From the sequence record PX068456.1: DNA of 64,000 bases; one strand, given 5' to 3'. The stretch is from a phage. Positions 1 through 64,000 of the stretch are shown piece by piece. The notes beneath the pieces were generated by a model that was not told the DNA's origin, made no database searches, and was given only the letters and a program-made list of their open reading frames with translations. The translations under genes were made by a program, and so were the position numbers. Within the stretch, counting starts at the first letter, position 1. The number at the start of each line of letters is the position of its first letter.

Positions 1-1403
1 AACGCGATTTTTAGCGCCCCCCGATTTCTGCCGACCGTCCCCCTCAAATATCAATGAGAATTATTATCATTTGCATTATCATTCAATGACTTATAAGACT
101 TTTGATTATTTTCTAAGCAAGAAAGGCATTACTCACAACAAAACAGATAAATTCTAAGCAAATCAATGGCTTGGCAAGTCTAAACATCTATATACACCTT
201 GCCAAATGAAATGATCCTGCGTGAAATAGTGCCACCCGTGGAAGATAGCTGATAATGATTATCATTTGCATACTTTCTATACTATAAAACGCCCTAAAAA
301 TCAAAATAATTCTGATTTATTGCGCTTTTAAGAAAGTAGGCTCAACAAATAAGGAGGTACATTGCAACAAATAGGGATATTATTGGGGCAATAGTATGAA
401 AAACCATCTATTCATATATAAATAATTTTGCGCAATAGTGTTAATATTTTTCTTGTCAAGAAAGATTTCTTTGTGTTCACATAGCGCCCCCTGGAAGGTG
501 GCGCATTATGATCATCAGGGTCATTATTCACTATGTTTATTATTGGATAGCTTATATTATAGCCAATGTTCCAAACATTAGCTAATAATAACGCACCGCA
601 ACAATGTAAGGGAATACAATATACCATGTATATTGTTGCGCTTGCAGTTGTTGCAAGCTACATAAGCACAAATAATAACTATCGGTGATGGTTATTATGT
701 GGGGTGTGTAGTTGCGTTATTATTAGCCGCCTATGTGTCCGGCATAGGCTGCTAATGATACGCTTGCGAATTATATTTCTTGTTATAGTTATTGTATGAA
801 ATGATTACGGTATGAAATGATTACTTAGGTAATAGATAGGAAGGTAAAGGTTAGATCATAAATAGATAGGATATGAATTATTTAGTAATGTTACTAACGA
901 TTTAATAGTTACTTTGTGCAATAATTCAATAGATTATAGTTATAGTTTTAAAGGTTAGATAGATTATATTTAGCTTAGTAATGATTTATATTAGTTATTG
1001 TTGTTTAATATAAGGTTATCAATGAGATAGTAACAGTAAGTTATAAATAAAAGTAAGATAATTAGTTTTAATTTAGTTAGATAACTTATTATTTTATAGG
1101 TTAGATGGTCATAAGTTAAGAATGATTATCATTATTGCATTATGCAGTTTATTGCATAAATAATCAGCTATAAATAAGAATGATTATCATTTAAGAGGAA
1201 AGACAAGAAAAAGGCTGTTTTTGCCAGATAGTTGCATGGAGAAATTAAAAATAAGCGGTCTAAAACACGTTGTAAGCGCCTTATGATCTTCATGGTATGG
1301 TTGTTCATCTGCTCCTTGATTAGCTCGATACCGCGATCTATTCACTTTTTTCGGTGAACGTTTTTGATAGGTAAAAGCTATCATCTTTATTGAGGTAAAA
1401 AGA

Positions 1404-1424
1404 AAGGGCGCTTATTGCGCCCTT
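1404..1424 (-). terminator. intrinsic terminator hairpin AAGGGCGC-TTATT-GCGCCCTT
   Basis: inverted repeat followed by T-run on minus strand just downstream of 1439 stop; same hairpin family at 2245 and 5655. Confidence 0.5.
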
Positions 1425-1438
1425 GTATGGAATGTTAT

Positions 1439-1822
1439 TTACTGATAAGCTGGATCGTTTGTTATATCAATCCAATGAGTTAAATTAATTTTATTTTTTG
1501 CTTTCATTTTCTCGATCAACCGTTCGGCTAATGTTTCGGAACGAATATAAACATAATCGCTAAAATCTTGCCCCGTTTCTTCGTCGATCATTTCGCGATA
1601 TTCAATTTTCCCGATAAACGCGTGATTCAGCGCATAAGTTTTACCCGTGTACCAGTTATGTAAATGGATCTCGCATTTATAATCGTCGCTATAACCTTCG
1701 GTTGTTCTAACTTCAACCAAGTCACCTTTGAACACTGATAAGCACCACATAGGATCACGGTCTACAGCGCCGTTAAAATCTTTACCGTTTACAGTAGCCG
1801 CCAGGTTGATGATATTGCTCAT
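1439..1822 (-). CDS. hypothetical small early protein (127 aa)
   Basis: ORF track frame; start moved to internal ATG at 1822 with GAGGA RBS; promoter TTGACA-17-TATTAT upstream at 1863-1897. Confidence 0.5.
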   Translation of the reverse strand: MSNIINLAATVNGKDFNGAVDRDPMWCLSVFKGDLVEVRTTEGYSDDYKCEIHLHNWYTGKTYALNHAFIGKIEYREMIDEETGQDFSDYVYIRSETLAERLIEKMKAKNKINLTHWIDITNDPAYQ

Positions 1823-2244
1823 GGTGATTCCTCGTTTACCGTTTAAAATGATTTGCCCTACGTGATAAATAATAGTGTAAGCGTGATCCGGTGTCAATAG
1901 GTAGAATTGTAAAGATTTGATAGTTTATACCTTTGATGTTTTGTTGTTTAATAGGTATTAGCTATTAATATATAGCGGGATCTTCCGGTGATTATCTTCC
2001 CCTGTCCCCAGGTGCCGCCCGTTCCATAATAATAATCAAAAGCAGAATAAAAGGCAAGATAAAAAGCAAATTATTTCCTATGTGCTTTAAACGCTCTAGA
2101 TAGCTTTATAACGGCTTTTTCATCCTGGTAAGGTGATTAATCATCCCTACCTTGTTTAAGCGGTTATAATCGGTTTTAGGCTGTTTTACGCCACCTTTAC
2201 GCCTATTCTTTACGTGTTGTTTCCATCGTGAAAAAAGAATACAA

Positions 2245-2270
2245 AAAAGGGCGCTTAGTGCGCCCCTTTC
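2245..2270. terminator. bidirectional intrinsic terminator hairpin (GGGCGC stem)
   Basis: AAAAGGGCGCttagtGCGCCCCTTTC flanked by A/T runs, downstream of minus gene ending 2283. Confidence 0.5.
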
Positions 2271-2282
2271 TTTTACCGTGTA

Positions 2283-2672
2283 TTAATATTCATTATAATA
2301 CATCGCTAACTTTTCATCAAAAGCCGATTGACGATCAGCATACTCCCAGAAAATTTCCTGATCCTGTTGTTCGTCATCGTCCATCATATTAAATTGCGCA
2401 ACCTCCTGGTAAGTGATCGCCATATTATAACGATAGGTGATCTCTTCTGCGATGTTTTCCGGTAAAGATGATTCTACACTGTCTAACAGCATATTTAACA
2501 TCATTTCAGCCGCTTTTTCATCATTATCAAAACAGTAAGCAGACCATGCCGCATGATGTTTATTTTTCATCTTTGCAATCAAGCCATTGACTAAAAAAGG
2601 CGCTACGTTGTTAACGATACCCTGTAAAGATTGGAATTTTTCAACGTTAGAAACAGAAACCAGGTTGCGCAT
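2283..2672 (-). CDS. hypothetical small early protein (129 aa)
   Basis: ORF track frame; start at internal ATG 2672 downstream of promoter/hairpin cassette 2696-2756. Confidence 0.5.
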   Translation of the reverse strand: MRNLVSVSNVEKFQSLQGIVNNVAPFLVNGLIAKMKNKHHAAWSAYCFDNDEKAAEMMLNMLLDSVESSLPENIAEEITYRYNMAITYQEVAQFNMMDDDEQQDQEIFWEYADRQSAFDEKLAMYYNEY

Positions 2673-2695
2673 AGTATTTACCTTTTTGATTACCT

Positions 2696-2756
2696 GGCGG
2701 GAAACCATTTCCCGCCCTACGTGGTACACTTTACCAGATAACCGCATATTGTCAAA
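2696..2756 (-). promoter_or_regulatory. promoter + 5'UTR stem-loop cassette (TTGACA-16-TAAAGT, hairpin GGCGGGAAACCATTTCCCGCC)
   Basis: read on minus strand: -35 TTGACA, -10 TAAAGT, then perfect 9-bp-stem hairpin 2696-2716 before RBS. Confidence 0.55.
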
Positions 2757-2951
2757 CTATTTTTTACAAGGGATCAGTAAACTTCTCGCTACTGCTTCAC
2801 GAAAACCTTTACTTTTTATTAGATCTATTGTTGCAGGGTGACAAGTAAAAGCCTTTGACCATTTTTGATCACCTGGTTTACGGGCGAAAATGTATACTTC
2901 CCCGTCAATTTCATCCCAACGAGTATTGCTTGTTAGTTTTTTAAGCGCCAT
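2757..2951 (-). CDS. hypothetical small protein (64 aa)
   Basis: ORF track frame; internal ATG 2951 with AAGAGAAA RBS; cassette 2974-3030 upstream. Confidence 0.4.
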   Translation of the reverse strand: MALKKLTSNTRWDEIDGEVYIFARKPGDQKWSKAFTCHPATIDLIKSKGFREAVARSLLIPCKK

Positions 2952-2973
2952 GATGATTTCTCTTTTAGTTGTG

Positions 2974-3030
2974 AGCGGCACTATTGCCGCCCTACGCAAT
3001 ACATTCTACCCTATTTATAATTATTGTCAA
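2974..3030 (-). promoter_or_regulatory. promoter + stem-loop cassette (hairpin AGCGGCActattGCCGC variant)
   Basis: TTGACA at 3025-3030 (minus), hairpin 2974-2990. Confidence 0.5.
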
Positions 3031-3031
3031 A

Positions 3032-3301
3032 CTATTTTTTCAAGCTCGACCAGTCAAAACACGGCGGGATCTCGTTAAAACTTGTGCCCTGTAAAGCACA
3101 TAATTTTTTAGCAATAGCCGCCGTGACCTGGCGCTGTACGCGCGGATCTGCTACTGATTGGAGAAAGTAGGCGGCTTTATATGTGATCATGCTTTCGCCT
3201 GTTTCCTTGCTAACATGATGCACTATTTTAGCCTTATCATCTTTTACCAGGGTGTAACCGGATTCGATGGCCTTGATTGCAACGTCCAATGATATTTTCA
3301 T
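3032..3301 (-). CDS. hypothetical small protein (89 aa)
   Basis: ORF track; AAGAGATAAATC RBS; hairpin GGCGGGGAATACTCCCCCGCC at 3321-3341 in leader. Confidence 0.5.
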   Translation of the reverse strand: MKISLDVAIKAIESGYTLVKDDKAKIVHHVSKETGESMITYKAAYFLQSVADPRVQRQVTAAIAKKLCALQGTSFNEIPPCFDWSSLKK

Positions 3302-3320
3302 GATTTATCTCTTTATTGAT

Positions 3321-3341
3321 GGCGGGGAATACTCCCCCGCC
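3321..3341 (-). promoter_or_regulatory. 5'UTR stem-loop (GGCGGGGAATACTCCCCCGCC)
   Basis: perfect inverted repeat directly upstream of RBS of 3032..3301. Confidence 0.45.
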
Positions 3342-3348
3342 TTATTAA

Positions 3349-3519
3349 TTACTCTTCATCGTCGCCGTTATAGTATTCAATGCCGTTTTCATCGGTTACG
3401 GTAATATTAACGCCACCGATAGCAACACGATCACGGGCAAACGTCATGGCTTCATTTAAATCTTCAGACCAAAAAATATTGTGACCTTTGCGCGATACGT
3501 AAAACATAGTTGGGATCAT
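3349..3519 (-). CDS. hypothetical small protein (56 aa)
   Basis: ORF track frame; internal ATG 3519 after GAGAAGAGAAAC RBS; cassette upstream. Confidence 0.4.
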   Translation of the reverse strand: MIPTMFYVSRKGHNIFWSEDLNEAMTFARDRVAIGGVNITVTDENGIEYYNGDDEE

Positions 3520-3541
3520 GATTTGTTTCTCTTCTGCTGTG

Positions 3542-3599
3542 AGCGGCACTATTGCCGCCCTATGTGATAAACTTTACTACGTTGTTTGCCTACTGTCAA
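3542..3599 (-). promoter_or_regulatory. promoter + stem-loop cassette (TTGACA-17-TAAAGT, hairpin AGCGGCActattGCCGC)
   Basis: minus-strand reading of 3542-3599. Confidence 0.5.
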
Positions 3600-3600
3600 A

Positions 3601-3885
3601 TTATTTTTTAATGTTTTGCCCTACAAAATTGATCACTTCCTTAAGCTGTTTCTCAGTCATGATCGTGCCTGGTAATTCTTCTTTGATTTCTTGCGGTAAA
3701 TAGATATTACCGCGCCAGGTTAACAAGCAACCATTTTGATCTTTGCAGATAGAATAAGAGAAGATCCACTCATTATCATTCTCAAGCTCCCAAAAGCACA
3801 AAAAATCTTCTTTCCCTAAGTTTTCAACGGTTAAGCATAAGCCGCGACGTGCTGCATAGTTGGAAAGTGCTTTTGTGATCTTCAT
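3601..3885 (-). CDS. hypothetical small protein (94 aa)
   Basis: ORF track; RBS AGAAGAGATAAGAT; cassette 3906-3967 upstream. Confidence 0.5.
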   Translation of the reverse strand: MKITKALSNYAARRGLCLTVENLGKEDFLCFWELENDNEWIFSYSICKDQNGCLLTWRGNIYLPQEIKEELPGTIMTEKQLKEVINFVGQNIKK

Positions 3886-3905
3886 ATCTTATCTCTTCTG
3901 TTAAG

Positions 3906-3967
3906 GCGGGGAAACCATTTCCCCGCTCTATGAGATACAATATATTACTTATCAGGTGTGCTGTCAA
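3906..3967 (-). promoter_or_regulatory. promoter + stem-loop cassette (TTGACA-17-TATATT, hairpin GCGGGGAAACCATTTCCCCGC)
   Basis: minus-strand reading. Confidence 0.55.
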
Positions 3968-4291
3968 TCAATAATCTTTAATATTTTCTACATTTACAAA
4001 AGGGCGTTTATTTTCTAAGTTTTCGCCGTACCATTGCCCCATGTTGATTTCTGCGGTGCGCAACCAGGACATGCCGCGTTCTATCTTTTTGCTCGCAATG
4101 TCGATCCGGCTTTTGCATAGTGCTTTAGCTTGCAATGTAAAAACACTATCGCCCTGTAATGCTTCCAGGTCATCATGTGCAAGGCGATACTCTTTAAAGC
4201 CTGATTCTATCATTTCAATCGCATCAAGTAAACGCGCACGATGATAGAAAAAATCAGAGTTATCCAAATAAACACCGATCACAGATTTCAT
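3968..4291 (-). CDS. hypothetical protein (107 aa)
   Basis: ORF track frame; internal ATG 4291 with AAAGGG RBS; promoter TTGACA at 4357-4362. Confidence 0.45.
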   Translation of the reverse strand: MKSVIGVYLDNSDFFYHRARLLDAIEMIESGFKEYRLAHDDLEALQGDSVFTLQAKALCKSRIDIASKKIERGMSWLRTAEINMGQWYGENLENKRPFVNVENIKDY

Positions 4292-4391
4292 AATTTTACC
4301 CTTTTGTTTGCGGCCTTTGCCGTTTTCAAGATATATTTTAAAGCATAACAAAAAATTGTCAAGCCTTTAAAGCGTACAACTATAAAACCTA

Positions 4392-4511
4392 TTAAAACAC
4401 AATATATAATAACATGGCTATAGTAGCAATACAACATAAAGCCATGCTTGTTTTCCTTCCTTCCTCATATGCTGGATTTATTACGCTATACTGTACGGGA
4501 ATAATTTTCAT
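4392..4511 (-). CDS. tiny hydrophobic peptide (39 aa), putative membrane
   Basis: ATG at 4511 preceded by AAGGAAACAGC; promoter TTGACA-17-TATGCT at 4560-4584; below ORF-track size cutoff. Confidence 0.25.
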   Translation of the reverse strand: MKIIPVQYSVINPAYEEGRKTSMALCCIATIAMLLYIVF

Positions 4512-4620
4512 GCTGTTTCCTTAATGTTTTAAAACGTGGTTTACAATAGAAACAAGCATACAGAAGAAAAAAGATCCTGTCAATAAGATCCCGAAAAATA
4601 AATGTAAATAGGGCATGGTT

Positions 4621-4923
4621 TTACTCCTTAAAAAAATCATTGACAATTAAACTGATAACGCCCAGCACCAGATCACCAGGTAGCGCCGCGCTTTCGTTGT
4701 TGCTTGTTTGCACTTCCTCACTAGTATCAGCATTATAGATCGCATGGTAAGCAATAGTATAATAACCTTTTGTTATTTCTTTAAGATTAATGATTAGCAC
4801 GTTATTTGTTTCATCTTGAAATAATTTAGCGGTGATAGTATTGTTTTCTTTTACACTATCGACTTTTATTGATGGATCATTTACACCAGAAAAAAGAAAA
4901 AACGTTTTAGCTATGCCGTTCAT
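4621..4923 (-). CDS. hypothetical protein (100 aa)
   Basis: ORF track; AAGGAG RBS; promoter TTGACA-18-TAAGAT at 4940-4974. Confidence 0.5.
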   Translation of the reverse strand: MNGIAKTFFLFSGVNDPSIKVDSVKENNTITAKLFQDETNNVLIINLKEITKGYYTIAYHAIYNADTSEEVQTSNNESAALPGDLVLGVISLIVNDFFKE

Positions 4924-4970
4924 GTAGTTCTCCTTTGTTGTGTGTATCTTATAACGTGCTTTCTATATTG

Positions 4971-5372
4971 TCAATCTTTTATCTCGGTACATTTTGCTAG
5001 GGTATACGTTGCAAGTGCTGACACTAGTTTTTCATTGCTACGATCTGCGGCTGTACTGTGTACTTTTTGAATACTTTTTAACCACGGCGTAAAATTTTGA
5101 GTAGTGAGCACACTGGTAATAATTTCACATGGCACATCTTCATTTAAGCCATTAACAATAGATTTATCTATTTTTGCCGTTAATTGTGTAACAGCACCAT
5201 AAGCGATCATGTGTGAATCCTCCATGATTTCATCGGGGATCGCGTTATTAATGATCATGACGTTTTCCATTGCATCAACGGCGCTTAATTCTGCTACTGT
5301 GGAGGATATCGCCGCGCTAGATGTTCCAACCATGCCAAAAGAGATTAAACCAGCGATCAATAATTTTTTCAT
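4971..5372 (-). CDS. putative secreted/periplasmic protein (N-terminal signal peptide MKKLLIAGLISFGMVGTSSAA)
   Basis: ORF track frame; hydrophobic leader with AxA-like cleavage region; start chosen at 5372. Confidence 0.45.
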   Translation of the reverse strand: MKKLLIAGLISFGMVGTSSAAISSTVAELSAVDAMENVMIINNAIPDEIMEDSHMIAYGAVTQLTAKIDKSIVNGLNEDVPCEIITSVLTTQNFTPWLKSIQKVHSTAADRSNEKLVSALATYTLAKCTEIKD

Positions 5373-5380
5373 TTCTTGCC

Positions 5381-5563
5381 TCATATATGTTTTATTGAGA
5401 TTATATTGTCACTATATACAACGTTTTTCAACGTGTCAATAAAAATTTTATTCCCTTCAATCCCCAGGATCACGCCGCTAGTTATAAAGCCATATTGATC
5501 ACGATATCGGGCGCATAACCTTTGCCCCTGGGCTAGTGCCTTGCTTATTTCGTCTAATTTCAT
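5381..5563 (-). CDS. hypothetical small protein (60 aa)
   Basis: ORF track frame; internal ATG 5563 with AGGAG RBS. Confidence 0.35.
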   Translation of the reverse strand: MKLDEISKALAQGQRLCARYRDQYGFITSGVILGIEGNKIFIDTLKNVVYSDNIISIKHI

Positions 5564-5654
5564 TTTTAAAGCTCCTGTAAAGCTGTCTAACGTTGATTTA
5601 TAGGCTTGCCCTGGCGTTACCATTGCCTATGGGTAACAAGCCTCTATATAAGCT

Positions 5655-5680
5655 AAAAGGGCGCTTATTGCGCCCTTTTT
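5655..5680 (-). terminator. intrinsic terminator hairpin AAAAGGGCGCttattGCGCCCTTTTT
   Basis: third copy of GGGCGC hairpin; immediately downstream of small ORF stop at 5682. Confidence 0.5.
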
Positions 5681-5681
5681 G

Positions 5682-5819
5682 TTATCCGTTCCAGTGTCTT
5701 TTAGTGCTGCGATCTCTTTTTGTTTTGTTCCGCTTGTCGCCTTTCTTGGTGATCTCTTCGTTCCAATCTTTACGCGCTTTGTTGCGGTTGAATTTTTCGA
5801 TCTGCTGTGATGCGTTCAT
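5682..5819 (-). CDS. tiny basic protein (45 aa, Lys/Arg-rich)
   Basis: ATG 5819 with GAGAGGAAAAAC RBS, translationally coupled to upstream gene, followed by terminator. Confidence 0.35.
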   Translation of the reverse strand: MNASQQIEKFNRNKARKDWNEEITKKGDKRNKTKRDRSTKRHWNG

Positions 5820-5833
5820 GTTTTTCCTCTCGA

Positions 5834-6193
5834 TTACGCTACGTTATGATATTTTGCCAAAGTTACGATCATGCTTGCAATATATAACCAATAATTTTCC
5901 CGCTCACGGGTAACGGTTGTTTCTTTGCTTGTTTCTTTTATGTACTTCCATTCAATTAACAAGTGATCGATCTCGTTATAATCAAAAGCAATATTGACTT
6001 CTGACGGTAAACCTTGTAACCATGAGGCTATTGCCTTGATCACGTTATAATTGTAACGTTTTTGATTATCGGGATACCAGTATTCAGAATTAAAACGGCG
6101 CATCAGTTCGGTGATTTTTTCTTTTTCGGTTGTAGTACCATCAAAAGAAATAGCCGATAAAATGTAAGTTTTAATTGCTTTTGCTGATTTCAT
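5834..6193 (-). CDS. hypothetical protein (119 aa)
   Basis: ORF track; RBS AAGAGATAAGATT; cassette 6214-6272. Confidence 0.5.
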   Translation of the reverse strand: MKSAKAIKTYILSAISFDGTTTEKEKITELMRRFNSEYWYPDNQKRYNYNVIKAIASWLQGLPSEVNIAFDYNEIDHLLIEWKYIKETSKETTVTRERENYWLYIASMIVTLAKYHNVA

Positions 6194-6213
6194 AATCTTA
6201 TCTCTTTATTGAT

Positions 6214-6272
6214 GGCGGGAAACCATTTCCCGCCGTTGTTGTTACTTTACTTATAAATGATGCTACTGTCAA
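6214..6272 (-). promoter_or_regulatory. promoter + stem-loop cassette (TTGACA-17-TAAAGT, hairpin GGCGGGAAACCATTTCCCGCC)
   Basis: minus-strand reading. Confidence 0.55.
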
Positions 6273-6279
6273 GCGGATA

Positions 6280-6450
6280 TTATTTATTTTTTAACGTTAA
6301 TGTTCCCAGCTTATCAGCGTGACGCAGACCAGGAAAGATCCATTTTCCTGATTCATCTTTCACCGGGGCTTTAAGCGTAGCGCCCAGGTTGGCGGCATTA
6401 ACTTTACGTGCAACGTTGCGAGCGGCTTCACGGGTGGCGAAAGTGATCAT
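6280..6450 (-). CDS. hypothetical small protein (56 aa)
   Basis: hand-translated; ATG 6450 after GAGAAGAGGAAACATC RBS; cassette 6474-6534 upstream; below ORF-track cutoff. Confidence 0.4.
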   Translation of the reverse strand: MITFATREAARNVARKVNAANLGATLKAPVKDESGKWIFPGLRHADKLGTLTLKNK

Positions 6451-6473
6451 GATGTTTCCTCTTCTCTTTGTTA

Positions 6474-6534
6474 GGCGGTGGGCTATTCCACCGCCTTAAT
6501 GAATATAGTTTACTTTATTTTACCAGGTTTGCAA
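6474..6534 (-). promoter_or_regulatory. promoter + stem-loop cassette (TTGCAA-17-TATATT, hairpin GGCGGTGGGCTATTCCACCGCC)
   Basis: minus-strand reading. Confidence 0.45.
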
Positions 6535-6540
6535 GTAGTT

Positions 6541-6756
6541 TTATGAAATAATTGTCAAAGTAAAATCATAATCTTTTGACAGTTTATATTGCACCTTGTT
6601 ACCGTATATGTCACCTTTACGTAAAGATCCACGGATACCGATAACATCCTTCACGTCTTTTAAATTTTTCACGCCTGTAATGTCTTTGTTGAAATACTCG
6701 TCATCTGAAAATAAAACTTGACTTGCATTTTTTAACAGTGTGCGGATATTAACCAT
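6541..6756 (-). CDS. hypothetical small protein (71 aa)
   Basis: ORF track; cassette 6781-6837 upstream. Confidence 0.45.
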   Translation of the reverse strand: MVNIRTLLKNASQVLFSDDEYFNKDITGVKNLKDVKDVIGIRGSLRKGDIYGNKVQYKLSKDYDFTLTIIS

Positions 6757-6780
6757 CGTGATAATCTCTCTTCTGTTATG

Positions 6781-6837
6781 AGCGGCACTATTGCCGCCCT
6801 ACGTAATACAGTTTACTCTTTTTCTTTCCCGTGTCAA
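6781..6837 (-). promoter_or_regulatory. promoter + stem-loop cassette (hairpin AGCGGCActattGCCGC)
   Basis: TTGACA at 6832-6837 (minus), hairpin 6781-6797. Confidence 0.45.
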
Positions 6838-6846
6838 CAATCTTTT

Positions 6847-7074
6847 TCAGATTAATTCATCCAGGCATAACAGACGATCAACATTGAGATCGGTCAGGCT
6901 AATCGTTGGCACCTGGTAGGATTCGATGTACTCAACGCTCGACCATTGCCCAAAGTTAGCGACCGCCCAGCTATTCAAGGAGGAGTGAAGATCATCCCCT
7001 TTCTTCTCGGTGATAACTGCTACTACCTGGGAGATTCCAACCGTGCCGGATACGCGAACAATAACGATAGCCAT
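6847..7074 (-). CDS. hypothetical small protein (75 aa)
   Basis: ORF track; RBS AAAGAAAGG; cassette 7097-7156. Confidence 0.45.
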   Translation of the reverse strand: MAIVIVRVSGTVGISQVVAVITEKKGDDLHSSLNSWAVANFGQWSSVEYIESYQVPTISLTDLNVDRLLCLDELI

Positions 7075-7096
7075 AATGATAACCTTTCTTTCATTT

Positions 7097-7156
7097 GGCG
7101 GGAAACCATTTCCCGCCCTATGTGATAAACTATACCAGATTAAAAAACGTTGTCAA
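7097..7156 (-). promoter_or_regulatory. promoter + stem-loop cassette (TTGACA-16-TATAGT, hairpin GGCGGGAAACCATTTCCCGCC)
   Basis: minus-strand reading; best-matching cassette. Confidence 0.6.
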
Positions 7157-7165
7157 CTGCTTTTA

Positions 7166-7405
7166 TTACATTCCTACCATAGCGGCGCGGATACTGGTTT
7201 TACTGAATTTATAGCCATCTGGCGTAGTATTTTGGCCCATTTCGTTAAGTAGTGACATCATTTCACGCGCGGCGTTATCTTTATTGTTGTTCACGGCTAT
7301 AAATTCTTTTGCCATATTATAAAAACCTGGATCGTTATTAATCCAAAGGCTTACATTCCAATGAGTTTTATTTTTGTGACCGTTGTACATTTTAGATTTA
7401 GCCAT
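7166..7405 (-). CDS. hypothetical small protein (79 aa)
   Basis: ORF track; RBS AAAGAGATTAACATC; cassette 7430-7488. Confidence 0.45.
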   Translation of the reverse strand: MAKSKMYNGHKNKTHWNVSLWINNDPGFYNMAKEFIAVNNNKDNAAREMMSLLNEMGQNTTPDGYKFSKTSIRAAMVGM

Positions 7406-7429
7406 GATGTTAATCTCTTTTTCAGTGAG

Positions 7430-7488
7430 GCGGGAACTATTCCCGCTCTCGATATAAGTATTATATGCTTTTTATTCGTGCTGTCAAT
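7430..7488 (-). promoter_or_regulatory. promoter + stem-loop cassette (hairpin GCGGGAACTATTCCCGC)
   Basis: TTGACA at 7483-7488 (minus). Confidence 0.45.
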
Positions 7489-7493
7489 GCTTT

Positions 7494-7859
7494 TTATAAA
7501 TCTTTTTTACGTTTTACATCGCTTGCATGACTGTATACAGCGATCCCATTGTCACGGCAAAAACGGGAAAGGTAAGCATAATTTGAAAAGTCTTTACCTT
7601 CCAGGTTGATAACCTTGCTAAACTCTTCTAGGGCAACGGTATCAAAATGATCCCCATAGCCATATTGAAACGGAACGTTAACGACTTCAATCAGTTTACC
7701 GCCGATCTCAACGTCAACCATCAAAGAGAAATAAGTATTACCATAAGACTTTTGAAACCAGCGACGGGCGCTAATATGTACCGCTTCAATGCTGGATAGT
7801 TCAATTTTAGCAGTGTTAGCCAGGGTAGCATAAGCAGAAACATTGATATTTTTAGCCAT
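7494..7859 (-). CDS. hypothetical protein (121 aa)
   Basis: ORF track; RBS AAAGAGATTAAAGACT; promoter TTGACA-17-TAATAA at 7885-7935. Confidence 0.5.
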   Translation of the reverse strand: MAKNINVSAYATLANTAKIELSSIEAVHISARRWFQKSYGNTYFSLMVDVEIGGKLIEVVNVPFQYGYGDHFDTVALEEFSKVINLEGKDFSNYAYLSRFCRDNGIAVYSHASDVKRKKDL

Positions 7860-7954
7860 AGTCTTTAATCTCTTTTGATTAGTTAGGAGTATTCCCGATA
7901 AAAGTTATTATGCTTGTACTATCGTTCGTTGTCAATAGCACAAGACTAAAACTT

Positions 7955-8134
7955 TTAACGATAATCATCATATGCTTTATTGACCTGGCGAATATAACAT
8001 TCAAAAGCTAGATCAATAGATTTATATTCACGGATATATTCACCATAGGAAACCACATACATTTCTATAGCTTCCTCATATGCCAGGATGATAGAATCTA
8101 AACCTACGATCTCAGTCTTTGCAATAATAGCCAT
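7955..8134 (-). CDS. hypothetical small protein (59 aa)
   Basis: hand-translated; AAGGAATAAAAGC RBS; consensus promoter TTGACA-17-TATAAT at 8168-8198. Confidence 0.4.
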   Translation of the reverse strand: MAIIAKTEIVGLDSIILAYEEAIEMYVVSYGEYIREYKSIDLAFECYIRQVNKAYDDYR

Positions 8135-8167
8135 GCTTTTATTCCTTAGTAATGTTTCAATCTATAT

Positions 8168-8198
8168 AAGCATTATAGCTTACTGATTTCAGGTGTCA
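8168..8198 (-). promoter_or_regulatory. sigma70-consensus promoter (TTGACA-17-TATAAT)
   Basis: perfect -35 and -10 hexamers on minus strand. Confidence 0.6.
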
Positions 8199-8279
8199 AG
8201 TGATTTTTTATTTCACCTTTGAGGCGTTGCCCCGCTCTATGTGGTATATATTACGGGGCTTGTTTGCATATGTCAAGCC

Positions 8280-8834
8280 TTACACAATGCAATTTTCATA
8301 ATTTTTTAAGGCTTGTCTTTTTTCCTCTTCCGTCGGCATGTATGGCTGGATCTCTTCCTCTTCCAGGGTGGGCATGATTTCTTCCTCTTCCTCCTGGTCG
8401 CCCTGGTCTTCCTCTTGCGCTACTGCAACAAGTTTATTGATCTTCTCCTGGGCTTTAATCAATTTTGCATCTAGCACCATTTTAGCGGTGTTGTATACAG
8501 TCCAGGCCATGCGCTTTTCTTCGTATGCCTTATCTAGTGCGGCTAATTTAGCGGGATACTCTTCCAACACCTTAAAAGCCGGATCAATGCTGTACAAGGG
8601 ATTATTTTTAGCGTCATCGCTTGGATCTGCGGCGCTTGCAATGTCAGCGTTACCATTCGCCAGCCATCCAGGACGAACGGATCGCGTCCTGGTGTTGCCG
8701 TTGCTCTTTGCCGCTCGATTTCCTATCTGCTCCCCGCTATACCCTACCATGTGATCGATCATGTCATCTGGTATTATGCGCGGATCATTTGCGTCATGCT
8801 TTACCCAGGACTGGATCACATATTCACGCCCCAT
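8280..8834 (-). CDS. hypothetical protein with highly acidic Glu-rich C-terminal segment (184 aa)
   Basis: ORF track; RBS AGAAGAGG. Confidence 0.5.
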   Translation of the reverse strand: MGREYVIQSWVKHDANDPRIIPDDMIDHMVGYSGEQIGNRAAKSNGNTRTRSVRPGWLANGNADIASAADPSDDAKNNPLYSIDPAFKVLEEYPAKLAALDKAYEEKRMAWTVYNTAKMVLDAKLIKAQEKINKLVAVAQEEDQGDQEEEEEIMPTLEEEEIQPYMPTEEEKRQALKNYENCIV

Positions 8835-8835
8835 G

Positions 8836-9096
8836 TTAGTTCGCCTCTTCTGTTAGTAGTTTACATACCTTAAACATGCTTGCAGCGTCTTTTGACGGTA
8901 GCCAGCCTATCCGATACACTCCAGGATCTGGATTAGTTACATCAGTCAGTTGCGCGTTGCGATGATTAAAAATAGTGTAACCGCCGCCAGCACGGGGATA
9001 AACATTATCTTTAAACCTGATAGCGTATCTCGCCAGGTCGAACGTTGTAGCATGTTCAAAAGCGATCACATTATCAAAAACTTTTAGAAAAAACAA
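8836..9096 (-). CDS. hypothetical protein (86 aa), TTG start
   Basis: ORF track; GGAGGA RBS 5 nt before TTG. Confidence 0.4.
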   Translation of the reverse strand: MFFLKVFDNVIAFEHATTFDLARYAIRFKDNVYPRAGGGYTIFNHRNAQLTDVTNPDPGVYRIGWLPSKDAASMFKVCKLLTEEAN

Positions 9097-9098
9097 GA

Positions 9099-9245
9099 TT
9101 ATCCTCCCCAGCGTTTAAAGCCCGTTGCACGGTTATTTTTTAGCTCTCGTTTTAGTCTCTTGCAACGGTTTACAAGTGCAAACCGTGCCGGAGTCGTAAC
9201 AGTAGCGCCGTTTTTGGTGTGAATACTCATTACATATTGTTTCAT
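9099..9245 (-). CDS. tiny basic protein (48 aa)
   Basis: hand-translated; ATG 9245 after hairpin cassette 9265-9317; stop overlaps RBS of next gene. Confidence 0.3.
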   Translation of the reverse strand: MKQYVMSIHTKNGATVTTPARFALVNRCKRLKRELKNNRATGFKRWGG

Positions 9246-9264
9246 AAAGTTTTATCCTATGTAA

Positions 9265-9317
9265 GCGGGAATAGTTCCCGCTTTAAGATAGCTTATCAGG
9301 TTTTAGTGCAATGTCAA
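9265..9317 (-). promoter_or_regulatory. promoter + stem-loop cassette (TTGACA-17-TATCTT, hairpin GCGGGAATAGTTCCCGC)
   Basis: minus-strand reading. Confidence 0.45.
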
Positions 9318-9323
9318 CCGTTT

Positions 9324-9686
9324 TTATTCGTAAATTTTACCGCTTTCTACCCATACCATAACACGGCGCATGTTATCCCATGCATCTTGTCGCAGATTTA
9401 AGGCATGCAATTCTTCCGTGGTGCTCATACCTGGAACGGGCTTGCTATATGTTACAAAGAGATCGCCAGCATATTCATAAGCCAGGGTAAGATCACATTG
9501 AATCATCTTTTTAATCATAGCATCAAGCATCATATTAGCGGCATGTTGATCACGTTTCAGCGGTAACGTTGCGATCTGTGTGCGATAGCTTTCGATCCGT
9601 GCATCCACTGCATCACGCGAAAGGTTTTTCACGTCATCGCGGAAAGATACCAGGTTTAACATGATAGTATTGATTTGCTTGCTCAT
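9324..9686 (-). CDS. hypothetical protein (120 aa)
   Basis: ORF track; RBS AAAGAAAGGG; cassette 9709-9769. Confidence 0.5.
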   Translation of the reverse strand: MSKQINTIMLNLVSFRDDVKNLSRDAVDARIESYRTQIATLPLKRDQHAANMMLDAMIKKMIQCDLTLAYEYAGDLFVTYSKPVPGMSTTEELHALNLRQDAWDNMRRVMVWVESGKIYE

Positions 9687-9708
9687 TGTGTTACCCTTTC
9701 TTTGTTTT

Positions 9709-9769
9709 GGCGGGAAACCATTTCCCCGCCTTATGGAGTATATATTACCAAATTATTTTTCAGTGTCAA
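9709..9769 (-). promoter_or_regulatory. promoter + stem-loop cassette (hairpin GGCGGGAAACCATTTCCCCGCC)
   Basis: TTGACA at 9764-9769 (minus). Confidence 0.5.
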
Positions 9770-9772
9770 GAC

Positions 9773-10045
9773 TTAAAGCAAAAACGCTACATCTTGCGCT
9801 TTTAGTGTAGTGTCGATCATTTTCGGGCTTTTATAATCCACAAATCGCGCGGTTTTTTCAATAGCGAAACCGAGATAATCTTGTTTATTGAAATTACATT
9901 CTTTTTTAAACGTTTCCCGTGCCACTGTGATCGCTGCGTCCAGGGATAAACGTCCATCAATATTGATGTTAGCGAAAGATCCGCCACCGCGCATAGGTTT
10001 ACCAGTGATGCCAGCTACGATCATTGATGCGCTATATGATGCCAT
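9773..10045 (-). CDS. hypothetical protein (90 aa)
   Basis: ORF track; RBS AAGAGAGAAATAATC; cassette 10068-10128. Confidence 0.5.
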   Translation of the reverse strand: MASYSASMIVAGITGKPMRGGGSFANINIDGRLSLDAAITVARETFKKECNFNKQDYLGFAIEKTARFVDYKSPKMIDTTLKAQDVAFLL

Positions 10046-10067
10046 GATTATTTCTCTCTTCTGTTAT

Positions 10068-10128
10068 GAGCGGCACTATTGCCGCCCCTCGACAAGATGA
10101 ATACTACGCTACCAGGTGAGGAACGTCA
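10068..10128 (-). promoter_or_regulatory. promoter + stem-loop cassette (TTGACG, hairpin AGCGGCActattGCCGC)
   Basis: minus-strand reading; first cassette of the leftward array. Confidence 0.45.
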
Positions 10129-10240
10129 ACCATTTTTTTAATCTTTTTTTCATTTCTTTTTTGCTTGCTATCTATAAAGGAAACGGCTATTATCTTTCTA
10201 CCGCGCCAACCAGGGCGCACATCAAAGAAAGGGCGATACC

Positions 10241-10507
10241 ATGACAAATACTCCTTTACATCTCATGCACTCATTGGGCTGGCAAGGCGGCACGGTGCAC
10301 CAGGTAGCAAGCGCAACGGGCTTAAAGGTTGAAACCGTTCTCAACCTGGGCGATCATAAGGTGGAAGAAATAGAAAACTTTGATCCGTTCGCTGATGGTT
10401 ATCTATGGGCTTGCAGTGGCGGCGGGGAAAGCAAGATCCCGCCAGGGGCGCGGGGCGACATGTATTTTTGGTTAGGTGTCCTATCCTGGCAAGAAAACAA
10501 AAAATAA
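10241..10507 (+). CDS. hypothetical protein (88 aa) in GC-rich island
   Basis: ORF track; RBS AAAGAAAGGGCG; local GC visibly higher than flanks. Confidence 0.4.
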   Translation: MTNTPLHLMHSLGWQGGTVHQVASATGLKVETVLNLGDHKVEEIENFDPFADGYLWACSGGGESKIPPGARGDMYFWLGVLSWQENKK

Positions 10508-10508
10508 T

Positions 10509-10538
10509 CTTGACAAGCCCAGGGATCGGGCTTATACT
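10509..10538 (+). promoter_or_regulatory. sigma70-like promoter (TTGACA-18-TATACT) with no ORF downstream
   Basis: hexamers read directly; downstream ~150 nt GC-rich and lacks an ATG-initiated ORF. Confidence 0.4.
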
Positions 10539-10759
10539 GTTTTACATACAGAAGAGGAAACGCCACCCCCACGGCGTAAAGGCGGGGCTAACATACCAGG
10601 GGGCACTGGTTGGAAGGTTGATCGCCGGTAGCTCGTCCAAAATAAATTTGTAAAGAAATGTAAAGATAAAAATAATCGCTTGCTTTTGTTGTTGGTTATG
10701 CTATTCTTATTGTATGGCGAGGGGACACGGGAGCGCGAGACAAACACCGCCCCTGCGCG

Positions 10760-10885
10760 TTATTCTGTAAATGAGAAAAATTCTCATTTGCTAATGATTC
10801 TCATTCTCTTAGTGAGAATGCTTATCATTTACATAATTAAATGATAATGATTCTCATTTACAAATGAGAATGATTATCATACGCA
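10760..10885. repeat. cluster of Fur-box-like palindromes (AATGAT-T-ATCATT / ATGAGAAT..ATTCTCAT)
   Basis: at least four overlapping copies; related copies at 56-92, 250-275, 1118-1192. Confidence 0.45.
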
Positions 10886-10904
10886 TACCCATAAAAACAC
10901 GAAA

Positions 10905-11104
10905 TTGAACTTTTCATTTTTGATTTTTCTACGGAAAAAGGCAAAAAAACTTTAAATAAACTGGGGAATTTTTAAAAAATTGAAGTTTTCATTTTCAAAA
11001 TCTGGATAGAAATACATACAAAAACTTTAAATAATTTTGACCAAACTTGAACTTTTCATTTTCAAAATTTGTATCCAAAAATCTGTAAAAACTTTAAATA
11101 ATTT
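10905..11104. repeat. three ~60-65 bp direct repeats (TTGAACTTTTCATTTTCAAAAT ... AAAAACTTTAAATAA)
   Basis: units at about 10905-10960, 10980-11036, 11047-11104 in an AT-rich non-coding stretch. Confidence 0.55.
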
Positions 11105-11320
11105 TGTCCTTTTTATAAAAATGATTTTACTGTTCTGTTATAAATAGTAGTTAAGAGATAGTATGCCTTTTAAAAACCAGATATCATAATCCAACAAACA
11201 AATTAAATAATTTATTAACAGAGTACAAAATAATATTTACTCTGAATATATTATTCAGAGGGTGAATTTCCGTACATGAAACCCACACCCCTTTTTATAA
11301 AAATAAAAATTTTCAAAATA

Positions 11321-11872
11321 TCAGGAAATATCAGATTGTGTTTTTAGAAAAACAGCAAGGTCTGTATGCCATTTTCCTAAAAGATTTTGTCCTTTCCAAC
11401 AATCCTTATTTTCCACGTCCCGATCCCACATCCCCATTTTGATACCATAAATAGAATCATAGGGGCTTGCCTCTACGAACTCCTTATCTGCGTAAGCGAT
11501 AAGTTTATTTTTGAGATCTTCATTTTGTGTGTATTTAAGATACAAACCACGCTTGACAATCTTCTCCCGTAAAGAAGCCCAGGTATCTTCATCATAATCT
11601 TTAACTAATCTGCCTAGTCGCTTATAATATGCTTGTTCTTTTTCTCCTGTATATCTTAGATCTCCGGTTAAAATAGAAGATGCAATGTTGTAATCATAAA
11701 ACAAACATGCTTTTCTCCACATCATATATTGTTCCACACAAGTAAATTCAACAGAACTTGTAATAGAATTATTATACTTGGGAGCTAAAGGTTCAATAAA
11801 AGATGATAGATACCAGTTGCTAAATTCATCTTTTGCCGAGAAGAAGAACACATACTTATCAGTAATCCGCAT
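11321..11872 (-). CDS. NADAR (YbiA-like, DUF1768) domain protein
   Basis: motifs FFFS..EFSNW, EQYMMW, EASPYDSIYGIKMG and KGQNLLGK match YbiA/NADAR pattern by eye. Confidence 0.6.
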   Translation of the reverse strand: MRITDKYVFFFSAKDEFSNWYLSSFIEPLAPKYNNSITSSVEFTCVEQYMMWRKACLFYDYNIASSILTGDLRYTGEKEQAYYKRLGRLVKDYDEDTWASLREKIVKRGLYLKYTQNEDLKNKLIAYADKEFVEASPYDSIYGIKMGMWDRDVENKDCWKGQNLLGKWHTDLAVFLKTQSDIS

Positions 11873-12862
11873 TTACACCTCCTTATTGTATACTAACTTG
11901 CCACCATATTGTGTAATAATTTTTTGAAGATTTTCCAAATCAGAAACACTTACTGTTTCTGTATGACCGTCTTTCAACTCTCTTGCTGTTAAAATACCAG
12001 TTTTTAATTTTTTCTTTATAGCTCTTTCAGCAGCCTTACACTGTTTCACTGTGCTAAAATCATATAAACAAATACGTTCCATAAAAAACAGATTACGGCT
12101 ATTTTGAATGTTTAATCGCCTATCACTATCTTTAGCTATACCAAACTTAAGAGCAACTATAATATTATCATCCTTAACAATATTAATATATAACTGCTGC
12201 TGACTATGACCAGCACACATAGGACAACCTCGACCGAGGCTTAATAAATTATTAGCACTCCCTATCTGCTCACCATGCACAAGACAAAGATATTTAAACT
12301 TACCTATAGAAGAGGGTTTGGTAATCCAATCTACCCAGACATACCCTTTCCCTTCTACTTCCTTTTTTACCCTATAGGTGATCTGGTCTTCTGTATACCG
12401 ATAGTTCCCACAACGACACGGAATATACCCTCGTTTAAGGTTATCTCCTTCAGAGTAAAATTTACCATCACAAACACCTGCTTGAACATATTCATCATGA
12501 GAGCAAACAGGACATTCAACCATCCAGATAATATTCCTACATCCTTTACCCCGTGTTCCTGTGTTAGTGAAGATAGTGCCTTCCTTAAATTCCCCTGTAG
12601 AAAAGAAATCTGCAATATGTTGATCGTCGGACATTGTTTGTGACTTCCTTATATTCTTCCTCCTACATTGTGGACAACCGCTACCACATTTAAAACTGTT
12701 AATACTTGTAGTATCCCATTTATAACCACAATGGCACAACAAATCAAGTTTTGTGTGGACCCCTTTCCATTGTCCCGTCCATCCTAAGATTTGGATTTGC
12801 TTACTCTCTGCTATTGGTATACACTCTTCTTTATATTGTTCCCATGATTTTGGTGCTGCCAT
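11873..12862 (-). CDS. Cys-rich protein with three zinc-ribbon-like repeats and C-terminal T5orf172 (GIY-YIG-like) domain; putative nuclease/DNA-binding
   Basis: repeated C-x-C...CPxC modules; C-terminal KFGIAKDSDRRL resembles T5orf172 KIGxT..RR motif. Confidence 0.45.
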   Translation of the reverse strand: MAAPKSWEQYKEECIPIAESKQIQILGWTGQWKGVHTKLDLLCHCGYKWDTTSINSFKCGSGCPQCRRKNIRKSQTMSDDQHIADFFSTGEFKEGTIFTNTGTRGKGCRNIIWMVECPVCSHDEYVQAGVCDGKFYSEGDNLKRGYIPCRCGNYRYTEDQITYRVKKEVEGKGYVWVDWITKPSSIGKFKYLCLVHGEQIGSANNLLSLGRGCPMCAGHSQQQLYINIVKDDNIIVALKFGIAKDSDRRLNIQNSRNLFFMERICLYDFSTVKQCKAAERAIKKKLKTGILTARELKDGHTETVSVSDLENLQKIITQYGGKLVYNKEV

Positions 12863-12900
12863 CTACTACTCCTCTTATTAAATCTGGCATTAATGCAAGA

Positions 12901-12922
12901 AAACCCGCCGAAGCGGGTTTTT
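12901..12922. terminator. intrinsic terminator hairpin AAACCCGCcgaaGCGGGTTTTT
   Basis: GC stem with T-run; between minus genes. Confidence 0.5.
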
Positions 12923-12936
12923 ATTTGCTGGCTTAC

Positions 12937-14064
12937 TTAAAACACACTTGCCAAAGTTGCACCATTGGTGATAGTTGGTTCCAGAACAATACGGAAAGAA
13001 TCTTCTGGATCATCACTAAACACAACGATTTTACCGCCTGTGATAAGGTCTGCTTTCATTTTTGTCGCATTCAACGGAATTCGAGCATCGCCTTCATCAT
13101 CAAAAACCACGTAAGAGCTATTAGCAAGGGCTTCTTTAGAATCTGCATCACTTGGAGATGACAAGTACACGTCTAGTGTGCACGAGCCACCTAAAAAGAT
13201 TGCAGGTGTAAAGTTATGCCAACTAGATACCCAGCTAACTTTCTGAAGTTTCCCATTAATAACAACACTGCTGATATCCCATTTATTACCACCACCTAAA
13301 GAAACGCCCATCATAGAGATGCATTCTTTAAAGGATAAATCAGGGTAGAAATTAAGTTCTTCTACTATACCTTGGATCACATCAAAGGATAACTCTAAAC
13401 TTACATCCCAAAGCCTTTGAAAATTATCAAAGTGTGCTTTGTTATCCAGGTTTTTATCTAAATAGTCAATCATAGTTTCTAGTGAGATTTTATCATAATT
13501 AAAATTATAAAACACACGACTAGGACGATTTAGAAAGAATTCAGAGATAAAGCCACTGTTTTTAGTTAGAATAAACAGTTTATTACCACTGCCAGTACCA
13601 TCTAACAAAGTGAGAAGTGCTTCTTGATCTTGTTTCTTCTCATATACTTTATCAAACTCGTCAAAAATAATCACTGCTTTGTCGGTGATCTTGCTAATAA
13701 GTTCAATGAAATTAGCATCGCTGTAGGCTTGAGTAACCATAATAGTTGGAATACCTTCTTCTACAAGGTCACGACTAATGAGTTTGGCTAACATAGTTTT
13801 ACCACTACCCTTAGTTCCTGTCAGAAGCAAGCCTGTATTTTTACCTTGTGCACTCCGGCGATGGAATGTACGGATAACGTGATTTGCTCGTTTTTCTGTT
13901 TCACCATACAGAACATCCGGTACACCTGTCAGATTACCACGGCTTAAAAAATAATTGCCAAGGGGATCACGACTAACAGTATAGAATCCAGGTGGAAGAT
14001 AGTTAGATTCCACGCCCATGTCTTTATTTACACTTACAATATCACCATAAATCGTGTATTTCAT
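12937..14064 (-). CDS. AAA-family ATPase (paralogue of 28044..29204)
   Basis: Walker A GTKGSGKT, Walker B IIFDEFDK; N-terminal 200 aa align with 28044 ORF. Confidence 0.65.
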   Translation of the reverse strand: MKYTIYGDIVSVNKDMGVESNYLPPGFYTVSRDPLGNYFLSRGNLTGVPDVLYGETEKRANHVIRTFHRRSAQGKNTGLLLTGTKGSGKTMLAKLISRDLVEEGIPTIMVTQAYSDANFIELISKITDKAVIIFDEFDKVYEKKQDQEALLTLLDGTGSGNKLFILTKNSGFISEFFLNRPSRVFYNFNYDKISLETMIDYLDKNLDNKAHFDNFQRLWDVSLELSFDVIQGIVEELNFYPDLSFKECISMMGVSLGGGNKWDISSVVINGKLQKVSWVSSWHNFTPAIFLGGSCTLDVYLSSPSDADSKEALANSSYVVFDDEGDARIPLNATKMKADLITGGKIVVFSDDPEDSFRIVLEPTITNGATLASVF

Positions 14065-14075
14065 TTTAACCCCTT

Positions 14076-14513
14076 TTATTTTTGTTGAGATGAACGAATT
14101 AAATCAGCAGCAAATTCAATCAGATACACTTTTGGTGCAATAATGATTTTTAGCCAATCAAAATTCGAAAAGAAAATAACAAATCCTAAAAAGAAAAAGA
14201 AAGCACAGACAACAAGACCAACAATAGGTAAAGCAGATACTTCACCATAACGATCTCGTGACCACAGGCATTCTTTATCTTTAATTGCTTTTACGATGTT
14301 CCGCACAGCAATAAAAGTAATAAACATAAAGCAAATACTAAAAAGTTGCCATAAACCTGCGGATACTGCTTTCCACACTAATAATTGATGGATTACTTCT
14401 GGAATTTGTTGTTTTCCAAACTCCACAACATCACTCATTGTTTGAATAGTGACGTTAACCATGTTCAGAAGTACATCCGTTGCTTTATCTGCGATTGCGT
14501 TTGTTTTACTCAT
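14076..14513 (-). CDS. putative membrane protein (145 aa)
   Basis: ORF track; long hydrophobic segments; GAGGAA RBS. Confidence 0.5.
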   Translation of the reverse strand: MSKTNAIADKATDVLLNMVNVTIQTMSDVVEFGKQQIPEVIHQLLVWKAVSAGLWQLFSICFMFITFIAVRNIVKAIKDKECLWSRDRYGEVSALPIVGLVVCAFFFFLGFVIFFSNFDWLKIIIAPKVYLIEFAADLIRSSQQK

Positions 14514-14527
14514 TCTTTATTCCTCAC

Positions 14528-14701
14528 TTACCTTTTAAGGAAACCAATCATAATGAAGAACCACATCCAGGCAGGAGAGATAATAAAGCCAAAGAAACCG
14601 CAAATAACCGCTTTCTTAATCTCTTCCAGACAACCCACCAGGAAAAGAACGAGTGAGACTACAATCCAGATAGCCATAAATACTGTAACAAAGAAACTCA
14701 T
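14528..14701 (-). CDS. small hydrophobic membrane protein (57 aa)
   Basis: hand-translated; GGGAGAAAGG RBS; below ORF-track cutoff. Confidence 0.35.
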   Translation of the reverse strand: MSFFVTVFMAIWIVVSLVLFLVGCLEEIKKAVICGFFGFIISPAWMWFFIMIGFLKR

Positions 14702-14721
14702 ACCTTTCTCCCGTCTGTATT

Positions 14722-14973
14722 TTAAAATTCAACCACCACTTTATCGAGGTGCTCTGCTTCAACTTGATCTAATGTTAACACCTCAACTAAACCCTTGTCA
14801 ATACCTAATTTAATAACATCAACATATTGTCCAAACAGATCCTGGATAGATATCTTGTGTTCGACAACAACAACCACTTCATTCCCTTTTGTGAATTCTC
14901 TCCATACACGTCCACATTTGAAAATAAAGTCTGCTTCATCTGCTGTTATCATTTTAGGTTTGATACTTAACAT
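14722..14973 (-). CDS. hypothetical protein (83 aa)
   Basis: ORF track; overlaps stop of upstream gene. Confidence 0.45.
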   Translation of the reverse strand: MLSIKPKMITADEADFIFKCGRVWREFTKGNEVVVVVEHKISIQDLFGQYVDVIKLGIDKGLVEVLTLDQVEAEHLDKVVVEF

Positions 14974-15524
14974 TATAAAACTCCGTATTCCGGCTCAAAA
15001 TCATATTTTTCACAAATCATGTCCCAGCGTTCGTTGCCGAAGCTGCGACCACAAATTGCATCGTAAGCATAATGCTCTGCTAACCATTTTACAACAGTGT
15101 CTACATCATTATCAAGTGGTAATCTGAATTCTTTGCCATATCGCATACGAAGAACAAATTCATCCCCTTCTTCAAACAAGTGCATATGGCTTTTTGCATA
15201 AGAAGCCAGGTTGAAAAAAGATACCTCTTCCCAGCATTCTTTTTCCACTGCAATTCCGTGATCAACAACTAAAGCACCGATGACGCGATACATAATAGGG
15301 CTAAACAGTGCGCTTGAGCTAGGTTGATCTTCAACTATAGACCAACCTGTTCCCTGCCAAATTTCATTTTTGAACCATTGTTCCATGTTATTTCCTTTTT
15401 CGTCTACAAGGGATCGGTTACGCATTTCAAACCATTCCCCTTCGCAAAAGTATTTATGTTTAACACGTTTGCCTTTTAACATTGCTTCTTTGGCTTCTAC
15501 CCAAGTCAGATCGGTGTTTTGCAT
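14973..15524 (-). CDS. hypothetical protein (183 aa)
   Basis: ORF track frame; start at internal ATG 15524 with GAGGAG RBS. Confidence 0.5.
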   Translation of the reverse strand: MQNTDLTWVEAKEAMLKGKRVKHKYFCEGEWFEMRNRSLVDEKGNNMEQWFKNEIWQGTGWSIVEDQPSSSALFSPIMYRVIGALVVDHGIAVEKECWEEVSFFNLASYAKSHMHLFEEGDEFVLRMRYGKEFRLPLDNDVDTVVKWLAEHYAYDAICGRSFGNERWDMICEKYDFEPEYGVL

Positions 15525-15554
15525 TCGTTTATCTCCTCTCATTTGTGTATGCAT

Positions 15555-15584
15555 TAAGATTAGCACAATAAAACAGTATGTCAA
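15555..15584 (-). promoter_or_regulatory. leftward promoter (TTGACA-16-TAATCT) in divergent switch region
   Basis: hexamers on minus strand; plus-strand cluster begins at 15641. Confidence 0.4.
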
Positions 15585-15640
15585 TACTTGATCTGAAATT
15601 AGTTTCTGGTACTCTGTGTGTATCGTAACAAAAGAGGTAG

Positions 15641-15934
15641 ATGATGAACATTACTTTAGCAACTAAGAATATTTCTGAAACAATTAACGGTTTTGGTGTG
15701 ATTGTAGCCTTGCACGGTAACAATGAGAAATGGTTGGCTTCTTTTGAAGAGGATCGTCAGCACAACATCATTTTAGACGCTCCTATAAAAGTTATGCATA
15801 TTGTTGGTGAAAGCAAAGTGCTCACTTCCTCCCGTTCAAGGGAACAAATTACAAATGAATTAGTAAAACTGCTTGACAATGTTCTTAACATGTTTGATGA
15901 TGCTCCCATCAACACAAAACGTGTCTTAATGTGA
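15641..15934 (+). CDS. hypothetical protein (97 aa)
   Basis: ORF track; RBS AAAGAGGTAG. Confidence 0.5.
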   Translation: MMNITLATKNISETINGFGVIVALHGNNEKWLASFEEDRQHNIILDAPIKVMHIVGESKVLTSSRSREQITNELVKLLDNVLNMFDDAPINTKRVLM

Positions 15935-15946
15935 GAGGAGAACCAA

Positions 15947-16234
15947 ATGTATTATTCACAAGATGAAGTAGCAAACATTAAACTGGCAGTGGGCGATCTT
16001 ATTGTGTCACCTAACTACTATTGGGATAACACAGATTTGGTTGAAGTAGTAACCTATGTTGGAGTTGAAGGTATTGTGCTCTACACACTAGGTGGAGGTG
16101 TTGTTGGGGAAATGGAACGTTATACGACAACGAAGAAACTGGTAAGCTCTTATCACATGTTTTTACACCAAGGTTCGGAAGAGTATACAGCTTTCTTGTT
16201 GAAATTAGATGCAGATCGGGAGAAGGCACGATGA
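15947..16234 (+). CDS. hypothetical protein (95 aa)
   Basis: ORF track; RBS GAGAGGAGAACC. Confidence 0.5.
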   Translation: MYYSQDEVANIKLAVGDLIVSPNYYWDNTDLVEVVTYVGVEGIVLYTLGGGVVGEMERYTTTKKLVSSYHMFLHQGSEEYTAFLLKLDADREKAR

Positions 16235-16584
16235 AAATTGTACACGATGAAATTCAATTTGAAGAGAGTGATCTTCTTGATCTGGATGTGACACTAAGTA
16301 AACTGATCTACAATGCACTTTCTGCGTATCGTGCAAAAGTGATAGCCACAAACAATGTTAAAATTCCTAGTGGGTTACTTCGTCGGATGTACCCACACGC
16401 TAAAGGTGACTATCTACCTTATATGGAAGAACGAGCAGCAGAACACTGGTTAGAAATTCTTGAAAAAATGGAGTCTTCTTTTAAGGACTCAACTCCACCA
16501 GAAGAAGTTAATGAAAAGCAGCGGCAAGATCGTTTAGAAGGTCGCATTTTGTTTGCTAAGTATTTCCATAATCTGTGGATGTAA
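16231..16584 (+). CDS. hypothetical protein (117 aa)
   Basis: ORF track; ATGA overlap coupling. Confidence 0.5.
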   Translation: MKIVHDEIQFEESDLLDLDVTLSKLIYNALSAYRAKVIATNNVKIPSGLLRRMYPHAKGDYLPYMEERAAEHWLEILEKMESSFKDSTPPEEVNEKQRQDRLEGRILFAKYFHNLWM

Positions 16585-16596
16585 TAAGGAGTAAAG

Positions 16597-16752
16597 ATGG
16601 TTATCTACAAAAATAAGTTCACTGGTTGTCTGCGTAAATTTATTGACAAAAAAGGGTATGTTTCTGTTGACAATGGTGTTACGTGGGTGCAAAATGGCAC
16701 TTCAGAACAACTGATCAAGGCTCTACCTTACTACGAGGAGTTTACAAAATGA
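16597..16752 (+). CDS. hypothetical small protein (51 aa)
   Basis: hand-translated; TAAGGAGTAAAG RBS. Confidence 0.35.
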   Translation: MVIYKNKFTGCLRKFIDKKGYVSVDNGVTWVQNGTSEQLIKALPYYEEFTK

Positions 16753-16949
16753 CAGAATGGGTAAAAGTAGAAGATCCATACGATATCCCACTAGGTGAGT
16801 ATGTGGTGGTAATGGAAGATGGTGGAAAAGGGTATTGTGAAGTGCATAAAAGTATGTCTGGTAAGATTATTGTGGTGAACCATCATTTTCACTTTGATTA
16901 CCCTCCTATTGTGGCATATATGCCTTTACCTAAATACGAAGGGGATTAA
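16749..16949 (+). CDS. hypothetical small protein (66 aa)
   Basis: ORF track frame; start at ATG 16749 after GAGGAG. Confidence 0.45.
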   Translation: MTEWVKVEDPYDIPLGEYVVVMEDGGKGYCEVHKSMSGKIIVVNHHFHFDYPPIVAYMPLPKYEGD

Positions 16950-17096
16950 ATGTTATTCTTTAGACTTAATATTGCTTTCTGTTTGTTTGCAAACATTGCA
17001 TTCTGGGTATTAGGTAGTGTAAAATTAGGCTACTTCTTTACTGTACTGCAAGCTATTTGTTTAGCTGGTCAAATAATCACTAAGGGGCGAGTATGA
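16950..17096 (+). CDS. small hydrophobic peptide (48 aa)
   Basis: hand-translated; fills gap; overlaps next start by ATGA. Confidence 0.3.
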   Translation: MLFFRLNIAFCLFANIAFWVLGSVKLGYFFTVLQAICLAGQIITKGRV

Positions 17097-17521
17097 CGCA
17101 ACAAATCCAAGACAAATTTAATGAACTCTATCCAGCAAGCGAAAGCGGCACTCATAACGTGCGTAAATCGCTCTATAACGTCTTTAAAGCAGGATGGGAG
17201 GCTTGCCTTCAGGCTCAAGAAGAACCAGCGTCAGGGACGCGTAACGGCTTTTATATCCCGATTGTTGAAAGTGAGGAAGGATGGGGTAGCAAACATGATG
17301 GTTATATGGTAGGATTCACCATAGAAGATCTTGAAGAACGCCGTAAAGTCTTTGAGGCAGCTAATACAGAAAAGTATGGCTACTATTATGAACGACCTGT
17401 TCGTTACATTCCTGTTGTCCTTAGTCCTAAAGCTGTTGAAACAATGTCTGCAACAGAAAAAGAAAGGACTCGCCATTGTGTATGGTTTGATGATATTGAC
17501 GATTTTCGATTTGGAGAATAA
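17093..17521 (+). CDS. hypothetical protein (142 aa)
   Basis: ORF track; RBS AAGGGGCGAG. Confidence 0.5.
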   Translation: MTQQIQDKFNELYPASESGTHNVRKSLYNVFKAGWEACLQAQEEPASGTRNGFYIPIVESEEGWGSKHDGYMVGFTIEDLEERRKVFEAANTEKYGYYYERPVRYIPVVLSPKAVETMSATEKERTRHCVWFDDIDDFRFGE

Positions 17522-17524
17522 ATT

Positions 17525-17797
17525 ATGAAAAATAAACACCCTTACTATAAATTATTGCATGTACTGCGCCGATTGCGCAATAAACAGATTGAAGATTTCC
17601 GTCACTTCAAGCGTGATCGTGTGAATCGTCAATGGATGGATCATCGTTTCTTCTCTCTAACTGTACGTAAGTTCCGTGAAGAGATTAAGAAGACAGACCA
17701 GGTAATTGCAGGTGCTAAACGTGCAATCTCTATGTCAAAAATCACAGGTGTAAATCATATGTACGACTTCAAAACAGACTCTGTTGTACCTATGTAA
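17525..17797 (+). CDS. hypothetical basic protein (90 aa)
   Basis: ORF track; RBS GGAGAATAAATT. Confidence 0.5.
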   Translation: MKNKHPYYKLLHVLRRLRNKQIEDFRHFKRDRVNRQWMDHRFFSLTVRKFREEIKKTDQVIAGAKRAISMSKITGVNHMYDFKTDSVVPM

Positions 17798-17961
17798 AAG
17801 TATTTTGTAAAGTTTTGTGGAGAGTATTGACTTTTTCAGAAAAACATGCTACCCTAAACCTGAAAGGTGACGAGCGAAGCGAGTTAGTATTCTCTATAGA
17901 TATTGTTCCTGTCACTCATGGAGGGGCAGGAACAGAGTATATTACTGTATAGGAGAATACT

Positions 17962-18228
17962 ATGGATGTTACTACACTAAGGTTTATACTTCTCTTCTTA
18001 CTTATAGTTATAGGATTAATTGTTATACCCTATCTATATGTCTACATGTTATCTCGTAAGTATGGTTATGATCGTATACCATTTTACTATTTAATACCTG
18101 TCTTAATTATCTACCTATTTCTCTTTTGTAGATATTGCCCTGAATTAGTTCCTGAACACTGGAAGTTAGAACCTGTTGAAGTTTACCATTGCGAATGGAA
18201 GACAGAATACAGATCTAACAGTAATTAG
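17962..18228 (+). CDS. small membrane protein (88 aa)
   Basis: ORF track; two hydrophobic helices; RBS AGGAGAATACT. Confidence 0.5.
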   Translation: MDVTTLRFILLFLLIVIGLIVIPYLYVYMLSRKYGYDRIPFYYLIPVLIIYLFLFCRYCPELVPEHWKLEPVEVYHCEWKTEYRSNSN

Positions 18229-18288
18229 TTATTGACTCTATCTACTAAATAATCTAGACTCTATGTAAAATTTACTAAGGAGACTACT

Positions 18289-18453
18289 ATGCAAAACATT
18301 TCTATCACTAAAACAAAAAGATCTGTACCTAAACTTACTCACTCTACATATCCTGTTATCATCCGTAAAGGAAAAGAATGGATTAAAGATGATCATGGTG
18401 GTTATGTAGAAGTGTCAAAGCTGAAAGAAGCAGAAGTTAACTTTGTACGCTAA
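18289..18453 (+). CDS. hypothetical small protein (54 aa)
   Basis: hand-translated; AAGGAGACTACT RBS. Confidence 0.4.
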   Translation: MQNISITKTKRSVPKLTHSTYPVIIRKGKEWIKDDHGGYVEVSKLKEAEVNFVR

Positions 18454-18463
18454 GGAGTAGACT

Positions 18464-18745
18464 ATGACTGAAGAATTTAAGCAATGGTTTGATAAAAACT
18501 TTCTACCCCATCTGTGGCCTAATGAAGAAGAACGTCAAGAGATGATGATCTACACTTGGCTTGCCTGGCGGGATGGTATCCGTAGCAAAGAAGCCCAGGA
18601 AGAGGAACCTATTGCTTACATCTTTAAACATCCAGCAGGTAAGTTGTTTTGGGCTTTAACAGATGAAAGTAATAAAGATCACCACGATGTTATTCCTGTG
18701 TATACCAAGAGCAATGTAAAGGATCAATCAGATGACAAGGTATAG
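18464..18745 (+). CDS. hypothetical protein (93 aa)
   Basis: ORF track; RBS TAAGGAGTAGACT. Confidence 0.5.
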   Translation: MTEEFKQWFDKNFLPHLWPNEEERQEMMIYTWLAWRDGIRSKEAQEEEPIAYIFKHPAGKLFWALTDESNKDHHDVIPVYTKSNVKDQSDDKV

Positions 18746-19214
18746 CATATGGGGTAGAATGGGCGAAGACCATGATTACTATTGCTTGAAAAGTAATGTT
18801 GAACAGGCAGATGTTGATAAAATTATAAAGCACTACCTGAAAACATGGCGTGAAGTGGAGTTTAGAGAGTTCGCTATCCTCCATAGTCAAGAAGGAGAAA
18901 AGGAGATAGACATGAGTACACTAACTAAAGCAGTACAAACGCATAAGGAGTATGAGGAAGCAGTTAAAGATGAAGTAAACCCTACTTCACTGACCTTCGA
19001 AAACCTTACCCCTTTGTTTTGGTCATATGATGGTAATGAAATTTTTACACATGATACACCAGAGGCTGTTAAAAATTGGGAAGGCTGTTGTAATTCCTAT
19101 GAGGTGTTATATGTTGTAGAAGAAGATGATACGTACATTATGTTCCGCATAGATAACGGTTGTGGTGATCAGTGGGATATTGTTCTTTCTAAACATTTGC
19201 AATTGGGTGGTTAA
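18732..19214 (+). CDS. hypothetical protein (160 aa)
   Basis: ORF track. Confidence 0.45.
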   Translation: MTRYSIWGRMGEDHDYYCLKSNVEQADVDKIIKHYLKTWREVEFREFAILHSQEGEKEIDMSTLTKAVQTHKEYEEAVKDEVNPTSLTFENLTPLFWSYDGNEIFTHDTPEAVKNWEGCCNSYEVLYVVEEDDTYIMFRIDNGCGDQWDIVLSKHLQLGG

Positions 19215-19215
19215 A

Positions 19216-19578
19216 ATGCTAAAGTACCTGATGATCACTTGGTTATGTTTACTTTCATTTGCTGTGCATGCAACAGAAGGTTTTAAACTTGGTGCTGACG
19301 GTACTAAATTCTTTACATATTGGGGTGGGAAAGCCTTATACCAAGAAGAAAAGAATAGCATAGAATGTACGGTTAGTAAGAAGATTAAATCAGTAGATCA
19401 ATATGGGGATGCCTATACTGGTGTAGGTTTTAACTGTGGAAAAGATTTATTTCTATTTGTTAAGAAGTATTTAGATGTTAACCTTGTATTGCTTATTGTT
19501 GTAGATCCTGCTAAGTTTGAAGAGCGTAAAGCATATCGTGCAGATATGTTCCTAGAATATGATGATAAGGAGAAATAA
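19216..19578 (+). CDS. putative secreted protein with signal peptide (120 aa)
   Basis: ORF track frame; start at ATG 19216; MLKYLMITWLCLLSFAVHA leader. Confidence 0.45.
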   Translation: MLKYLMITWLCLLSFAVHATEGFKLGADGTKFFTYWGGKALYQEEKNSIECTVSKKIKSVDQYGDAYTGVGFNCGKDLFLFVKKYLDVNLVLLIVVDPAKFEERKAYRADMFLEYDDKEK

Positions 19579-19929
19579 ATGCTTGATGTAACTATTAATG
19601 GTGTTAAATATATTCCTTATGTAGAGAAAAGCAATCCTGATGCCCTGGATGTTATGTTTGAGGATTCAGATCTTGGTACTGTCACTGTACGGGAATATTT
19701 CCGACAACTACTCTCTACGTTATGGAGAGAAGAAGAGTGTTTTAATGGTAAACGTCCATTTGGTAACTCATGCTGGCAATTTGATATGATCCGTGCCTTA
19801 ATTGAGGCAGGGTATATTGAAGGTACAGTTGTGTACGATGAAGATGGATATCCAGAAGAAACTGATTACGACAGTAAAGAAGCTAATAAATTTATACAGG
19901 GCTTGATTGCACAGATGTGTTTGGGTTAA
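19579..19929 (+). CDS. hypothetical protein (116 aa)
   Basis: ORF track. Confidence 0.5.
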   Translation: MLDVTINGVKYIPYVEKSNPDALDVMFEDSDLGTVTVREYFRQLLSTLWREEECFNGKRPFGNSCWQFDMIRALIEAGYIEGTVVYDEDGYPEETDYDSKEANKFIQGLIAQMCLG

Positions 19930-19930
19930 T

Positions 19931-20317
19931 ATGAAAGTATTAAATTTCTACCATTTAGGTAAAGTAATACCTGAAGGTGCAGTGTACATTGGCAGAGCTA
20001 TGCCTCATATGGGGCTAAAAGCCTCAAAGTTTGCAAATCCTTTTAAGCTAAAGGATGATGAACCACGAGGATCAACTATACAAAGATATAAAGAGTGGTT
20101 GTGGGAACAAATTCGTTGTGGTAAAATCACTCTTGAGGATTTGTTAGAATTAGAAGGGAAAGACTTAGTTTGCTTCTGCTCACCTCAACCTTGTCATGGT
20201 GATGTGTTGGTAGCAGCGGTTGCTTGGGCTAGAACAGAGTGGGATAAAAGGCATCCTACTTACACAGATGATTATTGGATTTGGGAGGATATTTATGAAG
20301 ACTACACAAGAAATTAA
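19931..20317 (+). CDS. DUF4326-like protein (128 aa)
   Basis: motifs YIGR...ANPF and CFCSP.PCHGDVL recalled as DUF4326 signature; not verified. Confidence 0.4.
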   Translation: MKVLNFYHLGKVIPEGAVYIGRAMPHMGLKASKFANPFKLKDDEPRGSTIQRYKEWLWEQIRCGKITLEDLLELEGKDLVCFCSPQPCHGDVLVAAVAWARTEWDKRHPTYTDDYWIWEDIYEDYTRN

Positions 20318-20660
20318 CGTATTTGATCTGTCAGGTTTAGATATGGAAAAAGCAACCCTGTATCATCACGATAAAGATAACATTACGTACATCTACATCG
20401 GAGCAGACAAATATAACATTCCTGAAAACTCCCTGGCAGTAATGAAGGAAGGGGATATGCCTTTGCAAGAGAAGATGATTGGTTTTTCCTTTCGTCAAGA
20501 TGTTAAGATGGACGGTGTTATTGCTGTCTTCCAGGTGGACGAGTTTTATATGGTTACTTTTGTCACACCAAATTTCACCAATATCAATGGGGAAGAGGCA
20601 GCAAACGATGTTATTGTTCTAACGTTGGGTAATGCCTTAAAAGATTTAGAAAACGTTTAA
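20295..20660 (+). CDS. hypothetical protein (121 aa)
   Basis: ORF track frame; start at ATG 20295 with GGGAGGA RBS. Confidence 0.45.
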   Translation: MKTTQEINVFDLSGLDMEKATLYHHDKDNITYIYIGADKYNIPENSLAVMKEGDMPLQEKMIGFSFRQDVKMDGVIAVFQVDEFYMVTFVTPNFTNINGEEAANDVIVLTLGNALKDLENV

Positions 20661-20681
20661 CAAACCAATAAGGAAAATATA

Positions 20682-21197
20682 ATGTTTTTTGATGCTCAAT
20701 CTCCACTTGTTGACTCTGTAAGCAGGGCGGTAATATATCCAGACTTTGATGAAAGAGAAATATGGCTTAAGGAACACCACTATGATCCAGAAAATGTCAA
20801 CTGGTGCAATCTGGATGTTGGTAAGTATCCGCGAGATAAGGGCATCTTGAAATATTATGCTTGCTATACGGTGGATAACATCTATGAATATTATGTGTTT
20901 CGTAGTTTGATTATCCATCTAAATAAATTGGGTGCTCTAACAGGGGATTGTCAATTCACTCTAGGCCACTATAAACCATTTAAGAAAGGTGGAGAGCACT
21001 TTCCAAGTAATTGGATTATACAAACATTAAAAGATAATTCTCGTGCTAGTGATGTTATCCCGGACAAAAAAGAAAAGTGGACATGGCATGAGCAAATGGA
21101 GTATATTATACAACATATGCCACAACGTGTATTGTACGATGAAAAGTTGGTCAACCGTTGTGCCGAGTTAATACAAATTGTTAAGGGGTTTTACTAG
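20682..21197 (+). CDS. hypothetical protein (171 aa)
   Basis: ORF track; RBS AAGGAAAATAT. Confidence 0.5.
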   Translation: MFFDAQSPLVDSVSRAVIYPDFDEREIWLKEHHYDPENVNWCNLDVGKYPRDKGILKYYACYTVDNIYEYYVFRSLIIHLNKLGALTGDCQFTLGHYKPFKKGGEHFPSNWIIQTLKDNSRASDVIPDKKEKWTWHEQMEYIIQHMPQRVLYDEKLVNRCAELIQIVKGFY

Positions 21198-21205
21198 GGG
21201 GAAAT

Positions 21206-21682
21206 ATGTCTAAACGTTTTGGTCGTAATCAAAAAAGAAAGTTAAGTGCTCAACTAGCAGCTTTGCAAAAAGAGGTTAACACTTTACAAAAAAGTGTTTG
21301 TGAACTCAAGGAACAAAACCAGCTTGAAAAAGAATGTATTCAGCTTACACAGGAAGTTATTGGGGAGTATTTCCCTTCATTAGTGCCTAAGAAGGTGGCT
21401 CTTAGGGAAAATCTACCTTTTGCCTTATCCTTGATGCAAACAAGGGATAGATTCCAAACTGAAACTGAGGATTTGATGTTTGCAATGCATCAATTACGTG
21501 GTTTAGAATATACAGCACAAGTGGATAAACTTCGTAACATGCTATATGTGCGGGTAGAAACACCTAAAGGTGAGACAGTAGCGTTTAATTATAATTTCCA
21601 ACAACTACCTGATCATATTATTGAACAAATTTTAAAACGAGATTTTGTTCCTATGCTTGTTAAACAAATTAAGAGAGGTTGA
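21206..21682 (+). CDS. hypothetical coiled-coil protein (158 aa)
   Basis: ORF track. Confidence 0.5.
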   Translation: MSKRFGRNQKRKLSAQLAALQKEVNTLQKSVCELKEQNQLEKECIQLTQEVIGEYFPSLVPKKVALRENLPFALSLMQTRDRFQTETEDLMFAMHQLRGLEYTAQVDKLRNMLYVRVETPKGETVAFNYNFQQLPDHIIEQILKRDFVPMLVKQIKRG

Positions 21683-21683
21683 A

Positions 21684-23420
21684 ATGGCTAAGAAAGAGTT
21701 GAGTTTTACTCCAACAGAAGAGCAAACAGCTATTAAGGAGGCTTTTCCAGATCATCGGTTTTTAACTATCCAAGCTAAATCTGGATCAGGAAAAACGTCA
21801 ACACTTTATTTGCTGGCTAACAGTACAGAAGATCGCATTCTTTACTTAGCTTTCAATAAAAGCATGGCAGAAGAAGCACGGCGTAAGATGCCACCAAATG
21901 TAGAATGCCGTACATTGCATTCCATTTGCTATCAATTCCTGGATCATCGTTTACGTGCAAAACTGTCACGACCAGAAGGGCAGTATGTTAACGTTGCAGG
22001 TACAGGTAGTGAGATAGCAAAGAAATTTAAGATTAATAATCTTATTGATAAACGAGGGAAAACACTTTTAACTCGTGCTATGATTGGTTTAATGATCAAG
22101 CAAACCGTAGGTAAGTTTGAATTTTCGGATGATCCTTTTATCAGCCGTAAACATTTTCCTGGTGTACATCTTGCAGATATTAAAAGAAAAGGTATTAACG
22201 AACACAAACTAATTACAGAAGTAGTTAAGTATGCAAAACAATTGTGGCGAGAGCGCATTGATCCTAACACAGATACTTTGATGACGCATGACACCTATGT
22301 AAAATTGTTTGAATTGTCTGGTGCTGATCTTGGTTATGACATTATTTTTGGGGATGAATTCCAGGATGTTAACCCTGCATTCTTGTCTATTCTGCGGAAT
22401 GCTAAATCTGCAAAACAAGTAGTGGTGGTGGGAGATGAATATCAGAGCATCTACCAGTTCCGTGGAAGCCAAAATATGATGAAGGAAACCTCTACATATG
22501 GGGCAGAGCTTCCATTAACTGCTTGCTTCCGTTTTGGCCCCAAAGTGGCAAACATTGCGAATATGATTTTAAGTGATAAAGAACCTTTGCGTCATCCTTT
22601 GGTTGGTAAAGGCTTTGATACTGTAGTAGGTAGCTACAAATCAGATGTTGTAGACTATACAAAACCTTACACTATCATCTTTCGCAAGAATTTAACCTTG
22701 CTTATGGAGGCAATGGATCGTATTGCAGATGGGGAAGAAATTATTATTAACGTAGATACCAGGGATTTTATCTCTATGGTAGATAGTGTTAATGCTCTTC
22801 GGAGAGGAGATATTGAGAAAGTAAAACATGAAACTGTATTACCTTACGCAGACTGGAATGAATTTGTTGAGTGTGCAGAGGCTGATCCAGATGCTAAACG
22901 CTTGTTAAACATCGTAGTTTCTGGCAAGGCAAACACTATAGCACATACACTTAGAACGCATAGAAACTCTCCTACAGCAAAAGTCACACTGACTACAGCA
23001 CATAAGTCTAAAGGTTTGGAGTGGGATCAGGTTATTGTTGCTAATGATTTTCCTTCCAACTATGATAAAAAGACTGGTGAGTGGGTAGGACTAGAAGAGG
23101 CAGAGCGAAACCTATTGTATGTAGCGCATACCCGTTGTGTTAAATGCTTACAATGGAACACAACCGTACAGGAGATTATAGATATCAACCGTGTTGCAAC
23201 AGAGAAAGTACCCACAAGCACTACTTTACCGATCAATGGTATTAAACTTGGTGTATTTGGTGCTGGCACATCTCGAAAAACTGTAGAAAAATTTGTTGCA
23301 GATTCTTTTGATGGTAACTATAATCATGCACAAGCATATGAGAGTTGGCTAGAGGAAGGTGAAGGTGATTTCTTAGGTGAAATAAATCTTTTACCAGACA
23401 TAAATAAACTGGTAAACTAA
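21684..23420 (+). CDS. UvrD/Rep-like superfamily 1 DNA helicase
   Basis: Walker A AKSGSGKTST, motif II IFGDEFQD, motif III VVVGDEYQSIYQFRG, motif VI TAHKSKGLEWDQV. Confidence 0.7.
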   Translation: MAKKELSFTPTEEQTAIKEAFPDHRFLTIQAKSGSGKTSTLYLLANSTEDRILYLAFNKSMAEEARRKMPPNVECRTLHSICYQFLDHRLRAKLSRPEGQYVNVAGTGSEIAKKFKINNLIDKRGKTLLTRAMIGLMIKQTVGKFEFSDDPFISRKHFPGVHLADIKRKGINEHKLITEVVKYAKQLWRERIDPNTDTLMTHDTYVKLFELSGADLGYDIIFGDEFQDVNPAFLSILRNAKSAKQVVVVGDEYQSIYQFRGSQNMMKETSTYGAELPLTACFRFGPKVANIANMILSDKEPLRHPLVGKGFDTVVGSYKSDVVDYTKPYTIIFRKNLTLLMEAMDRIADGEEIIINVDTRDFISMVDSVNALRRGDIEKVKHETVLPYADWNEFVECAEADPDAKRLLNIVVSGKANTIAHTLRTHRNSPTAKVTLTTAHKSKGLEWDQVIVANDFPSNYDKKTGEWVGLEEAERNLLYVAHTRCVKCLQWNTTVQEIIDINRVATEKVPTSTTLPINGIKLGVFGAGTSRKTVEKFVADSFDGNYNHAQAYESWLEEGEGDFLGEINLLPDINKLVN

Positions 23421-23431
23421 GGGGGGTTAAA

Positions 23432-23683
23432 GTGGCAGGGTATCATTTGAAGGAGATTAGCAAAGAGGAATATGGTTCTGTTGCTAAGATTCAAGAAGAG
23501 CTTTATGAACTTCAGGATGCTATTGCTCAAGATTGCAAGCTGATGCAACTTATTGAGTTATCAGATATTGTAGGCGCTGTTGAAGGTGTTCTTGAACAGC
23601 ATTTTCCTGATATGACGCTTCAAGATTTGATCACTATGTCAAACATTACTAAACGTGCATTCCGCAGCGGAGGTCGATCATGA
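23432..23683 (+). CDS. putative MazG/HisE-like all-alpha NTP pyrophosphohydrolase (83 aa), GTG start
   Basis: EE..EL...A.....L.ELSD pattern resembles MazG-type NTP-PPase. Confidence 0.35.
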   Translation: MAGYHLKEISKEEYGSVAKIQEELYELQDAIAQDCKLMQLIELSDIVGAVEGVLEQHFPDMTLQDLITMSNITKRAFRSGGRS

Positions 23684-24252
23684 ATGTTGCAGTAATAGCT
23701 CAAGCTATTGATTACTATGGTCGGTTTGCACAAATGTTGGAAGTTCCCTATCTCGTGGATGCTGATATACTGGCGTACACACTACCAGAAAATAAAGAGG
23801 ATCGCCCATTAGGGCATCCTAACGGTAAATACTATGTAGCTAGTGCAGAACAATCTTTCCTGCAAATGGAGAAGGATGGTTTTGAATTTGCAGCAGGTAA
23901 TCCGTATATGGCACTAACACCATGTTACCGTACAGAAGAAAATTTAGATGATACCCATTTTAATATTTTCTTGAAATTGGAGTTGATTGAGTTCTACCCT
24001 GATGCTACAATTGAAGAGTATGCTAACGCTATGCGCTGTTTCTTCTCTACTTATTATGGAGTTAAAACATATTTAGTACCCACTAATATTGGGGTTGACG
24101 TAGAGGATGAATATGGTTTAGAATTAGGTTCATTCGGTATGAGGGAGTCTCCAAAAGGTCATCCTTATATCTATGCAACAGGTATTGCAGAGCCTAGGGC
24201 TTCACTGGCAATAAACCGTGTTGTAAATAACATTCAAAGCATTAGCAAATAA
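23680..24252 (+). CDS. class-II aminoacyl-tRNA-synthetase-like catalytic core fragment (190 aa)
   Basis: motif-2-like TPCYRTEE....HF..LELIEF and motif-3-like GIAEPRASLAI; pattern recognition only. Confidence 0.35.
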   Translation: MNVAVIAQAIDYYGRFAQMLEVPYLVDADILAYTLPENKEDRPLGHPNGKYYVASAEQSFLQMEKDGFEFAAGNPYMALTPCYRTEENLDDTHFNIFLKLELIEFYPDATIEEYANAMRCFFSTYYGVKTYLVPTNIGVDVEDEYGLELGSFGMRESPKGHPYIYATGIAEPRASLAINRVVNNIQSISK

Positions 24253-24264
24253 GAGGAGAATAGA

Positions 24265-24699
24265 ATGTCTATTGTGACACAAATGAAAGCAGATCGTATC
24301 TTAGCACGTACAACCGATAAGGGTGCTTTTGCTTTGTTAACTAATATTATTGGTGAGTTTGACCTTGCTCGTACTCAAAAGGCAAATCTAAACAAATCAG
24401 AAGACGATATTATGATTAACATTGTTAAGATTGGTATTGCACACGCTAAAGAGGAACTAGACTCGCTTAAGAAAGTTAATGCTTCCATTAGTAAGTGTGA
24501 GCGAGCTATGCGTGATATCACCACTCTGGAAAAATATTTACCAGAAATGCTATCTGAAGATGATCTTCGCGCTATTGCTGAAGAATTTGCCTTGACAGGC
24601 AAGAAAATGCCAGATATGATGAAACACCTTAAAGCAGAGTATCCGAATCAATATGATGGAAAACTTGCTTCTACCATTGCAAAAGAAATTTTAAACTAA
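24265..24699 (+). CDS. GatB/YqeY-domain protein (144 aa)
   Basis: C-terminal YLPEMLSEDDLRAIAEEF...DGKLASTIAKEIL matches YqeY-domain pattern. Confidence 0.45.
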   Translation: MSIVTQMKADRILARTTDKGAFALLTNIIGEFDLARTQKANLNKSEDDIMINIVKIGIAHAKEELDSLKKVNASISKCERAMRDITTLEKYLPEMLSEDDLRAIAEEFALTGKKMPDMMKHLKAEYPNQYDGKLASTIAKEILN

Positions 24700-24716
24700 T
24701 TTAGAAGGAGAACATA

Positions 24717-25667
24717 ATGATTGCATTTTACGCTAATAAACTGGAAGTTAAAAAAGCAGCAGAAGAGATGGGTATCCTGCATATTCTTAACGAAGCAATT
24801 CACAAGAGTTTTGGTTACACAACTGAAGCAGAAATCAATGATCTGATTCACAGTGTTAATGATTTGTTCTTCTACCCTAACTTTCTACAGCAGTTAGATG
24901 GTTGTGGATTTGAATATATGGAACTTCATCCTGAATATACATTTATGGAAGTAACACCTGAAGGTTTTCTGGAAATTATTCGTACTGAATATCTTGCTAA
25001 TGAGGATAAAGAAAAAGATATGGCTGAAAAAGTACAACTGACTGTGCATAATACGTGTTTCCTGGATACTGATGCCACGGAAGAAGATATTAGTTATCTG
25101 CTTTCAGTTTGTAATCCTCGTTGTCCACAACCACATTGGAAAAATGCAGATCATTATCTAATGTATTCAACTGAAGAAAACATTACTTTCTTCGATGAAA
25201 ACAGTGGTATTAATGGTGCACATAAGAATTCTCCATATCGGAAAGATCGGTTTGTAGTTGATGTAAAAACATTTACTAAACTGTTTGAGGAGTATTATTC
25301 AAAAGATGAAAGTAAAACTGAATCTTCACCAAAACCACGTTTTCGCCGACCGCGTAAACCTGTGCCTACTCGTTCTGTAAGTTATGTTCGTATCATTTAC
25401 ACTACACAGCAGGTATATACTCTTAAGAACGTAAGTGTTCTTACTGTACAAGAAGATGCAATTAATATTGTGCGCAATAATGTTATTACAGAGGGTATTG
25501 AGGAAAAGATTATGTCTGTTATCGATCCTAAACTTGTTATGGCAATCATTATTAATGAACCAAAAGGTGTAACAACATTGTTCCGAAATATTCATGGTAC
25601 TTGGGAAACTCAAGTTGACGGTTTGACTTCTGACGGTTGTACACGTATTACCAAAAACCTTGACTAA
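24717..25667 (+). CDS. hypothetical protein (316 aa)
   Basis: ORF track; RBS GAAGGAG. Confidence 0.5.
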   Translation: MIAFYANKLEVKKAAEEMGILHILNEAIHKSFGYTTEAEINDLIHSVNDLFFYPNFLQQLDGCGFEYMELHPEYTFMEVTPEGFLEIIRTEYLANEDKEKDMAEKVQLTVHNTCFLDTDATEEDISYLLSVCNPRCPQPHWKNADHYLMYSTEENITFFDENSGINGAHKNSPYRKDRFVVDVKTFTKLFEEYYSKDESKTESSPKPRFRRPRKPVPTRSVSYVRIIYTTQQVYTLKNVSVLTVQEDAINIVRNNVITEGIEEKIMSVIDPKLVMAIIINEPKGVTTLFRNIHGTWETQVDGLTSDGCTRITKNLD

Positions 25668-25714
25668 GATCAAGGACAATCTTACGAAAAAGATTTAAAA
25701 TAAAGATCCACCCT

Positions 25715-25740
25715 AAAGCCAGCTTAATGCTGGCTTTTAT
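25715..25740 (+). terminator. intrinsic terminator AAAGCCAGCttaatGCTGGCTTTTAT
   Basis: GC stem plus T-run. Confidence 0.5.
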
Positions 25741-25756
25741 TTTCCACGGAGGATTA

Positions 25757-27556
25757 ATGACCCAAAAACTATATGAGGATGTAATCGGATTCCTCGAACA
25801 AACATCCGAAGAATTTACTCGTGAAAATGCAAACAAACCTGCAATGATTGTTAATACTCACCGAGACTTACTAGCAGGTATTCTGAGCAAGCACATGGCA
25901 ATGACCCATATTTTACCGGAAGATTTAGCAGAATGGCATAAAAGCGGGTATGGTCACATTCACGATTTAGATTATTTACTCTCACCTTTAACTAATTGTT
26001 GCCTGGTAAATTACCAAGATATGCTTGAGAACGGTTTCCGTATTGGTAATGCACATATTGAAAAACCAAAATCTATCGGTGTAGCAACTACTGTTCTAAC
26101 TCAAATTATTCAAGCAGTAGCTTCTAGCCAATATGGTGGACAAACTTGTGCACATATTGATACTGGGCTTAGTCAATACGTTAAAGCAAGTTTTAATAAA
26201 ATATATGCCGATGTTGGCGATTATGATATTGCTATGCGTATGGTAGATAAACAGGTCTATGATGCAATGCAAACTTTAATCTACCAGGTGAACACCCTAA
26301 TGAGTGTAAATGGTCAGTCACCTTTTATAACAATTAGTTTAGGTTTGGATACCTCTGCTTTTGGTAGAATGATCACTAAAAACTACCTAATGGTGCACAA
26401 ACAAGGTTTAGGAAAAGATAGGGTAACTCCTGTGTTCCCTAAAGTTATCTTCTTCTTGGAAGATGGTGTTAACATGAAAGCTGGTGATCCAAACTACGAT
26501 TTGAAGCAACTGGCAATGGAGTGTTGTGCTGAACGCATTTATCCTGATTTTATCTCTGTACCTTTAAACAAAGAAGTTACAGGATCTTCAGATGGTCGCG
26601 TCACAAGCATGGGTTGTAGAAGTTTCTTGTCATACTATGCAACAGAGCAAGGTGAAAAATATGATGGTCGTTTCAATTTAGGCGTAGTTTCTTTAAACTT
26701 ACCTATCATTGCAGCAGAGTCCCGTGAAAAGGGCATCTTATTTACTGAACTGTTGGAACAACATATGGAGATGGCGTATAAGGCACATATGCTACGTGTT
26801 AACCGTATTAGACATACCAAAGCATCTCAAAACCCTACATTGTTTATGGAAGGGGCTTTAGCTCGATTAGAAGCTAATGAAGAGATTGGTAAACTATTTG
26901 AAGGTGGTTATGCCTCTATTAGTATCGGTTATGTAGGTTTAGCAGAAGCTATGGAGATTTTATACCCAAATAACACCAATCCAAAAGCAATGGGTAAAAA
27001 CATCCTTCAATATATGAAGGATATCTGTTGCACATTTAAAGAACGTTCTGGTTTAGCTTTTAGTTTGTATGGAACACCAGCAGAATCCTTGTGCTATAAA
27101 TTTGCCAAAGCGTTAAATGATCGCTACCCTGGTTCTATTGATCGTGACTACTTGACAAACTCTTTCCATCAACCTGTATGGATGCACACTACCCCGTTCC
27201 AAAAATGGGATTATGAGGAAGGTTTTGCACAAATTAGTAATGGTGGGAACATAGGTTATGTAGAAACACCGAACCTTAAAAATAACTTGCAAGCACTGGA
27301 AACTCTTGTAGATTATGCCTACAACAAAATTCCTTATTTTGGCGTGAACCAACCTGTAGATCAGTGTTTCAAATGTGGTTTTCATGGTGAATTTAAGGCA
27401 ACAGCTAAAGGCTTCGAGTGTCCAAGTTGTGGAAATCATGAAGAAGAATCCATATCTGTGATCAGAAGAGTGTCAGGATACCTTTCTGCCCCTAACTCTC
27501 GCCCTTATAATAAAGGTAAAATGCAAGAGGTACTAGAAAGGGAGAAACACTTTTGA
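25757..27556 (+). CDS. nrdD: anaerobic ribonucleoside-triphosphate reductase
   Basis: size and N-terminal region; C-terminal Zn site CFKCG...CPSCG and glycyl-radical-type motif RRVSGYL. Confidence 0.8.
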   Translation: MTQKLYEDVIGFLEQTSEEFTRENANKPAMIVNTHRDLLAGILSKHMAMTHILPEDLAEWHKSGYGHIHDLDYLLSPLTNCCLVNYQDMLENGFRIGNAHIEKPKSIGVATTVLTQIIQAVASSQYGGQTCAHIDTGLSQYVKASFNKIYADVGDYDIAMRMVDKQVYDAMQTLIYQVNTLMSVNGQSPFITISLGLDTSAFGRMITKNYLMVHKQGLGKDRVTPVFPKVIFFLEDGVNMKAGDPNYDLKQLAMECCAERIYPDFISVPLNKEVTGSSDGRVTSMGCRSFLSYYATEQGEKYDGRFNLGVVSLNLPIIAAESREKGILFTELLEQHMEMAYKAHMLRVNRIRHTKASQNPTLFMEGALARLEANEEIGKLFEGGYASISIGYVGLAEAMEILYPNNTNPKAMGKNILQYMKDICCTFKERSGLAFSLYGTPAESLCYKFAKALNDRYPGSIDRDYLTNSFHQPVWMHTTPFQKWDYEEGFAQISNGGNIGYVETPNLKNNLQALETLVDYAYNKIPYFGVNQPVDQCFKCGFHGEFKATAKGFECPSCGNHEEESISVIRRVSGYLSAPNSRPYNKGKMQEVLEREKHF

Positions 27557-28023
27557 ATTACGCCGGATATGAACCTGTTGACATGCTCAACGGTGACGGT
27601 GTAAGATGCTCTTTGTGGGTGAGCGGTTGTAGCCACGGTTGCCGTGGCTGCTTTAACCAGAAAGCCTGGTCGTATAACTACGGACAAGAGTTCACTACTG
27701 AAACATTAGATTTTATCTTGGAAGATTTATCTCGACCTTTCATTAAAGGATTAACAGTTTTAGGTGGTGAACCTCTTGACAAAGAGAACATTGACACTGT
27801 AGAGTATGTTCTTGAGAAGGTAAGAGATTGTTTTGGAAACAAAAAAGATATTGTCTTATATACAGGATATCTTTTTGAAGAAATTCCAGAGAAAATTAAA
27901 AAACTGGTTGACATAGTGATAGATGGTAAGTATGATATGAATCAACCAACAACGAAACGTTATAGAGGTTCAGATAATCAACGAATGTGGGTTAAGAAAG
28001 ACAACATTTGGGAATCTGACTAA
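27553..28023 (+). CDS. nrdG: anaerobic ribonucleotide reductase activating protein (radical SAM), TTG start
   Basis: CSHGCRGCFN radical-SAM cysteine motif; overlaps nrdD stop. Confidence 0.75.
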   Translation: MNYAGYEPVDMLNGDGVRCSLWVSGCSHGCRGCFNQKAWSYNYGQEFTTETLDFILEDLSRPFIKGLTVLGGEPLDKENIDTVEYVLEKVRDCFGNKKDIVLYTGYLFEEIPEKIKKLVDIVIDGKYDMNQPTTKRYRGSDNQRMWVKKDNIWESD

Positions 28024-28043
28024 ATTAAATAGAGGAGAAAACT

Positions 28044-29204
28044 ATGTTTACAGTATTCGGCAATCAAATCTTCCTGCGTCAGAAGTCTGGTACAGATATT
28101 GAAGAAATTCCAGCAGGAACTTTTGGTGTAGGTGTTACTCAAAGTGGCGAGTTCTTCCTGTATCCTAAAAATGATATGGAAGTCCCTTCAGTAACATACG
28201 GTGATACTGATGATAAATCAGAACGTATTATCAAGACGTTCCTTAGCCGCAAAGGTAAAAACACAGGTGTTCTCCTTGAGGGTACGAAAGGTAGCGGTAA
28301 AACTTTGCAAGCTAAAATGTTGTCTTCTGCTCTTCGTGAAATGGGTATTCCTACTATTTCTATCGGTAGTGCTTTTAATGGTGAAGGCTTTATCAATTTT
28401 ATGTCTAAAATCACACAACCTGTGATGATTATGATTGATGAATTTGATAAACTGTATGCTGAAAAAGATGCACAAGATGGTTTGCTTACCCTGCTGGATG
28501 GTGTTGGTGGTTATGACAAGCTGTTTGTATTGACTAAAAATGATGGTTATGTATCAGAATTTTTGCGTAATCGTCCTAGCCGTATTTTCTACAGTTTTAG
28601 CTATAAGAAACTACCTAAAGCTACTATGGATGATTATCTGGCTAAAAATCTGGAGAACAAAGCCTTCTTACCAGATTTTGAAACGCTTTATAATCTCTCC
28701 GTGGATTTGAACTTTGATATTGTTCAGTCATTAGTAGAAGAACTTAACCGTTATCCTAATGACAAATTCTCTGATGCACTTGCATTAATGGGTATCAGTA
28801 TTACTGAACACCGCTATGCTGCAAAAGAAGTTAAACTTCTGAAAGTTAACGGTGTAGATCGTACAGCAGATGTTTCGTCAGACACCGATATTGACGGTAT
28901 GACAGCACAAGGTTTGTTTAGCGGTAATCGTTATGTTGTAGCTGTAGATCATAAGTCAGGAGAAGAGCATCTTCCTGAAATGGAAGGGATTGTTACCGTA
29001 GAAGATAAAGATGAAGAAGGTGACTACTACTGGGGTGTAGACCGTATCTTGCTAACGTATGATGAAAAACACATTCGTACAATGGGTGGTGACGGTTATC
29101 ACTTTATGTTCACCGATGATAAAGGTAACAACATTGAAGTTGTTATTAAAAACAAAGAACGTAAAAACTACACAGAGTATGTGTTTGGTGGTCGTTCTTA
29201 CTAA
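28044..29204 (+). CDS. AAA-family ATPase (paralogue of 12937..14064)
   Basis: Walker A GTKGSGKT, Walker B IMIDEFDK; shared N-terminal region with minus-strand paralogue. Confidence 0.65.
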   Translation: MFTVFGNQIFLRQKSGTDIEEIPAGTFGVGVTQSGEFFLYPKNDMEVPSVTYGDTDDKSERIIKTFLSRKGKNTGVLLEGTKGSGKTLQAKMLSSALREMGIPTISIGSAFNGEGFINFMSKITQPVMIMIDEFDKLYAEKDAQDGLLTLLDGVGGYDKLFVLTKNDGYVSEFLRNRPSRIFYSFSYKKLPKATMDDYLAKNLENKAFLPDFETLYNLSVDLNFDIVQSLVEELNRYPNDKFSDALALMGISITEHRYAAKEVKLLKVNGVDRTADVSSDTDIDGMTAQGLFSGNRYVVAVDHKSGEEHLPEMEGIVTVEDKDEEGDYYWGVDRILLTYDEKHIRTMGGDGYHFMFTDDKGNNIEVVIKNKERKNYTEYVFGGRSY

Positions 29205-29209
29205 GTGAT

Positions 29210-29238
29210 AAAAGGAGGCGAAAGCCTCCTTTATTTAT
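29210..29238 (+). terminator. intrinsic terminator AAAAGGAGGCgaaaGCCTCCTTTATTTAT
   Basis: GC stem plus T-run. Confidence 0.55.
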
Positions 29239-29250
29239 ATGGAGGGTATT

Positions 29251-29442
29251 ATGGATCATTATTTTGTTTTTAAAGATAAAGTTGATACCGCAGGTGGTCA
29301 CGTTGCTAAAAATGATCGTGACATTAAAGAAGTATTAGGAGATTTGATTAACATTTTAGAACAAAAAGAGTTGCTTTTAGATAAGGATATTGCTAGACTT
29401 CTGGGTGTGGGGCTAAGTGACATACAAAGATTACCATTCTAA
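29251..29442 (+). CDS. hypothetical small protein (63 aa)
   Basis: ORF track frame; start at ATG 29251 after GGAGGG. Confidence 0.4.
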   Translation: MDHYFVFKDKVDTAGGHVAKNDRDIKEVLGDLINILEQKELLLDKDIARLLGVGLSDIQRLPF

Positions 29443-29453
29443 AGGGGAAGAAA

Positions 29454-29609
29454 ATGCTTACAGATGATGAATATAAAGCTATCCAGGAAAAACTAACGGA
29501 GCTTGAAATTCTTGCTGTCAATATTAAAGATCAATCACATGCTGGAAAGTTACTACATCAAGAGATCAATAAAATTAAGCAGATGATATTCTTTTGGACG
29601 GAGGATTAA
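29454..29609 (+). CDS. hypothetical small protein (51 aa)
   Basis: hand-translated; AAAGGGGAAGAAA RBS. Confidence 0.35.
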   Translation: MLTDDEYKAIQEKLTELEILAVNIKDQSHAGKLLHQEINKIKQMIFFWTED

Positions 29610-29611
29610 AA

Positions 29612-30268
29612 ATGACTGTTAAGCATATTTCTTTTGATGTATGGAATACTCTTATTACTGCTAATCCTTTGTATGCAGAAGAACGCAACAAGGTTATTGC
29701 CGAGTATGCCTCTTGTTCTGAGGCAGAAGCAGCTACCGTATATAAAGAGGTAAAAACTCTCCTGGATTTAAAAGCAGAAAAAGGCATTTGTGGAACGTCT
29801 AGGAATGCTTGGGAAACACTTTCTGCTCGTTTGAACATTGATCTTGATAAAGTAGATGGGTTAAAAAGAGACTGTTTAGCAATGTTTATAAAACATCCTC
29901 CAATATTGAACCCTGAGCTTTGCAAGAAGTTGGAAGAGCTAAGTTCAACCTATTCTTTGAGTATTAAGAGCAATACTAATTTTGTACCAGGTAGTTTCTT
30001 AGCTGTATATTCTGGCTTAACAAAATTACCATTTGATTTTATGCATTTTTCTGATGAGTTTTGCTTGTGTAAACCAGATCCTAGGTTTTTTAAACTCTCT
30101 TTTGATGAAATGGTAACGTTTGATCTCGCACCAGAGGAGATTTTACACGTTGGAGATAGTTTGATTTATGATGGAAAAGCTGTTGACATAGGGATGAAGT
30201 TCTGTCATATTACTAATCCAGAAGACTTGTTGGCTAAACTTAAAAAAGAGGAACTTATTAATGCGTAA
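29612..30268 (+). CDS. HAD-superfamily-like hydrolase (218 aa)
   Basis: N-terminal ISFDVWNTLI (motif I-like, second Asp replaced) and C-terminal HVGDSLIYDG (motif IV-like). Confidence 0.45.
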   Translation: MTVKHISFDVWNTLITANPLYAEERNKVIAEYASCSEAEAATVYKEVKTLLDLKAEKGICGTSRNAWETLSARLNIDLDKVDGLKRDCLAMFIKHPPILNPELCKKLEELSSTYSLSIKSNTNFVPGSFLAVYSGLTKLPFDFMHFSDEFCLCKPDPRFFKLSFDEMVTFDLAPEEILHVGDSLIYDGKAVDIGMKFCHITNPEDLLAKLKKEELINA

Positions 30269-31118
30269 TCAAATTCAACATTTTGCTAATACTTTTACTA
30301 ACCTGAAGGAAGCAAAATTTAACATTGCAGATTATTCCAAACTAAAGTTTGGTAGTAACCAGGCAGCAAAAAGAATGGGACGCATTCTGGCTGAAAGTTT
30401 CTTTTCTAAATATGAAGAACGACTAGTAAATGAAAGTTTTGTTGTTATTCCATCTCCATACAACTATGTGAAAAATGCAGCTACAGTGTTATCTGAACAT
30501 TTTGTAGATCACCTCAACTACCTAATCTCTATCAAAGGAGGTAAAGCAGTAGAGTGGGATATCGTTCATCGTAAAGTGAGTTATATCAATGATTATGGAT
30601 TTCTTAGCAAAGAAGATCGTAAGGCTTTGATCGATGGTGACACTTTCTCTATCAATCGTGATTTCTGGGGTAATAAAACTCTGATTTTCATTGATGATGT
30701 TAATATTACAGGAACACACGAAGAAAAACTTATTGAAATTTTAGACAAAGAAGGTGTTGAAAACGATACGTTTTTTCTGTACTTTGCAAAGTATGAAGGT
30801 ACAGAAGCCAACACCGAAGCTGCACTTAACTTCAACTATATCAATAACCTGGCAGCTTTTATTAAAATGATTAAGCAAGAAACTGATGCTAAATGTTTGG
30901 TTCGTCCTATTAAGTATCTAATGAGTCAAAGCGAAGTTGATTTTAAAATTGCACTTTCACAACTTCCTTTGTATTATGTAGAACAACTGTTCTTTGGTTG
31001 CCTTGCAGAAGGTTACAATAATATTGAAAAATACAAAGAGAACTTTGATTTCCTGCGTCAATTTTTTGAAAGCAACATTATCAACAAATCTAATGTTAAA
31101 GGGGATTATTATGTCTAA
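30261..31118 (+). CDS. type I phosphoribosyltransferase (PRTase) family protein (285 aa)
   Basis: PRPP-binding signature LIFIDDVNITGTHEE. Confidence 0.55.
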   Translation: MRNQIQHFANTFTNLKEAKFNIADYSKLKFGSNQAAKRMGRILAESFFSKYEERLVNESFVVIPSPYNYVKNAATVLSEHFVDHLNYLISIKGGKAVEWDIVHRKVSYINDYGFLSKEDRKALIDGDTFSINRDFWGNKTLIFIDDVNITGTHEEKLIEILDKEGVENDTFFLYFAKYEGTEANTEAALNFNYINNLAAFIKMIKQETDAKCLVRPIKYLMSQSEVDFKIALSQLPLYYVEQLFFGCLAEGYNNIEKYKENFDFLRQFFESNIINKSNVKGDYYV

Positions 31119-31827
31119 TAAAGTGACGACTTTCGGAGATCCTATCACCAATATTACAGAAAAAGATTTTGGGCGTGTAGCAACAGATAAAGATGGTGTC
31201 TTAAGAATTCGTGTACAAGGCATTACAGCACAGGATGAATATGCTGTGTATGTTTCAGGTCTTAATTATATTGATGATCGCATCACACAAAACTTTGCAC
31301 TGATCGGTGGTGTAGAGAAAATGTACTGGGAAGATGAAATTGTAACAAGTTATCCAGCAGGTATCATTGAGGTATACGGTGATCTTTTAGCAGCAGCCGA
31401 GAGAGGCGATATCGACGCTATAGCACACTGCTGTAACTGTTTTTGCACTATGGGTAGTGGTATTGCACCAAAAATTAAAAGCAAGTGGCCTGGTGCGTTT
31501 AAAGCAGATTGTGCCACTAAACGTGGTGATTATAAAAAATTAGGTACGTTTACTAAGTATACAGAAAACAATTTGACAATTTATAATTTATATGGACAAT
31601 ATGGTTATAGTCGTCGTGAGGAAGGTAAGCGTGACCTGAATTATGAAGCTATCTACAATGCGTTAGATAGTATGGGAGACGATGTTGTATCTTCAGGCGG
31701 TAAAATTGTAGGTTTACCAATGCTTGGTTGTGGTTTGGCTGGAGGTTCTTGGAATATTGTAAAACTTATGATCGAAGAAACTCTAGTAAACAAAGGTTTA
31801 AATGTAATTGTTTACAAACTGAAATAA
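31111..31827 (+). CDS. macro-domain protein (ADP-ribose binding/processing) with ~100 aa N-terminal extension
   Basis: GDIDAIAHCCN and GLPMLGCGLAGGSW resemble macro-domain GDIT..DAIVNAAN and P.I.tGvyG motifs. Confidence 0.45.
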   Translation: MSNKVTTFGDPITNITEKDFGRVATDKDGVLRIRVQGITAQDEYAVYVSGLNYIDDRITQNFALIGGVEKMYWEDEIVTSYPAGIIEVYGDLLAAAERGDIDAIAHCCNCFCTMGSGIAPKIKSKWPGAFKADCATKRGDYKKLGTFTKYTENNLTIYNLYGQYGYSRREEGKRDLNYEAIYNALDSMGDDVVSSGGKIVGLPMLGCGLAGGSWNIVKLMIEETLVNKGLNVIVYKLK

Positions 31828-31836
31828 GGAGAAAGT

Positions 31837-32043
31837 ATGGCAGGTGTTTTAGCAGTATTAGGTTGTTTTATTGTTGTATTCTTGATTGTGTTAATCCCTA
31901 GTTGGCTACTGCTTTTAGCATACAACTATATGATTGACATTATCGGTTTAGACTGGCATCATGTTCCTGTAACGTTTTGGAGTGTAGTCTGTGTGACGTT
32001 CATTCTTGCGGTACTTCGTGGTATCTTTCAATCTAACAAATAA
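31837..32043 (+). CDS. small membrane protein (68 aa)
   Basis: ORF track; two hydrophobic helices; RBS AAGGAGAAAGT. Confidence 0.45.
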   Translation: MAGVLAVLGCFIVVFLIVLIPSWLLLLAYNYMIDIIGLDWHHVPVTFWSVVCVTFILAVLRGIFQSNK

Positions 32044-32057
32044 GAGAGGATTTTTAT

Positions 32058-32306
32058 ATGCGTAAAGTAAATGTTGAAGTGCTTGAAAAATTTATAAACA
32101 CTCGTGATTGTACTGTTGGTAAGGTTTATGAGGCTATTCTCCTTGAAGATGGAGATATTGTTCCTGCCCCGTATCACGCCTTTAATGGCCAGGTTAGCAA
32201 AGTGGAAGGTGGTCTTGCTGTTTGCTTTATTGATGATGTAGGTGATGCTGTAGCTTTCCCTATCATTAACAAAGAAGATAAACTTAAAATTACAGAACTG
32301 AACTAG
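32058..32306 (+). CDS. hypothetical protein (82 aa)
   Basis: ORF track. Confidence 0.45.
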   Translation: MRKVNVEVLEKFINTRDCTVGKVYEAILLEDGDIVPAPYHAFNGQVSKVEGGLAVCFIDDVGDAVAFPIINKEDKLKITELN

Positions 32307-32346
32307 TTGACTTTCTTTAAAAACAGTTTATAGTATACGACATAGA

Positions 32347-32365
32347 GCGGAGGATTGTCCTCCGC
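32347..32365 (+). promoter_or_regulatory. stem-loop GCGGAGGAttgTCCTCCGC upstream of TerC-like gene
   Basis: perfect 8-bp inverted repeat, no clear U-tract. Confidence 0.35.
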
Positions 32366-32383
32366 ATTAAAGAGGAGAAAAGA

Positions 32384-33361
32384 ATGCAACTGGGTTTCCC
32401 AATTATTGATGTGGTTGTTTTAGTGGGTATTTTAGTCTTGTCGATTTGTATTGATTTCTTTGGACACAGGGAAAACAAAGAAATTTCATTTAAATCTGCA
32501 ATTGGCTGGTCAATTTTCTGGATTGGGGTATCATTAGCCTACTATGGTTTTGTATACTTCCAACACGGTGCTGATTTTGCGAGCTTGTTCTTGAGTGGGT
32601 ATGTGTTGGAGAAATCTCTTTCTGTAGATAACTTAGTAGTATTTGTGGCAGTATTCGCAAGTTTTGGTATTAAAAGTACACACTTGCAACACAAGATTCT
32701 ACTTTGGGGTATTGCAGGTGCGATTGTCTTCCGAGGTGTGTTTGTAGCAGTAGGTACTTACTTGTTGAGTTTGGGCTGGTATGTTAATATCTTCTTCGGT
32801 GCGGTCATCCTTTTCTGTGCAGCTAAAATGGTATTCGCTGGAGATAATGACGCAGAAGTTGATTACTCTAAACACTGGGCTACTCGCATTGTTCGTAAGC
32901 TGTTCCCTGTATCTGATCAGATGGATGGTGAGAAGTTCTTCACAATCAAAAATGGTGTTCGTGTAGCAACTCCTGCATTGGTTTGTGTGTTTGTAATGGA
33001 AATGGTTGACGTAATCTTTGCAGTAGACTCTGTTCCAGCAGTAATTGCAGTGACACAAGAACCTCTGCTTGTATTTTCTTCAATGCTGTGTGCAATTTTA
33101 GGTCTACGTGCTCTGTTCTTTGTCCTTAGTGTTGCACTGAAATATTTGGTTCATCTGGAGAAAGCAGTTATCGTAGTCCTGGTATTTGTGGGTGTAAAAC
33201 TGATGTATCACCCGTTTGCAGAAACTCTGCACGCAAAAATGAGTTTCCTGCCAGCACACATTGATCCGACGATCAGTATGTATATTGTGTTAGGTACTCT
33301 TGGGCTGGGTGTTATTGCAAGTTTAATCTTCCCTGAAAAAGAAGACCAGACTGTTGCTTAA
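32384..33361 (+). CDS. TerC-family integral membrane protein
   Basis: hallmark EKSLSVDN motif, multiple TM helices, size 325 aa. Confidence 0.7.
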   Translation: MQLGFPIIDVVVLVGILVLSICIDFFGHRENKEISFKSAIGWSIFWIGVSLAYYGFVYFQHGADFASLFLSGYVLEKSLSVDNLVVFVAVFASFGIKSTHLQHKILLWGIAGAIVFRGVFVAVGTYLLSLGWYVNIFFGAVILFCAAKMVFAGDNDAEVDYSKHWATRIVRKLFPVSDQMDGEKFFTIKNGVRVATPALVCVFVMEMVDVIFAVDSVPAVIAVTQEPLLVFSSMLCAILGLRALFFVLSVALKYLVHLEKAVIVVLVFVGVKLMYHPFAETLHAKMSFLPAHIDPTISMYIVLGTLGLGVIASLIFPEKEDQTVA

Positions 33362-33366
33362 TTCAT

Positions 33367-33385
33367 TAAGCCCCTTCGGGGGCTT
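33367..33385 (+). terminator. hairpin AAGCCCCttcgGGGGCTTT
   Basis: GC stem with short T-run after TerC gene. Confidence 0.4.
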
Positions 33386-33400
33386 TGTTGAGGTGATCTG

Positions 33401-33607
33401 ATGGTGGTTTTACGTGTTCTTTGGATTCTGTTTGAAAATATTTGTTTTGCTTTAGGGCTATTTTGTTTGATTTTTATATTGACAACATATATTGATAACC
33501 ATACAATTACTATCAACAGGAACGGAGAACAGATGTATTGTTTCTCTAGAGATTTTAAAAATTGTGTTGAGACTTTAAATGAGAGGGTTACAAATGAAAA
33601 ACATTAA
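33401..33607 (+). CDS. small hydrophobic protein (68 aa)
   Basis: ORF track; RBS GAGGTGA; overlaps next gene start. Confidence 0.35.
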   Translation: MVVLRVLWILFENICFALGLFCLIFILTTYIDNHTITINRNGEQMYCFSRDFKNCVETLNERVTNEKH

Positions 33608-34184
33608 ATCTTTTATTGTTGCAGTTGTTTTAGGCAGTGCATTGCTGGTAGGTTGTGATGATTCTGAAAATGTACAAAACCAACGTTACCAACAAACACC
33701 AAATCAGATGGTAGATGAACAATATGTAAATCAACCTGCACCTCAAGTTGTTCAAGCAGCACCTGCACAACCTTCAACAGTTGTTGTGCAAGGAGGCGGC
33801 AGTGGTTCTTCTGGTGTAGGTGAGTTTGCTACAGGTATGCTTCTTGGTCATATGTTGAGTGGTAATAGTGGCGGTGGTGGTTATAGAGATGGTGGTAGCA
33901 ATACAACAGTTATTAATAACAACGCTGCTCCTACAACTAACAGTAAAGCATATACAACACAAAAGCATAGTTTTTATGATAAACAAGGGAATACATATAC
34001 AACCACTAAACAAAACACAATTAAGCAGCAAAGTGTACAAACGTATTCACGCCCATCAACAACAAAAGTGAATAGTAATTACTCTGCTCGTAAGTCTTAC
34101 TCAAGCCCTATTAGCTCTTATAGTAAGTCTTCGAAAAGTTATTCTTCGTCGAAACGTAGTTTTAGTAGCTCACGTCGTCGTTAA
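33594..34184 (+). CDS. putative lipoprotein with Gly/Ser-rich low-complexity tail
   Basis: signal peptide with lipobox LLVGC; Ser-Tyr-Lys repeats at C-terminus. Confidence 0.5.
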   Translation: MKNIKSFIVAVVLGSALLVGCDDSENVQNQRYQQTPNQMVDEQYVNQPAPQVVQAAPAQPSTVVVQGGGSGSSGVGEFATGMLLGHMLSGNSGGGGYRDGGSNTTVINNNAAPTTNSKAYTTQKHSFYDKQGNTYTTTKQNTIKQQSVQTYSRPSTTKVNSNYSARKSYSSPISSYSKSSKSYSSSKRSFSSSRRR

Positions 34185-34219
34185 TAATTTAATACAGATT
34201 AAATAAGAAGGAGAAACAG

Positions 34220-35071
34220 ATGAAACTAGAAGTTGGTAAAGTGTATCGCCTGGAAGGTTGGATCTTTAATCAAGAAATTCTTGAGAAGAATAAGGATGGT
34301 TTTGAGTTTGTTGGTACTACCAAAGAAAGTATGCACGATGACGAATACTGTAAATTCGTTGGTAAAAATACAGGTCAAGAACAATTTTGCTTTAAAAGCG
34401 CAATCGGTGATTATGCTTCTGTAATGCCAACGCCAGAAAAAACTTCGAAACAATATACTGTCTTTGGTGTAAAACTTGAAGAGCTTGTAGAACACCCACG
34501 TTTTGAAGAGTTTAAGGTTGCTGCAATGTGCAAGCATTCTGAAATTAAGATACATAATTTGTTTGATTTAGAAGATCGGTTTGATATCTTTATGTATGAT
34601 CGCAGGGGAAAGCATTTTGATGCAACGACTTCAAAATTTGCTGCAACAGAGGATATTAAAATCCTTGATGTTGATACCTTTCTTGAGAGTGTATCGTTTG
34701 TATTCATTCCTAAATGCAAAAAACGTAGTGATCATAAACGTGTGAAAGGAACTCCTCGTAAAAAACGTACTGTAAACAAAGCAACTTTGCACTTCACTTC
34801 TGGTGATAAATATACTCTCAAAGGGTTTGAAAGTGTTTTGTATGATGCTGGAACGGGTAATATCAAGTTTATCATTAAGGCAACCTACAAAGGTACGGTA
34901 TTGCACGAAGAGGCTGTTACACTACCTGTATTCGATATCTCTCGTGTTGAGGTACGGGGTGTTAAAGAGTCCTTCGATCTGGATTTCTTAACCACTAATG
35001 CTACTGGTTATGTTAATCTGGAAGCAGATGGAGCATTTATTACTACAAATTATTTAGATATGTTTGTTTAA
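34220..35071 (+). CDS. hypothetical protein (283 aa)
   Basis: ORF track; RBS AAGAAGGAGAAACAG. Confidence 0.5.
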   Translation: MKLEVGKVYRLEGWIFNQEILEKNKDGFEFVGTTKESMHDDEYCKFVGKNTGQEQFCFKSAIGDYASVMPTPEKTSKQYTVFGVKLEELVEHPRFEEFKVAAMCKHSEIKIHNLFDLEDRFDIFMYDRRGKHFDATTSKFAATEDIKILDVDTFLESVSFVFIPKCKKRSDHKRVKGTPRKKRTVNKATLHFTSGDKYTLKGFESVLYDAGTGNIKFIIKATYKGTVLHEEAVTLPVFDISRVEVRGVKESFDLDFLTTNATGYVNLEADGAFITTNYLDMFV

Positions 35072-35139
35072 TACTTAATTTGTGTTATGATGGTGGTACA
35101 GAGGTATCACCATCTACTAAAGAATATGGAGGAAATTGA

Positions 35140-36243
35140 ATGTCCAGTCCTTTTATCAGTGCCGTAAAAAGCAAACCGTCTGAAATGAGTGTATTCACGG
35201 CAACAACAGAAAAAAGTAAGTCTTTGTTTGCTCCAAGTGCTATGGATGCAAGCCCTGTATATGCCCCTGCTGTTGCACGACCTGTACAAATGCTGCCTCC
35301 AATGTCTCGTGAAGAGATTGAACAAGTTGGTGCTGATGCAGGACTTACTCTTCGTAACCTTAATGCTGAAGTGCTTAAACACCAGCGTTCATCTCAGGGG
35401 GATGAAATGAGTGAACGTTTAACTGCACTTATTAAGCAAGCAAAGCAACTTGATCCTAATTCTATTAAACAATCTAAAGGCTTAGGTAAACTAGTTAAGA
35501 AAGTATTAGGTATGAAAGAAGATTTGTTTGGTGAATTTGACACCATCAATAATCGTATTGAAGGTTTGGTAAAGACACTCCAAACAGACTTGAAAAAAGA
35601 AGAAGATTCTTTACGATATCTGCAACGTTTAGAAGAGGCTATTGCAAAATATGCTCTTAGCTTAAACAGGGATATAGAGCTTCTAACAGCTACTTATGAA
35701 AAAGAAGAAGTTCGCCTTAATACACTACCTGAAAATGAAGTAGAAGAGCGTCAACGTACTCGTGATACTATGGATCTGCTTGAAATTCGTATTGCAGACC
35801 TGAAAGCCTTGCGTTTACTGTGTGTTCAGATGGGGCCACGTGTACAAAGTATGCAGAAAGTATCTGCAAGTTTGATGCGATCAGCCCGTAATATTGTGAA
35901 TAATGTTATTCCTGCTTACTCTGCAAACTTTTCTATGTATATTGAAAGTCTACGCCAGAAGAAAGCAGCCGATACACAGAACAATGTACTGAATGAATTT
36001 AATGCGGCTATTGCAATGGGTAGTGATCTGGCTGCACAAAACCAAATTGAAGCTACGCAACTTGCTAATCGTCAAGTATTGGATATTGAAACATTACGTC
36101 GCGATCAAGAAAACTTAGTTAAAATGTTGGAAGAAACTAACCGAATCAACACTGAAGCCCGTGCTGCTCGTATTGATTACATTCAAGAAGTGCAATCTCT
36201 TGAAGATGGTATGATTCAAACTGTTAAACGTGGTCTACTTTAA
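35140..36243 (+). CDS. TelA/KlaA-like toxic-anion-resistance family protein (coiled-coil)
   Basis: size 367 aa, coiled-coil composition and context next to TerC/TerD/vWA; family call by resemblance only. Confidence 0.4.
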   Translation: MSSPFISAVKSKPSEMSVFTATTEKSKSLFAPSAMDASPVYAPAVARPVQMLPPMSREEIEQVGADAGLTLRNLNAEVLKHQRSSQGDEMSERLTALIKQAKQLDPNSIKQSKGLGKLVKKVLGMKEDLFGEFDTINNRIEGLVKTLQTDLKKEEDSLRYLQRLEEAIAKYALSLNRDIELLTATYEKEEVRLNTLPENEVEERQRTRDTMDLLEIRIADLKALRLLCVQMGPRVQSMQKVSASLMRSARNIVNNVIPAYSANFSMYIESLRQKKAADTQNNVLNEFNAAIAMGSDLAAQNQIEATQLANRQVLDIETLRRDQENLVKMLEETNRINTEARAARIDYIQEVQSLEDGMIQTVKRGLL

Positions 36244-36256
36244 GGAGAAATATATT

Positions 36257-36463
36257 ATGAATATTAAAATTTACAAACTGTCTGGTTCTATGATCGCTGT
36301 CCAGTATGACAATGAAGATCGTTATGTTCTCCTCCAGGATGCCTGGTTAGATGATCCTAATGTATTTACTGTCCTGCGAGAACTACGTTCTGTCTATACC
36401 TATTCTTCTAAAGATGGTTTTGATAGTTCAACGATGGAATTGGTAAAAGAGGAGAATGTGTAA
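36257..36463 (+). CDS. hypothetical small protein (68 aa)
   Basis: ORF track frame; ATG 36257 after AAGGAGAAAT. Confidence 0.45.
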   Translation: MNIKIYKLSGSMIAVQYDNEDRYVLLQDAWLDDPNVFTVLRELRSVYTYSSKDGFDSSTMELVKEENV

Positions 36464-36663
36464 TGAATAAAGATATTCACTTAACTCGTGAAGAATTACA
36501 AACCATTATGGAAGATGCTTTCATTGATGGTTGGAAACAAGGTCAAGAGTCAGATTGGTATGATGCCGAAGACTTTTTGTATTATCATATGACTGCACCT
36601 GTAGACGAGCAAACACATTCTGAAACAACTTTGGCTTTAATTGATCTTAAGGCTGGTGTATAA
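36463..36663 (+). CDS. hypothetical small acidic protein (66 aa)
   Basis: ORF track; coupled starts. Confidence 0.45.
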   Translation: MNKDIHLTREELQTIMEDAFIDGWKQGQESDWYDAEDFLYYHMTAPVDEQTHSETTLALIDLKAGV

Positions 36664-37226
36664 TGGGATGTTTTAGTTTCTTGTGCAAAGAGTCTGGTAA
36701 TGCTGCTCTTTCTACCTCTTTCGATGGTTCTCCTTGCTACCTATTTCTTTTGAAAGGTGGTAAAGTTGTTGAAGAGATGTATGGCAATTATGATAGCTAT
36801 GGTAGTGTTTTCTCTAATGAAGAAGATAAACATGGCAATCGTAAAAGATTTAAGTGGTCTATGCCTTGGGAAGAAGTTTGTAATTTGATGTTCTCTTCCG
36901 ATCTTGGAGATGGTATCGCTATGGTATTAGAAGAGCACTTTACAGGTGAGATCCCAACAGAAAGATCTGAAGAAGACCCTAACCAGGGTTGGGGTGATGG
37001 AGAAGAAGATCCAGATTGCTTCTTCAGCACTGAAAATAATAAATTTAAACGTGTTGACAATCCTTACCACAAAGTGCATAATACTTGCATTGAGACAGAA
37101 GAAGACTCAAAGCTAGAAATTGAAGATGATTTAGTTGTAACTATCTCTTTAAACGAGTTGCAAAAGATCACCAGAGAGGCTTTCTATTTAGGCTGGAGGG
37201 CAGGTAAAGGAGAAGACAGTGCTTAA
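36663..37226 (+). CDS. hypothetical protein (187 aa)
   Basis: ORF track. Confidence 0.5.
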   Translation: MGCFSFLCKESGNAALSTSFDGSPCYLFLLKGGKVVEEMYGNYDSYGSVFSNEEDKHGNRKRFKWSMPWEEVCNLMFSSDLGDGIAMVLEEHFTGEIPTERSEEDPNQGWGDGEEDPDCFFSTENNKFKRVDNPYHKVHNTCIETEEDSKLEIEDDLVVTISLNELQKITREAFYLGWRAGKGEDSA

Positions 37227-37488
37227 ATTTAATATCAAAGACGATAAATCAGATGAACCTAAATGTTTTGGAGAACTTGACGCAGGTGATACATTCGTAT
37301 ATTATGTTGCGTATCAAGATTCTGGTTTAGATACGTTCAGAAACTTAGTGTTTATTAAAGTTAATACAAACCAAGCAATGTGTCTGAACGGTTCACAAAG
37401 AGGTCAACTTAGCTGTATTTCATATGATACAGAAATGGTAGAAGTGGATTTAGAAGTTACTAACATTACACTCAGAAAGGAGAAATAA
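37219..37488 (+). CDS. hypothetical protein (89 aa), GTG start
   Basis: ORF track; AAAGGAGAAGACA RBS. Confidence 0.45.
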   Translation: MLKFNIKDDKSDEPKCFGELDAGDTFVYYVAYQDSGLDTFRNLVFIKVNTNQAMCLNGSQRGQLSCISYDTEMVEVDLEVTNITLRKEK

Positions 37489-37489
37489 T

Positions 37490-38284
37490 ATGTCCAATAA
37501 AATCAGTCTTAAAAAACGTCAAGAAACTCTTACTGTATCTCTGCGTAAGAAAAAGATTAACGATGTTGTTCTTCGTGTCGGTAGCGCCTTAGATATTTCG
37601 GGTAGTATGTGTGAGCTGTATCGTGATGGCACTGTTAGTGATTTTGTAGGTAAACTGCTGCCGTTTGGTATGAAGTTTGATGACAATGCACAGATTGACA
37701 TGTGGGCTTTCAATAGTTCTTCTTTTGAACTGCCTCCTGCAACGGCTGATGTGTATGATGATTATGTCGGCTCTTGCATGTCTAATGTTTGCATCAATGG
37801 TGGTACTGCTTATGCTCCAGTAATGCAGGAGATCTATGATACATACTTCGGTAGTGTACCTATGAAAAATATTACACGCGAAGTCGTTGAGTATGAAGAA
37901 GTCCCAGCTAAGGGTTTCCTTGCTAAACTAACTGGTAAAAAAGAACTTGTAGAAGTAACACGTACTGTTGTAGAACAGGTTGTAGATACTGATGCACAAG
38001 TTGATCGTACTCCTGCAATGATTTTCTTCCAAACTGACGGGGAAAACATGGATACTTCAGCAGTACGTAGCTTACTGAACAAACACCGCAATACGCCTGT
38101 TTACTGGTTTATGGTTGGTGTAGGTAATGCAAACTTTAAATTCCTGAAAGACTTGGCAAAAGAGTACGATAATGTTGATTTTATCGGTATTGCAGATTTG
38201 TCCTTGTCTGATGAAGAACTTTACGATAAATTGTTATCTGAAGAGTTTGGTGAGTGGGTTAAAAAATTCGGAGCAAAAGCGTAA
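37490..38284 (+). CDS. von Willebrand factor A (vWA) domain protein, TerY-like
   Basis: MIDAS motif LDISGSM plus GGTAYAP; adjacent to TerD. Confidence 0.6.
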   Translation: MSNKISLKKRQETLTVSLRKKKINDVVLRVGSALDISGSMCELYRDGTVSDFVGKLLPFGMKFDDNAQIDMWAFNSSSFELPPATADVYDDYVGSCMSNVCINGGTAYAPVMQEIYDTYFGSVPMKNITREVVEYEEVPAKGFLAKLTGKKELVEVTRTVVEQVVDTDAQVDRTPAMIFFQTDGENMDTSAVRSLLNKHRNTPVYWFMVGVGNANFKFLKDLAKEYDNVDFIGIADLSLSDEELYDKLLSEEFGEWVKKFGAKA

Positions 38285-38293
38285 AAAAAACGC

Positions 38294-38322
38294 TTGACTT
38301 TGTAGAAAAGATTAGTAAAATA
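38294..38322 (+). promoter_or_regulatory. sigma70-like promoter TTGACT-17-TAAAAT upstream of TerD gene
   Basis: hexamers read directly. Confidence 0.45.
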
Positions 38323-38358
38323 GACAACGTAAATTAACAACAAAGGAGATAATAAATT

Positions 38359-38955
38359 ATGACTCAGAAAATTTCCCTGAAAAAAGGTTCTAGCGAAAAA
38401 GTTTCTCTGAAAAAGATCGCACCAGCACTGAAACGCATTCGTCTGGAATTCTCTTGGAAATCTAACGAAAAACTGGATCTGGATGTTAGTGCTCTGATTT
38501 GCCGACACAATGCATCTGGTCTGCCGGAACTGTTGTCTCCTCGTCACCTGGTGTGCTACGCACAGAAATTTGATCCTGAACGTTCTACTTTTGCAGGTGA
38601 AGATGTTCGTGATGGTGTAGGACAGATGGAGCAGATTGATGTTACACTGGATAATATCTCTGCTGAAGCACAGGAAATTGCATTCGTAATTACTATTGAT
38701 GACGAAACGGGTAAGAAACGCCTTGGTCACGCTACCGAAGGTTTCCTTAAAATCTTCGATGATGAACGTAATGTTGAACTGCTGGACTTTGACTTCTTGG
38801 CTCCAGAACTTGCAGGTAACACCATTTGCCACGTTGCCTCCCTGGTGCGAGAAGATAGCGAATGGAAACTGAAAGCATATGGTGTAGGTAAAGCTGGGCT
38901 TGACATTTACGATGTAGTTAAAGCGTTTGGCGCTGGCGAAGATTGGTTCGAGTAA
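38359..38955 (+). CDS. TerD-family stress protein
   Basis: N-terminal ISLKKG..VSLKK, DLDVSA, FAGEDVRDG, FVITI and C-terminal GEW-type signature match TerD architecture. Confidence 0.65.
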   Translation: MTQKISLKKGSSEKVSLKKIAPALKRIRLEFSWKSNEKLDLDVSALICRHNASGLPELLSPRHLVCYAQKFDPERSTFAGEDVRDGVGQMEQIDVTLDNISAEAQEIAFVITIDDETGKKRLGHATEGFLKIFDDERNVELLDFDFLAPELAGNTICHVASLVREDSEWKLKAYGVGKAGLDIYDVVKAFGAGEDWFE

Positions 38956-38975
38956 TACATCAAGTAATAAATCAT

Positions 38976-38991
38976 AGCGCCCTTCGGGGCG
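38976..38991 (+). terminator. hairpin GCGCCCttcgGGGCGC
   Basis: GC stem after TerD gene. Confidence 0.4.
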
Positions 38992-39019
38992 CATATTTGA
39001 AATAAAAGAGGAGAAAACA

Positions 39020-39622
39020 ATGAGTATTACTTTAGAAGGTCAAAAACTTATTCGTAGCGGCAATTTTCTTGTAGATATTGACAACAATGAAGATTATGCT
39101 TTAGAAGTTAGTGATGTGCTGTTTGATGCTTTGCAGTCTGGTTTCAATTTTGAAGTTTATGAAGTAATCCGTGGAACTAAACTCAGAGAAACCCTTGGAT
39201 CATCTAGTGATGTTTATTCGGCAATCTGGCAATATTTCGGGTTAATGGAGGGTAAGACATATCTTACTGATAGTTATTCTGAAGATGTTGTTTATCTTGA
39301 TATGGAAGAGTTTCGTCGTCTGTTCAAAAGTGAAGAAAATGAAGAAGAGGGTGAACTTTTTGAAGGAATTACTCTCGAAGGTAATGTTGAAATTGTGTAT
39401 AAAGCAGGAAAAACATTCCACTTACGCGAGAACGGTAAAGCAAAAGTTGATTTTGTAAACAAGACAGTGACAACTGAACATAATTATCTTAAAGATGGTC
39501 AACCAGCTTTTGAACGTGTAAAAATTAAATTTAAAGTGTTGTCTGCACTAGTTACGGATCAAGAACGTATTGATTTTGTAGAAGATGGTGTAGTAACTCA
39601 TACAAAGGTTTACAATATCTAA
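39020..39622 (+). CDS. hypothetical protein (200 aa)
   Basis: ORF track; RBS AAAGAGGAGAAAAC. Confidence 0.5.
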   Translation: MSITLEGQKLIRSGNFLVDIDNNEDYALEVSDVLFDALQSGFNFEVYEVIRGTKLRETLGSSSDVYSAIWQYFGLMEGKTYLTDSYSEDVVYLDMEEFRRLFKSEENEEEGELFEGITLEGNVEIVYKAGKTFHLRENGKAKVDFVNKTVTTEHNYLKDGQPAFERVKIKFKVLSALVTDQERIDFVEDGVVTHTKVYNI

Positions 39623-39714
39623 CAGGGTGTAAGAGGGGGATTATCCCCCTCCACTTGCAAAATAGCCTCTTCTGTGTTACAATAAAAGTTCGTTTAACAA
39701 AATAGGAGGCAAGT

Positions 39715-40224
39715 TTGTCAATAAAAACCTTTGTCGCAATTGCGTTACTATCCTTAACTGCTTTTACATTTACACCTGTTGTGGCGCAAGCCGAAGCTGC
39801 AAACGTAAAAACTGCTAAAGTAGTTCACAAGTGTACAAAGCGTGATAGTAAAGAAAATCTATTAGCTTGTGCAATCTATGCAGAAAGTCGTAATCAAGGA
39901 AAGCGCGGTATGTCTGCTGTTGGTAATGTAGTATTGAATAGGGCGAGAGATTCATATTTCCCTGATACTATAAAAGAAGTTTTGTTTCAAAAAGGACAAT
40001 TCTCTTACACGAAGACATTCAACGTTATGGAACACGATAAGTGGAAAGACGCTAAAGCTATAGCAGAACGTCTACTTTATCTCGATAACCATTTTCCAGA
40101 ATTACGAATTGCATTAGATATTACAAAAGGAGCACTATACTTTAAAAAATCTACAATAAGAGCACACTGGGAAAAAGATATGGTTCTAGTGTACCGCTAC
40201 AAAGAACATCAATTCTATCGCTAA
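39715..40224 (+). CDS. SleB-like cell-wall hydrolase with signal peptide (TTG start)
   Basis: CAIYAESRNQG...VGNVVLNRARDSYFPDTIKEVLFQKGQF resembles Hydrolase_2/SleB signature. Confidence 0.45.
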   Translation: MSIKTFVAIALLSLTAFTFTPVVAQAEAANVKTAKVVHKCTKRDSKENLLACAIYAESRNQGKRGMSAVGNVVLNRARDSYFPDTIKEVLFQKGQFSYTKTFNVMEHDKWKDAKAIAERLLYLDNHFPELRIALDITKGALYFKKSTIRAHWEKDMVLVYRYKEHQFYR

Positions 40225-40234
40225 GGAGATATAG

Positions 40235-40513
40235 ATGAAAGATGGCGTTATCGTTGCAAGTTATCTTGTTATTGGTCTTACAGAAGAGGATGTACATTAC
40301 ATTAGGAAACATTTAGAACAGTTTGCAATGATGTTCATCGAAGACGAAGACAATGTGGATGTTTATTCAATTGAAATGATCAATGATAACGTCTATCCTT
40401 GTATAGCTTTACGAGTCGATGAAGATGTTTGGGAACGTTTTTCACGTAGTCACGATAATGTTGAATGTTCTATGGTTATGTCACAAAACAACATACTGGG
40501 AGTGTTACACTGA
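40235..40513 (+). CDS. hypothetical protein (92 aa)
   Basis: ORF track; RBS TAAGGAGATATAG. Confidence 0.45.
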   Translation: MKDGVIVASYLVIGLTEEDVHYIRKHLEQFAMMFIEDEDNVDVYSIEMINDNVYPCIALRVDEDVWERFSRSHDNVECSMVMSQNNILGVLH

Positions 40514-40743
40514 TGGCTGATGTTATTGAAGTTAACTTTAAAACAAAAAAGAAAGTTGATAAGTATACAATCTTAAAAAATATTTGCGTTGTGTGCTTCA
40601 ATTCTGTAATATATGACTCACGTAAGGGCGAAAATGAAAATGAACCTTACATCCAGATTTCTAAAGGTAAAGGGCAGTGTATCTGCAAAAACTGCGCTGT
40701 AGCAATTAAGGAGGTTGTAGATGAAAACCATTGGGATCAATGA
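40513..40743 (+). CDS. small zinc-ribbon protein (76 aa)
   Basis: CVVCF...CICKNC cysteine pairs; ORF track frame. Confidence 0.4.
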   Translation: MADVIEVNFKTKKKVDKYTILKNICVVCFNSVIYDSRKGENENEPYIQISKGKGQCICKNCAVAIKEVVDENHWDQ

Positions 40744-40915
40744 TACTGGTGAAGTTGTAAAATCTTGGGATGATCTTAGTGGTATCCCTACAGATAAACT
40801 GATTAAACTGCGTGATGTTTGTCGTGATCATCTTAACGAAACATATAAAGAGTATATGGAAGCACGAGATCACAGTTTAGCTATCCAAATGGAACTCGCA
40901 AAACGTAATCAATAG
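40721..40915 (+). CDS. hypothetical small protein (64 aa)
   Basis: ORF track; AAGGAGG RBS. Confidence 0.4.
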   Translation: MKTIGINDTGEVVKSWDDLSGIPTDKLIKLRDVCRDHLNETYKEYMEARDHSLAIQMELAKRNQ

Positions 40916-40972
40916 GTAAAACCATTTGGACTTTTTAGTCTAAAAATGCTAAAGTAATAATACGGAGGGAGT

Positions 40973-41536
40973 ATGATATTTCACATAACTCCCTATCTTT
41001 CTGGAGATATTGGAAAAGGTATCAATGACACAATAAGTGTCTTACCAGAAGATAGTTGGATTTGCCTAAGAGACATTGATACAATGTTTCTTCTTCCAGA
41101 ACAACCTGCTTGGTTGGAATCAATAGTCCGTTCAAATCCTGATTTTGATGTTCTTGGTGCATCTTGTAATAGATTGGGATCAACATATCAATTATTTAAT
41201 AATGAAAGAAGTGAAGATCCAAATATATTACACCACATTGAGATTGCAAAAAGAGCACATCTAGAATGGGGAAACTCAGTAGAGGAAGTACCTACAGATG
41301 CTATCTTAGCAGGATTCTTTCTTCTCTTTCGTAAGAGTCTGTGGAATGAAATCCCTTTTGAGGAAAGATCAATACAGTTTGATATAATTTTCTCTAAAGC
41401 ATTACACGCTAACAATAAAAGGCTAGGTTTACTACGTGGGTTATATTTATTTCACACATACCGTTTAGGTAATGATGATCCTAGAAAAGCTGTTTCACAC
41501 CTTTTACATTGTCAAGACATGAATAAAATTATTTAA
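40973..41536 (+). CDS. putative glycosyltransferase-like protein (DxD-type, GT-A-like)
   Basis: LRDIDTMF DxD-like motif; context next to three other glycosyltransferases. Confidence 0.35.
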   Translation: MIFHITPYLSGDIGKGINDTISVLPEDSWICLRDIDTMFLLPEQPAWLESIVRSNPDFDVLGASCNRLGSTYQLFNNERSEDPNILHHIEIAKRAHLEWGNSVEEVPTDAILAGFFLLFRKSLWNEIPFEERSIQFDIIFSKALHANNKRLGLLRGLYLFHTYRLGNDDPRKAVSHLLHCQDMNKII

Positions 41537-41545
41537 GGAGTTATT

Positions 41546-42232
41546 TTGGAAAATACAAAAATTGGTGTTGGTGTTATTACTGTAGGTAAGCGTCCTCTTA
41601 AAGATTATCTTGTGACTGATCCTAATGCTACTTTTGTTGTACAGTATGATCGGGAACGAAAAGGTGTTGCATATGCCCGTAATGAACTGATGAAAAAGTT
41701 TTATGATGAAGGGTATGATTACTGGTTTATTTTTGATGATGATTGCTATCCGGTTGTGCCAGGTTGGGAAACATATTTTGTAAAACAGGCTAAGGAAAAT
41801 GGCTGGGATTTCTTTGGTATGCCTGAATATTTTAAAGATAAAGTAAAAGGTATTGAAGGTGAAGTGGTTATTTGGGAACTAGGTATGTGCCAGTTTGGTA
41901 TGTATTCCCGTGCAGTTATTGAGAAAGCTGGCTATTTCCGTTCATACACCCACGGTTATGGATATGAAGATGCAGAGTGGATTCAGCGCGTTCCACTGGC
42001 AGGTTTGAACCGAGGTATTCACGGCGTACCATGTCCTATTCGAATTATGGCGTTTATCCATCCTGACGATGTGTTTGGAGATAATCCTTTACCTTTTGCA
42101 AATCTGTCAAAAGAAGAGAAAGAACAGGGGATTGGTGTAAACTGGGAACAATATAAACAATCACTGGAGGATCTTCGCAATGGTAAAACTTTTATCTCTT
42201 ATGAGGAGGCTCAAAAATATGGTAAATCCTAA
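41546..42232 (+). CDS. glycosyltransferase family 2-like protein (TTG start)
   Basis: YDYWFIFDDDCYP DxD motif and YGYEDAEW. Confidence 0.5.
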   Translation: MENTKIGVGVITVGKRPLKDYLVTDPNATFVVQYDRERKGVAYARNELMKKFYDEGYDYWFIFDDDCYPVVPGWETYFVKQAKENGWDFFGMPEYFKDKVKGIEGEVVIWELGMCQFGMYSRAVIEKAGYFRSYTHGYGYEDAEWIQRVPLAGLNRGIHGVPCPIRIMAFIHPDDVFGDNPLPFANLSKEEKEQGIGVNWEQYKQSLEDLRNGKTFISYEEAQKYGKS

Positions 42233-43193
42233 TACTCCTGTACTTAAGTGTGATAATAAGTTAGGCAGTGGTTGTGATTACCATCGTATTGTAATGCCAT
42301 TTGCGGGAAATACGTTTAAGCCTAAGAAAGACGTTTTAGTTTTTAATAGAGTGTATTCTCGTGGATCAGACGAAGTTAAACGCCTGAAGGCACAAGGTGT
42401 TAAGATTATTGTTGATTTAGATGACTTTTATTCGCTTAATCCTGAACATTATATGGCTGGCGTATTTACTAATCACTCAAAGACTATTGTAGAGATGGTT
42501 AAGTTAGCAGATGTTGTTACTGTAACAACAGAATACCTAGCTTACAAAATTCGTCATTTAAATCGTAATGTTGTCGTTATTAGAAACGCACTACCTTACG
42601 ATGAAGGTCAATTTACTTTGACAAAAGACCGTTATTCTGACACGCCTATCGTTTGGGCTGGAGGAGCAAGCCATGAACCTGATTTATCTCTTGTAGCTAA
42701 CACATTTGATGATACGCTATTGACAATTGCAGGGTATGAAGTGTATCCTTCTGCACCTGTTGGAAATAATAGTCAGTATCTAACTACTGCGGAGTGGGTT
42801 AAAGTAAAACGTAAAATTCCAAATGCACAGTATAAACCAGCTATTAAAAATTTAGGTGAGTATATGTCTGTGTATGACGGTCACAGTATTGCAATTGCTC
42901 CTCTGGTAGATAATGACTTCAACAACTGTAAAAGCAATCTGAAGATTTTGGAAGCAGGTGCAAAGGGTCTTCCTATTATCTGTTCTCCTGTGCTGCCGTA
43001 CTTCAATCCTGTGGATGCAAAGGCTGTTATTTATGCAGACTCCAAAGCATCTTGGCATTATGAAGTTGTCAAGCTAATGAGGAACCCTAGATACACAGAA
43101 GATCGTGGTATGATGCTTGCAGAACACGTTCGTCTTAATTATAATCTTGCAGATGCCAATGAACTGCGTCGTCAAGTTATTGAAAGTCTTTAA
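42219..43193 (+). CDS. GT-B-fold glycosyltransferase (paralogue 1)
   Basis: KSNLKILEAGAKGLPIICSP resembles GT1/GT4 E..G..EA.A.G.P motif; paralogous to 43205 ORF. Confidence 0.5.
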   Translation: MVNPNTPVLKCDNKLGSGCDYHRIVMPFAGNTFKPKKDVLVFNRVYSRGSDEVKRLKAQGVKIIVDLDDFYSLNPEHYMAGVFTNHSKTIVEMVKLADVVTVTTEYLAYKIRHLNRNVVVIRNALPYDEGQFTLTKDRYSDTPIVWAGGASHEPDLSLVANTFDDTLLTIAGYEVYPSAPVGNNSQYLTTAEWVKVKRKIPNAQYKPAIKNLGEYMSVYDGHSIAIAPLVDNDFNNCKSNLKILEAGAKGLPIICSPVLPYFNPVDAKAVIYADSKASWHYEVVKLMRNPRYTEDRGMMLAEHVRLNYNLADANELRRQVIESL

Positions 43194-43204
43194 CAAGGAG
43201 CCAT

Positions 43205-44149
43205 ATGCCTAATATTATTCTTGACACACGTGGACATGAAAGGTATAGTGTATGTGATTTTCATAGAATCATTTTGCCATATAAACGCAAACTGACCATT
43301 AATCCTAAGCATAATATTTTTGTGTTCAATGGAGTACCAACTCGTGGAAAGCCAGGTTTCCTGGCTCTTAAACAACTTGGGTTTAAATTGGTAATGGATC
43401 TGGATGATTCTTTAATTATTCCTGAAGGGCATATGTTGGAAGGATTATTTGAAAATCAAATCCGAGACGACCTAAAATGGTTCCTTGAAAGAAGCGATCT
43501 TGTAACTACAACAACTCCAGCATTAAAGGTTGAATTAAGCCAATACAATGATAATGTACATATTGTGCCTAACGGACTACCTTTTGATGAAGGGCAGTTT
43601 GTTCTTACTAAAGATCGTTATTCTAAAAGCCCACTGGTTTGGGCGGGAAGTGAAACACATAAACATGATTTAGCAATTCTTCCTACTTTTGGTAAAGATT
43701 TAACGTTATGTGGATTTCGTAGAGATCACGAAGAGTTAAGTAGTGCTCAATGGTTGCAAATTAAAGAAGAGATTCAACCAGATTGTGTTTATGAAGGTAT
43801 TCGTCCTTATGAGTGTTATATGGAGGCATACGATGGTCATCAAATCTCCATAGCTCCATTAGTAAATAATCATTTTAATAATGCCAAAAGTAATTTAAAA
43901 ATTCTTGAGGCTGGTGCTAAAGGTTTGCCACTCGTTTGTTCTCCACGAGAGAACTACTATACGGAAGAATTTAAAGATCTAATCTTCTTTGCTGATTCAG
44001 TTAAAGAGTGGAAAGATGTTGTAGAATACTTAATCGAATCTCCTGATGTTTGTATTGAGAAAGGATTAGCTCTTGCTAAGTATGTAAGAGATAACTACAA
44101 TATTGATGATTTAAATGAAACCCGCAGACTGCTTATCGAGGATTTATAA
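43205..44149 (+). CDS. GT-B-fold glycosyltransferase (paralogue 2)
   Basis: shares LPFDEGQF.LTKDRYS, YDGH.I.IAPLV.N.FNN.KSNLKILEAGAKGLP with 42219 ORF. Confidence 0.5.
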   Translation: MPNIILDTRGHERYSVCDFHRIILPYKRKLTINPKHNIFVFNGVPTRGKPGFLALKQLGFKLVMDLDDSLIIPEGHMLEGLFENQIRDDLKWFLERSDLVTTTTPALKVELSQYNDNVHIVPNGLPFDEGQFVLTKDRYSKSPLVWAGSETHKHDLAILPTFGKDLTLCGFRRDHEELSSAQWLQIKEEIQPDCVYEGIRPYECYMEAYDGHQISIAPLVNNHFNNAKSNLKILEAGAKGLPLVCSPRENYYTEEFKDLIFFADSVKEWKDVVEYLIESPDVCIEKGLALAKYVRDNYNIDDLNETRRLLIEDL

Positions 44150-44418
44150 TGAACACTTTTGATTTTGAGTATAAACAAGATAATAAAGAACCTATTATTG
44201 TTGAAGTAGATTACTATTATGAAGAACCTAATCCTTTTTCACGAGAAAGTGATTGGGATTATTATGGTGGCCTTATTGTTGATGGTATTAGGTTCTATTC
44301 TGGTACAAAAGAACTTTTTGATATAGATATTTCACCATCGGAAATTGTTTACCAATTTAAGAAACATATGGAAGATTTGGAAATGCAATATATTATGGAG
44401 ACAAACGAATCATTTTAG
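44149..44418 (+). CDS. hypothetical protein (89 aa)
   Basis: ORF track. Confidence 0.45.
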   Translation: MNTFDFEYKQDNKEPIIVEVDYYYEEPNPFSRESDWDYYGGLIVDGIRFYSGTKELFDIDISPSEIVYQFKKHMEDLEMQYIMETNESF

Positions 44419-44430
44419 TAGGAGAATCAT

Positions 44431-46203
44431 GTGTCTTATGTTGTAAATAAATATGGGTATAACATTGACCTAAGTCAAGAAGGACATACTGGGTGTCCTC
44501 GTTGTATGAAAGGAGGGCGTGATCGCTCACAAAACAATTTGATGGTATATGGCTTAGATGCCGATGAAGACCATCGAGGCGCACATTGTTTTTCTTGTGG
44601 CTTTACTATCCCTGATCAAAAATGGTTAAATGCACACGGCGAAGAAATTGAAGAGGAGGATATCTTGGGTAGTGAGTTTAATCCAGAAGTACATGATAAG
44701 CTAAAAGCCAGCACTGGAACTAATCCAAAAGGTTATCGCGGTATTCGTGAAGATATCTCTAAACCTTTCGGTGTACGCTATATGTACGATGAAGCTACTG
44801 GCGAAGTAATTTCAACATTATACCCTACAACTAAAGATTACAATATTGCTGGGTATAAACAACGTATCGATCCAAAAGATTTTTCACATCCTATTGGTGA
44901 AACAGGAAAGGATTGTGATCTTTTTGGGGAGTTTAAATATCGTAACCACAGCGGTACTATTCTAATCGTTGGTGGTGAACACGATATGCTGGCTGCAACA
45001 CAGATGCTAAAAGATTATAACAAGGGCGGTAAATATCCTGTTCCTGCTGTAGTATCTGGTACTTGTGGCGAAACATCTCTGCATAAGCAGCTTCAACATC
45101 GTTATAAATTTTTAGATCAATTTAAAAAGATTGTTCTGTGTATGGATAATGATGAAGCTGGACGTGCAGCAGTTGAGAAATGTGTTAAAATCTTACCACG
45201 TAATAAAGTTTATGTGATGGAACTAACGGATGTTAAAGATCCTAACCAGGCACTAGTAGAAGGAAAAATTGATCACTTTCTTGATCGTTTTTTCAAAGCT
45301 AAACTGTACACACCTGCTGGTGTTTATGCTTCTAACGTACTGTATGAAGCAGCCTTGGAATGCCTGGAAGCTAAAATGATCACCCTTCCTCCATTCATGC
45401 GTGTTGCTTCTAATATGTTAGGTGGAGGCTTGGTAGAAGAAGAAATTACTGTTATACTTGCAAAAACAAGTATCGGTAAAACACTGTTGGTTAACGAGAT
45501 TACAAAGCACATTATTCTTGCACACCCAGAACATACTCTTGGTATTTTATCTTTGGAGGCAACGTATAAGAAGTATTCTCGTAACTTACTGTCTTCATTC
45601 TTGCACATCCCTCTTCACCGTAAAACAAAAGAAGAGAAGGAAAAGATTTTAAAAGATAATGAAGAAAAGATTCGTGATTTTTACGAACGAGAAGATGGAA
45701 CACCACGTTTCTATGTTTGTGATGATCGTGGAGCTAACGTAGATGTGATTAAAGAGAAGGTTCTGGAAATGATTATTTATTTCGGAGTAACCATTCTTGT
45801 TATCGACCCTTATTCTGACTTGCTTTCTGGTATGGACGTGTCACAACAAGAGGAACTTGCGACGTGGCTCAAACGCATTATGAAAGAGTACGCAATTACC
45901 ATTGTTGTAATTTCACACGTTAAAAAGTCTTCTAACAATAGTAATGAACATATTGTAGAAGATGATGCAATGGGTAGTAGCTTCCTTGCTAAAGGTGCTG
46001 GTATCACAATTGCGCTGGAGCGTGATAAACAAGCTGAAGATCCTATGGAACGTAACCGCACATATTGCTACATCCTAAAGAACCGTGAGTTCTCAGAGAC
46101 TGGTGCAGCAGGTAGTTTCTTCTATGAGATTAAAACAGCGACACTTCACGATTACGATCAATACACAAGTAACCCAGAGAATATTCCTGATGGTTCTTAT
46201 TAA
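44431..46203 (+). CDS. bifunctional DNA primase/helicase (T7 gp4-like), GTG start
   Basis: N-terminal Zn finger CPRC...CFSC, TOPRIM-like IVGGEHDM / CMDNDEAGR, C-terminal P-loop and Walker B VLVIDPYSD. Confidence 0.7.
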   Translation: MSYVVNKYGYNIDLSQEGHTGCPRCMKGGRDRSQNNLMVYGLDADEDHRGAHCFSCGFTIPDQKWLNAHGEEIEEEDILGSEFNPEVHDKLKASTGTNPKGYRGIREDISKPFGVRYMYDEATGEVISTLYPTTKDYNIAGYKQRIDPKDFSHPIGETGKDCDLFGEFKYRNHSGTILIVGGEHDMLAATQMLKDYNKGGKYPVPAVVSGTCGETSLHKQLQHRYKFLDQFKKIVLCMDNDEAGRAAVEKCVKILPRNKVYVMELTDVKDPNQALVEGKIDHFLDRFFKAKLYTPAGVYASNVLYEAALECLEAKMITLPPFMRVASNMLGGGLVEEEITVILAKTSIGKTLLVNEITKHIILAHPEHTLGILSLEATYKKYSRNLLSSFLHIPLHRKTKEEKEKILKDNEEKIRDFYEREDGTPRFYVCDDRGANVDVIKEKVLEMIIYFGVTILVIDPYSDLLSGMDVSQQEELATWLKRIMKEYAITIVVISHVKKSSNNSNEHIVEDDAMGSSFLAKGAGITIALERDKQAEDPMERNRTYCYILKNREFSETGAAGSFFYEIKTATLHDYDQYTSNPENIPDGSY

Positions 46204-46213
46204 GGAGAGAAAT

Positions 46214-46609
46214 ATGAAAGACAACGAAAATATCCTCTATGGGGTATCCCCTTCTGCGTTAGGGTATGATTATACGAAAACTATTGCCAAGTTTAAATTT
46301 CAAGATGGATCGGAGTTAGAACCATACGGTTATGCTTATGGCGAACATTTGTGGTTTGAGGATGGTTGCCTATACCTTCTCATTCAAACTACCAGTGGTT
46401 TTGTGGGAGAGCTTGTAGATCGCATGCTGAAAAATGTTAGTGATAAAGTTGTTCTTGATATCGCTAGTAAGGATGAAAACATTAATAACATTGTTTCCAC
46501 TTTTAGTGGCTTAACAGGAACAGTTAAAATTGACCGTGTAGGCTTGAGAAATACCAATGGTGTCCCTAATTGCCTTATTAAAGTACAATTAAGTGCTGAC
46601 AATAAATAA
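46214..46609 (+). CDS. hypothetical protein (131 aa)
   Basis: ORF track frame; ATG 46214 after AAGGAGAGAAAT. Confidence 0.5.
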   Translation: MKDNENILYGVSPSALGYDYTKTIAKFKFQDGSELEPYGYAYGEHLWFEDGCLYLLIQTTSGFVGELVDRMLKNVSDKVVLDIASKDENINNIVSTFSGLTGTVKIDRVGLRNTNGVPNCLIKVQLSADNK

Positions 46610-46613
46610 CAAG

Positions 46614-46631
46614 AAGGGGCGAAAGCCCCTT
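46614..46631 (+). terminator. hairpin AAGGGGCgaaaGCCCCTT
   Basis: GC stem, weak T-run. Confidence 0.4.
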
Positions 46632-46699
46632 TACAAAACAATTAATTTATGGTACAGTATTAACAAATTAAGACTTTAGAAATATTTTAAGGAGGGAGA

Positions 46700-49279
46700 A
46701 TGGGAGCTTTTACTTTCGACATTGAAAGTAACAACTTGCTTAATGACGAAAGTGTAGATTACTTGGCAAGTCCATATCGTTTAAAAGATAGTTTTGCAAT
46801 GCACTGTATTGTGTGTGAAAGTCATGATACTGGAGAGATTATTGCTTTCCATGATGGTGATAAATATCTTTTCGATGGTCGTCCGTATATTGAGACTGAC
46901 GGAAAGTATGAATACCGACTGGAGGAATATGAGCATTTAGAATATACCCATTTCCCTCTTAAAGATTTTCCTGATTTTGTAAATGGAACAGGTAAATTTA
47001 AAGGTAATTCAAACTATAAAATTACCAAAGTAGTTGGACACAACATCATTAACTTCGACTTACTGGCAATTAAATTATTTTTTAAACTCAACTACAGTAT
47101 TAAGTACAATACTTGGGGTAATAGTAACATTGAAATTTGTGATACTATGATCTTAAGTAAGACACTAAACCCTGATCGCTTCGGTGGTCATAGTCTGGCA
47201 GAGTTATCTAAGAAAGCTGGAGGGGATGTTAAAATTGATTTTAGAAAAAACATCCCTGAAACTGAAAGATTTAGAACATTTGCAGCAGATATGCTGTATT
47301 ACTGTATTTACGATAACAAAGCTAACACCGCAGTGTTCCGTTATTTGATGGAAGAGTGGGGTGATTATAATAAGTGGTCTGAACCATTTAACTTAGAACA
47401 ACGTGTAGCTGATATTATTACACGTCAAGAGCACCGTGGCTTTGCTTTCAATATGAAACAAGCAGAAGATAATATTCGTGATCTGGATGCTCGAATGGAA
47501 GCATGTCGTTTAGAGGCAGAACCTGTACTACCTCCTAAACCTGCTACTAAAGGTTATTTGAAATCATTCATTCCACCTAAACTACAGTTTAAAAAGAATG
47601 GTGAACCTTCAAGTAACATGATAAAGTTTGCAGAGAAACATTCTGGTGAACTTGTACAAAAAGAAGATGGTTGGTGGTTATTTGCATTAGGTAAAGAGTT
47701 TAAACTACCTATTCCAGCAGAAGAACCTATTTGTGATCCTACAGTACCTGCTACTTTAGACGACACTACACATATTAAAAATTGGTTAGTTGGTTTAGGT
47801 TGGAGTCCATCTGAATATAAAGATAAAGATATCACTCTTAAATCTGGCACTAAGATTAAGAAAGATGAAGCACAAATGGAGAAAGCTATTCGTGACTATG
47901 TTGATCAAACATTAGCATCTAACTTCTGCCAGGATAGATGTGATCATCTGGAGTGCACACCAGAAACTTTGGAATGGAAACTAAGAGATCGTATTGCTAA
48001 AGCTAAAGGTCGTGGTGTTAAAGTGCTTACTAACCCTTCCTTTACAAAAGGGCAAGAGAAGGATATTTGTCCTAACTTGGAAGCACTAGGTGAAAAGTTT
48101 CCTTACGCTACGCAGATTGTGCAGTATCTTACGTATAAACATCGTAGAAACTCTATTCTAGGTGGTGGTGCTGATTGGGAAGAGGATGAAGAGGATTACG
48201 ATAAAGGTTATCTGGCGGCAGTAAGGGCTGATGGTCGTATACCAACTCCTGCTGCAACGTGTGATGCAGCTACGTCTCGTATGAAACATAGGTTAGTAGC
48301 AAATATTCCACGTGTAACATCTCTGTACGGATATGAAATGCGTAACTTATTTGGTGTAGAAGTTCCAAAATACTTCCAAATTGGTTATGACTTTGATTCT
48401 CTTGAGGCAAAGATAGAATCACACTACTGTTGGCGGTACGAGCAGGAACCACACGAATATTGTAATGCTCTATTGTTGGAAAAACCTAATGATGTTCATA
48501 CAATGATGGCTCGACGTATTTCTGACACTATTGGTCGTAAGTTTGAACGAAGCCCTGCTAAATCTGTTAAGTATGGTATTACTTATGGTGCTCAAGCTGC
48601 AAAAGTAGCAAAAACTATTGGTAGTGATATGTATACAGGACAGCTTGTATACGATGCTTTCTGGGAAGCTGCAAAACCTCTTGCACTTCTTAAAGAACGT
48701 CTGCATGATTTTTGGGTTAAAACAGGTAAGAAATACATTCTTGGTATTGATGGTAGGAAAGTACCTACACGATCTGCACACGCAATACTTAACTCTCTGT
48801 TCCAGAGTGGTGGTGTTATTTGTGCAAAAAGAGCAATGGTTATCTACGATGATCTTATCGAAGAAGAAGGATTAGCTGTTGACTTTTTTGTTGATGACTG
48901 GAAAAATAAGTCATTCGTTCAACAAATGATTGCATATCACGATGAAGCACAGCTTGAAGTAACTCGTGATCTCGTGCATTTTAAATGGTTCTCTAAAGAA
49001 TCTTTAGGTTGGACTCAAGTTGATGATCCAGAAGAACAAAAGAAAATTGATAAAGAATGTTTGGATAAAGTTAACGCCTGGAAAGAAGAGGAAGAGAAAC
49101 GTACTGGCAAGATTTGGGCTAACGTACATGAATCTCCGAAAGGTGGTTGGTTTACAGCCTATAGTCGTGCTGGAGAGTTAGCATCTATCGCTGTTAATAA
49201 AGCTGGTGAGTATTACAATCTTAATGTACCTCTCACTGCTGGTTACGATGTTGGTAACTCATGGGCCAGTTGTCACTGA
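46700..49279 (+). CDS. family A DNA polymerase with 3'-5' exonuclease domain
   Basis: Exo I FDIES, Exo II HNIINFD; motif B-like R..AKSVKYGITYGA; motif C HDE. Confidence 0.8.
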   Translation: MGAFTFDIESNNLLNDESVDYLASPYRLKDSFAMHCIVCESHDTGEIIAFHDGDKYLFDGRPYIETDGKYEYRLEEYEHLEYTHFPLKDFPDFVNGTGKFKGNSNYKITKVVGHNIINFDLLAIKLFFKLNYSIKYNTWGNSNIEICDTMILSKTLNPDRFGGHSLAELSKKAGGDVKIDFRKNIPETERFRTFAADMLYYCIYDNKANTAVFRYLMEEWGDYNKWSEPFNLEQRVADIITRQEHRGFAFNMKQAEDNIRDLDARMEACRLEAEPVLPPKPATKGYLKSFIPPKLQFKKNGEPSSNMIKFAEKHSGELVQKEDGWWLFALGKEFKLPIPAEEPICDPTVPATLDDTTHIKNWLVGLGWSPSEYKDKDITLKSGTKIKKDEAQMEKAIRDYVDQTLASNFCQDRCDHLECTPETLEWKLRDRIAKAKGRGVKVLTNPSFTKGQEKDICPNLEALGEKFPYATQIVQYLTYKHRRNSILGGGADWEEDEEDYDKGYLAAVRADGRIPTPAATCDAATSRMKHRLVANIPRVTSLYGYEMRNLFGVEVPKYFQIGYDFDSLEAKIESHYCWRYEQEPHEYCNALLLEKPNDVHTMMARRISDTIGRKFERSPAKSVKYGITYGAQAAKVAKTIGSDMYTGQLVYDAFWEAAKPLALLKERLHDFWVKTGKKYILGIDGRKVPTRSAHAILNSLFQSGGVICAKRAMVIYDDLIEEEGLAVDFFVDDWKNKSFVQQMIAYHDEAQLEVTRDLVHFKWFSKESLGWTQVDDPEEQKKIDKECLDKVNAWKEEEEKRTGKIWANVHESPKGGWFTAYSRAGELASIAVNKAGEYYNLNVPLTAGYDVGNSWASCH

Positions 49280-49416
49280 CATCCCTTTGATTTTAAAGGA
49301 GTTTTTATGTGGGACAATCTATTATTGCCAAGGTTGTTCCACACTTTTAAACCATTTCATAATTAGATGTTTGAACATCTAGAATAACGCAAAGACCATA
49401 AGAGATAGGAGAAAAT

Positions 49417-50010
49417 ATGAATATTGAAGATCAAAAAGTACGCGCTTTAGAAGTATTACGTATGTGCCAACTGGTAGATCCGTTTGCAATTGTAGCTGGC
49501 GGCGCTGTACGTGATTGGCGATTAGAAACACCTGCGCAAGATATTGACATTTACTTGCGTATGCCTAACCACAATACAACCGTACTGGTAGAGAAATTTT
49601 TGATGTTGGGTGTTGGTGCACGTAATGTTAAACAACTTACTAAGCAAACAGAACACACTTATGCCGAACTACCACATTTGAAATGGGTATTTGAAGCATA
49701 CTATAAAGATCTTAAGTTTAACTTTATGATCATGGAAGAGGGTGTACGCAGTGAAATCGTATGGAACTTTGACGTAGCTATTTGCCTGTGTTACTGGGAT
49801 GGTCAAAATTATGTATATCATCCAGACTTTGACTTTGCATTGAAGACTAATATTTGCACTATTAATCACCGATACACAGGTAAAGAAGCACACGTCCGTA
49901 AAATGGCAGAACGTTTCCCTATGTTCCGCTTTGTAAAAGACGTTTTCATCCCCAAAGAACCAGAAGTACGTACACTGGATTCGTTTAACAACGAAGAATT
50001 TAAGATTTAA
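49417..50010 (+). CDS. hypothetical protein (197 aa)
   Basis: ORF track; RBS GATAGGAGAAAAT. Confidence 0.5.
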   Translation: MNIEDQKVRALEVLRMCQLVDPFAIVAGGAVRDWRLETPAQDIDIYLRMPNHNTTVLVEKFLMLGVGARNVKQLTKQTEHTYAELPHLKWVFEAYYKDLKFNFMIMEEGVRSEIVWNFDVAICLCYWDGQNYVYHPDFDFALKTNICTINHRYTGKEAHVRKMAERFPMFRFVKDVFIPKEPEVRTLDSFNNEEFKI

Positions 50011-50033
50011 GTGTTGACAAACCTTACAATTAT
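50004..50033 (+). promoter_or_regulatory. sigma70-like promoter TTGACA-18-TATTAT
   Basis: hexamers read directly upstream of 50054 gene. Confidence 0.45.
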
Positions 50034-50053
50034 GTGTTATTATGAGGACTTGA

Positions 50054-50452
50054 ATGACAGACAATCGTTCTAAAATCTTAGTCGAGACGTTCTATAGTAG
50101 AGAAACTAATCGTCTTGAACTAACTAAAAAAGATGTTGAACCTCAAGATAATACCTTTTTTATTCAAATACTATGTCTCTTTGGTGGATACAACCGTTTA
50201 ACAGTGCGGGTAGAAGACAAAGAGATATCTGAAACCACTATCACAAAACGTGATCTAATGCTACTACAGGACACAATACGAGATGTTTTGGACAATCCTG
50301 GAAAAGCAAAAGTAATTAACCTTGGTGGAGAAAAGATACAAATTCTCCATTTTGAAAGTGGTGAAATAGGATTTGGTATTGGTCTTGGTAAATACCTGTT
50401 GGAAGAAACTGACGCTACTCTTTTACGAGAGTTTTGTGTTAAAGTAATGTAA
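50054..50452 (+). CDS. hypothetical protein (132 aa)
   Basis: ORF track. Confidence 0.5.
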   Translation: MTDNRSKILVETFYSRETNRLELTKKDVEPQDNTFFIQILCLFGGYNRLTVRVEDKEISETTITKRDLMLLQDTIRDVLDNPGKAKVINLGGEKIQILHFESGEIGFGIGLGKYLLEETDATLLREFCVKVM

Positions 50453-50468
50453 TTATAGAGGAGAATTT

Positions 50469-51416
50469 ATGCCAGTAATTAATTCTGAAATCGACCGCCG
50501 TACTAAAAAAGAAGCATTCTGGGCTGAAGGTATTGTCGAATATGTCAAACTAGATAAGTTTGATGAAATGAAAGTCTCTTATATTAAGGTTGCAGGTCAG
50601 CCAGATAAGAAAATTGAATCAACTCACAAAGCATCTCTGCTTATTAAAGAGAAAGGTGCTGGTGCTGATGATAAAGGTGTTTGGGTTAGCCTAGGTGAAG
50701 TTAAACTGCACCCAGAACATGAAAATCTGCAAGTTAAAGATGGTGATAAGTGGGTTACTATCGAAAAAGGTGTAGAACTAACTATGGATGTTAAACCTTC
50801 TGAATGGAATGGCAAAACATACTACAACTCCTCTAAAGGTAAAATCACTATTCTTTCAACAGAAGGTGTTCAGCAAGCGCAATCCTCCTCAAAAGGTGGA
50901 AATAAGCCATCTAATAACGACGGTAGCAAGCCTAACTACAAAAAACGTGATACCGTAGGGATTGAAACAGGACACGCTGTAAACGGCGCTCTGGAGCTTC
51001 TACGTGCTGGTGTGAAAGGTGATGCTTTCGACTTGGCTGGTGTGGTACAATCTGCAACTGTTACTCTGAAAGCTGAAATTGCTAAAGATCGTGGCGTTGA
51101 TGTAACTGACTATGATCTTGGTGCTTCAGTTGGACACGCAATTCTTAACGCTTGTCGTGATCATACAGGTAAAACTGTAACGGCAGAAGAGATTATTGAA
51201 GCTGCTCGTGAAGTTCTTGCTTTGTCTGATAAAGTAGCTGCTGCTATCCGTGGAATGTCTACCCCAGTACAAGAAGTTAAGAAAGAAACTAAAAAAGTAG
51301 AGAAGAAAGAGCCAGCACCGAAAGAACCAGAACCTGTTGTTCAAGATTTCGATGATGATATCCCATTTGCTCCTATTGGTTTGCAATATGGTCGAAACTT
51401 CCTGCACTGTTTCTAA
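50469..51416 (+). CDS. putative single-stranded DNA-binding protein (SSB-like acidic tip DFDDDIPF near C-terminus)
   Basis: DFDDDIPF is identical to the E. coli SSB C-terminal tip; location within replication module. Confidence 0.45.
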   Translation: MPVINSEIDRRTKKEAFWAEGIVEYVKLDKFDEMKVSYIKVAGQPDKKIESTHKASLLIKEKGAGADDKGVWVSLGEVKLHPEHENLQVKDGDKWVTIEKGVELTMDVKPSEWNGKTYYNSSKGKITILSTEGVQQAQSSSKGGNKPSNNDGSKPNYKKRDTVGIETGHAVNGALELLRAGVKGDAFDLAGVVQSATVTLKAEIAKDRGVDVTDYDLGASVGHAILNACRDHTGKTVTAEEIIEAAREVLALSDKVAAAIRGMSTPVQEVKKETKKVEKKEPAPKEPEPVVQDFDDDIPFAPIGLQYGRNFLHCF

Positions 51417-51438
51417 TAATTAAATATTGTGTGAATAT

Positions 51439-51464
51439 AAGGAGCCTAACGGCTCCTTTTCTTT
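51439..51464 (+). terminator. intrinsic terminator AAGGAGCCtaacGGCTCCTTTTCTTT
   Basis: GC stem plus T-run. Confidence 0.55.
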
Positions 51465-51476
51465 GAAGGAGATATA

Positions 51477-52208
51477 ATGAGCGAATTTGTAAACAACACC
51501 GCATTAAACTACCTGCAAACCCTCGAAAGCAATAGTGTAGATTTGATTCTTACTGACCCACCATATGCTATTTCTCGTGACACAAATTTTCAATCTGGAG
51601 AGCCTACTGGAAAAGATACGGATAGATTCCGTGTATCTTACAACTTTGGTGACTGGGATGTTGTAGATATTCCTTACTTTAGAGAAGTATTCAAAGAAGC
51701 CTATAGGGTGCTTAGAAAAGGTGGCACTTGCATAGTTTGGTATGATATCTGGAAGATCCAGGAGCTACGTGAAATCCTTGAACCGCTTGGTTTTCGTATG
51801 TTCCGTACTATTGAATGGATTAAAACAAACCCTGTACCCATCAACAGTGGTGTTAACTACCTTAGTAACGCTAAAGAGATGGCTATTGTTTGTGTTAAAG
51901 GTTCGAAGCCAACCTTCAATGCTTCCTACCATAAGGGTGTGTTTGAGTATCCTATCTATCAAGGAGCAGATCGTTTTCATCCAACACAAAAACACTTGAC
52001 TTTGTTTTGTGACCTTATTAATATACATACCAACGAAGGAGATGTAGTCTTAGACTTCTTCTCTGGAAGTGCAACAACACAAATTGCGGCACTTTTAACA
52101 GGTAGAGAATACTTAGGCTGTGAAGCCGATGTAAATATTTTTAAGCAAGCGGAGGAACGACTAAATGAGTACACTGAACAGCAAAATCACCCTGAAAGCA
52201 CTGATTAA
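51477..52208 (+). CDS. DNA N6-adenine (or N4-cytosine) methyltransferase, beta-class
   Basis: motif IV DPPY near N-terminus, motif I DFFSGSATT near C-terminus. Confidence 0.7.
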   Translation: MSEFVNNTALNYLQTLESNSVDLILTDPPYAISRDTNFQSGEPTGKDTDRFRVSYNFGDWDVVDIPYFREVFKEAYRVLRKGGTCIVWYDIWKIQELREILEPLGFRMFRTIEWIKTNPVPINSGVNYLSNAKEMAIVCVKGSKPTFNASYHKGVFEYPIYQGADRFHPTQKHLTLFCDLINIHTNEGDVVLDFFSGSATTQIAALLTGREYLGCEADVNIFKQAEERLNEYTEQQNHPESTD

Positions 52209-52596
52209 CAACGGTATGAATTTGGACTCTGGTCTGTCTCCAAAGATTTCTATGGCACGACTGGAACAAGTTACTGGTCTTCGTCAAGTAAGTAATGGCG
52301 GTAAGATTATTCGTGATGACGCTGTACCTTTTAATAAATTTCAGATTGAACGTCACTACGATCCTGTAACTGCAAGTCTTACTGGTGTAACTTTCTCAGG
52401 TTATCGTACTGCTGGATACCAACGTAAGGTTGTAGCTGAACGTATTAAGAGTCGCAAACAGAAAATTGCAACATTGAAGAAACTGGTAGAGAAAGATGTT
52501 TCAGAACTTCTTAACCTGTATGAAACTCTTGAGACAAAAGGTGAAAATCATAAACTCTTTTCTAAAGAAGATGTAAGCGTAATTTTCACTGATTAA
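52165..52596 (+). CDS. hypothetical protein (143 aa)
   Basis: ORF track; RBS GGAGGAACGACTAA. Confidence 0.5.
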   Translation: MSTLNSKITLKALINNGMNLDSGLSPKISMARLEQVTGLRQVSNGGKIIRDDAVPFNKFQIERHYDPVTASLTGVTFSGYRTAGYQRKVVAERIKSRKQKIATLKKLVEKDVSELLNLYETLETKGENHKLFSKEDVSVIFTD

Positions 52597-52605
52597 GATA
52601 AAAGA

Positions 52606-52630
52606 AAAGGAGCCTAATGGCTCCTTTTTT
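52606..52630. terminator. bidirectional terminator AAAAGGAGCCtaatGGCTCCTTTTTT at convergent junction
   Basis: GC stem flanked by A-run and T-run between plus and minus gene ends. Confidence 0.6.
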
Positions 52631-52631
52631 A

Positions 52632-55451
52632 TTAGTCGTAATATTTCAAACCTGTAATAAAGACTGATCCCCAATCGTACAAGCTGGAGTAGTTTATTGT
52701 CCAAGTAGATGCCGTACCAGAGAATACGTCACGAACAACGTCTCCGTTGGAATAGTAAACATCCACACCAGTATGTCCGTTCCTTGGTATAGTGAAGGAT
52801 ACTCCTCCTAAATTTCCAGGATACGTGCAGACATAAGGCGATCCAGCTTTTGATGTTTCTCCTGTAGAAGCACCTTCAAGCTGTGGCAACCAAACTGCAA
52901 GGTTACTAGTACCATCCCCAGCGAAAATCTCCGCACCAGTTGCATCCAAGGCAATTATTTCAAAACTTATGGAGGACTGTTTGGCTATCCCTGTTTTATG
53001 CAGAATAGCACGATACCAACCGTTGCCCATAGATATAATATTAGCTTCACTTCCTGTGAATGTACCTGCTGCTAAATCAAAAGTACCCTCATTAACTTCA
53101 GTTCCTGCTTTTAATCTTAGTTTGGCCTTAGTAATCCCGTTCGCTTTCAAGAAAACAGAGGCAGACCAGTTACGTCCGGCAGATATGTTGTACGCGTTAG
53201 TATATGTTGCAGTTAAGATATGACTACCAGAGGTTGTAGTCGGAGTTAATTTGAATACATTAGCAGTAGTTCCAGCCGGAGAGTTATCAGATGAAGCTGC
53301 AACAGTTAAGTTGGTCTTTACCCACGGGCTTGCACTTGTTAAGGCGTTGTTGACAAAAATTTGTGTAGCTGTGTTAGCTGTTACACGTCTACCTACAGGG
53401 GTAGTGCCAACATACTCCAACGGAGCAACCAAGGTGTTAGTGGCTACAAGTGTATCTCCAGAAGCACGAGCAAAAGAGTTCCCACCATTAACCTTAACAT
53501 CTGATGGAAGAGTTTCTTGCGTCAAATCATAGTCCATCACGACAGGTTTATCTTCTACTTTTCCTGCTGTAACGCTAACATTAAAACGTACTAAAGGAGA
53601 TAACACATCATTTGCTTCGTCATAATATGCAACATCAAATATCGTAGTACCTGCTGCAAAACCATATTGTTCTACTTGATCTGCATAGGTAAACGTATAA
53701 CTGTTCGTATTAAGCGTTTGTTCAGTTAATACAGATGCTGTTAAGACGTTAATATTACGGAAGTAGTGTTTACTATAACCTTGAGCATCCCATGCTAAGA
53801 TTGTATCTTGATTAGGTTGGGAAGTAGCTGTTGCTCCAGTTGGAACAGCCATATCAACCCAAACAGGTGACGTTGATGTTAGGTCTGTACCGTCTGCTGC
53901 TGATTTAGCAAGTTTTGTAGCTGCTGTCTGGTATACAGAAGAAATATAATGGATACGACCATCAATACCTTCTTCATAAACATAACCACTGTAACGTTCA
54001 GCACCATCTACCCAAGAACCAATGATAACATCATCACGTGCCGTAGAGATGGCTCTTTGTACATTTCTGTATTTCTGCCAATCCACACCATTAACTTCTA
54101 CACCATATAGATAAGAACGTCCTAGGATCTGCCAAACAATTTTTGCTTGAGAAGCAGGAACTATTGTACGCATCTTATCAAAGATAGCTATCGTAGCATC
54201 ATGGTAACGTGTAGTGTTACTGTATCTACCTGCAACAGTCGAAGATGCTGATACAGCATCATTTTCACCTTGTCCCCAAATAATCGCTTTAACCTTACTT
54301 GCATAAGGTGTGACTTTAGTGATAAAGTTAGTTAAGCATGGCCCGTCTGCTGTGTTATCCAGATCATACCAGTAGTTGTCTGGTGTACCTGTTCCGGCTT
54401 TATCATCTGCATATTTATCTGCTGCTGACGATCCAGAAGCTGTATTTAACGGGAGAACTTCAGCATTTGCTAAACCACGTTGCGTAGCATATGCATTACG
54501 GGCTGTTGTGCTACTCATTGCTGCTTTATTTGCACCAGATAGTTCTGTAAAGTGTGCATTTACGTTATCTTGTCCAGCAAAGACAATAACTTCTTTAATG
54601 AATGAATCATCTGTAGCTATTGAGTTATTAAAGATAACGGGTGCTGCTTTGGTGCTCTTAACGCTAATTTTAAGGTATGTTGGAGCAAACCCATAAAGAG
54701 GAATAGAGTCAGAGATATCAAAGTAAGCGTAAGTATTCGTGGTTGTTGTAGTCCACTGGACACTGTTATTACTTAAATCTAATACTTCTACAGTATAAGT
54801 ATCACCATCTAGCGGATCAGCTACATCCCAAGCAACACGAACGTCTCCGTAGCTGTTTGCCACGGCTGTTACATTAGAAATAACAGGAACAGCATTAACA
54901 CCTAAATAAGAACTATCAGAGGCCACCACTGTTCCTTGATAAGTTGCAGTGCAACCTATACGGCAACTGCCATCTTTAAGAGCAGTTATTAATCCTGTAG
55001 GACTTACAGTAGCTACTTCTGGATCTGTTGTGGTGTACGTAATTACCATATCTGGAAGGTCTTTAGCACCTTCTGGACTGATTGTAGCAACCAATTGTTG
55101 AGTAGTTCCTGCATCCATAGCAGACAGACTTTCAGTGTACACACTTAATTCTGAAGCATAGCCACCAGATTGATCAGTTAAGACAGCACCTAAATTATTT
55201 TTAGCTGTCATTATTGCATCAAAACCGCCTTCAGCAACAAACTCCATCATACCGTTATTATCTATAACCATTTTGGTATTATCTGAAGATGAAAAAGCTA
55301 TATCAAATAACGCACCATCTTCCGGTGAAACTGTGTATGTCAGTTGCTTTTTACTACCAACTATTGCAATACCAATAGAGGAAGTGGTTATAGATGTAGC
55401 TGTTACTACTGAAGCTGATGTTGTTGACATAAATAAAGGAATAGGATACAT
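52632..55451 (-). CDS. tail fibre / structural protein with Ig-like (BIG2-type) domain and SGNH-esterase-like region
   Basis: 939 aa; BIG2-like TDPEVATVSPTGLITALKDGSC; FAGQDNVNAHF and WGQGENDA resemble sialate O-acetylesterase motifs. Confidence 0.5.
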   Translation of the reverse strand: MYPIPLFMSTTSASVVTATSITTSSIGIAIVGSKKQLTYTVSPEDGALFDIAFSSSDNTKMVIDNNGMMEFVAEGGFDAIMTAKNNLGAVLTDQSGGYASELSVYTESLSAMDAGTTQQLVATISPEGAKDLPDMVITYTTTDPEVATVSPTGLITALKDGSCRIGCTATYQGTVVASDSSYLGVNAVPVISNVTAVANSYGDVRVAWDVADPLDGDTYTVEVLDLSNNSVQWTTTTTNTYAYFDISDSIPLYGFAPTYLKISVKSTKAAPVIFNNSIATDDSFIKEVIVFAGQDNVNAHFTELSGANKAAMSSTTARNAYATQRGLANAEVLPLNTASGSSAADKYADDKAGTGTPDNYWYDLDNTADGPCLTNFITKVTPYASKVKAIIWGQGENDAVSASSTVAGRYSNTTRYHDATIAIFDKMRTIVPASQAKIVWQILGRSYLYGVEVNGVDWQKYRNVQRAISTARDDVIIGSWVDGAERYSGYVYEEGIDGRIHYISSVYQTAATKLAKSAADGTDLTSTSPVWVDMAVPTGATATSQPNQDTILAWDAQGYSKHYFRNINVLTASVLTEQTLNTNSYTFTYADQVEQYGFAAGTTIFDVAYYDEANDVLSPLVRFNVSVTAGKVEDKPVVMDYDLTQETLPSDVKVNGGNSFARASGDTLVATNTLVAPLEYVGTTPVGRRVTANTATQIFVNNALTSASPWVKTNLTVAASSDNSPAGTTANVFKLTPTTTSGSHILTATYTNAYNISAGRNWSASVFLKANGITKAKLRLKAGTEVNEGTFDLAAGTFTGSEANIISMGNGWYRAILHKTGIAKQSSISFEIIALDATGAEIFAGDGTSNLAVWLPQLEGASTGETSKAGSPYVCTYPGNLGGVSFTIPRNGHTGVDVYYSNGDVVRDVFSGTASTWTINYSSLYDWGSVFITGLKYYD

Positions 55452-55469
55452 TTAATCTCCTTAAATAAT

Positions 55470-55488
55470 AAGCCCCCGAAGGGGCTTT
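55470..55488 (-). terminator. hairpin AAGCCCCcgaaGGGGCTTT between late genes
   Basis: GC stem. Confidence 0.4.
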
Positions 55489-55490
55489 GA

Positions 55491-57461
55491 TTATGTGCGT
55501 TTAGCAACAATAGCATCCACGTAATCGCCAACACCACAATATGTTAGTTGTAGTATTGTTACTCCGTTAGGATCTGTATTAATATCACTAGAACCAATTA
55601 CTTTGTAAGATGGATCTAAAGTAACAGTACGACCTCCAGTGGCATCTTGGATAAGATAAACTATTGCAGAGAATGGTTTAGGTTTTGTACTATCTTCGAC
55701 ACCAGGCCATGCTTTTATAGTAGCGTTACCAGTAAGATTCAACACATTCATGTTATGTGTTCCTGGAGGTGTCCAGTCACCTGTAACAGAATTGTTGGTA
55801 TATGCTGTAACCTCTATAAAATTAGTTGTTACTTTTGTTGGAACTATATCTTGACCATCTACAGAATTAGTGAGTTCTTCCCATGCCCCATCTTTACGAG
55901 CATAAGTCTTACCATCACTAGGTGCATCTGTGATACTAGGTAGTGTACCTTGAGAAGTCCAGACCGTTGCAGATGTTTTTAAGAACACCTCGCCAGTGGA
56001 GATATTAAAGGCATAATCACCTTGTTTACCATCACTAGAGATTGGATCTGTTGTTTTAACAATCCAAGTTGCACCGTCTGTACCGTTAGTACCAGCGTCA
56101 CCTTTCTCACCTTTTTCACCCTTATCACCTTTCAAACTACCCATATCTACATATTCAGCAGTTTGAGTTTGTTCATTATAGGTGTAAATGTAAAGATGAC
56201 CTGTATCTTCCGTCAGATAAGCATCACCGTAATTGGCTGTAGGAGGAAGCGCACTTGCAGACGCAACGTGTCCTTTTGCAGTGATTGGAGTACCAGCTAA
56301 ACGACCAACATTTGTCCACTCTGTGGCTCCTTGCAACCAGACCCAAAGTTCACTATTGATCAGATAACCATCACCCTCTTCTCCAGTTTGTGGTAGTTCA
56401 GAAGTGTTAGTCAGAATGTCAATAATGGTCAACCCTGCACCAGTTGGCCCCGTCAAGCCTTGTATACCCTGTTCACCTTGATCACCCTTGTCTCCCTTAT
56501 CACCTTTTTCTCCTTTCAGAGAGGCAATATATTCGTCAATAGTACCAACGTTACCAGCATTTAACCAGACTTGATAAGCTGAATCACCAGTGTTACCCTT
56601 ATCTCCTTTGTCGCCTTTATCTCCTTTTGGCCCCACTATAGCACCCATATTAATCCATTCTACACCGTTTGACACGTATAGATATGTACCAACACTCCAT
56701 GCTTGAGATGTGTTTCCATGAGATGCAGAAGGAAGATCTGAAACGGAATTAGCTGCGCCTTGGTAATCAAAACCATTAGCATTGTTACCTGGCACACCTT
56801 GTGGCCCCTCTGGGCCAGGCTCCCCTTTATCACCTTTAATTGAAGCAAGATAGTCTAGTTCTGTACCTTCATTTCCTGCTGCAAGCCATACTTCATAAGC
56901 AGATTTACCTTCTGGCCCCTGTGAGTTTACTTTTCTCCAAGCAGTACCATCCCAAGCATACATATTCTCGCCTACAATCCATGCATCCCCTGCATTGTTT
57001 CCACTTGTAGGTAATTGGTTGGTATTAGATAGTGTCCCTAATAGCTTTAATGGAGCACCTGGATCACCTTTTAAAGAAGCCAACCACTGTGTCTCAGTAC
57101 CTTGGAAACCATTGTCTACGGCAATCTGGTAAGCTGATTTACCAGCTTCTGGGATGGATTCTCTAAGATCTTCAATTTCAGCTTCAATAGCATCTAATTC
57201 TGATTCTATTTGAGCAATGTCATCTGCATTACCCACATTTTTCCAAGCTGTATCTGAAATCCCTCCAGTAGATGTAGGAGTAGAGTTAGCAGGTACAACT
57301 TTAGGTAGAGAACCTTTCCACTGATAGTAGTTACCGTCAGCTTCAAAGAGCAATGCTTCACGAGCATCTCTTAAGGTAAAACCACTTGCAAAACTTCTAC
57401 GCTTTCTATAGCGAGACTCTACCATGTCTGCAATGGCACTATTTGGACGTGTTAAAATCAC
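55491..57461 (-). CDS. tail fibre protein with collagen-like Gly-X-Y repeats and repeated fibre modules
   Basis: GDKGDKGDKG / KGEKGDKGDKGDQGEQG runs; three copies of SAYQ.W...G..GT...Y.ASLKG module. Confidence 0.65.
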   Translation of the reverse strand: MILTRPNSAIADMVESRYRKRRSFASGFTLRDAREALLFEADGNYYQWKGSLPKVVPANSTPTSTGGISDTAWKNVGNADDIAQIESELDAIEAEIEDLRESIPEAGKSAYQIAVDNGFQGTETQWLASLKGDPGAPLKLLGTLSNTNQLPTSGNNAGDAWIVGENMYAWDGTAWRKVNSQGPEGKSAYEVWLAAGNEGTELDYLASIKGDKGEPGPEGPQGVPGNNANGFDYQGAANSVSDLPSASHGNTSQAWSVGTYLYVSNGVEWINMGAIVGPKGDKGDKGDKGNTGDSAYQVWLNAGNVGTIDEYIASLKGEKGDKGDKGDQGEQGIQGLTGPTGAGLTIIDILTNTSELPQTGEEGDGYLINSELWVWLQGATEWTNVGRLAGTPITAKGHVASASALPPTANYGDAYLTEDTGHLYIYTYNEQTQTAEYVDMGSLKGDKGEKGEKGDAGTNGTDGATWIVKTTDPISSDGKQGDYAFNISTGEVFLKTSATVWTSQGTLPSITDAPSDGKTYARKDGAWEELTNSVDGQDIVPTKVTTNFIEVTAYTNNSVTGDWTPPGTHNMNVLNLTGNATIKAWPGVEDSTKPKPFSAIVYLIQDATGGRTVTLDPSYKVIGSSDINTDPNGVTILQLTYCGVGDYVDAIVAKRT

Positions 57462-57477
57462 TTTACTACTCCTTTTA

Positions 57478-57500
57478 TAAAGGGGCTTTCGCCCCTTTTA
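57478..57500 (-). terminator. hairpin AAAGGGGCtttcGCCCCTTTT between late genes
   Basis: GC stem plus T-run. Confidence 0.45.
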
Positions 57501-57501
57501 A

Positions 57502-59916
57502 TTAAGCATTATTGACAGTAACAAAAGTAACAGGGTTCAGAGCTTTAATTTGTGTATTCTCTGCTGTAGGTGTTACAATTGGATCTGCAATATCTATTGT
57601 GTACAAACTATTTGTCACATATGTAGCACGTGCTATAGTTGTCACAAGATCGCCGCCATTTGCACCTGCACCTGGAATAACAATCTTAGTACCTGCTGCT
57701 TTAGCGTAGCCATTACTAGCCCAGTTTAAAGCATTAGACTGTAGATAGGTTTGACCTGTAACAGTTGCTTTTATTTTCTCGTTGTCACTAAAGAAAGCAC
57801 CACCTACTGTAACAACATGTTTTTTACCGCTGGCACAATGAATAACTGTTCCAGTAGGGAAGTCACGCCCACCTGGGAATTCATCATAATCTGTAAAATA
57901 TTGTTCAGAAATAGTGGTTAAAACTGGCCCACGATGACCTGTACCATCAACAGCAGTTGGAACACCAAAGTTATTTCCAACCTGATCGCAACGATCCGTG
58001 TAGATTTTAGCAAAGGAAACTGTTGTTTCATCTCCGCTAAGTGCTGTACATCCTACCCACTTCATATATGTGAATTGGCTGCGAGCATAGAAACCGCCAC
58101 CACTTCCTTCTCCGCTTCCGTGTTGACCAATAAAGTCAATACTACGGCAACGAATATTATTAAAAGTAGAGCTAGATGGTAGCCCACGCCATTTAAAATC
58201 ATTACAATTGATGTTACTAACAATTGTAGAGTTTTCCCAGGCGTCTGATCCAGCCGTTGCAATCTCAATCGAAGATTCTGGAATATCCAAATTCTTAATT
58301 GTAAAGTTAATTGGTGGCCCCGCATATCTTCCACCGTTAACACCCCAGTCAATAAAGACCATGCGTGTTGAAACAGACGGATCATTAAGCAGATAACCAG
58401 TTAAACCATCAACTTCAAAGTCTTGGCATCCGTATAATGCAACACCACAAGTAGTTAAACCTGTACCTGTTGAAACTGCTGTGTTAGGATAAACTTCGTT
58501 ATCACGTATTGTGAAGTTTTTACCCATTTCAACGTGTAGACATTGACGGCAATTGTAAACTCTATTTCCAACGATACTGAAGTTACGTACATATTGTGAA
58601 TCAGGAGCATCAACACCATATGGGCCACTACCTGCTACACCAATACCAATACCCCAGTTTGCACCTTGTCCAGAAGCATCTACGTTAGCAATGTGGTTAT
58701 TCTCGATGATCAAACCTTCAGTGTAGTGTCTTTGAACTACGTTAAGTTCAATAGCATCACCTTTAATATCGTGAATATAGTTGTTAGAGTAACGCCCATA
58801 GGTCATTACTTCTCCAGTACCTTGTTGCAGGATCGCATATTTACAACCATACATTTCGTTGTAACTGAAGTCCAACGTACCTTCACTTGTCATTGCTTGC
58901 ATTAAGAATGCTGCTGTAGATGTTGCGTTGGAGAAGATATTACGATAGAATCGGCAATCACCACCTAACATCTTAACATAACATTTTTCAAAGCGAACGT
59001 TTTCAATCCAACAGGACACAGTAGAAATCATTGTTCCACCGTTACCAGTGAATGTACCACCATACCAACGAATACCAGACATAGCAATTGAGCTTGTGAA
59101 TCTATAATTCTTATCTGCTCGTACTTGAATGTTATTCGTGTTAGCGAAAGTAATGGTTTTTAGAATTGCTTGAGTATCATCGGTAACTCCATCACCAATT
59201 GCACCAAACTGCTCAGGCGTTACAAAGTATTGAGCTTGTAACAGGTTGCCTCCAGATGGAAGACCAACCATTGCTGCACCAGTGGTAGATGACAAAAGGT
59301 TTTTCTCTACGTAAGAAGTAGAGGCTGTTGTTTTACCAATAAAAGCAAACAATTTGTTAGGTAGACCAGTAGACGGATCTAAACCTAATGGTTCTGCCAG
59401 AATAATTTTACTATCTTTGATAGTAAATGCTTCACCCTGAATCTGAATTACACCGTTAATGGTGACAATAGCATTATCAAAGATATAAGGAGGACTGATT
59501 TCTGTTTCATATCCTGTAGCACCTTTAAAATACCAAGGATACACATCTGAAGCTAACTGTTCAGTTTTAAGAGCATACAGAGTCCAGTTACTGTCTCCTA
59601 CAGGTGTACCCTGCATAGGTACAGGGTTCGCAGTAGTGGCAGATGGAGCATAGTAGTACCCACTCAAGATACCGTTTTCAAAATAACGTAACTGGTTAAA
59701 TACAGTTTCAGTTGATCCTGCTGACCAAGCAACAGGACTCTTAAAGAAGAAGTTATCAACAAGTGCTTTACGCAGTGTAGGTATTAAACCTGTTTCGGTT
59801 TCTACAGTTGCTGTAGCATCCCCGTTAATAACATCATGCATCTGGTTAGACGAGAATATAACCAGATCAACACCTTGTTCTAGTGTCGTAGCAGGATATG
59901 TTGGAAAATTCGCCAT
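57502..59916 (-). CDS. tail spike / tail fibre protein (804 aa, beta-rich)
   Basis: size, composition and position among fibre genes; no enzymatic motif confirmed. Confidence 0.5.
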   Translation of the reverse strand: MANFPTYPATTLEQGVDLVIFSSNQMHDVINGDATATVETETGLIPTLRKALVDNFFFKSPVAWSAGSTETVFNQLRYFENGILSGYYYAPSATTANPVPMQGTPVGDSNWTLYALKTEQLASDVYPWYFKGATGYETEISPPYIFDNAIVTINGVIQIQGEAFTIKDSKIILAEPLGLDPSTGLPNKLFAFIGKTTASTSYVEKNLLSSTTGAAMVGLPSGGNLLQAQYFVTPEQFGAIGDGVTDDTQAILKTITFANTNNIQVRADKNYRFTSSIAMSGIRWYGGTFTGNGGTMISTVSCWIENVRFEKCYVKMLGGDCRFYRNIFSNATSTAAFLMQAMTSEGTLDFSYNEMYGCKYAILQQGTGEVMTYGRYSNNYIHDIKGDAIELNVVQRHYTEGLIIENNHIANVDASGQGANWGIGIGVAGSGPYGVDAPDSQYVRNFSIVGNRVYNCRQCLHVEMGKNFTIRDNEVYPNTAVSTGTGLTTCGVALYGCQDFEVDGLTGYLLNDPSVSTRMVFIDWGVNGGRYAGPPINFTIKNLDIPESSIEIATAGSDAWENSTIVSNINCNDFKWRGLPSSSTFNNIRCRSIDFIGQHGSGEGSGGGFYARSQFTYMKWVGCTALSGDETTVSFAKIYTDRCDQVGNNFGVPTAVDGTGHRGPVLTTISEQYFTDYDEFPGGRDFPTGTVIHCASGKKHVVTVGGAFFSDNEKIKATVTGQTYLQSNALNWASNGYAKAAGTKIVIPGAGANGGDLVTTIARATYVTNSLYTIDIADPIVTPTAENTQIKALNPVTFVTVNNA

Positions 59917-60257
59917 TAATTTTTGTCCTTACTTTGTGTGCGCTTCGTAATCTCCTCTAGCATTAATTGAACAGGAGCATTTTTTAAATCCATTATTTTT
60001 TCAATCTTCTGTTCTAAGGCAGTATTATTTGCCATTAATGTAGAGTTGATCTGGTTAAGCATTTGAGCAAGTTCTGCTTTGGTAGCATAAGTGGATTCAA
60101 CAAACACCAACTTCTTTTCTAGTTCACGGTATTTGTCTTCCATTTTATCCAAATCACTTGCTATATCATCTATCTTCTGTTTGAAGACCACCCAGATTAC
60201 ACCAATAAGAGGGATAATCGCCTCTTTAGCGATATCCCATACTTCTGTTAGCTCCAT
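59916..60257 (-). CDS. hypothetical coiled-coil protein (113 aa)
   Basis: ORF track; coupled to downstream gene. Confidence 0.45.
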   Translation of the reverse strand: MELTEVWDIAKEAIIPLIGVIWVVFKQKIDDIASDLDKMEDKYRELEKKLVFVESTYATKAELAQMLNQINSTLMANNTALEQKIEKIMDLKNAPVQLMLEEITKRTQSKDKN

Positions 60258-60266
60258 ACATTACCC

Positions 60267-60818
60267 CTATTTCTTAGGTCTTGTAGGCCAAGTTATATTA
60301 GGTGCATCTTCAACGTTAATTTGAATCAGTGTTGCACGATATAGTTTAACTTTTCCTAACCAATCTTTTTGTTCTTCAGATAAACCTTGTAATTCCTCTA
60401 AATCTTGAATTGCAGATATTTGATTTGTGGCCCAAGTTAATTCTTTTTCCATTTTAAGGTTGGCATCTTCTATTGCAAACCCATTATGAGAAATAAACTT
60501 ACCATTGTCATATTTCCACGATCCTAGATTGCTTTCTTCTTCTATCTTATCTGGAACATTGTATGTTACAAGAACAGTAAGACCAGCGGGAAAATATGTA
60601 GAAACATCTTTCGTAGCTGCAACAACTACATTGTTGTGATCTAGAGTTAAGAAATAGGCATCAGGGTAATTTTTGGATAAATATTTCTGAATTTCGTACC
60701 AATCATTACCATCTTTATCTTTAAGAAAACCAGCACCTATTGAAAGATAGATGACATTTTCTTCTGTCAATTCTGGTTGATATAGTTCAAAGCCAGTGTA
60801 AATAACATCTTTTTTCAT
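60267..60818 (-). CDS. putative tail fibre assembly/structural protein (183 aa)
   Basis: ORF track; position. Confidence 0.35.
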   Translation of the reverse strand: MKKDVIYTGFELYQPELTEENVIYLSIGAGFLKDKDGNDWYEIQKYLSKNYPDAYFLTLDHNNVVVAATKDVSTYFPAGLTVLVTYNVPDKIEEESNLGSWKYDNGKFISHNGFAIEDANLKMEKELTWATNQISAIQDLEELQGLSEEQKDWLGKVKLYRATLIQINVEDAPNITWPTRPKK

Positions 60819-60830
60819 GTGTTCTCCTTA

Positions 60831-61811
60831 CTAAACGTTGGTTACTGTTATCCACCTACCATTAATGTAATATTGTAGTGGGGCAGACCAATACCAAGCA
60901 CCACGAAGTTCTTTCTTATCACCAAAACCCCAGCCTGTGATCACGTGACCAGCATAGAAAGGAGATTCAGATACACCAGCTTTAATACGTGTACCTAAAC
61001 GGATAGAAGACACAACAGAGGAAACTCTATTGTTAATGTTATTAATTTGGCCTTGCAAGTTACTATTAACGTTGTTAATATTATTTTGCAGTGTACTTTG
61101 CAATGAGTTTAGTCTTGAGTTAAGATAATCTAATCTTACAAGAGCATTACCATTGCCAGTATCTTGACCAGAATTAGAACGAGGATTGTCTATTAAAACA
61201 TAACCTGCATCATACAAACGGACTCCACAAGATGTTCCTCCAGTAGATGGATTTATTCTATAAATATAGAGTTGACCACCTGCACCTGGTTCAGAAGACA
61301 TATTGCCTACTGTTTGTCCATTATAGTTTCTAAAAAATAATGTTGCAGGATCTGTAGCACCTGTACCACAAGTGTAAATATCACCTGCATAGATAGCACC
61401 ACCATTATCACGCTTAACAAGGACATTCCCTACAACTTGGTTTGATGTTGCGTCTGTAATGTTAGCTGATAAGTGATTATGGCTGTTATCTACGACTTGA
61501 ATAGATAATGTTACAGCAGCATTACCATTCCATGTAACTTCACCTGTAGCATCACCTGCCATTGTAATTTTAGTACCGACTATAGGAAGATATGTAGTAG
61601 GCAATGTTGGGAAGAATTCATCTTGCATATAACGAATCCAAGACCCAATATTGTTTAAGATCCAGTTCATTTCTTCACAAGTCATAATCTGACCAAAGTC
61701 CATACCGACATTACGGATGGTTTCTTTTGGTCTAATCTTGTTTGTGTTTCCCGTTCCTGGGAGGGTTACTGTTTGTGTCGCCCAGTCAGGGTAGTATTGT
61801 GGCTTTGCCAT
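60831..61811 (-). CDS. putative baseplate/tail fibre protein (326 aa)
   Basis: ORF track; Asn/Gln-rich C-terminal repeats; position. Confidence 0.4.
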   Translation of the reverse strand: MAKPQYYPDWATQTVTLPGTGNTNKIRPKETIRNVGMDFGQIMTCEEMNWILNNIGSWIRYMQDEFFPTLPTTYLPIVGTKITMAGDATGEVTWNGNAAVTLSIQVVDNSHNHLSANITDATSNQVVGNVLVKRDNGGAIYAGDIYTCGTGATDPATLFFRNYNGQTVGNMSSEPGAGGQLYIYRINPSTGGTSCGVRLYDAGYVLIDNPRSNSGQDTGNGNALVRLDYLNSRLNSLQSTLQNNINNVNSNLQGQINNINNRVSSVVSSIRLGTRIKAGVSESPFYAGHVITGWGFGDKKELRGAWYWSAPLQYYINGRWITVTNV

Positions 61812-61824
61812 TAAGAGTAACTCC

Positions 61825-62454
61825 TTATTCTATTTGAGCTATCAGCATAGTCATTCGCCCTGTATCATCTCCTTCAGCCTCTGTGTAAAGAGAACCTAAA
61901 CCACCTATACCATGAGGTGGCTTTGTGGCATAATAGGAAGTGAAACCAAAGGCTGCACCCGCTTTCGCACCTAAGCGATAACTACTTAGGATCGGGAAAA
62001 CGTTAAGTAACTGTGCTACTGCCTGATCGGATTGTAGACACAAATTATAAAAGAATACGTCGAATGTTTTATTTAATCCAACGTATGTATTGATCGTTTC
62101 TTTTTCTGTTCCTGTAAAACGAGCGAACATATCAATGATATCATCTCGCGTACCAGAAGACGCAACACGATAAGCCCTGATTTTTAATATTGTACGATAC
62201 TCTTCATCCGTAGCACCATTTCTCTCCATCCCCATCTCTTCACCAATAAGATCTAAATACTTACCAGTTGCAGTAGAGATTAAGCGGTGTTTGGCAAGAT
62301 AGATCATTGCCTGATCTATCTTTTGTTTTTCGCTAGAAATGATATAGAGTAGTTTGACAATGTTCGGAGAAGATTTAAAATCTTCAATCAGTAGGTCTTT
62401 AACATCTTCATTGATACTATCCCACGTTGTCACATGGTCAACACTCACTGCCAT
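61825..62454 (-). CDS. putative baseplate protein (209 aa)
   Basis: ORF track; position next to baseplate J-like gene. Confidence 0.4.
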   Translation of the reverse strand: MAVSVDHVTTWDSINEDVKDLLIEDFKSSPNIVKLLYIISSEKQKIDQAMIYLAKHRLISTATGKYLDLIGEEMGMERNGATDEEYRTILKIRAYRVASSGTRDDIIDMFARFTGTEKETINTYVGLNKTFDVFFYNLCLQSDQAVAQLLNVFPILSSYRLGAKAGAAFGFTSYYATKPPHGIGGLGSLYTEAEGDDTGRMTMLIAQIE

Positions 62455-62456
62455 TT

Positions 62457-63944
62457 TTAGACTCCGTACTCGTAGGAAATATTATCAAGGTCAAAGGATG
62501 GTACAACATTGTACGCTGGAGTGATATCTCCCTCATTATATTTACTGTCATCCTCAGTATTAAGTTTAACATAAACACGGAGAGAAGTCAAGCGTCCGAA
62601 CGCAAGTGCAGAATAAATTACACCTTTTATCTGGTCGTTAGTTACTGTTGACCCTAATTCAAAATAAGCCTGTAAGTTTGCAAGAGCAGAAACAATATTT
62701 TCTCTTTCTGTTGTACTTAACACACTACCATTACCAGTTTGATATACCAGTTTAAGTGAGTATTCCGCATTATCACCAGGAGAAAAACGAATTACTTCTT
62801 GACCACCATCTTCTGTTACGATAGTAATTGCTGTCGTACCATAAGTTAATGTGTTAATAGGCTTAGTATTATAAATAACCTGTGCAACTTCTTCTGCTGT
62901 ACCACCGTACACAATAGTTTGGAATGTCATAGCTGGAGCATGTTCCTGATCGTGTAGTGTAGGGTTATCATAAATCTTAACCTTTGTCACACCATCTGTC
63001 AGTAATAGAGCTTTAACAATAGCAGCACGAGTAGCAGCATTAGCTTCATCCATATTATCATTGAAACGAGAACGGAATTCTGCATCTGTTTCAACATCTG
63101 TACCTGGAGAGAACGGATAGAAGTTACCTGTATCTAAAAAGCCTGTAAACGTTGAAGAAATACCTGTAATACTTTCTGTACCTACTGGATTATAACCAAC
63201 ATCTGAACACGTAACTGGAATTTCACTCCATTTTGTACCAATTGCAATGGATGCATAAAATTTCACTGGTGTTACTAGACCTATTGGGTTAACATTATCT
63301 TCTGGATTATAACCCATATAAACATTACTAGCATCATTCCATACTAAAGCACGATCTGTTGTTGATACGTTAGCTTTAATGAAATTCGTGAGATCTACAA
63401 TAAAGTTTGTATTGCTAGGACTTAGTGTTTTACTGTTAAGACCACCATCAATAGCACTTTGAATGTAGAAAGTAATAGAAGTTTCACCAGAAGCTGTTGC
63501 GTTTGCTTTAGAAATGGTATATGCTCCAATCTTAGCATTCAACATTGTTGGTGCACTGACATAATATGTCAAATCGTTATCGGCATTAAAATAAACATCT
63601 GTGCTTAGTTCATAAGTCCAAGCTGCCTTATTGTTAGATTTAACATAAGCATAACCACTACCAGCAGAAGCAGCTTTACGATAAAAACCTCTTTTAGAGA
63701 AGATTTCATCAAGGTAAATACCTTCTGCACCATCTAAGGTTTGGGTATTGTAAACACCTTGCATACCTTCCCAAAGGGTGTAATCTGTATATGCAATAAT
63801 ACGAAACAGTTGACCAAAGACAGTATCTTCAGATGTAGCTGTATCTGCACCGAAAGTGTTTTTCAATGCTGTCATATAATTATTTAAAATATCATCAAAC
63901 GTTGGAATGACAAAACCAGCATCTGTTAAACCATAATCTGCCAT
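62457..63944 (-). CDS. putative baseplate wedge protein (baseplate J-like)
   Basis: size 495 aa and position upstream of tail-fibre genes; RBS AAGGAGGATAACTA. Confidence 0.4.
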   Translation of the reverse strand: MADYGLTDAGFVIPTFDDILNNYMTALKNTFGADTATSEDTVFGQLFRIIAYTDYTLWEGMQGVYNTQTLDGAEGIYLDEIFSKRGFYRKAASAGSGYAYVKSNNKAAWTYELSTDVYFNADNDLTYYVSAPTMLNAKIGAYTISKANATASGETSITFYIQSAIDGGLNSKTLSPSNTNFIVDLTNFIKANVSTTDRALVWNDASNVYMGYNPEDNVNPIGLVTPVKFYASIAIGTKWSEIPVTCSDVGYNPVGTESITGISSTFTGFLDTGNFYPFSPGTDVETDAEFRSRFNDNMDEANAATRAAIVKALLLTDGVTKVKIYDNPTLHDQEHAPAMTFQTIVYGGTAEEVAQVIYNTKPINTLTYGTTAITIVTEDGGQEVIRFSPGDNAEYSLKLVYQTGNGSVLSTTERENIVSALANLQAYFELGSTVTNDQIKGVIYSALAFGRLTSLRVYVKLNTEDDSKYNEGDITPAYNVVPSFDLDNISYEYGV

Positions 63945-64000
63945 TAGTTATCCTCCTTATCAGGGGCAGGTGATCTGCCCCAACGTAAATCTATTAAATT

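Follow-up and report, generated by a model that had tools for sequence, protein, structure and literature searches.

Promoter-hairpin cassettes in the small-gene cluster of a phi92-like phage: candidate leader structures and sites of gene exchange

The analyzed window (PX068456.1, 64 kb) is the right-hand part of the genome of a phi92-like myovirus (Justusliebigvirus, an E. coli phage) and begins at the genome terminus. The dense small minus-strand genes described in an earlier note on this DNA were recovered: 25 genes encoding 31–184 aa were called between positions 1439 and 10045. The family-A polymerase mentioned there corresponds to a DNA polymerase I annotated by relatives further along the window. 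All cluster genes but the 31-aa g4616, which was left out, were scanned against PHROGs; 23 of the 24 matched families. For 22 of these no function is known, and the remaining one carries just the annotation "membrane protein" (moron/host-takeover category); the 89-aa g3301 was the sole scanned gene without a PHROG match. Pfam gave one match among the cluster genes, Phage_30_8 (T4 gp30.8-like, itself of unknown function) for the gene 1822–1439, and no matches to them were found in the PDB. The host-takeover and anti-defence roles suggested in the earlier note are thus backed by nothing more than the small size of the genes and their lack of a known function.

The window contains 25 matches to the strict sigma-70 pattern TTGACA-N16/17-TAnnnT, where 3.1 ± 1.6 would be expected; 17 of them are on the minus strand at 1869–9769, so the promoters proposed earlier were borne out. 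Three near-consensus promoters (TTGACG at 10129, CATAAT at 7935, and TTGCAA at 6534) bring the cluster total to 20; going by this consensus, the cluster genes may be expressed early. The claim that nearly every gene carries the whole unit held only in part: 19 of the 25 genes have their own promoter, but a complete promoter, hairpin, and ribosome-binding site (RBS) unit precedes just 12, and the unit, counted from −35 box through to ATG, measures about 75–87 bp instead of ~60 bp. The other six genes (ATG 9096, 8834, 5819, 5563, 4616, and 3301) are coupled or promoterless; of these, the last is preceded by a hairpin and RBS but no promoter. Degeneration is seen in three units: an orphan promoter with decayed hairpin (8200–8276), a remnant ahead of ATG 7859, and a hairpin-less unit ahead of ATG 1822. 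The box TAGRGCGG occurs eight times against 1.2 expected, seven times on the minus strand of the cluster. The features are as follows.

32307–32394, plus strand: isolated cassette outside the cluster, TTGACT/TATAGT, box GACATAG, hairpin GCGGAGGA-TTG-TCCTCCGC at 32347–32365, RBS AAAGAGGAG, ATG about 32386
10165–10243, plus strand: divergent cassette of like layout for an 88-aa gene, TTGCTA-N17-TATTAT, hairpin GCGCC-AACCAG-GGCGC at 10203–10218, RBS AAAGAAAGGG, ATG 10241
10043–10129, minus strand: full cassette, gene 10045–9773 (90 aa), −35 TTGACG 10129–10124, −10 TAGTAT 10106–10101, hairpin GCGGCA-ATAG-TGCCGC 10085–10070, RBS AGAAGAGAGA, ATG 10045
9684–9769, minus strand: full cassette, gene 9686–9324 (120 aa), TTGACA/TAATAT, hairpin 9729–9709 with one bulge (model match 9704–9735, E 0.0014), RBS AAAGAAAGGG
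9243–9317, minus strand: full cassette, gene 9245–9099 (48 aa), TTGACA/TAAGCT, hairpin AAGCGGGAA-CTA-TTCCCGCTT 9283–9263
8200–8276, minus strand: orphan cassette with no gene, TTGACA/TAATAT, box CACATAGAGCGG, decayed hairpin about 8240–8224, RBS-like AAAGGTGAAA, directly adjoined by the next promoter
8132–8199, minus strand: promoter-only unit, gene 8134–7955 (59 aa), perfect TTGACA-N16-TATAAT, no hairpin
7857–7935, minus strand: remnant unit, gene 7859–7494 (121 aa), TTGACA/CATAAT, hairpin remnant CGGGAATACTCC, RBS AAAAGAGA
7403–7487, minus strand: full cassette, gene 7405–7166 (79 aa), perfect TTGACA-N16-TATAAT, hairpin GCGGGAA-TAG-TTCCCGC 7446–7430, RBS AAAAGAGA
7072–7156, minus strand: full cassette, gene 7074–6847 (75 aa), TTGACA/TATAGT, box CACATAG, hairpin GGCGGGAAA-TGG-TTTCCCGCC 7117–7097
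6754–6837, minus strand: full cassette, gene 6756–6541 (71 aa), TTGACA/TAAACT, box TACGTAG, hairpin GCGGCA-ATAG-TGCCGC 6797–6782, RBS AGAAGAGAGA
6448–6534, minus strand: full cassette, gene 6450–6280 (56 aa), TTGCAA/TAAACT, hairpin AGGCGGTGG-AATAGC-CCACCGCCT 6496–6473
6191–6272, minus strand: full cassette, gene 6193–5834 (119 aa), TTGACA/TAAAGT, hairpin GGCGGGAAA-TGG-TTTCCCGCC 6234–6214, RBS AAAGAGA
5655–5679, minus strand: true intrinsic terminator AAAAGGGCGC-AATAA-GCGCCCTTTT after genes 6193 and 5819
4289–5439, minus strand: middle block of four promoter-only units (−35 boxes 5439, 4974, 4583, and 4362), genes 5384–4971, 4923–4621, 4511–4392, and 4291–3968
4521–4616, minus strand: coupled 31-aa membrane-like ORF (4616–4521) in the middle block
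3883–3967, minus strand: full cassette, gene 3885–3601 (94 aa), TTGACA/TATATT, box CTCATAG, hairpin GCGGGGAAA-TGG-TTTCCCCGC 3926–3906 (best model match, 33.9 bits), RBS AGAAGAGA
3517–3599, minus strand: full cassette, gene 3519–3349 (56 aa), TTGACA/TAAAGT, box CACATAG, hairpin GCGGCA-ATAG-TGCCGC 3558–3543
3299–3341, minus strand: hairpin and RBS without promoter, gene 3301–3032 (89 aa), hairpin GGCGGGG(GA)-GTA-(TT)CCCCGCC 3341–3321, beginning 8 nt past the upstream stop codon
2949–3030, minus strand: full cassette, gene 2951–2757 (64 aa), TTGACA/TAGAAT, box TGCGTAG, hairpin GCGGCA-ATAG-TGCCGC 2990–2975
2670–2755, minus strand: full chimeric cassette, gene 2672–2283 (129 aa), TTGACA/TAAAGT, box CCACGTAG, hairpin GGCGGGAAA-TGG-TTTCCCGCC 2716–2696
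2249–2265, minus strand: true intrinsic terminator GGGCGC-ACTAA-GCGCCC followed by TTTTTTGTAT
1820–1897, minus strand: promoter and box TATCACGTAGGGC with the hairpin lost, gene 1822–1439 (127 aa), chimeric junction
1404–1424, minus strand: true intrinsic terminator closing the cluster

The cluster contains 13 stable GC hairpins, 12 of which lie 6–15 nt past the −10 box and 17–25 nt ahead of the ATG; between hairpin and start codon lies a weak, purine-rich ribosome site (AAGAGA). The hairpin sequences quoted in the earlier note were located at several cluster sites: GGCGGGAAACCATTTCCCGCC (plus-strand letters) at 2696–2716, 6214–6234, and 7097–7117, with near copies at 3906–3926 and 9709–9729, and AGCGGCACTATTGCCGC (plus-strand letters) at about 2974–2990, 3542–3558, 6781–6797, and 10069–10085. 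The middle block (4.3–5.6 kb) has ordinary Shine-Dalgarno sites (AAAGGAG, TAAGGAA) and no strong hairpin. When the 12 leaders were folded in silico, the hairpin came out as the minimum free energy structure (−14 to −19 kcal/mol, z −1.4 to −4.4), with 0–6 unpaired nucleotides between the transcript 5' end and the hairpin and a mostly unpaired RBS region (mean P 0.5–0.93). Among 154 units drawn from 15 sources the geometry was constant, with the hairpin starting 6–15 nt after the −10 box and ending mostly 17–25 nt before the ATG.

Hairpins between genes could be terminators or attenuators of upstream-gene transcription, limiting how far read-through accumulates across the array of promoters. Such a function was shown for the stem-loops of T4-type PeSLs (PMC2839356), the hairpins are annotated so in phage ASO2A, and WebGeSTer labels them rho-independent terminators in MZ726793; moreover, the 3321–3341 hairpin stands directly after a stop codon with no promoter, and two hairpins pass a lax terminator scan, though on the opposite strand. 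However, a terminator downstream of its own −10 box would equally stop its own transcript after about 30 nt, the sequence after the hairpins is A-rich and carries the RBS, and the next 10 nt contain only 0–2 T, with no U tract, against 4–8 at the three true terminators of the cluster. We therefore regard termination as improbable. Since U tracts are absent and the hairpins lie downstream of the promoters, they are, as judged from sequence, leader structures of the transcripts and not terminators of the upstream gene; it was termination that the earlier note had named as counting against its proposal.

Pairing was retained among 38 distinct hairpins though their stem sequences differ; the fifth stem pair, for example, occurs as G-C, C-G, U-A, and A-U. 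In an alignment fitted to the structure and mixing both strands, 94.7% of cells pair, compared to 77% in shuffles and 44%–75% in slid controls, and two-sided changes are seen in 130 cells versus 50 in shuffles (0 of 500 shuffles). Without preselection for hairpins, 45% of 294 promoter-proximal leaders reach −9 kcal/mol or lower versus 9% of shuffles, and the sense strand is the more stable in 94 leaders against 31 for the opposite strand (p = 6e-8); G-U pairs showed no sense-strand bias (70 vs 82). Orthologous cassettes of the gene 9245–9099 differ only in the loop (CTA/TAG/TTG), and in the phAPEC8 orthologue of the 6450–6280 cassette the inner stem is compensated, GGA/TCC replacing TGG/CCA. 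The same layout with other stem sequences was found in phAPEC8-like, Klebsiella, rV5-like, and jumbo (SHEFM2K) phages. Of 12 promoter and hairpin units in the complete genome of the relative muut, 9 lie in the homologous 8-kb cluster; muut also has the singleton cassette of 32307–32394, at 98761.

These data bear on whether the hairpin is a functionless, hitch-hiking part of a repeat that is spread and homogenized by recombination or gene conversion and kept palindromic by template-switch correction of the DNA. Each main type is present in three or four perfect copies in one genome, chimeric and decayed copies exist, the loop inversions are typical of template switching at palindromes, and some promoters have no hairpin yet function, or have at any rate not been lost. 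On the other hand, at least four phage lineages with unrelated stems place the hairpin at the same spacing from −10 box and ATG, the sense strand is systematically more stable, and loops drift while stems stay, which makes a functionless hairpin improbable.

Within Stephanstirmvirinae, both the basal GCGG/CCGC and the TAG ahead of it hardly vary, which would also fit a sequence-specific binding site. Box and hairpin could thus be recognized by a phage or host protein, as a DNA operator shutting off early transcription, an RNA site for a translational repressor, or a boxB-like loading site for an antiterminator taking polymerase through the cluster. Operators and nut-like sites act at transcript starts, and the element lies precisely at the predicted one; PHIRE found it as a conserved 20-mer in the phAPEC8 record, and with only three terminators in 8.7 kb control of read-through is conceivable. 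But arm length (5–9 bp), inner stem, and loop (3–8 nt) all vary, orthologous loops are even reverse complements (CTA vs TAG, CTAT vs ATAG), and other lineages carry unrelated stems at the same position (GGGGAGAA..., GGGGGCAA...), which a structural role fits better. No boxA-like partner was found with the hairpins, and they had no match in Rfam; the base invariance is explicable by recent common descent and gene conversion. A recognition site is thus rather unlikely. The GenBank annotation of phAPEC8 (NC_020079) goes further: its features "Putative promoter determined with PHIRE" coincide with box and hairpin (e.g., GTAGGGCGGGAATAGTTCCC), suggesting a phage-specific promoter. We give this very little credence, since a near-perfect sigma-70 promoter precedes the 20-mer by 6–15 nt and the ATG follows after only about 20 nt, a phage RNA polymerase is annotated in none of the inspected relatives, and PHIRE reports any over-represented 20-mer.

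The hyperplasticity proposed for the region was evident from nine close relatives, in which ORFs are present, absent, or replaced between cassettes, with crossovers inside conserved cassette sequence. Of 26 breakpoint clusters, 19 lie inside cassettes, 6 within 15 nt of one, and none in a coding sequence, all junctions of indels and replacements being non-coding. Because cassettes make up 69% of the non-coding DNA, these positions alone do not prove that cassettes promote recombination and also fit selection against gene-disrupting events. The junctions themselves are more telling: BLAST segments overlap there by 7–59 nt, and three of four inspected (E1, E2, and E5) are explicit two-parent chimeras, while at the fourth (E7) muut has a different promoter part on the same hairpin. 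The crossover falls within the conserved box or hairpin in several chimeric cassettes. The 2670–2755 cassette combines the promoter half of an upstream cassette of phage Antha with the hairpin half of the downstream one, the crossover being within CCACGTAGG(G)CGGG, and a 771–950-bp gene block of seven relatives is missing there. At 1820–1897, a crossover at GTAGGGC removes a gp247-like gene found in eight relatives. Breakpoints at 7432–7472 fall in the 7403–7487 cassette, chimeric relative to phage ZYD, and those at 2950/2982 in the 2949–3030 cassette; the cluster at 10079–10087 involves eight relatives and the breakpoint at 9735 two. KKE7M carries a replacement for the gene 6756–6541, which muut has lost altogether; the junctions fall in the cassette of this gene and in the next one. 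The gene 8134–7955, missing from four of the nine relatives (including muut, PD114, and PD06) with a junction at ATGGCTA, is 92.8% identical to an ORF of an rV5-like phage, homology stopping at the ORF edges. Five cluster ORFs recur in a jumbo phage in a changed order. The cluster is more mosaic than two control regions of equal length: 36 records cover at least 80% of it versus 55–56 for the controls, and 288 versus 127–131 records hold pieces. That the repeated cassette sequence provides recombination homology for gene shuffling is therefore well supported.

The comparison with PeSLs made in the earlier note was apt as to repeated promoter, stem-loop, and RBS cassettes with ORF shuffling, and failed on architecture. 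The stem-loop of a T4-type PeSL is placed ahead of the promoter or overlaps it, and terminates or attenuates transcription arriving from upstream (PMC2839356; PMC4122927); one such stem-loop lowered lacZ expression downstream to the same degree as rrnB T1 (PMC2839356). Here, by contrast, the hairpin lies in the 5' UTR. The phi92-like cassettes act like PeSLs in gene gain, loss, and swap but are not PeSLs in the defined sense.

The explanation we consider reasonably probable is that the cassettes are self-contained modules, in which the hairpin probably stabilizes or insulates the mRNA and the repeats, as is largely shown, give homology for recombination. The cluster would then be an array of expression modules transcribed by the host sigma-70 RNA polymerase, each comprising an A-rich upstream stretch, TTGACA, a 16–17 nt spacer, TAnnnT, a conserved box CAC(A/G)TAG at the putative start site, a GC hairpin of 6–9 bp, about eight unstructured purine-rich nucleotides with a weak Shine-Dalgarno sequence (AAGAGA), and the ATG of one small ORF. 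The probable start of transcription is the box purine, which would place the hairpin 0–6 nt from the 5' terminus of the short mRNAs. In E. coli, RppH and RNase E require single-stranded 5' ends, so that mRNA with secondary structure at this end is stabilized (review PMC3997798; also Emory et al. 1992, as cited therein). The hairpin would accordingly be expected to hinder 5'-end-dependent decay by these enzymes and prolong mRNA half-life, although the likeliest start would leave 3–5 unpaired nucleotides, borderline for blocking RppH/RNase E. It would also hold the ribosome site in a similarly open context, whether the mRNA comes from its own promoter or from upstream read-through; such stabilization or insulation is probable. 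Since seven cluster promoters have no strong hairpin, it is not essential for expression. As 15–60 nt of promoter, box, and hairpin are repeated ahead of many genes, homologous recombination between modules can delete, insert, or replace whole ORFs while leaving expression intact. It thereby makes this region hyperplastic and permits ORF exchange with coliphage lineages of like layout.

Megablast of the region 1400-10130 retrieved 288 phage records. The best matches, 95%–98% identical, belonged to Justusliebigvirus (phi92-like myoviruses, Stephanstirmvirinae): Antha, ESCO8, muut, alia, and KKE7M. Four records labeled "Campylobacter phage" with C. jejuni as the host (MG065645, MG065689, MG065639, and MG065656) were about 96% identical to this coliphage region; their host labels are probably wrong, or the samples were contaminated. 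In the alignment to phi92, the window corresponds to the right-hand ~64 kb of that genome in reverse complement. Positions 1-342 correspond to the 343-bp direct terminal repeat of phi92, which places the physical end of the genome at position 1. The ~1 kb past the terminal repeat (343-1400) is AT-rich and without convincing genes; strings of 30-40-aa ORFs are annotated there in some records.

The small-gene cluster, in which 25 minus-strand genes of 31-184 aa were called (1439-10045), is the counterpart of phi92 gp225-gp248 and is transcribed from the divergent control region (10.1-11.3 kb) towards the genome terminus. The PHROGs scan took in 24 of the 25 genes, leaving out the 31-aa g4616, and 23 of the 24 proteins matched PHROGs families, which indicates that the cluster ORFs are real conserved phage genes; 22 of the matches were function-unknown and one was labeled only as a membrane protein. 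The scan found no PHROG for the 89-aa product of gene 3301-3032. The single Pfam match in the cluster was T4 gp30.8-like, in the 127-aa product of gene 1822-1439, and PDB sequence searches with the cluster proteins found no relatives. Among the products are several small acidic proteins and two membrane-like peptides, features that would be compatible with accessory or takeover roles but are no evidence for them.

The earlier note described repeated near-consensus promoters in this cluster, and their number is indeed far above expectation. The pattern TTGACA-N16/17-TAnnnT occurs 25 times on both strands of the 64 kb, against 3.1 ± 1.6 in shuffled sequences, and 17 of these strict matches lie on the minus strand of 1869-9769. 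Together with three near-consensus sites they make up 20 cluster promoters, 19 of them directly upstream of a gene and one, promoter 8276, an orphan. A-rich stretches are found upstream of the -35 boxes. A hairpin scan detected 31 perfect GC-rich hairpins in the whole window; the 8.7-kb cluster region contains 13 leader-type hairpins and three further hairpins that are canonical terminators. Both hairpin sequences quoted in the note were recovered, in 3-4 perfect copies each. The complete unit is organized as follows.

Parts of the unit, minus strand, 5' to 3'
Part 1: A-rich stretch
Part 2: TTGACA, spacer of 16-17 nt, TAnnnT
Part 3: after ~1-3 nt, the conserved box (T)AYCAC(A/G)TAG
Part 4: hairpin with a stem of 6-9 bp and a loop of 3-6 nt, its base GCGG...CCGC almost invariant
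Part 5: after ~8 nt, purine-rich AAGAGA or AAAGAAAGG
Part 6: after 7-9 nt more, ATG

The motif TAGRGCGG was found 8 times against 1.2 expected. When 154 units were measured, taken from the window and from 14 related loci, the hairpin was found to start 6-15 nt 3' of the -10 box (mode, 12) and to end mostly 17-25 nt 5' of the ATG. Promoter, hairpin, and RBS are all present before 12 of the 25 cluster genes. The claim that nearly every small gene has such a cassette therefore holds for these 12 and is too strong for the cluster as a whole, since six genes have no promoter of their own and seven cluster promoters, mostly in the 4.3-5.6-kb block, lack a strong hairpin. The ribosome sites in that block are of the ordinary AAGGAG type. 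One gene has a hairpin (3321-3341) and an RBS without a promoter, and three units in the cluster are decayed. The cassette observation is real and non-random, and partly overstated. The phi92 record independently assigns weak Shine-Dalgarno (SD) sites to the cluster genes: the weakest class (GGA/GAG/AGG) is noted for 13 of 24, against 10 of ~100 other genes.

The distance from the -10 box to the transcription start is usually 7 ± 1 nt, with a pyrimidine preferred at -1 and a purine at +1. By these rules, transcription would probably start at the variable purine of the box, and the hairpin would follow 3-5 nt after the 5' end of the RNA. Twelve leaders were folded from the predicted start (7 nt after the -10 box). 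In each of them the hairpin was the minimum free energy structure (-14 to -19 kcal/mol), with 0-6 unpaired 5' nucleotides and the ribosome-binding region mostly open.

Public annotations of the box and hairpin are contradictory. In phAPEC8 (NC_020079), 20-mers covering them are labeled "putative promoter determined with PHIRE", while in ASO2A (MZ726793) the hairpins, lying between an annotated promoter and a CDS, are labeled "rho-independent terminator" (WebGeSTer). That box and hairpin form a phage-specific promoter is very unlikely. Hairpin promoters of the N4 type were also ruled out, since each hairpin has a complete sigma-70 promoter in front of it and the annotations include no virion RNA polymerase. 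The 13 leader hairpins share with rho-independent terminators a perfect GC-rich stem in intergenic DNA, but they stand between a promoter and its gene, within the transcript of that promoter, and have only 0-2 T in the next 10 nt; none is directly followed by the U tract of an intrinsic terminator. The three true terminators of the cluster (5655-5679, 2249-2265, and 1404-1424), which are separate and canonical, have 4-8 T in the same interval. Lying 3' of the -10 box and without a U tract, the hairpins are best read as leader structures, as the earlier note had it, and not as terminators of upstream genes. The same position and lack of a U tract make it a disfavored reading that they attenuate upstream transcription, as in the promoter/stem-loop cassettes (PeSLs) of T4-type phages. 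Processing by RNase III, which needs about two helical turns, was rejected because the stems are only 6-9 bp.

A scan of positions 1-12000 with Rfam 15 returned nothing at the gathering threshold and only two chance-level matches, RT-17 (E 0.086) and BsrG (E 0.98). The RT-17 sRNA match (8134-8231, minus strand; 27.5 bits against a gathering threshold of 40.4) overlaps the orphan cassette and also promoter 8199 and is probably due to chance. About 330 nt between terminator 2249-2265 and promoter 1897 (1900-2250) are free of ORFs and also gave no Rfam match; relatives carry extra genes in this interval, and one replacement junction is located at 2052.

The hairpin is conserved as a structure. 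Across the compared loci, 38 distinct sequences occupy the leader position, and the fifth stem pair, above the GCGG/CCGC base, occurs as G-C, C-G, U-A, and A-U. Orthologous cassettes keep their stems and differ in their loops, which read CTA, TAG, or TTG before orthologues of gene 9245; the inner stem before gene 6450 is compensated between phAPEC8 and the window. A covariance model was built on a hand-centered seed of sixteen hairpins with 3-nt loops and recovers this class only, so that five GCGGCA-ATAG-TGCCGC copies were missed. In the window it matched the cluster units, a singleton at 32.3 kb, and a terminator-like hairpin at 39.6 kb, besides four chance-level matches (E 0.2-0.9) at 1.4, 10.8, and 57.5 kb. 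Among 77 distinct matches, 94.7% of paired cells were complementary against 77% in shuffles, and 130 cells were changed on both sides against 50, a value reached by 0 of 500 shuffles; since this alignment is structure-fitted and includes both strands, the covariation figures are supportive and not decisive. Slid controls gave 44%–75% pairing. MAFFT alignments of the cassettes were dropped for pair counts, stems of unequal length being out of register.

Hairpins were not chosen beforehand in a further test on 294 unique promoter-proximal leaders. Of these, 45% folded at ≤ -9 kcal/mol, compared to 9% of shuffles, and the sense strand was the more stable in 94 leaders against 31 for the antisense strand. 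This excess mildly favors a role at the RNA level; G-U pairs in the promoter-proximal leaders, counted to separate RNA- from DNA-level pairing, showed no strand bias.

The nearly invariant stem base and box within the subfamily could mean that the element is a sequence-specific binding site, such as an operator, a translational operator, or a nut-like site. This is a less likely reading: the arms vary in length, the loops are variable and some of them inverted, and the stems in other lineages are unrelated. The kept position of the hairpin across lineages is in turn hard to reconcile with a functionless, hitch-hiking palindrome. Two instances of loop inversion were noted. Near 7126 in L006 and 8610 in L008 (loci of related phages; minus strand), orthologous loops are exact reverse complements (CTAT and ATAG), and the CTA and TAG loops of the cassette before gene 9245 orthologues in loci L001-L009 are related in the same way. 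The pattern suggests that the palindrome may "flip" through template switching at the DNA level.

The order of promoter, hairpin, purine-rich RBS, and ATG was found in four further groups, beyond the genus.

Groups sharing the layout
phAPEC8-like phages: same layout
Klebsiella member of the subfamily: same layout
rV5-like phage: same layout, with stems such as GGGGGCAA...TTGCCCCC
SHEFM2K, 348-kb jumbo phage (locus L013, PQ390715), 66-76 kb: at least 10 units, with stems of the type GGGGAGAA-ATGG-TTCTCCCC

The SHEFM2K units represent a different family: their promoters read TTGCAA/TATAAT, the box is of the TTACATCAAG type, the hairpins pair a G-run with a C-run, and the RBS is TAAGGAA. These units stand before small ORFs, five of which are homologous to window genes; the copies are 67%–77% identical and differently ordered. 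A closer match links the 59-aa gene 8134-7955 to an ORF of an rV5-like phage (Vequintavirus), with 92.8% DNA identity between window positions 7953-8146 and positions 3986-4179 of that phage's locus (L014). Homology stops at the ORF edges, and the rest of the two genomes cannot be aligned. Four close relatives lack the gene, and the junction is a 7-nt ATGGCTA at the start codons. The match to the rV5-like phage looks like a recent transfer of a single ORF between subfamilies.

Gene turnover was analyzed by aligning eight close relatives and phi92 to the window. The comparison of ORF presence and absence between cassettes, which the earlier note had proposed, revealed gain, loss, and replacement of ORFs with crossovers in the box or hairpin. 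All 26 breakpoint clusters were outside coding sequence; 19 fell inside cassettes and six more within 15 nt of one. Cassettes occupy 18% of the region (binomial p = 1e-9 for 19 of 26), but they also make up 69% of its non-coding DNA, within which the enrichment is not significant, so position alone cannot separate cassette-mediated exchange from survival of only the non-disruptive events. The case for recombination therefore rests on chimeric cassettes. Cassette 2670-2755 combines two Antha cassettes: its promoter half is that of the upstream one and its hairpin half that of the downstream one. The switch lies within CCACGTAGG(G)CGGG, and the window lacks a 771-bp gene block. Unit 1820-1897 is chimeric in a similar way: the switch falls at GTAGGGC, and a gp247-like gene and the hairpin were both lost there. 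At units 7403-7487 and 6448-6837, single ORFs have been inserted, deleted, or replaced between cassettes among the relatives. BLAST segments overlap by 7-59 nt at the junctions, and phAPEC8 has recombinant hairpins whose two arms differ in origin.

The cluster region is also quantitatively hyperplastic. Only 36 records carry it contiguously at ≥80%, compared to 55-56 for two control regions of equal length, and its fragments occur in 288 records against 127-131; it is thus more mosaic than both controls. In the complete genome of muut, 9 of 12 units are located in the homologous cluster. The second array of small genes, at the left genome end, shows tight coupling and has strong AGGAG sites.

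Resemblance to PeSLs, known from T4-type phages (Arbiol et al. 2010, PMC2839356; Comeau et al. 2014, PMC4122927), was the other claim of the earlier note, and it stands for role but not for architecture or lineage. Both elements are repeated intergenic composites of 50-100 bp: a promoter of the early sigma-70 type, A/T-rich in its upstream part, is combined with a GC stem-loop, and the SD site and start codon are included as well. Both bear promoters and are concentrated where the genome is hyperplastic and small function-unknown ORFs are shuffled. Indel and replacement junctions of close relatives fall in the units, even inside the stem-loop, and degraded "half" units occur in both. In PeSLs, however, the stem-loop lies upstream of the promoter, between its boxes, or overlapping it, and acts as a terminator or attenuator for the preceding gene (PMC2839356, PMC4122927), whereas here it follows the -10 box in 154 of 154 scored units, in the 5' UTR and without a U tract. 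The SD site here is a conserved weak AAGAGA, and the phages belong to Stephanstirmvirinae and are not T4-like. A further mark of PeSLs is recombination between neighboring copies into encapsidated mini-circles. For genome plasticity the units appear to act like PeSLs, yet they are not classed as such, because they lack the feature that defines PeSLs, a terminating stem-loop placed before or across the promoter. In the literature searched, PeSLs are described only for T4-like phages, the present element is not described for phi92/phAPEC8/rV5-like phages, and transcript maps for these phages were not found; the phi92 and phAPEC8 genome papers lay outside this search and might mention the motif.

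Other known leaders are similar in part. A 5' hairpin protects E. coli mRNAs from the 5'-end-dependent decay by RppH/RNase E (PMC3997798). As in the E. coli ompA and papA stabilizers, a stable hairpin would here stand a few nucleotides from the predicted 5' end, followed by an unstructured leader and the RBS. The 3-5 unpaired nucleotides predicted here are borderline for protection, and a stabilizing effect would be by analogy. The leader of phage T7 gene 10 also has a 5' stem-loop. Unlike these, the present hairpins are a repeated, sequence-related family before a dozen genes. The boxB of lambda nut is likewise a short hairpin, found in the promoter-proximal part of early-operon transcripts, but each operon has one, with a 5-bp stem, a defined GNRA-like pentaloop, and boxA as its partner, whereas here stems and loops vary, boxA is missing, and there is one hairpin per gene.

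Fur-box-like repeats such as TGATAATGATTATCATT lie to either side of the small-gene cluster (55-80, 250-275, 1114-1136, 1172-1191, and a group at 10786-10890), some in the non-coding stretch at the terminus and the others in the divergent control region. Compared with the E. coli Fur box consensus, GATAATGATAATCATTATC, five matches with ≤3 mismatches were found against 0.05 expected. The repeats hint at iron/Fur-responsive control or Fur titration. Three direct repeats of ~70 nt, each with TTGAACTTTTCATTTT and AAAAACTTTAAATAA, lie at positions 10902-11122 and may be an origin or a regulatory array. They are in the divergent region that separates the small-gene cluster from the genes on the endonuclease side; this region has few ORFs and is conserved down to a Klebsiella relative (70% identity over 10500-11101).

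The units have a defined geometry, a conserved structure, and no terminator features, and genes are gained, lost, and replaced as modules with crossovers in the repeats. They are best seen as mobile regulatory cassettes of a new architectural type. In the mechanism we propose, the host sigma-70 polymerase would start at the box, and the 5'-proximal hairpin would shield each short mRNA from RppH/RNase E 5'-end-dependent decay. The hairpin would also keep the weak A-rich ribosome site constantly open, in own-promoter and read-through transcripts alike, while the 15-60 nt of shared promoter, box, and hairpin would serve as homology for recombination. We regard a role of the units in recombination as highly probable and the function of the hairpin as a stabilizer or insulator as plausible but tentative; the two roles combined are on balance the favored account. 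It is a rather unlikely extension that the layout is a "docking standard" shared by phi92/phAPEC8-like, rV5-like, and 350-kb jumbo coliphages, by which small accessory ORFs could move between unrelated lineages and be expressed at once, and that box and hairpin are an active recombination site. Such a site might work through hairpin/cruciform extrusion, template switching, or a dedicated phage enzyme and generate excised ORF circles.

If confirmed, these observations would mean that cassette-mediated shuffling is not confined to T4-like phages: it would also operate in at least one other subfamily of therapeutic coliphages (phi92/phAPEC8-like) and probably in rV5-like and jumbo phages. Evolution would then have reached the same outcome with the stem-loop placed elsewhere and probably doing another job. 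The leader-hairpin reading resolves the GenBank conflict between "phage-specific promoter" and "terminator". As a site of accessory-gene turnover, the cluster is a place to seek host-range, takeover, and anti-defense genes, and for engineering it offers a compact natural promoter, leader, and RBS module together with natural insertion points in these phages.

Follow-up and report, generated by a model that had tools for sequence, protein, structure and literature searches.

Fur-box-like palindromes in the terminal repeat and gene-free boundary DNA of a phi92-like coliphage

What would sequences resembling binding sites of the iron regulator Fur do in gene-free DNA of a virulent phage? The stretch analysed here (the window, 64,000 nucleotides of record PX068456.1) is from a phi92-like Justusliebigvirus, a coliphage, and palindromes close to the Fur operator consensus had been noticed at four of its loci (56-92, 250-275, 1118-1192 and 10760-10885). 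The original prediction proposed that they place early transcription under host iron control, bind a phage regulator, or act as recombination or packaging signals. All four loci indeed hold palindromes, far above chance. We found no prior description of these phage Fur-box arrays in the literature.

Nine sites at the terminus and at an internal boundary

With at most one mismatch, AATGATTATCATT gave 12 strand-matches at 8 positions of the window (0.27 expected), and the longer unit AATGAGAATGATTMTCATT, with up to three mismatches, gave 13 (0.21 expected). Seven 19-mers match the 19-bp Fur consensus at 15 or more positions (56-74, 251-269 with 17/19, 1118-1136 with 16/19, 10790-10808, 10814-10832, 10843-10861 and 10866-10884), against 0.52 expected (maximum 2) from second-order Markov resamples. 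The true unit is a 10-1-10 palindrome, AAATGAKAAT-N-ATTMTCATTT, that contains the Fur-family 7-1-7 core TGAnAAT-N-ATTnTCA and prefers the half-site GAGAAT where the Fur consensus has GATAAT. Overlapping Fur-like 19-mers are in a register of exactly 6 bp, the spacing at which stacked Fur dimers occupy opposite DNA faces. This phasing agrees with Chen et al. 2007 (PMC2189734). The scores in bits given below are from a weight matrix built only from nine E. coli K-12 Fur operator sites.

Positions 1-342 form the direct terminal repeat (DTR): they align with the phi92 left end (342-1), homology ends exactly there, phi92 is annotated with a 343-bp DTR at both ends, and several related records start or end at about 343-365. 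The repeat houses two sites. T1 (50-80, AATGAGAATTATTATCATTTGCATTATC; 18.0 bits), 55 bp from one DTR edge, is made of overlapping 19-mers at 50, 56 and 62 that match 14, 15 and 14 of 19 consensus positions in the 6-bp register, while T2 (245-272, GATAATGATTATCATTTGCAT; 17/19, 22.0 bits), the best site of the window, is 73 bp from the other edge. About 0.8 kb further in, the predicted 1118-1192 locus is present as two separate sites, at 1118-1136 and 1176-1194, namely T3 (1115-1136, AAGAATGATTATCATTATT; 16/19, 17.4 bits) and T4 (1170-1194, AAGAATGATTATCATTTAA; 14/19 with a partner 6 bp upstream, 14.0 bits). T3 lies in AT-rich gene-free DNA, past the terminator that follows the last array gene; the intrinsic-terminator-like hairpin closing this small-gene array (1404-1424, minus strand; 8-bp stem with 6 G-C pairs, T-rich tail) is upstream, in the sense of transcription, of T4 and T3.

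The dense cluster expected at 10760-10885 could be refined to five units spaced 20-29 bp: C1 (10767-10791, AAATGAGAAAAATTCTCATTT; 19-mers at 10767 and 10773, 13/19, 10.1 and 10.3 bits), C2 (10790-10808, GCTAATGATTCTCATTCTC; 16/19, 18.8 bits), and three units with a partner 6 bp upstream, C3 (10808-10832, GAGAATGCTTATCATTTAC; 15/19, 18.3 bits), C4 (10837-10861, AAATGATAATGATTCTCATTTAC; 16/19, 18.4 bits) and C5 (10860-10884, AAATGAGAATGATTATCATACGC; 15/19, 17.7 bits). The window thus contains nine sites, or eleven per genome when both terminal repeats are counted.

The cluster is located 10.8 kb from the end in gene-free DNA, with the 3' end of a convergent ORF on either side. Conserved promoter-like blocks precede it, and three iterons of about 70 bp follow. 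P1, a strong sigma-70-type promoter-like site (10510-10538, plus strand; TTGACA-17-TATACT, 11/12), is aimed at it and is followed by a conserved non-coding block (10541-10666) with 83-85% identity in distant genera, weak covariation and no family matched in an Rfam search. Directly upstream of the cluster (10680-10760, plus strand), a promoter-like element read from the sequence, P2 (TTGCTT-16-TATTCT, 10680-10707), scores below the promoter-scan threshold in the window and is a putative promoter. It is followed by a GC-rich hairpin block (10714-10760, ATGGCGAGGGG..GCGAGACAAACACC) common to the phi92-like, Phapecoctavirus, Klebsiella KP2025 and PVP-SE1 loci, and in all genera examined the first cluster unit begins about 50 nt past this block. 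The iterons (10902-11122, plus strand; repeat family D1, three direct copies of 67-75 bp) flank the cluster; their core AAAAACTTTAAATAATTT is found only at this locus within the window, and equivalent repeats come after the cluster in other genera.

In the orientation of phi92, a single strand carries the small-gene array, which extends from gp225 across the terminal repeat as far as gp036. The palindromes had been thought to border this hyperplastic region at both ends. The five-unit cluster is indeed upstream of the array, but the other four sites are mid-array, in and beside the terminal repeat, and no Fur-like cluster was found at the far end, near phi92 12 kb.

Strength as Fur sites and recurrence in other phages

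The weight-matrix check proposed with the original prediction came out in its favour: instead of scoring below threshold, flagged sites made up the top eight hits in the 64 kb, at 14.0-22.0 bits. True K-12 operators scored 7.7-14.3 bits in a leave-one-out analysis, their sites being the best consensus match in known Fur-regulated intergenic regions and not footprint coordinates, and the held-out fur autoregulatory operator was recovered by the same matrix at 17.2 bits. Consensus matches are 15-17/19 for the phage sites and 12-16/19 for the K-12 operators. Over a phi92-type genome of about 150 kb, strong sites occur only at these loci, plus one coding outlier of 16.5 bits. Moreover, the fecI operator GAGAATGGTTATCATTACA is a near-copy of the phage unit, and the 15-mer AATGAGAATCATTAT was found, in the literature searched, only within annotated Fur boxes. 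Judged by sequence, the phage sites are as competent for Fur as real operators, or more so.

Invariant columns make up 94.8% of the terminal sites and 87.1% of the non-coding DNA around them (p = 0.024; the six genomes compared are closely related and not independent). T1 is conserved in the six Justusliebigvirus genomes, the T3 core is invariant across the six, and phAPEC8, at about 72% identity, retains the sites, T1 included, at corresponding places. Four genera preserve the architecture of the cluster, with one to five units: one unit is left in PVP-SE1, and JLBYU50 has lost two by a 53-bp deletion. Site positions are conserved across genera; unit number is plastic, and any requirement must therefore be loose.

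The unit is found well beyond these relatives. The palindromes of the injection stop signal (iss) annotated in T5 (9548-9725) are made of it, and the T5-like phage Gostya9 has it too: C5 is the same unit as T5 9653-9677 and Gostya9 L004 1530-1548, and C4 falls in a 53-bp stretch that matches Gostya9 at 87%. An O157:H7 prophage has an identical copy of the T2 20-mer, a lone site lying between lysis and terminase genes. Pseudomonas phage VCM, Colwellia phage 9A and viral contigs of 21-53% GC also have these units, and in three unrelated phage contigs (L127, L067 and L008) arrays precede terminase operons by 0.34-0.67 kb. The IMG/VR examples were selected for matching the motif, and their count is near chance for a 16-base pattern, so that the information lies in their clustering alone. 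The lineages have no flanking protein family in common, and searches with the first-step-transfer proteins of T5, A2 among them, gave no homologue (E > 0.1) in the window or phi92 1-50 kb. Because no phage-encoded binder shared with T5 was found among these proteins, the host factor Fur is the best candidate binder.

Candidate roles of the sites

We favour, tentatively and at slightly under an even chance, the reading that the palindromes are high-affinity host Fur sites set in the few gene-free stretches, away from protein-coding promoters, and that they act as a landmark. Once the DNA enters the cell, iron-loaded Fur dimers would fill the two DTR sites, the two beside the DTR and the five-unit array. 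Such occupancy, which we infer to occur in vivo, would turn the genome ends, and the boundary of the terminal small-early-gene block, into a nucleoprotein landmark built from a host factor. The complex would presumably couple a DNA-level process to the iron state of the cell: end recognition or processing, DNA entry, or outward non-coding transcription from P1 and P2 into the array and the iterons. As genome copies accumulate, the sites would in addition sequester Fur. Gene-free regions are few, so the placement of the landmark may partly reflect where spare DNA exists. The packaging signal of the original prediction gains some support from the distances to the DTR edges and from the arrays upstream of terminase operons.

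A landmark on terminal and boundary DNA is favoured over classical iron control of early genes. In the latter, the sites would overlap phage promoters, and early or non-coding transcription would be repressed in iron-rich cells and released when iron is scarce. Operator-grade Fur boxes would suit this role, 83% of E. coli Fur clusters overlap sigma-70 promoters (PMC2189734), and weak promoter-like matches do overlap units on the plus (54-82, 229-256 and 10851-10880) and minus (10870-10841) strands. Furthermore, a Fur roadblock could halt the P2 transcript, whose inferred start is about 50 nt upstream of the array, and the L127, L067 and L008 arrays head the packaging operon. Against this, the overlapping matches reach just 9/12 and are not enriched in window 1-1500 (6 vs 9.5 expected), while better promoters are free of sites: P1, the promoter-like site of the minus-strand small-gene array (10129-10101; TTGACG-17-TAGTAT, 9/12), whose first ORF is 9773-10045 and which is separated from the cluster by about 630 bp, and the promoter within the DTR (9/12 in the window, 10/12 in phi92). 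Of the two DTR sites, one is about 45-65 bp upstream of the -35 hexamer of this promoter, and the second follows its inferred start at about 100 bp. No promoter-like element of at least 10/12 is overlapped by a Fur-like site, the cluster sits between convergent ORF ends, the T5 units come after the last pre-early gene and a terminator in more than 1 kb without a gene, and no gene adjacent to the sites is iron-related. This geometry makes control of early transcription by iron, as originally proposed, unlikely; given the 9/12 matches, small Fur-repressed promoters may exist within the arrays.

Could the sites mainly titrate Fur as phage DNA replicates, derepressing host iron uptake and iron-sparing and supplying iron to the NrdAB ribonucleotide reductase? 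NrdA and NrdB are encoded by phi92, in the Fur titration assay, repression of the regulon is relieved by Fur boxes in multicopy, and the eleven sites per genome would compete with weaker host operators; any spare non-coding DNA would do, which fits the few gene-free regions. However, T5 has the same units yet degrades host DNA in first-step transfer, so derepression of host genes cannot be their purpose there. Titration also leaves the conserved positions relative to the repeat edges and the GC-rich block unexplained, and PVP-SE1 retains a single unit. We consider it rather improbable as the main role.

A phage-encoded binder (early regulator, small terminase or replication initiator) with a specificity that only happens to be Fur-like appears similarly improbable. 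The preference for GAGAAT makes a distinct protein with overlapping specificity conceivable, outer AAA/TTT flanks extend the palindrome to 10-1-10, the arrays are beside phage-specific iterons and in the terminal repeat, where phage proteins act, and several phi92 early genes are annotated as putative small regulators. But GAGAAT hexamers are present in real Fur operators, fecI among them, adjacent ORFs gave no DNA-binding domain hits, and the regulator option is weakened by the spread of the unit through unrelated phages that share neither a flanking gene family nor, in the case of the T5 first-step-transfer proteins, a binder.

Lastly, a protein-independent cruciform, hairpin or recombination substrate at genome ends, with an incidental likeness to Fur boxes, is very unlikely. 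In its favour, the palindromic units lie in AT-rich DNA, units have recombined with one another in JLBYU50, and the T5 iss has long been discussed as repeats and palindromes. But structure would preserve symmetry rather than one particular sequence, whereas TGAnAATnATTnTCA itself turns up again in phages that are unrelated, among them genomes of 53% GC in which it is sharply distinct. The AU-rich stems are also short and weak. Taken as a whole, the original interpretation is partly supported.

Comparison with known systems

The phage sites share with E. coli Fur boxes the 19-bp palindromic consensus, the 7-1-7 core, the hexamer structure and the overlapping sites spaced by 6 bp; the arrays span about 120 bp, and E. 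coli Fur clusters are reported to span 19-142 bases. In matrix and consensus scores they are at or above the fep, fhu, cir, fec, tonB and fur operators. Unlike these, they are neither over a good promoter nor beside iron-related genes, they are found in the terminal repeat and a gene-free internal region of a virulent phage, their half-sites favour GAGAAT, and their units also occur as discrete palindromes 20-29 bp apart, besides the overlapping register.

The Fur-bound landmark would also recall the IHF sites of lambda cosB, where a host protein binds tens of bp from the terminase cutting positions: T1 and T2 are set inward of the repeat edges by 55 and 73 bp, and other phages have units upstream of terminase genes. 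In contrast to cosB, the factor would be Fur, for which we know of no evidence of a role in any packaging reaction, and 10.8 kb separate the internal cluster from the ends.

A further parallel is the iss region of T5 and its relatives (the DRE repeats and palindromes of Repeat Region 3). The sequence unit is the same (T5 TTAAATGAGAATCATTATCATTTGCAT, window AAATGAGAATGATTATCATACGCAT), both are in a gene-free region about 7.5-10 kb from the genome end, at the inner edge of a small-early-gene block, and both have lineage-specific direct repeats on their flanks. The flanks themselves are non-homologous, the T5 region is within a 10.2-kb terminal repeat whereas that of the window is 342 bp, the iss has paired DnaA boxes, a LexA-like box and a nick whereas window 1-13 kb contains no DnaA or LexA boxes, and two-step DNA transfer is documented for T5 and not for phi92-like phages. 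The units of the phi92-like arrays recur in the injection stop region of T5.

Layout of the genome end and anatomy of the palindromes

The first 12,000 nucleotides of the window are 95-96% identical to phi92-like coliphages (Justusliebigvirus, Stephanstirmvirinae). In the phi92 annotation each genome end carries a direct terminal repeat of 343 bp; the left end of phi92, read from 342 to 1, aligns to window 1-342, and since the homology ends exactly at that base the window starts at the physical genome end and is reversed relative to phi92. The terminal repeat (1-342) is followed by gene-free AT-rich DNA (343-1438), by an array of small genes on the minus strand (1439-10045) homologous to phi92 gp248 back to gp226, by a single gp224-like ORF on the plus strand (10241-10507), by gene-free DNA with no convincing ORF (10508-11320) and, from 11321 on the minus strand, by genes beginning with those for a NADAR-domain protein and an endonuclease. 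In the phi92 orientation the small-gene array runs on, on the same strand, across the terminal repeat up to gp036. Records titled Campylobacter phage A145, A110a, A150 and C3 (MG065645, MG065689, MG065639, MG065656) are likewise ~96% identical to phi92-like coliphages; the A145 record is flagged UNVERIFIED and classified as Justusliebigvirus, and the Campylobacter host label of these records looks doubtful.

Fur-box-like palindromes had been predicted at four places and were found at all four: in the terminal repeat (50-80 and 245-272), in the sub-terminal DNA (1115-1136 and 1170-1194), and as a cluster at 10767-10884. With at most one mismatch, AATGATTATCATT matches the window 12 times against 0.27 expected, and a longer unit 13 times against 0.21. 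Moreover, seven windows agree with the 19-bp Fur consensus GATAATGATAATCATTATC at 15 or more of 19 positions (0.52 expected), all seven of them in the flagged loci. The natural unit is a 10-1-10 palindrome, AAATGAKAAT-N-ATTMTCATTT, which holds the 7-1-7 core of the Fur family, and the cluster consists of five such units spaced by 20-29 bp. For most of the strong sites a partner lies exactly 6 bp off, so that sites overlap in a 6-bp register (50/56/62, 245/251, 1170/1176, 10767/10773, 10808/10814, 10837/10843 and 10860/10866); a 6-bp spacing is the reported rule for overlapping Fur dimers (PMC2189734).

The sub-terminal AT-rich DNA also carries several short direct repeats (780-1110), among them two copies of TATGAAATGATTAC at 795-830, and others with AGGTTAGAT at 845-871, 940-960 and 1086-1121. 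In phage muut a repeat_region is annotated at the homologous place.

Similarity to Fur operators and position relative to promoters

The sites were graded against eight promoter regions of E. coli K-12 that are classic targets of Fur (fepA-fes, fepD-entS, fepB-entC, fhuA, cirA, fecIR/fecA, tonB and fur). At their best consensus match the phage sites reach 15-17 of 19 positions, compared with 12-16 of 19 for the K-12 operators (fepA-fes, fepD-entS, fepB-entC, fhuA, cirA, fecI, fecA, tonB, fur). A symmetrised log-odds matrix was built from nine K-12 operator sites, picked by consensus match inside known regulated regions rather than from footprints. With this matrix the phage sites score 14.0-22.0 bits and the nine training operators 7.7-14.3 bits (leave-one-out), while the fur autoregulatory operator, outside the training set, scores 17.2 bits. 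The phage scores are thus at or above the range of true operators, and the Fur-box likeness claimed in the original prediction, against which sub-threshold matrix scores were to count, is borne out.

Furthermore, the eight best matrix matches in the whole 64 kb are exactly the flagged sites, with 22.0 bits (start at 251), 18.8 (10790), 18.4 (10843), 18.3 (10814), 18.0 (56), 17.7 (10866), 17.4 (1118) and 14.0 bits (1176). At 12.1 bits or more there are eight matches in the flagged loci and one in the remaining 63.5 kb. Chen et al. found a site above 17 bits in 42 of 363 K-12 Fur clusters, using another matrix whose scale is not directly comparable (PMC2189734). Within the searched literature the exact 15-mer AATGAGAATCATTAT occurs only inside annotated Fur boxes. 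The phage half-sites favour GAGAAT, a hexamer also present in the fecI operator; this preference leaves room for a protein of overlapping specificity.

We tentatively favour the reading that the palindromes are Fur-binding arrays serving as host-factor landmarks in terminal and boundary DNA. In that role they may tie the processing of ends, the entry of DNA, or local non-coding transcription and the priming of replication to iron-loaded Fur.

Positions were scanned in phi92 1-86,000 and in the window, the counterpart of roughly the other 62-64 kb of phi92. Apart from three weaker or isolated coding matches (13.7 bits at phi92 11161, 16.5 bits at phi92 24507 and 13.75 bits at window 25140), all sites of at least 13 bits belong to the internal cluster, the terminal repeat or the sub-terminal DNA. 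The opposite limit of the small-gene array, near 12 kb in phi92, has no site cluster.

Among the rival explanations, classical Fur-repressed promoters fare best, and even these we hold to be unlikely. A sigma-70 promoter is overlapped by 83% of E. coli Fur clusters (PMC2189734). Here, no promoter-like element that scores at least 10/12 is overlapped by a site; the promoter-like matches that do overlap units reach 9/12 only, and window 1-1500 is not enriched in them (6 found vs 9.5 expected). The best promoter of the terminal repeat reads TTGACA-17-TAGACT (10/12) in phi92 and TTGGCA-17-TAGACT (9/12) in the window; one site precedes its -35 hexamer by ~45-65 bp, and the other follows the inferred start by ~100 bp. 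The cluster is flanked by the 3' ends of two convergent ORFs and is ~630 bp away from the array's own promoter-like site on the minus strand (10129-10101). Two plus-strand promoter-like elements upstream are aimed at it, P1 (10510-10538, 11/12) and the weaker P2 (10680-10707), followed by a GC-rich block. Its neighbours encode the NADAR-domain protein, a Gp30.8-like protein and small proteins with no assigned function, and a domain search of these proteins returned no iron-related or DNA-binding domain. The original prediction had proposed that early transcription could be placed under host iron control; with the stronger promoter-like sites left free and the cluster lying between convergent ORF ends, the geometry does not suggest classical control of this kind, and small Fur-repressed promoters may exist inside the arrays.

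Titration of Fur would be an unavoidable side effect of the arrays at high copy number. That they are purely a sponge for Fur is improbable, a reading weakened by the early destruction of host DNA by T5.

We consider it equally improbable that the palindromes bind a phage-encoded protein. In neither the window nor phi92 1-50 kb is there a homologue of any of the 16 first-step-transfer proteins of T5, the DNA-binding A2 included (E > 0.1 throughout), and the lineages that bear arrays have no flanking protein family in common. As candidate regulators, the ORF at 10241-10507 gave no meaningful Pfam match and only PHROG families with no assigned function, and the ORF at 412-627 matched nothing in Pfam or PHROG. 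Finally, structural signals that act independently of any protein are very unlikely.

Conservation, neighbouring elements and occurrence in other phages

Columns of the terminal sites are 94.8% invariant in a small sample of six related Justusliebigvirus genomes, the non-coding DNA around them reaching 87.1% (Fisher p = 0.024). In phAPEC8 (Phapecoctavirus, ~72% identity in the region) Fur-like sites are kept at corresponding positions of the gene-free terminal region. The architecture of the internal cluster is common to phi92-like phages, Phapecoctavirus ukendt, Klebsiella phage KP2025, PVP-SE1 and one IMG/VR contig, in the conserved order of a promoter-like element, a GC-rich block ATGGCGAGGGG..GCGAGACAAACACC, palindromes from ~+50 and then AAACTTTAAAT-type repeats. 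The number of units per cluster varies from one (PVP-SE1) to five, and a 53-bp deletion between two repeated units of JLBYU50 (aligned to window 10798-10850) has removed two of the five palindromes. The copy number of the array shifts by recombination between its own repeats, as in JLBYU50; the motif is maintained and the copy number is not.

Several other elements adjoin the cluster. P1 is a near-consensus sigma-70 promoter-like site (TTGACA-17-TATACT) followed by a conserved block of ~125 nt (together 10510-10666), which is 83-85% identical in the distant genera represented by Cronobacter CR3, Klebsiella KB57, Pectobacterium phiTE and Salmonella PVP-SE1, with indel lengths not divisible by three. 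Covariation in this block, a candidate conserved phage small RNA, amounts to just two compensatory pairs. An Rfam scan of window 1-12 kb returned nothing significant, so the region is not explained by a known RNA family. At 10680-10760, a GC-rich hairpin block (ATGGCGAGGGG..GCGAGACAAACACC..CTGCGCG) kept in four genera comes after P2, and its end always lies ~5-10 nt ahead of the first palindrome. This block can be read as an 18-codon ORF in the window and in ukendt; a frame-shifting indel in other genera argues for an RNA or DNA function. The 14-mer GCGAGACAAACACC was dropped as an anchor for IMG/VR searches, as it gave mostly chance matches and only a handful of true homologues. Directly after the cluster, in DNA of ~25-30% GC, stand three direct repeats of 67-75 bp with the core AAAAACTTTAAATAATTT (iterons, 10902-11122), which are confined to this spot within the window and have equivalents in other genera; together with the outward-facing promoters their layout resembles that of a replication origin. 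A repeated AACTTTAAATAATTT element was considered as a dispersed phage promoter and rejected because it is present in one intergenic region only.

Outside this group, Pseudomonas phage VCM and Colwellia phage 9A also have the palindrome core in gene-free DNA, and multi-site arrays are found in IMG/VR contigs of 21-53% GC, where the sites are sharply conspicuous in the GC-rich contigs. By our own estimate the raw number of IMG/VR contigs with the 19-mer pattern is about that expected by chance for the size of the collection; it was therefore set aside, and only multi-site clustering was counted as evidence. The Fur box is conserved across bacteria, and the retention of the motif over such hosts and lineages would fit a broadly conserved host protein. 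When the cluster was compared by BLAST with 5,426 E. coli genomes, only weak short matches came up, in prophage, small-plasmid and integrase-adjacent DNA; none fell on an iron-gene promoter, and the search, uninformative for Fur, did bring to light the prophage site between lysis and terminase genes described below.

The position of several arrays hints at a possible role near genome ends or in packaging. The two sites of the terminal repeat are 55 and 73 bp in from the edges at which terminase must cut. In three IMG/VR contigs the arrays (L127 152-356, L067 5782-5909, L008 5710-5942) precede operons encoding the large terminase, at 0.34-0.67 kb from the first gene, and in a fourth, the 41-kb contig L062, the array (47-310) lies within 310 bp of the contig start. 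Such places near ends and terminase genes may also be simply where non-coding DNA is available. These four contigs are unrelated (39-53% GC) and carry arrays of three to five perfect TGAnAATnATTnTCA sites; L062 has, in addition, seven tandem GAGAAT hexamers within 100 bp of its start. A single site, GATAATGATTATCATTTGCA, identical to window 251-270 (22 bits), is present in a prophage of E. coli O157:H7 strain 4276 (1499-1523), in a 455-bp gap with lysis genes on one side and a DUF1441 family gene and then the large terminase gene on the other. In Klebsiella phage FKP3 Fur-like sites recur at intervals of ~500-525 bp in the first 1.7 kb of the record (43, 543, 1067, 1593 and 1651), the first two being identical 19-mers, which suggests a tandemly repeated terminal segment with one Fur-like site per copy.

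As operators of bacterial iron genes Fur boxes are textbook knowledge, and phages are known to carry them upstream of cargo genes, stx1 among them. The sit operon is another cargo example (PMC6969025). Fur boxes in non-coding regions of T5, phi92, rV5-like or lytic phages are not described in the searched literature, which did not include the phi92 genome paper. Fur boxes as such being well known, what appears to be new here is that virulent phages carry operator-grade boxes as arrays in architectural DNA free of genes: within the terminal repeat, at the boundary of the early block and, for other lineages, in front of terminase genes. The arrays point to a recurrent and unexplained element in virulent phages. 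If Fur binds them, this would suggest that the iron status of the host is sensed or exploited by lytic phages at the level of DNA; if it does not, a widespread sequence-specific phage element is still in need of a binder.

Comparison with the injection stop region of phage T5

In a distant-mode search the cluster region matched the T5-like phage Gostya9 (87% over 53 bp), and the 129-bp cluster alone matched 624 phage records, which from organism names and sampled rows appear to be largely T5-like phages together with Stephanstirmvirinae/Vequintavirinae. The match in T5 (NC_005859) falls in the annotated injection stop signal (iss, 9140-10149), within the left terminal repeat and the first-step-transfer DNA. 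Palindromic units of the type of the DRE, the repeats of the T5 iss region, are common to the window, to T5 9548-9725 (TTTTTAAATACGAATCATTATCATTCGTATT, TTTTTAAATGAGAATCATT twice, TTCTTAAATGAGAATCATTATCATTTGCATTT and TTTTTAAATGAGATTGATTCTCATTATCATTCGCATT) and to Gostya9 1320-1600. In the two T5-like phages they score 12.9-19.8 bits, the three strongest of T5 reaching 15.4-16.5 bits and those of Gostya9 up to 19.8 bits.

The T5 units adjoin DnaA boxes, a LexA-like box and the major nick. The LexA-like box, at ~9417-9436, is the near-perfect palindrome TACTGTATAAATATACAGTA; with its position beside the DnaA boxes and Fur-like units, the region may gather sites for several host DNA-binding proteins. 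Davison, comparing 25 T5-like phages, placed the shear point near 9618 (in a different T5 record, so that the correspondence is approximate) and named the adjoining DRE repeats as likely iss candidates, adding that their function could not be guessed and that the responsible host protein was unsolved; Fur was never named. Papers of 2020 and 2026 still describe the mechanism and the host factor of the region as unsolved. The conserved palindromes of the T5 injection stop region being built from the same units as the phi92-like arrays, Fur becomes a concrete candidate host factor for this old open question in T5 biology.

A bolder reading holds that the array is a T5-like pause or boundary of DNA entry in phi92-like phages, that Fur is the host factor of the T5 iss, and that such arrays are a general readout of iron status by virulent phages. 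The ~10.8-kb terminal block of small genes would then enter first with its promoter, and host iron status would be read at the stage of DNA entry or of the DNA end. We regard this as highly improbable.

T5 has paired DnaA boxes (IRD'-spacer-IRC') and a LexA-like box, whereas the window has no TTWTNCACA match in 1-15000 and no LexA or DnaA boxes in 1-13 kb, and the terminal repeat is ~10 kb long in T5 and 342 bp in the window. By these features of its sequence, the window region is thus not a member of the T5 iss type. The likeness between the two lies elsewhere, in the palindromic unit that they have in common, and in the position of the window's gene-free, repeat-rich region (10508-11320) at the inner edge of a block of small genes (1439-10045), 10.8 kb from the end.

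Follow-up and report, generated by a model that had tools for sequence, protein, structure and literature searches.

On balance, sequence comparison leads us to regard the GC-rich island of this phage genome as an ancestral part of a conserved non-coding early control region (~10046-11320) of phi92/rV5-type myophages, and an RNA encoded within it, RNA1, as an early non-coding RNA that acts in trans. Most likely, the predicted promoter P1 drives RNA1 as a structured non-coding RNA of ~95 nt, and we prefer an RNA acting in trans to one that primes an origin. The activity of P1, the 5' and 3' ends of RNA1, its stability, its action in trans and its partner are all read from the DNA. The sequence analysed, called the window below, is a stretch of 64,000 nucleotides (record PX068456.1) from a Justusliebigvirus, a phi92/phAPEC8-like E. 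coli myophage.

RNA1 and its promoter

Three elements on the plus strand are central to this view:

10510..10538, plus strand: P1, predicted sigma-70 promoter, TTGACA-17-TATACT, 11/12 consensus positions
10515..10533, plus strand: P1-spacer hairpin, AAGCCC-AGGGATC-GGGCTT, -8.8 kcal/mol
10545..10637, plus strand: RNA1, structured non-coding RNA candidate, ~93 nt here, covariance-model match of 98 bits

The hexamers of P1, TTGACA at 10510-10515 and TATACT at 10533-10538, are preceded by an A-rich, UP-like tract, AAAACAAAAAATAAT (10494-10509), and by its sequence P1 would be a sigma-70 promoter, a class recognised by hexamers 16-18 bp apart and an A/T-rich UP tract. The initial annotation had described this promoter together with the hairpin between its hexamers, and both descriptions hold, with the correction that the spacer measures 17 nt and not 18 nt. 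All 25-30 homologues preserve the -35 and -10 hexamers and the distance between them, with a spacer of varying sequence, and P1 agrees with the published Certrevirus early-promoter consensus, AAAA(N4)TGTTGAC(N17)TATAAT (PMC7344957). The stem of the spacer hairpin differs in sequence among phages and its pairing is maintained; strong stems (-9 to -16 kcal/mol) are found mostly where a plus-strand ORF stops 0-10 nt upstream of the -35 hexamer. This hairpin, which overlaps P1, probably terminates the transcript of the ORF or stabilises its 3' end.

A non-coding RNA gene starting near 10545, first proposed from this one sequence, is supported by comparison among phages, as conservation starts just past the -10 box and reaches beyond that of the flanking genes, a hairpin shows covariation, and no reading frame is conserved. 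Segment 10541-10666 aligns by blastn at 80-87% identity with phages of Klebsiella, Cronobacter, Enterobacter and Salmonella that belong to another subfamily and in which alignment of the ORF and flanking genes is lost at the DNA level, and these matches begin 3-6 nt past the -10 hexamer of P1. Synteny of the ORF, P1 and the sequence after it extends over Stephanstirmvirinae and Vequintavirinae: Justusliebigvirus, Phapecoctavirus, Seunavirus, Certrevirus, Mydovirus, Henunavirus and metagenomic relatives all have the ORF and RNA module in the same place. The module is carried by 362 phage records, and the covariance model of RNA1 yields 54 matches, of which 46 are distinct, from related loci and from metagenomes, with a single copy in the 64-kb window. 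In phage P7_Pc, RNA1 and its own promoter are duplicated in tandem, and in rV5 an RNA2-like cassette (see below) stands in place of RNA1.

The homologues of RNA1 are 85-96 nt long and have indels of 1-10 nt. Their lengths do not differ by multiples of three, and none of the frames stays open across all 46 distinct sequences. The sequence downstream of P1 had initially been called GC-rich and free of ORFs; the former is correct and the latter is not, as mechanical ORFs cross it (10405-10653 and 10476-10631 on the plus strand, 10532-10747 on the minus strand), though none is conserved. On the plus strand no intrinsic terminator follows RNA1, the sequence past 10637 being A/U-rich but stemless; the 3' end is therefore undefined, and the transcript may run on past RNA1, which would then be only its 5' portion.

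The comparison with known RNA families that the initial annotation had suggested brought no match to RNA1. Covariance-model searches of Rfam 15 at E <= 10 over 9000-12000 and 10535-10790 returned chance matches only, the best of which over 10535-10790 scored 11.6-15.8 bits (E = 1.3-8) against gathering scores of 44-100 bits. A blastn search of 5,426 E. coli genomes with 10540-10790 gave no hit, and among the at least 120 matches to the invariant 17-mer listed for bacterial genomes, all of them in unrelated GC-rich genomes, none fits the module profile (best E = 0.06). In the 64-kb window, neither copies nor complements of GAGACAAACACC and GGTTGATCGCCGGTAG rise above chance, and we found no description of RNA1 in the literature.

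Structure of RNA1

Three structural elements were delineated in the alignment:

10561..10587, plus strand: candidate H-type pseudoknot with helices S1 and S2 and an invariant AA in the connecting loop
10588..10616, plus strand: long bulged hairpin with a variable tip, 7/9 pairs changed on both sides
10614..10631, plus strand: near-invariant 3' segment AAGGUUGAUCGCCGGUAG, invariant alignment columns, family consensus AAGGUNNAUCGCCGG

In the hairpin, 87% of cells are paired and the length of the tip differs by 0-10 nt among phages. Across the 46 distinct sequences of RNA1 as a whole, 89.9% of cells are paired, compared with 83.1% in shuffles, nine pairs show two-sided changes (a number reached by 0/500 shuffles), and the covariation score is 0.183, as against 0.046 or less for slid registers. 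RNA1 thereby shows the covariation of a structured non-coding RNA, with few independent events, since most of the covariation splits a few clades. G-U or U-G combinations occupy 45 cells and A-C or C-A combinations 5, an excess which favours an RNA of the plus strand. Folding energy does not set RNA1 apart, as its minimum free energy of -27.3 kcal/mol corresponds to z = +0.5 relative to shuffles, and single-sequence folding of the two strands gives z = +0.5 and +0.6.

In the candidate pseudoknot, S1 would pair CGCC (10561-64) with GGCG (10573-76), both invariant, and S2 would pair CCC (10568-70) with GGG (10585-87). One pair of S2 exchanges C-G for A-U (33 versus 11 sequences, with 2 exceptions) and the next has single G-C and C-G variants, by which the pseudoknot is weakly supported. 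RNAalifold suggests a helix between the 3' segment and CGGCG at 10572-10576, one that never varies, and GGCG (10573-76) could find its complement either in CGCC (10561-64) or in CGCC(G) (10623-27).

The composite region around RNA1

The GC-rich island at 10200-10750, seen by eye in the initial annotation, was confirmed in 551-bp sliding windows across the 64 kb. Its GC content of 0.499 is the highest of all, compared with a window mean of 0.378 (z = 3.9), and is equalled by 0.03% of windows; local values reach 0.56 at 10540-10640 and 0.61 at 10700-10760. The sole other 300-bp peak with a GC content of at least 0.48 in the window lies at 8381-8990.

Upstream of RNA1, the region contains the following elements:

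10101..10129, minus strand: leftward sigma-70-like promoter, TTGACG-17-TAGTAT, 9/12 match, A-tract upstream
10165..10193, plus strand: candidate promoter of the small ORF, TTGCTA-17-TATTAT, 9/12, invariant among close relatives
10241..10507, plus strand: small conserved protein gene, 88 aa, ATG start, phrog_19316 (PHROG match 7.7e-58)

The leftward promoter probably drives the minus-strand genes starting at 10045, and it too agrees with the Certrevirus early-promoter consensus (PMC7344957). For the site at 10165..10193, the hexamers are weak evidence of a promoter of the small ORF. This ORF had been taken for the only one on the plus strand in the left 15 kb, which is true of genes and literally false of ORFs: the mechanical ORF list holds further plus-strand ORFs of at least 75 aa. 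As each of these is overlapped by a longer minus-strand ORF, and as the homologue of 10241-10507 in phage SD2 (98.9% identical) is the sole opposite-strand CDS in a run of 29 genes, it is the only plus-strand gene.

Homologues of its product fall into 21 protein clusters, and by tblastn they adjoin the same RNA module in distant phages at 37-96% identity. The AF2 model of the product is all-alpha (pLDDT 94). No match was found above the cut-off in Pfam or at E <= 0.001 by Foldseek in the PDB, a sequence profile against the PDB gave weak matches only (a Rab-family protein, LRR and HU proteins), and a profile search of 1.8 billion proteins recovered ~200 small proteins that lack Pfam domains, along with large ones that are leucine-rich-repeat artefacts. 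A helix-turn-helix at LGWQGGTVHQVASATGL was a first impression which we do not claim, because none of these searches gave an informative match.

A gene-free gap of 1.2 kb holds three rightward promoters or promoter-like sites, P1, P2 and P3, and the module continues downstream of RNA1 as follows:

10649..10666, plus strand: A/T-rich direct repeat TGTAAAGA(N2)TGTAAAGA upstream of P2, conserved in both subfamilies
10680..10707, plus strand: P2, predicted promoter, TTGCTT-16-TATTCT, weak here (7/12) and absent from the promoter scan list
10714..10767, plus strand: RNA2, putative short GC-rich transcribed unit with the conserved motifs GAGACAAACACCG and UGCNCGYYAUUCUG
10772..10879, no strand assigned: five Fur-box-like 7-1-7 palindromes TGAKAATNATTMTCA, identified by motif counts, in the same conserved module
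10851..10880, plus strand: P3, promoter-like site, TTCTCA-18-TATCAT, 9/12, overlapped by the Fur-like boxes
10902..11122, no strand assigned: three AT-rich, iteron-like direct repeats, spaced 75 and 67 bp

The long gene-free regions of this phage group are currently without annotation or overlaid by spurious small ORFs.

The A/T-rich repeat may serve as an UP element or bind a protein. P2 aligns with better promoters of relatives (TTGACC...GATAAT, TTGCAA...TATATT), and relatives carry RNA2-like cassettes with promoters of their own at a second locus, in either orientation, while rV5 has two copies in tandem. A common fold of RNA2, with an outer stem and an inner CCGG hairpin, is no better than in shuffles, and RNA2 is therefore reported as a conserved sequence cassette only. 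The first palindrome begins 4 nt past the ATTCTG of RNA2. In sequence, the palindromes at 10772-10879 resemble Fur boxes: the 7-1-7 motif TGATAATNATTATCA has 12 matches in the window where 2.15 are expected, and the 19-mer Fur box GATAATGATAATCATTATC, with up to 3 mismatches, has 5 where 0.05 are expected. Relatives have an extended -10 promoter at the position of P3, which is weak evidence of a third rightward promoter. The direct repeats are 65-79 bp long and lie in a region with a GC content of 0.20-0.26; the three-repeat layout, with genus-specific sequence, is also present in CR8, SSE121 and pEa55 and, read by eye, in rV5, and the order of RNA cassettes, palindromes and three repeats recurs in these four phages. 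This strict synteny of RNA1, RNA2, Fur-like boxes and repeats suggests one composite cis-acting region over free-standing sRNA genes and so weighs against the reading preferred here.

Function of RNA1 and alternative explanations

In the mechanism that we propose, host RNA polymerase would fire P1 directly after infection and thereby produce RNA1, while the transcript of the small gene 10241-10507 would be ended by the hairpin in the P1 spacer. RNA1 would consist of the long bulged hairpin, with the pseudoknot-like element on its 5' side and the invariant AAGGUNNAUCGCCGG on its 3' side, and P2 with RNA2 (10680-10767) would form a second promoter-RNA cassette. RNA1 would work as an RNA, most likely in trans and as a stable small RNA, with its invariant exposed segment and/or its pseudoknot binding a conserved host or phage partner.

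Some chance, albeit a modest one, is given to the module being an origin of replication, in which tandem transcripts from P1-P3 enter the iteron-like repeats and form an R-loop or primer or aid unwinding, and in which the fold of RNA1 serves the primer. All three rightward promoters point at the AT-rich region with its three direct repeats and have no plus-strand gene downstream to express, the order of cassette, palindrome and repeats recurs, and genus-specific repeats would be expected of iterons that co-evolve with their initiator. The positive GC skew over 10200-10800 implies a G-rich transcript, and the authors of the rV5 genome drew a 'non-coding' box and were unable to place the origin. 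Against this stand the RNA2-like cassettes found elsewhere in the genome in either orientation, the duplication of RNA1 with its promoter (P7_Pc) and its exchange for an RNA2-like cassette (rV5), both of which speak of gene-like modularity, and the cumulative GC-skew minimum, which lies at ~15.5 kb, at the transcription switch and away from the module.

It is rather doubtful that RNA1 is a leader acting in cis, be it riboswitch-like or put-like, that would control read-through into RNA2, the Fur-box region and P3 via the mutually exclusive pairings CGCC:GGCG and GGCG:CGCCG. Pseudoknot riboswitch aptamers contain a small H-type pseudoknot with conserved loop adenines, and the HK022 put sites lie directly downstream of an early promoter; by analogy, RNA1 resembles the former in its candidate pseudoknot with invariant loop adenines and the latter in adjoining a predicted early promoter, and its GGCG has two alternative partners. 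However, neither a plus-strand ORF nor a recognisable terminator lies downstream to be regulated, no Rfam riboswitch model matches even at E = 10, and all three GC-rich 4-5-mers are invariant, which leaves neither helix backed by covariation.

Less probable still is that the module functions as DNA only, through protein-binding sites or a hairpin or cruciform for packaging, recombination or a transcription factor, and that any RNA made from it is functionless. Long invariant stretches (ATCGCCGG, ACGGCG) do point to conservation of sequence and not of structure, the motifs of RNA2 lack a supported common fold, and the neighbouring palindromes are clearly operators of a DNA type. The covariation of the RNA1 hairpin and its excess of G-U over A-C (45:5) are nevertheless what is expected of a plus-strand RNA and not of duplex DNA or a cruciform, and conservation begins at the predicted transcription start, directly downstream of a conserved promoter.

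A moron or recent horizontal acquisition from a higher-GC donor, as the initial annotation suspected of this GC-rich insert with its own promoter, is scarcely credible: its GC content (0.50 versus 0.378 for the genome), a gene opposite in strand to its neighbours and its own promoter-like and terminator-like signals would fit, but the ORF and RNA module hold a constant position across two subfamilies, have no homologue in E. coli genomes or among the at least 120 bacterial pattern matches listed, and keep a module GC of 0.45-0.56 in every phage irrespective of genome GC. Being syntenic and constant in GC, the island is a conserved GC-rich element in an AT-rich genome and not an import. We abandoned the idea of T7-like promoters for entry of a leading genome end, since circular permutation and terminal redundancy are reported for the genomes of PhiTE and PVP-SE1.

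Beyond RNA1 as an early trans-acting RNA, a bolder reading, to which we attach little probability, would join RNA1, RNA2, the Fur-box array, P3 and the repeats into one early hub through which a strictly virulent phage reads host iron via Fur in order to gate early transcription or the initiation of replication, with RNA1 as a new class of decoy for a conserved host factor or defence protein, as pseudo-ToxI is in PhiTE.

Implications

The phages concerned, among them phi92, phAPEC8, PVP-SE1, CR3, the Klebsiella Mydoviruses and relatives of rV5, have broad host ranges and are widely used or proposed in therapy and biocontrol, and RNA1 is conserved beyond most proteins of their genomes. Since it is conserved, preceded by a promoter of the host type and absent from Rfam, RNA1 can be put to the test as a concrete candidate, either for an RNA effector of early infection or for an element that controls replication. 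Its definition would improve the annotation of at least 360 genomes and could show how these phages take over or sense their Enterobacterales hosts.

Comparison with known systems

Lytic phages are known to make abundant small RNAs of unresolved role, such as RNA C and RNA D of T4 and the sRNAs of PAK_P3. The T4 RNAs are processed from a tRNA gene cluster, whereas RNA1 has a predicted promoter of its own and ARAGORN finds no tRNA or tmRNA gene anywhere in the 64-kb window.

Trans-acting sRNAs of temperate phages and prophages include DicF (Qin prophage), IpeX and, from Stx phages, AgvB/AsxR and 24B_1; they usually possess a Rho-independent terminator, depend on Hfq and have defined seed regions. 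RNA1 is likewise short, non-coding, located in a phage genome and preceded by a predicted host-type promoter. It differs in belonging to strictly virulent myophages of ~145 kb, in having neither a terminator (the Rho-independent hairpin with 3' U tail of Hfq-type sRNAs is absent) nor a match in Rfam. A further sRNA of this kind, svsR, is described for an NC-SV-like prophage (PMC12803456).

With ColE1 RNA II, oriF/oriG of T4 and the primary origin of T7, the module shares promoters that point into an AT-rich region, upstream of which a structured, G-rich transcript would be made, but it is built of modular, multi-copy cassettes and has a three-repeat, iteron-like array that those R-loop or primer origins lack. 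What RNA1 has in common with the preQ1-I/II, SAM-II, guanidine-III and fluoride aptamers is that its candidate pseudoknot is compact and GC-rich, with adenines conserved in the long loop; unlike H-type riboswitches, it has no regulated gene downstream and no Rfam match at E <= 10, and its pseudoknot is weakly supported.

Within this phage group itself, the pseudo-ToxI RNA of Pectobacterium phage PhiTE is a pseudoknot-forming non-coding RNA that counters ToxIN abortive infection in trans by mimicking the antitoxin; it is built of tandem repeats of 36 nt, which expand under selection (Blower et al. 2012, PMC3475682). RNA1 is a single unit of ~95 nt with a long hairpin, and no tandem repeats of ~36 nt occur inside 10545-10640. 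The identity of the two was rejected, as pseudo-ToxI lies at phiTE_202/203 (106.7 kb) and PhiTE has a separate match to the RNA1 module (L088). Pseudo-ToxI nonetheless sets a precedent for RNA-based counter-defence in this group of phages.

A conserved non-coding stretch between leftward gene blocks

The window is assigned to Justusliebigvirus (Stephanstirmvirinae), among the phi92/phAPEC8-like myophages of ~147 kb. The segment 9700-11300 matches 142 phage records by megablast, of which the Escherichia phages SD2 and EC.P2 are the best (98.8-98.9% identity), EC.P2 being 100% identical across 10046-10900. Sensitive blastn with 10046-10900 returns 242 records, in which the Vequintavirinae matches (Klebsiella BIS47 and KB57, Cronobacter CR8 and PBES 02, Enterobacter F2M1E, Salmonella SSBI34) are restricted to query ~496-621 (window 10541-10666) and show 80-87% identity; for a second set (Salmonella SSE121, Escherichia 4MG, Erwinia pEa55, Enterobacter FENT2), similarity extends to ~10788 at 70-77% identity. 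In every genome of both sets the matching stretch occupies a gap of ~1 kb that separates blocks of leftward genes, and in the alignment conservation starts just 3' of a conserved -35/-10 pair; the SSE121 version, used as query, matches 362 records. By these comparisons, the non-coding stretch is conserved more strongly than the genes. The following features are recognized:

10241-10507, plus strand: small ORF, present in the ORF list (phrog_19316)
10510-10538, plus strand: promoter P1, TTGACA (10510-15), 17-nt spacer, TATACT (10533-38), 11/12 consensus match
10545-10637, plus strand: candidate non-coding RNA, RNA1 (covariance model, 98 bits)
10588-10616, plus strand: long bulged hairpin of RNA1 (covariation)
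10649-10666, 5' of P2: conserved A/T-rich repeat, TGTAAAGA twice
~10680-10707, rightward: promoter P2, TTGCTT-16-TATTCT, 7/12, weak in this phage
~10714-10767: second GC-rich unit, RNA2
10772-10879, also 55-69, 250-264, 1117-1131 and 1175-1189: Fur-box-like 7-1-7 palindromes TGAKAATNATTMTCA (motif matches)
10902-11122: three direct repeats, AT-rich (GC about 0.20-0.26), with units of 79 nt spaced 75 and 67 bp

Structure of RNA1

The covariance-model search proposed in the initial annotation, run with a model from 30 homologues, finds exactly one RNA1 copy in the window and, in related loci, 54 copies (46 distinct, 25 metagenome contigs among them), almost all in ~140-150-kb genomes. Homologues measure 85-96 nt, and no reading frame is open in all of them. 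In the long hairpin, whose tip length differs by 0-10 nt, seven of nine pairs show changes on both sides, and one pair switches between A-U and G-C (31 vs 15 sequences), also inside a Mydovirus-like clade. For the structure as a whole, 89.9% of cells are paired vs 83.1% in shuffles, nine pairs carry double changes (equalled in 0/500 shuffles), and the covariation score is 0.183 vs <=0.046 in slid registers, with the covariation coming from a modest number of clades; 30 sequences give the same picture. G-U/U-G cells outnumber A-C/C-A cells (45 vs 5), which fits an RNA made from the plus strand, the same strand as the promoter. The single-sequence MFE is no better than that of shuffles, which speaks against a strongly stable fold.

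The segment 5' of the hairpin, CGCC-A-CCCC-AC-GGCG-(7 nt)-GGGG, could form an H-type pseudoknot with an invariant AA loop, whose second stem alternates between CCC/GGG and CCA/UGG (33 vs 11 sequences, two exceptions), the next pair having single G-C and C-G variants; since the first stem never varies, this pseudoknot is weakly supported. The pairing favoured by RNAalifold joins this GGCG to the invariant CGCCG at 10623-27 and closes the whole RNA1 domain; that helix is invariant as well, and therefore not separable from the pseudoknot alternative. No intrinsic terminator was found 3' of RNA1, so P1 transcripts may continue through P2 and RNA2. In Pectobacterium phage P7_Pc (L010, 1463-1927), the P1-RNA1 cassette is duplicated in tandem.

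Promoters and the second RNA unit

Both hexamers of the TTGACA-18-TATACT promoter initially annotated are present, as is the hairpin between them (AAGCCC/GGGCTT), with a spacer of 17 rather than 18 nt. P1 and its upstream A-tract agree with the early promoter consensus of this group given for the related phage CB7, AAAA(N4)TGTTGAC(N17)TATAAT (PMC7344957). The spacer stem changes between phages with pairing retained (AAGCCC/GGGCTT, GCGCCC/GGGCGC, CCAGGC/GCCTGG, CAGGGGC/GCTCCTG), and is strong (-9 to -16 kcal/mol) mainly if the plus-strand ORF stops 0-10 nt before the -35 and weak (-2 to -5 kcal/mol) if it stops ~20 nt upstream; in P7_Pc, the first of the two RNA1 copies has a strong stem after it. 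This hairpin probably terminates the upstream transcript or stabilises its 3' end, in overlap with P1.

P2, whose counterparts in relatives are good promoters, is followed by the ~55-nt GC-rich RNA2 with its conserved motifs GAGACAAACACCG and UGCNCGYYAUUCUG, for which a common fold has no statistical support. Several relatives have additional RNA2-like cassettes with their own promoters ~7 kb away, and rV5 (L224, 1600-1860) is without RNA1 but has two RNA2-like cassettes in tandem, both with a Fur-like box after them. Its annotated gp193 (ORF 198, minus strand) runs across the first cassette and the greater part of the second, and is probably spurious.

Fur-like palindromes

Exactly 4 nt after the ATTCTG of RNA2, a distance always kept by the first box in relatives, starts a series of palindromes TGAKAATNATTMTCA, one to five in number; box spacing in Certrevirus is 29 bp. 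The palindromes resemble the Fur box in sequence, and phage 4MG carries a perfect TGATAATGATTATCA. The window holds 12 of the 7-1-7 palindromes where chance predicts 2.15, and the 19-mer Fur consensus is matched five times with <=3 mismatches (0.05 expected), which suggests that host Fur (iron status) is wired into the early region of a virulent phage. One metagenomic clade (L037, L053, L070) lacks Fur-like boxes; by eye in the alignment, a repeated TAGTNACG-like motif replaces them at ~10-60 nt after RNA2; operator sites tracking a host-specific factor would fit this replacement.

A second long gene-free region, at 1-1400 (1.36 kb in SD2), is similar to 10046-11320: each end carries Fur-like boxes, and the core (751-1200, GC 0.20-0.23) is very AT-rich and laden with repeats. 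Neither RNA1 nor RNA2 was detected there.

The GC island and neighbouring genes

The GC island initially annotated at 10200-10750 is confirmed (GC 0.499 vs 0.378 for the window), topping all 551-bp windows in the 64 kb (z = 3.9), as is the GC-rich sequence 3' of the promoter (0.56-0.61). Its proposed origin as a horizontal insert does not hold: module GC stays at 0.45-0.56 in all phages compared, in surrounding DNA of 0.38 (this phage) to 0.51 (CB7), no homologue occurs in the E. coli genomes searched, and none is among the matches listed in a bacterial pattern scan. Because module GC is so constant, the contrast is, on this comparison, purifying selection on a conserved GC-rich RNA and gene in an AT-rich genome, not foreign origin. 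The sole other GC peak in the window (8381-8990, up to 0.51) lies mostly within a minus-strand gene (8280-8834), whose product has a glutamate-rich acidic C-terminal part.

The small ORF, initially called the only plus-strand one in the left 15 kb, does exist; other plus-strand ORFs are listed, each overlapping longer minus-strand ORFs. Its SD2 homologue is the sole opposite-strand CDS in 29 consecutive genes, its product matches phrog_19316 end to end (7.7e-58), and tblastn homologues with 37-96% identity, keeping the N-terminus LGWQGGTVHQVAxATGL, adjoin the same module in distant phages. In a collection of 5.8 billion proteins it finds 21 clusters at E <= 0.001, mostly nameless and from metagenome assemblies, and AlphaFold2 models five helices confidently (pLDDT 94). 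Judged by homology, it is a real, ancestral phage gene. In the CR8-like, Certrevirus-like contig L027 (1-231), the homologue lies on the strand opposite to P1-RNA1, so the direction of the gene with respect to the RNA module varies.

An extra ~255 bp at window ~10046-10100 (~2880-3140 in loci L001/L002) is present in numerous close relatives (alia, PATM, phiWec187, Antha, others), with a copy of the leader TGCCATGATTATTTCTCTCTTCTGTTATGAGCGGCACTATTGCCGCCC on either side, the second diverged; this extra segment is absent in the window, SD2 and EC.P2. A NADAR-domain gene (11321-11872, minus strand; Pfam 2.6e-36) adjoins a CapR/T5orf172-domain gene (11873-12862, minus strand; PHROG 'endonuclease'). 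Compared by position and length, the gene annotated at the latter site measures 990 bp in this phage and SD2, 1191 bp in PATM and 1398 bp in alia, and is likely a mobile homing-endonuclease gene.

Interpretation and comparison with known systems

Conservation from just 3' of the -10, a covarying hairpin and the lack of a common open frame favour the non-coding RNA initially proposed, and we lean, with some reserve, towards a structured RNA that would be transcribed by host polymerase early in infection. The main rival, a serious but unlikely one, assigns the three tandem promoters, together with their G-rich transcripts, to a replication origin located in the AT-rich, iteron-like array next to them. 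A third promoter-like site pointing rightward lies 3' of the palindromes, followed by three 65-79-bp AT-rich direct repeats, a layout, with genus-specific sequence, also seen in CR8, SSE121, pEa55 and, by reading the sequence, rV5; the layout, not the sequence, recurs in every genus examined. These repeats are a possible origin, and this rival draws support from the strictly syntenic arrangement of all elements and from the absence of a plus-strand gene downstream.

As the structured RNA that we prefer, RNA1 would act in trans, which is favoured because the promoter-RNA units are modular (duplicated, replaced, at second loci) and because its invariant segment is not required for the supported hairpin; a cis-acting switch or antitermination leader ranks below the origin and seems quite improbable. 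A purely DNA-level element, set beside the covarying pairs, ranks below the origin too and is harder still to credit, and a moron, also ranked below it, is very improbable. The 5' and 3' ends of RNA1, its stability, partner and function are what we infer from sequence.

No description of RNA1 or RNA2 was found in the literature; the authors of the rV5 genome labelled a box 'non-coding' and reported an unsuccessful origin search (PMC3606486). Work on PhiTE shows that a phage of this subfamily counters an abortive-infection system with a pseudoknot RNA, pseudo-ToxI, which is encoded at another locus (PMC3475682).
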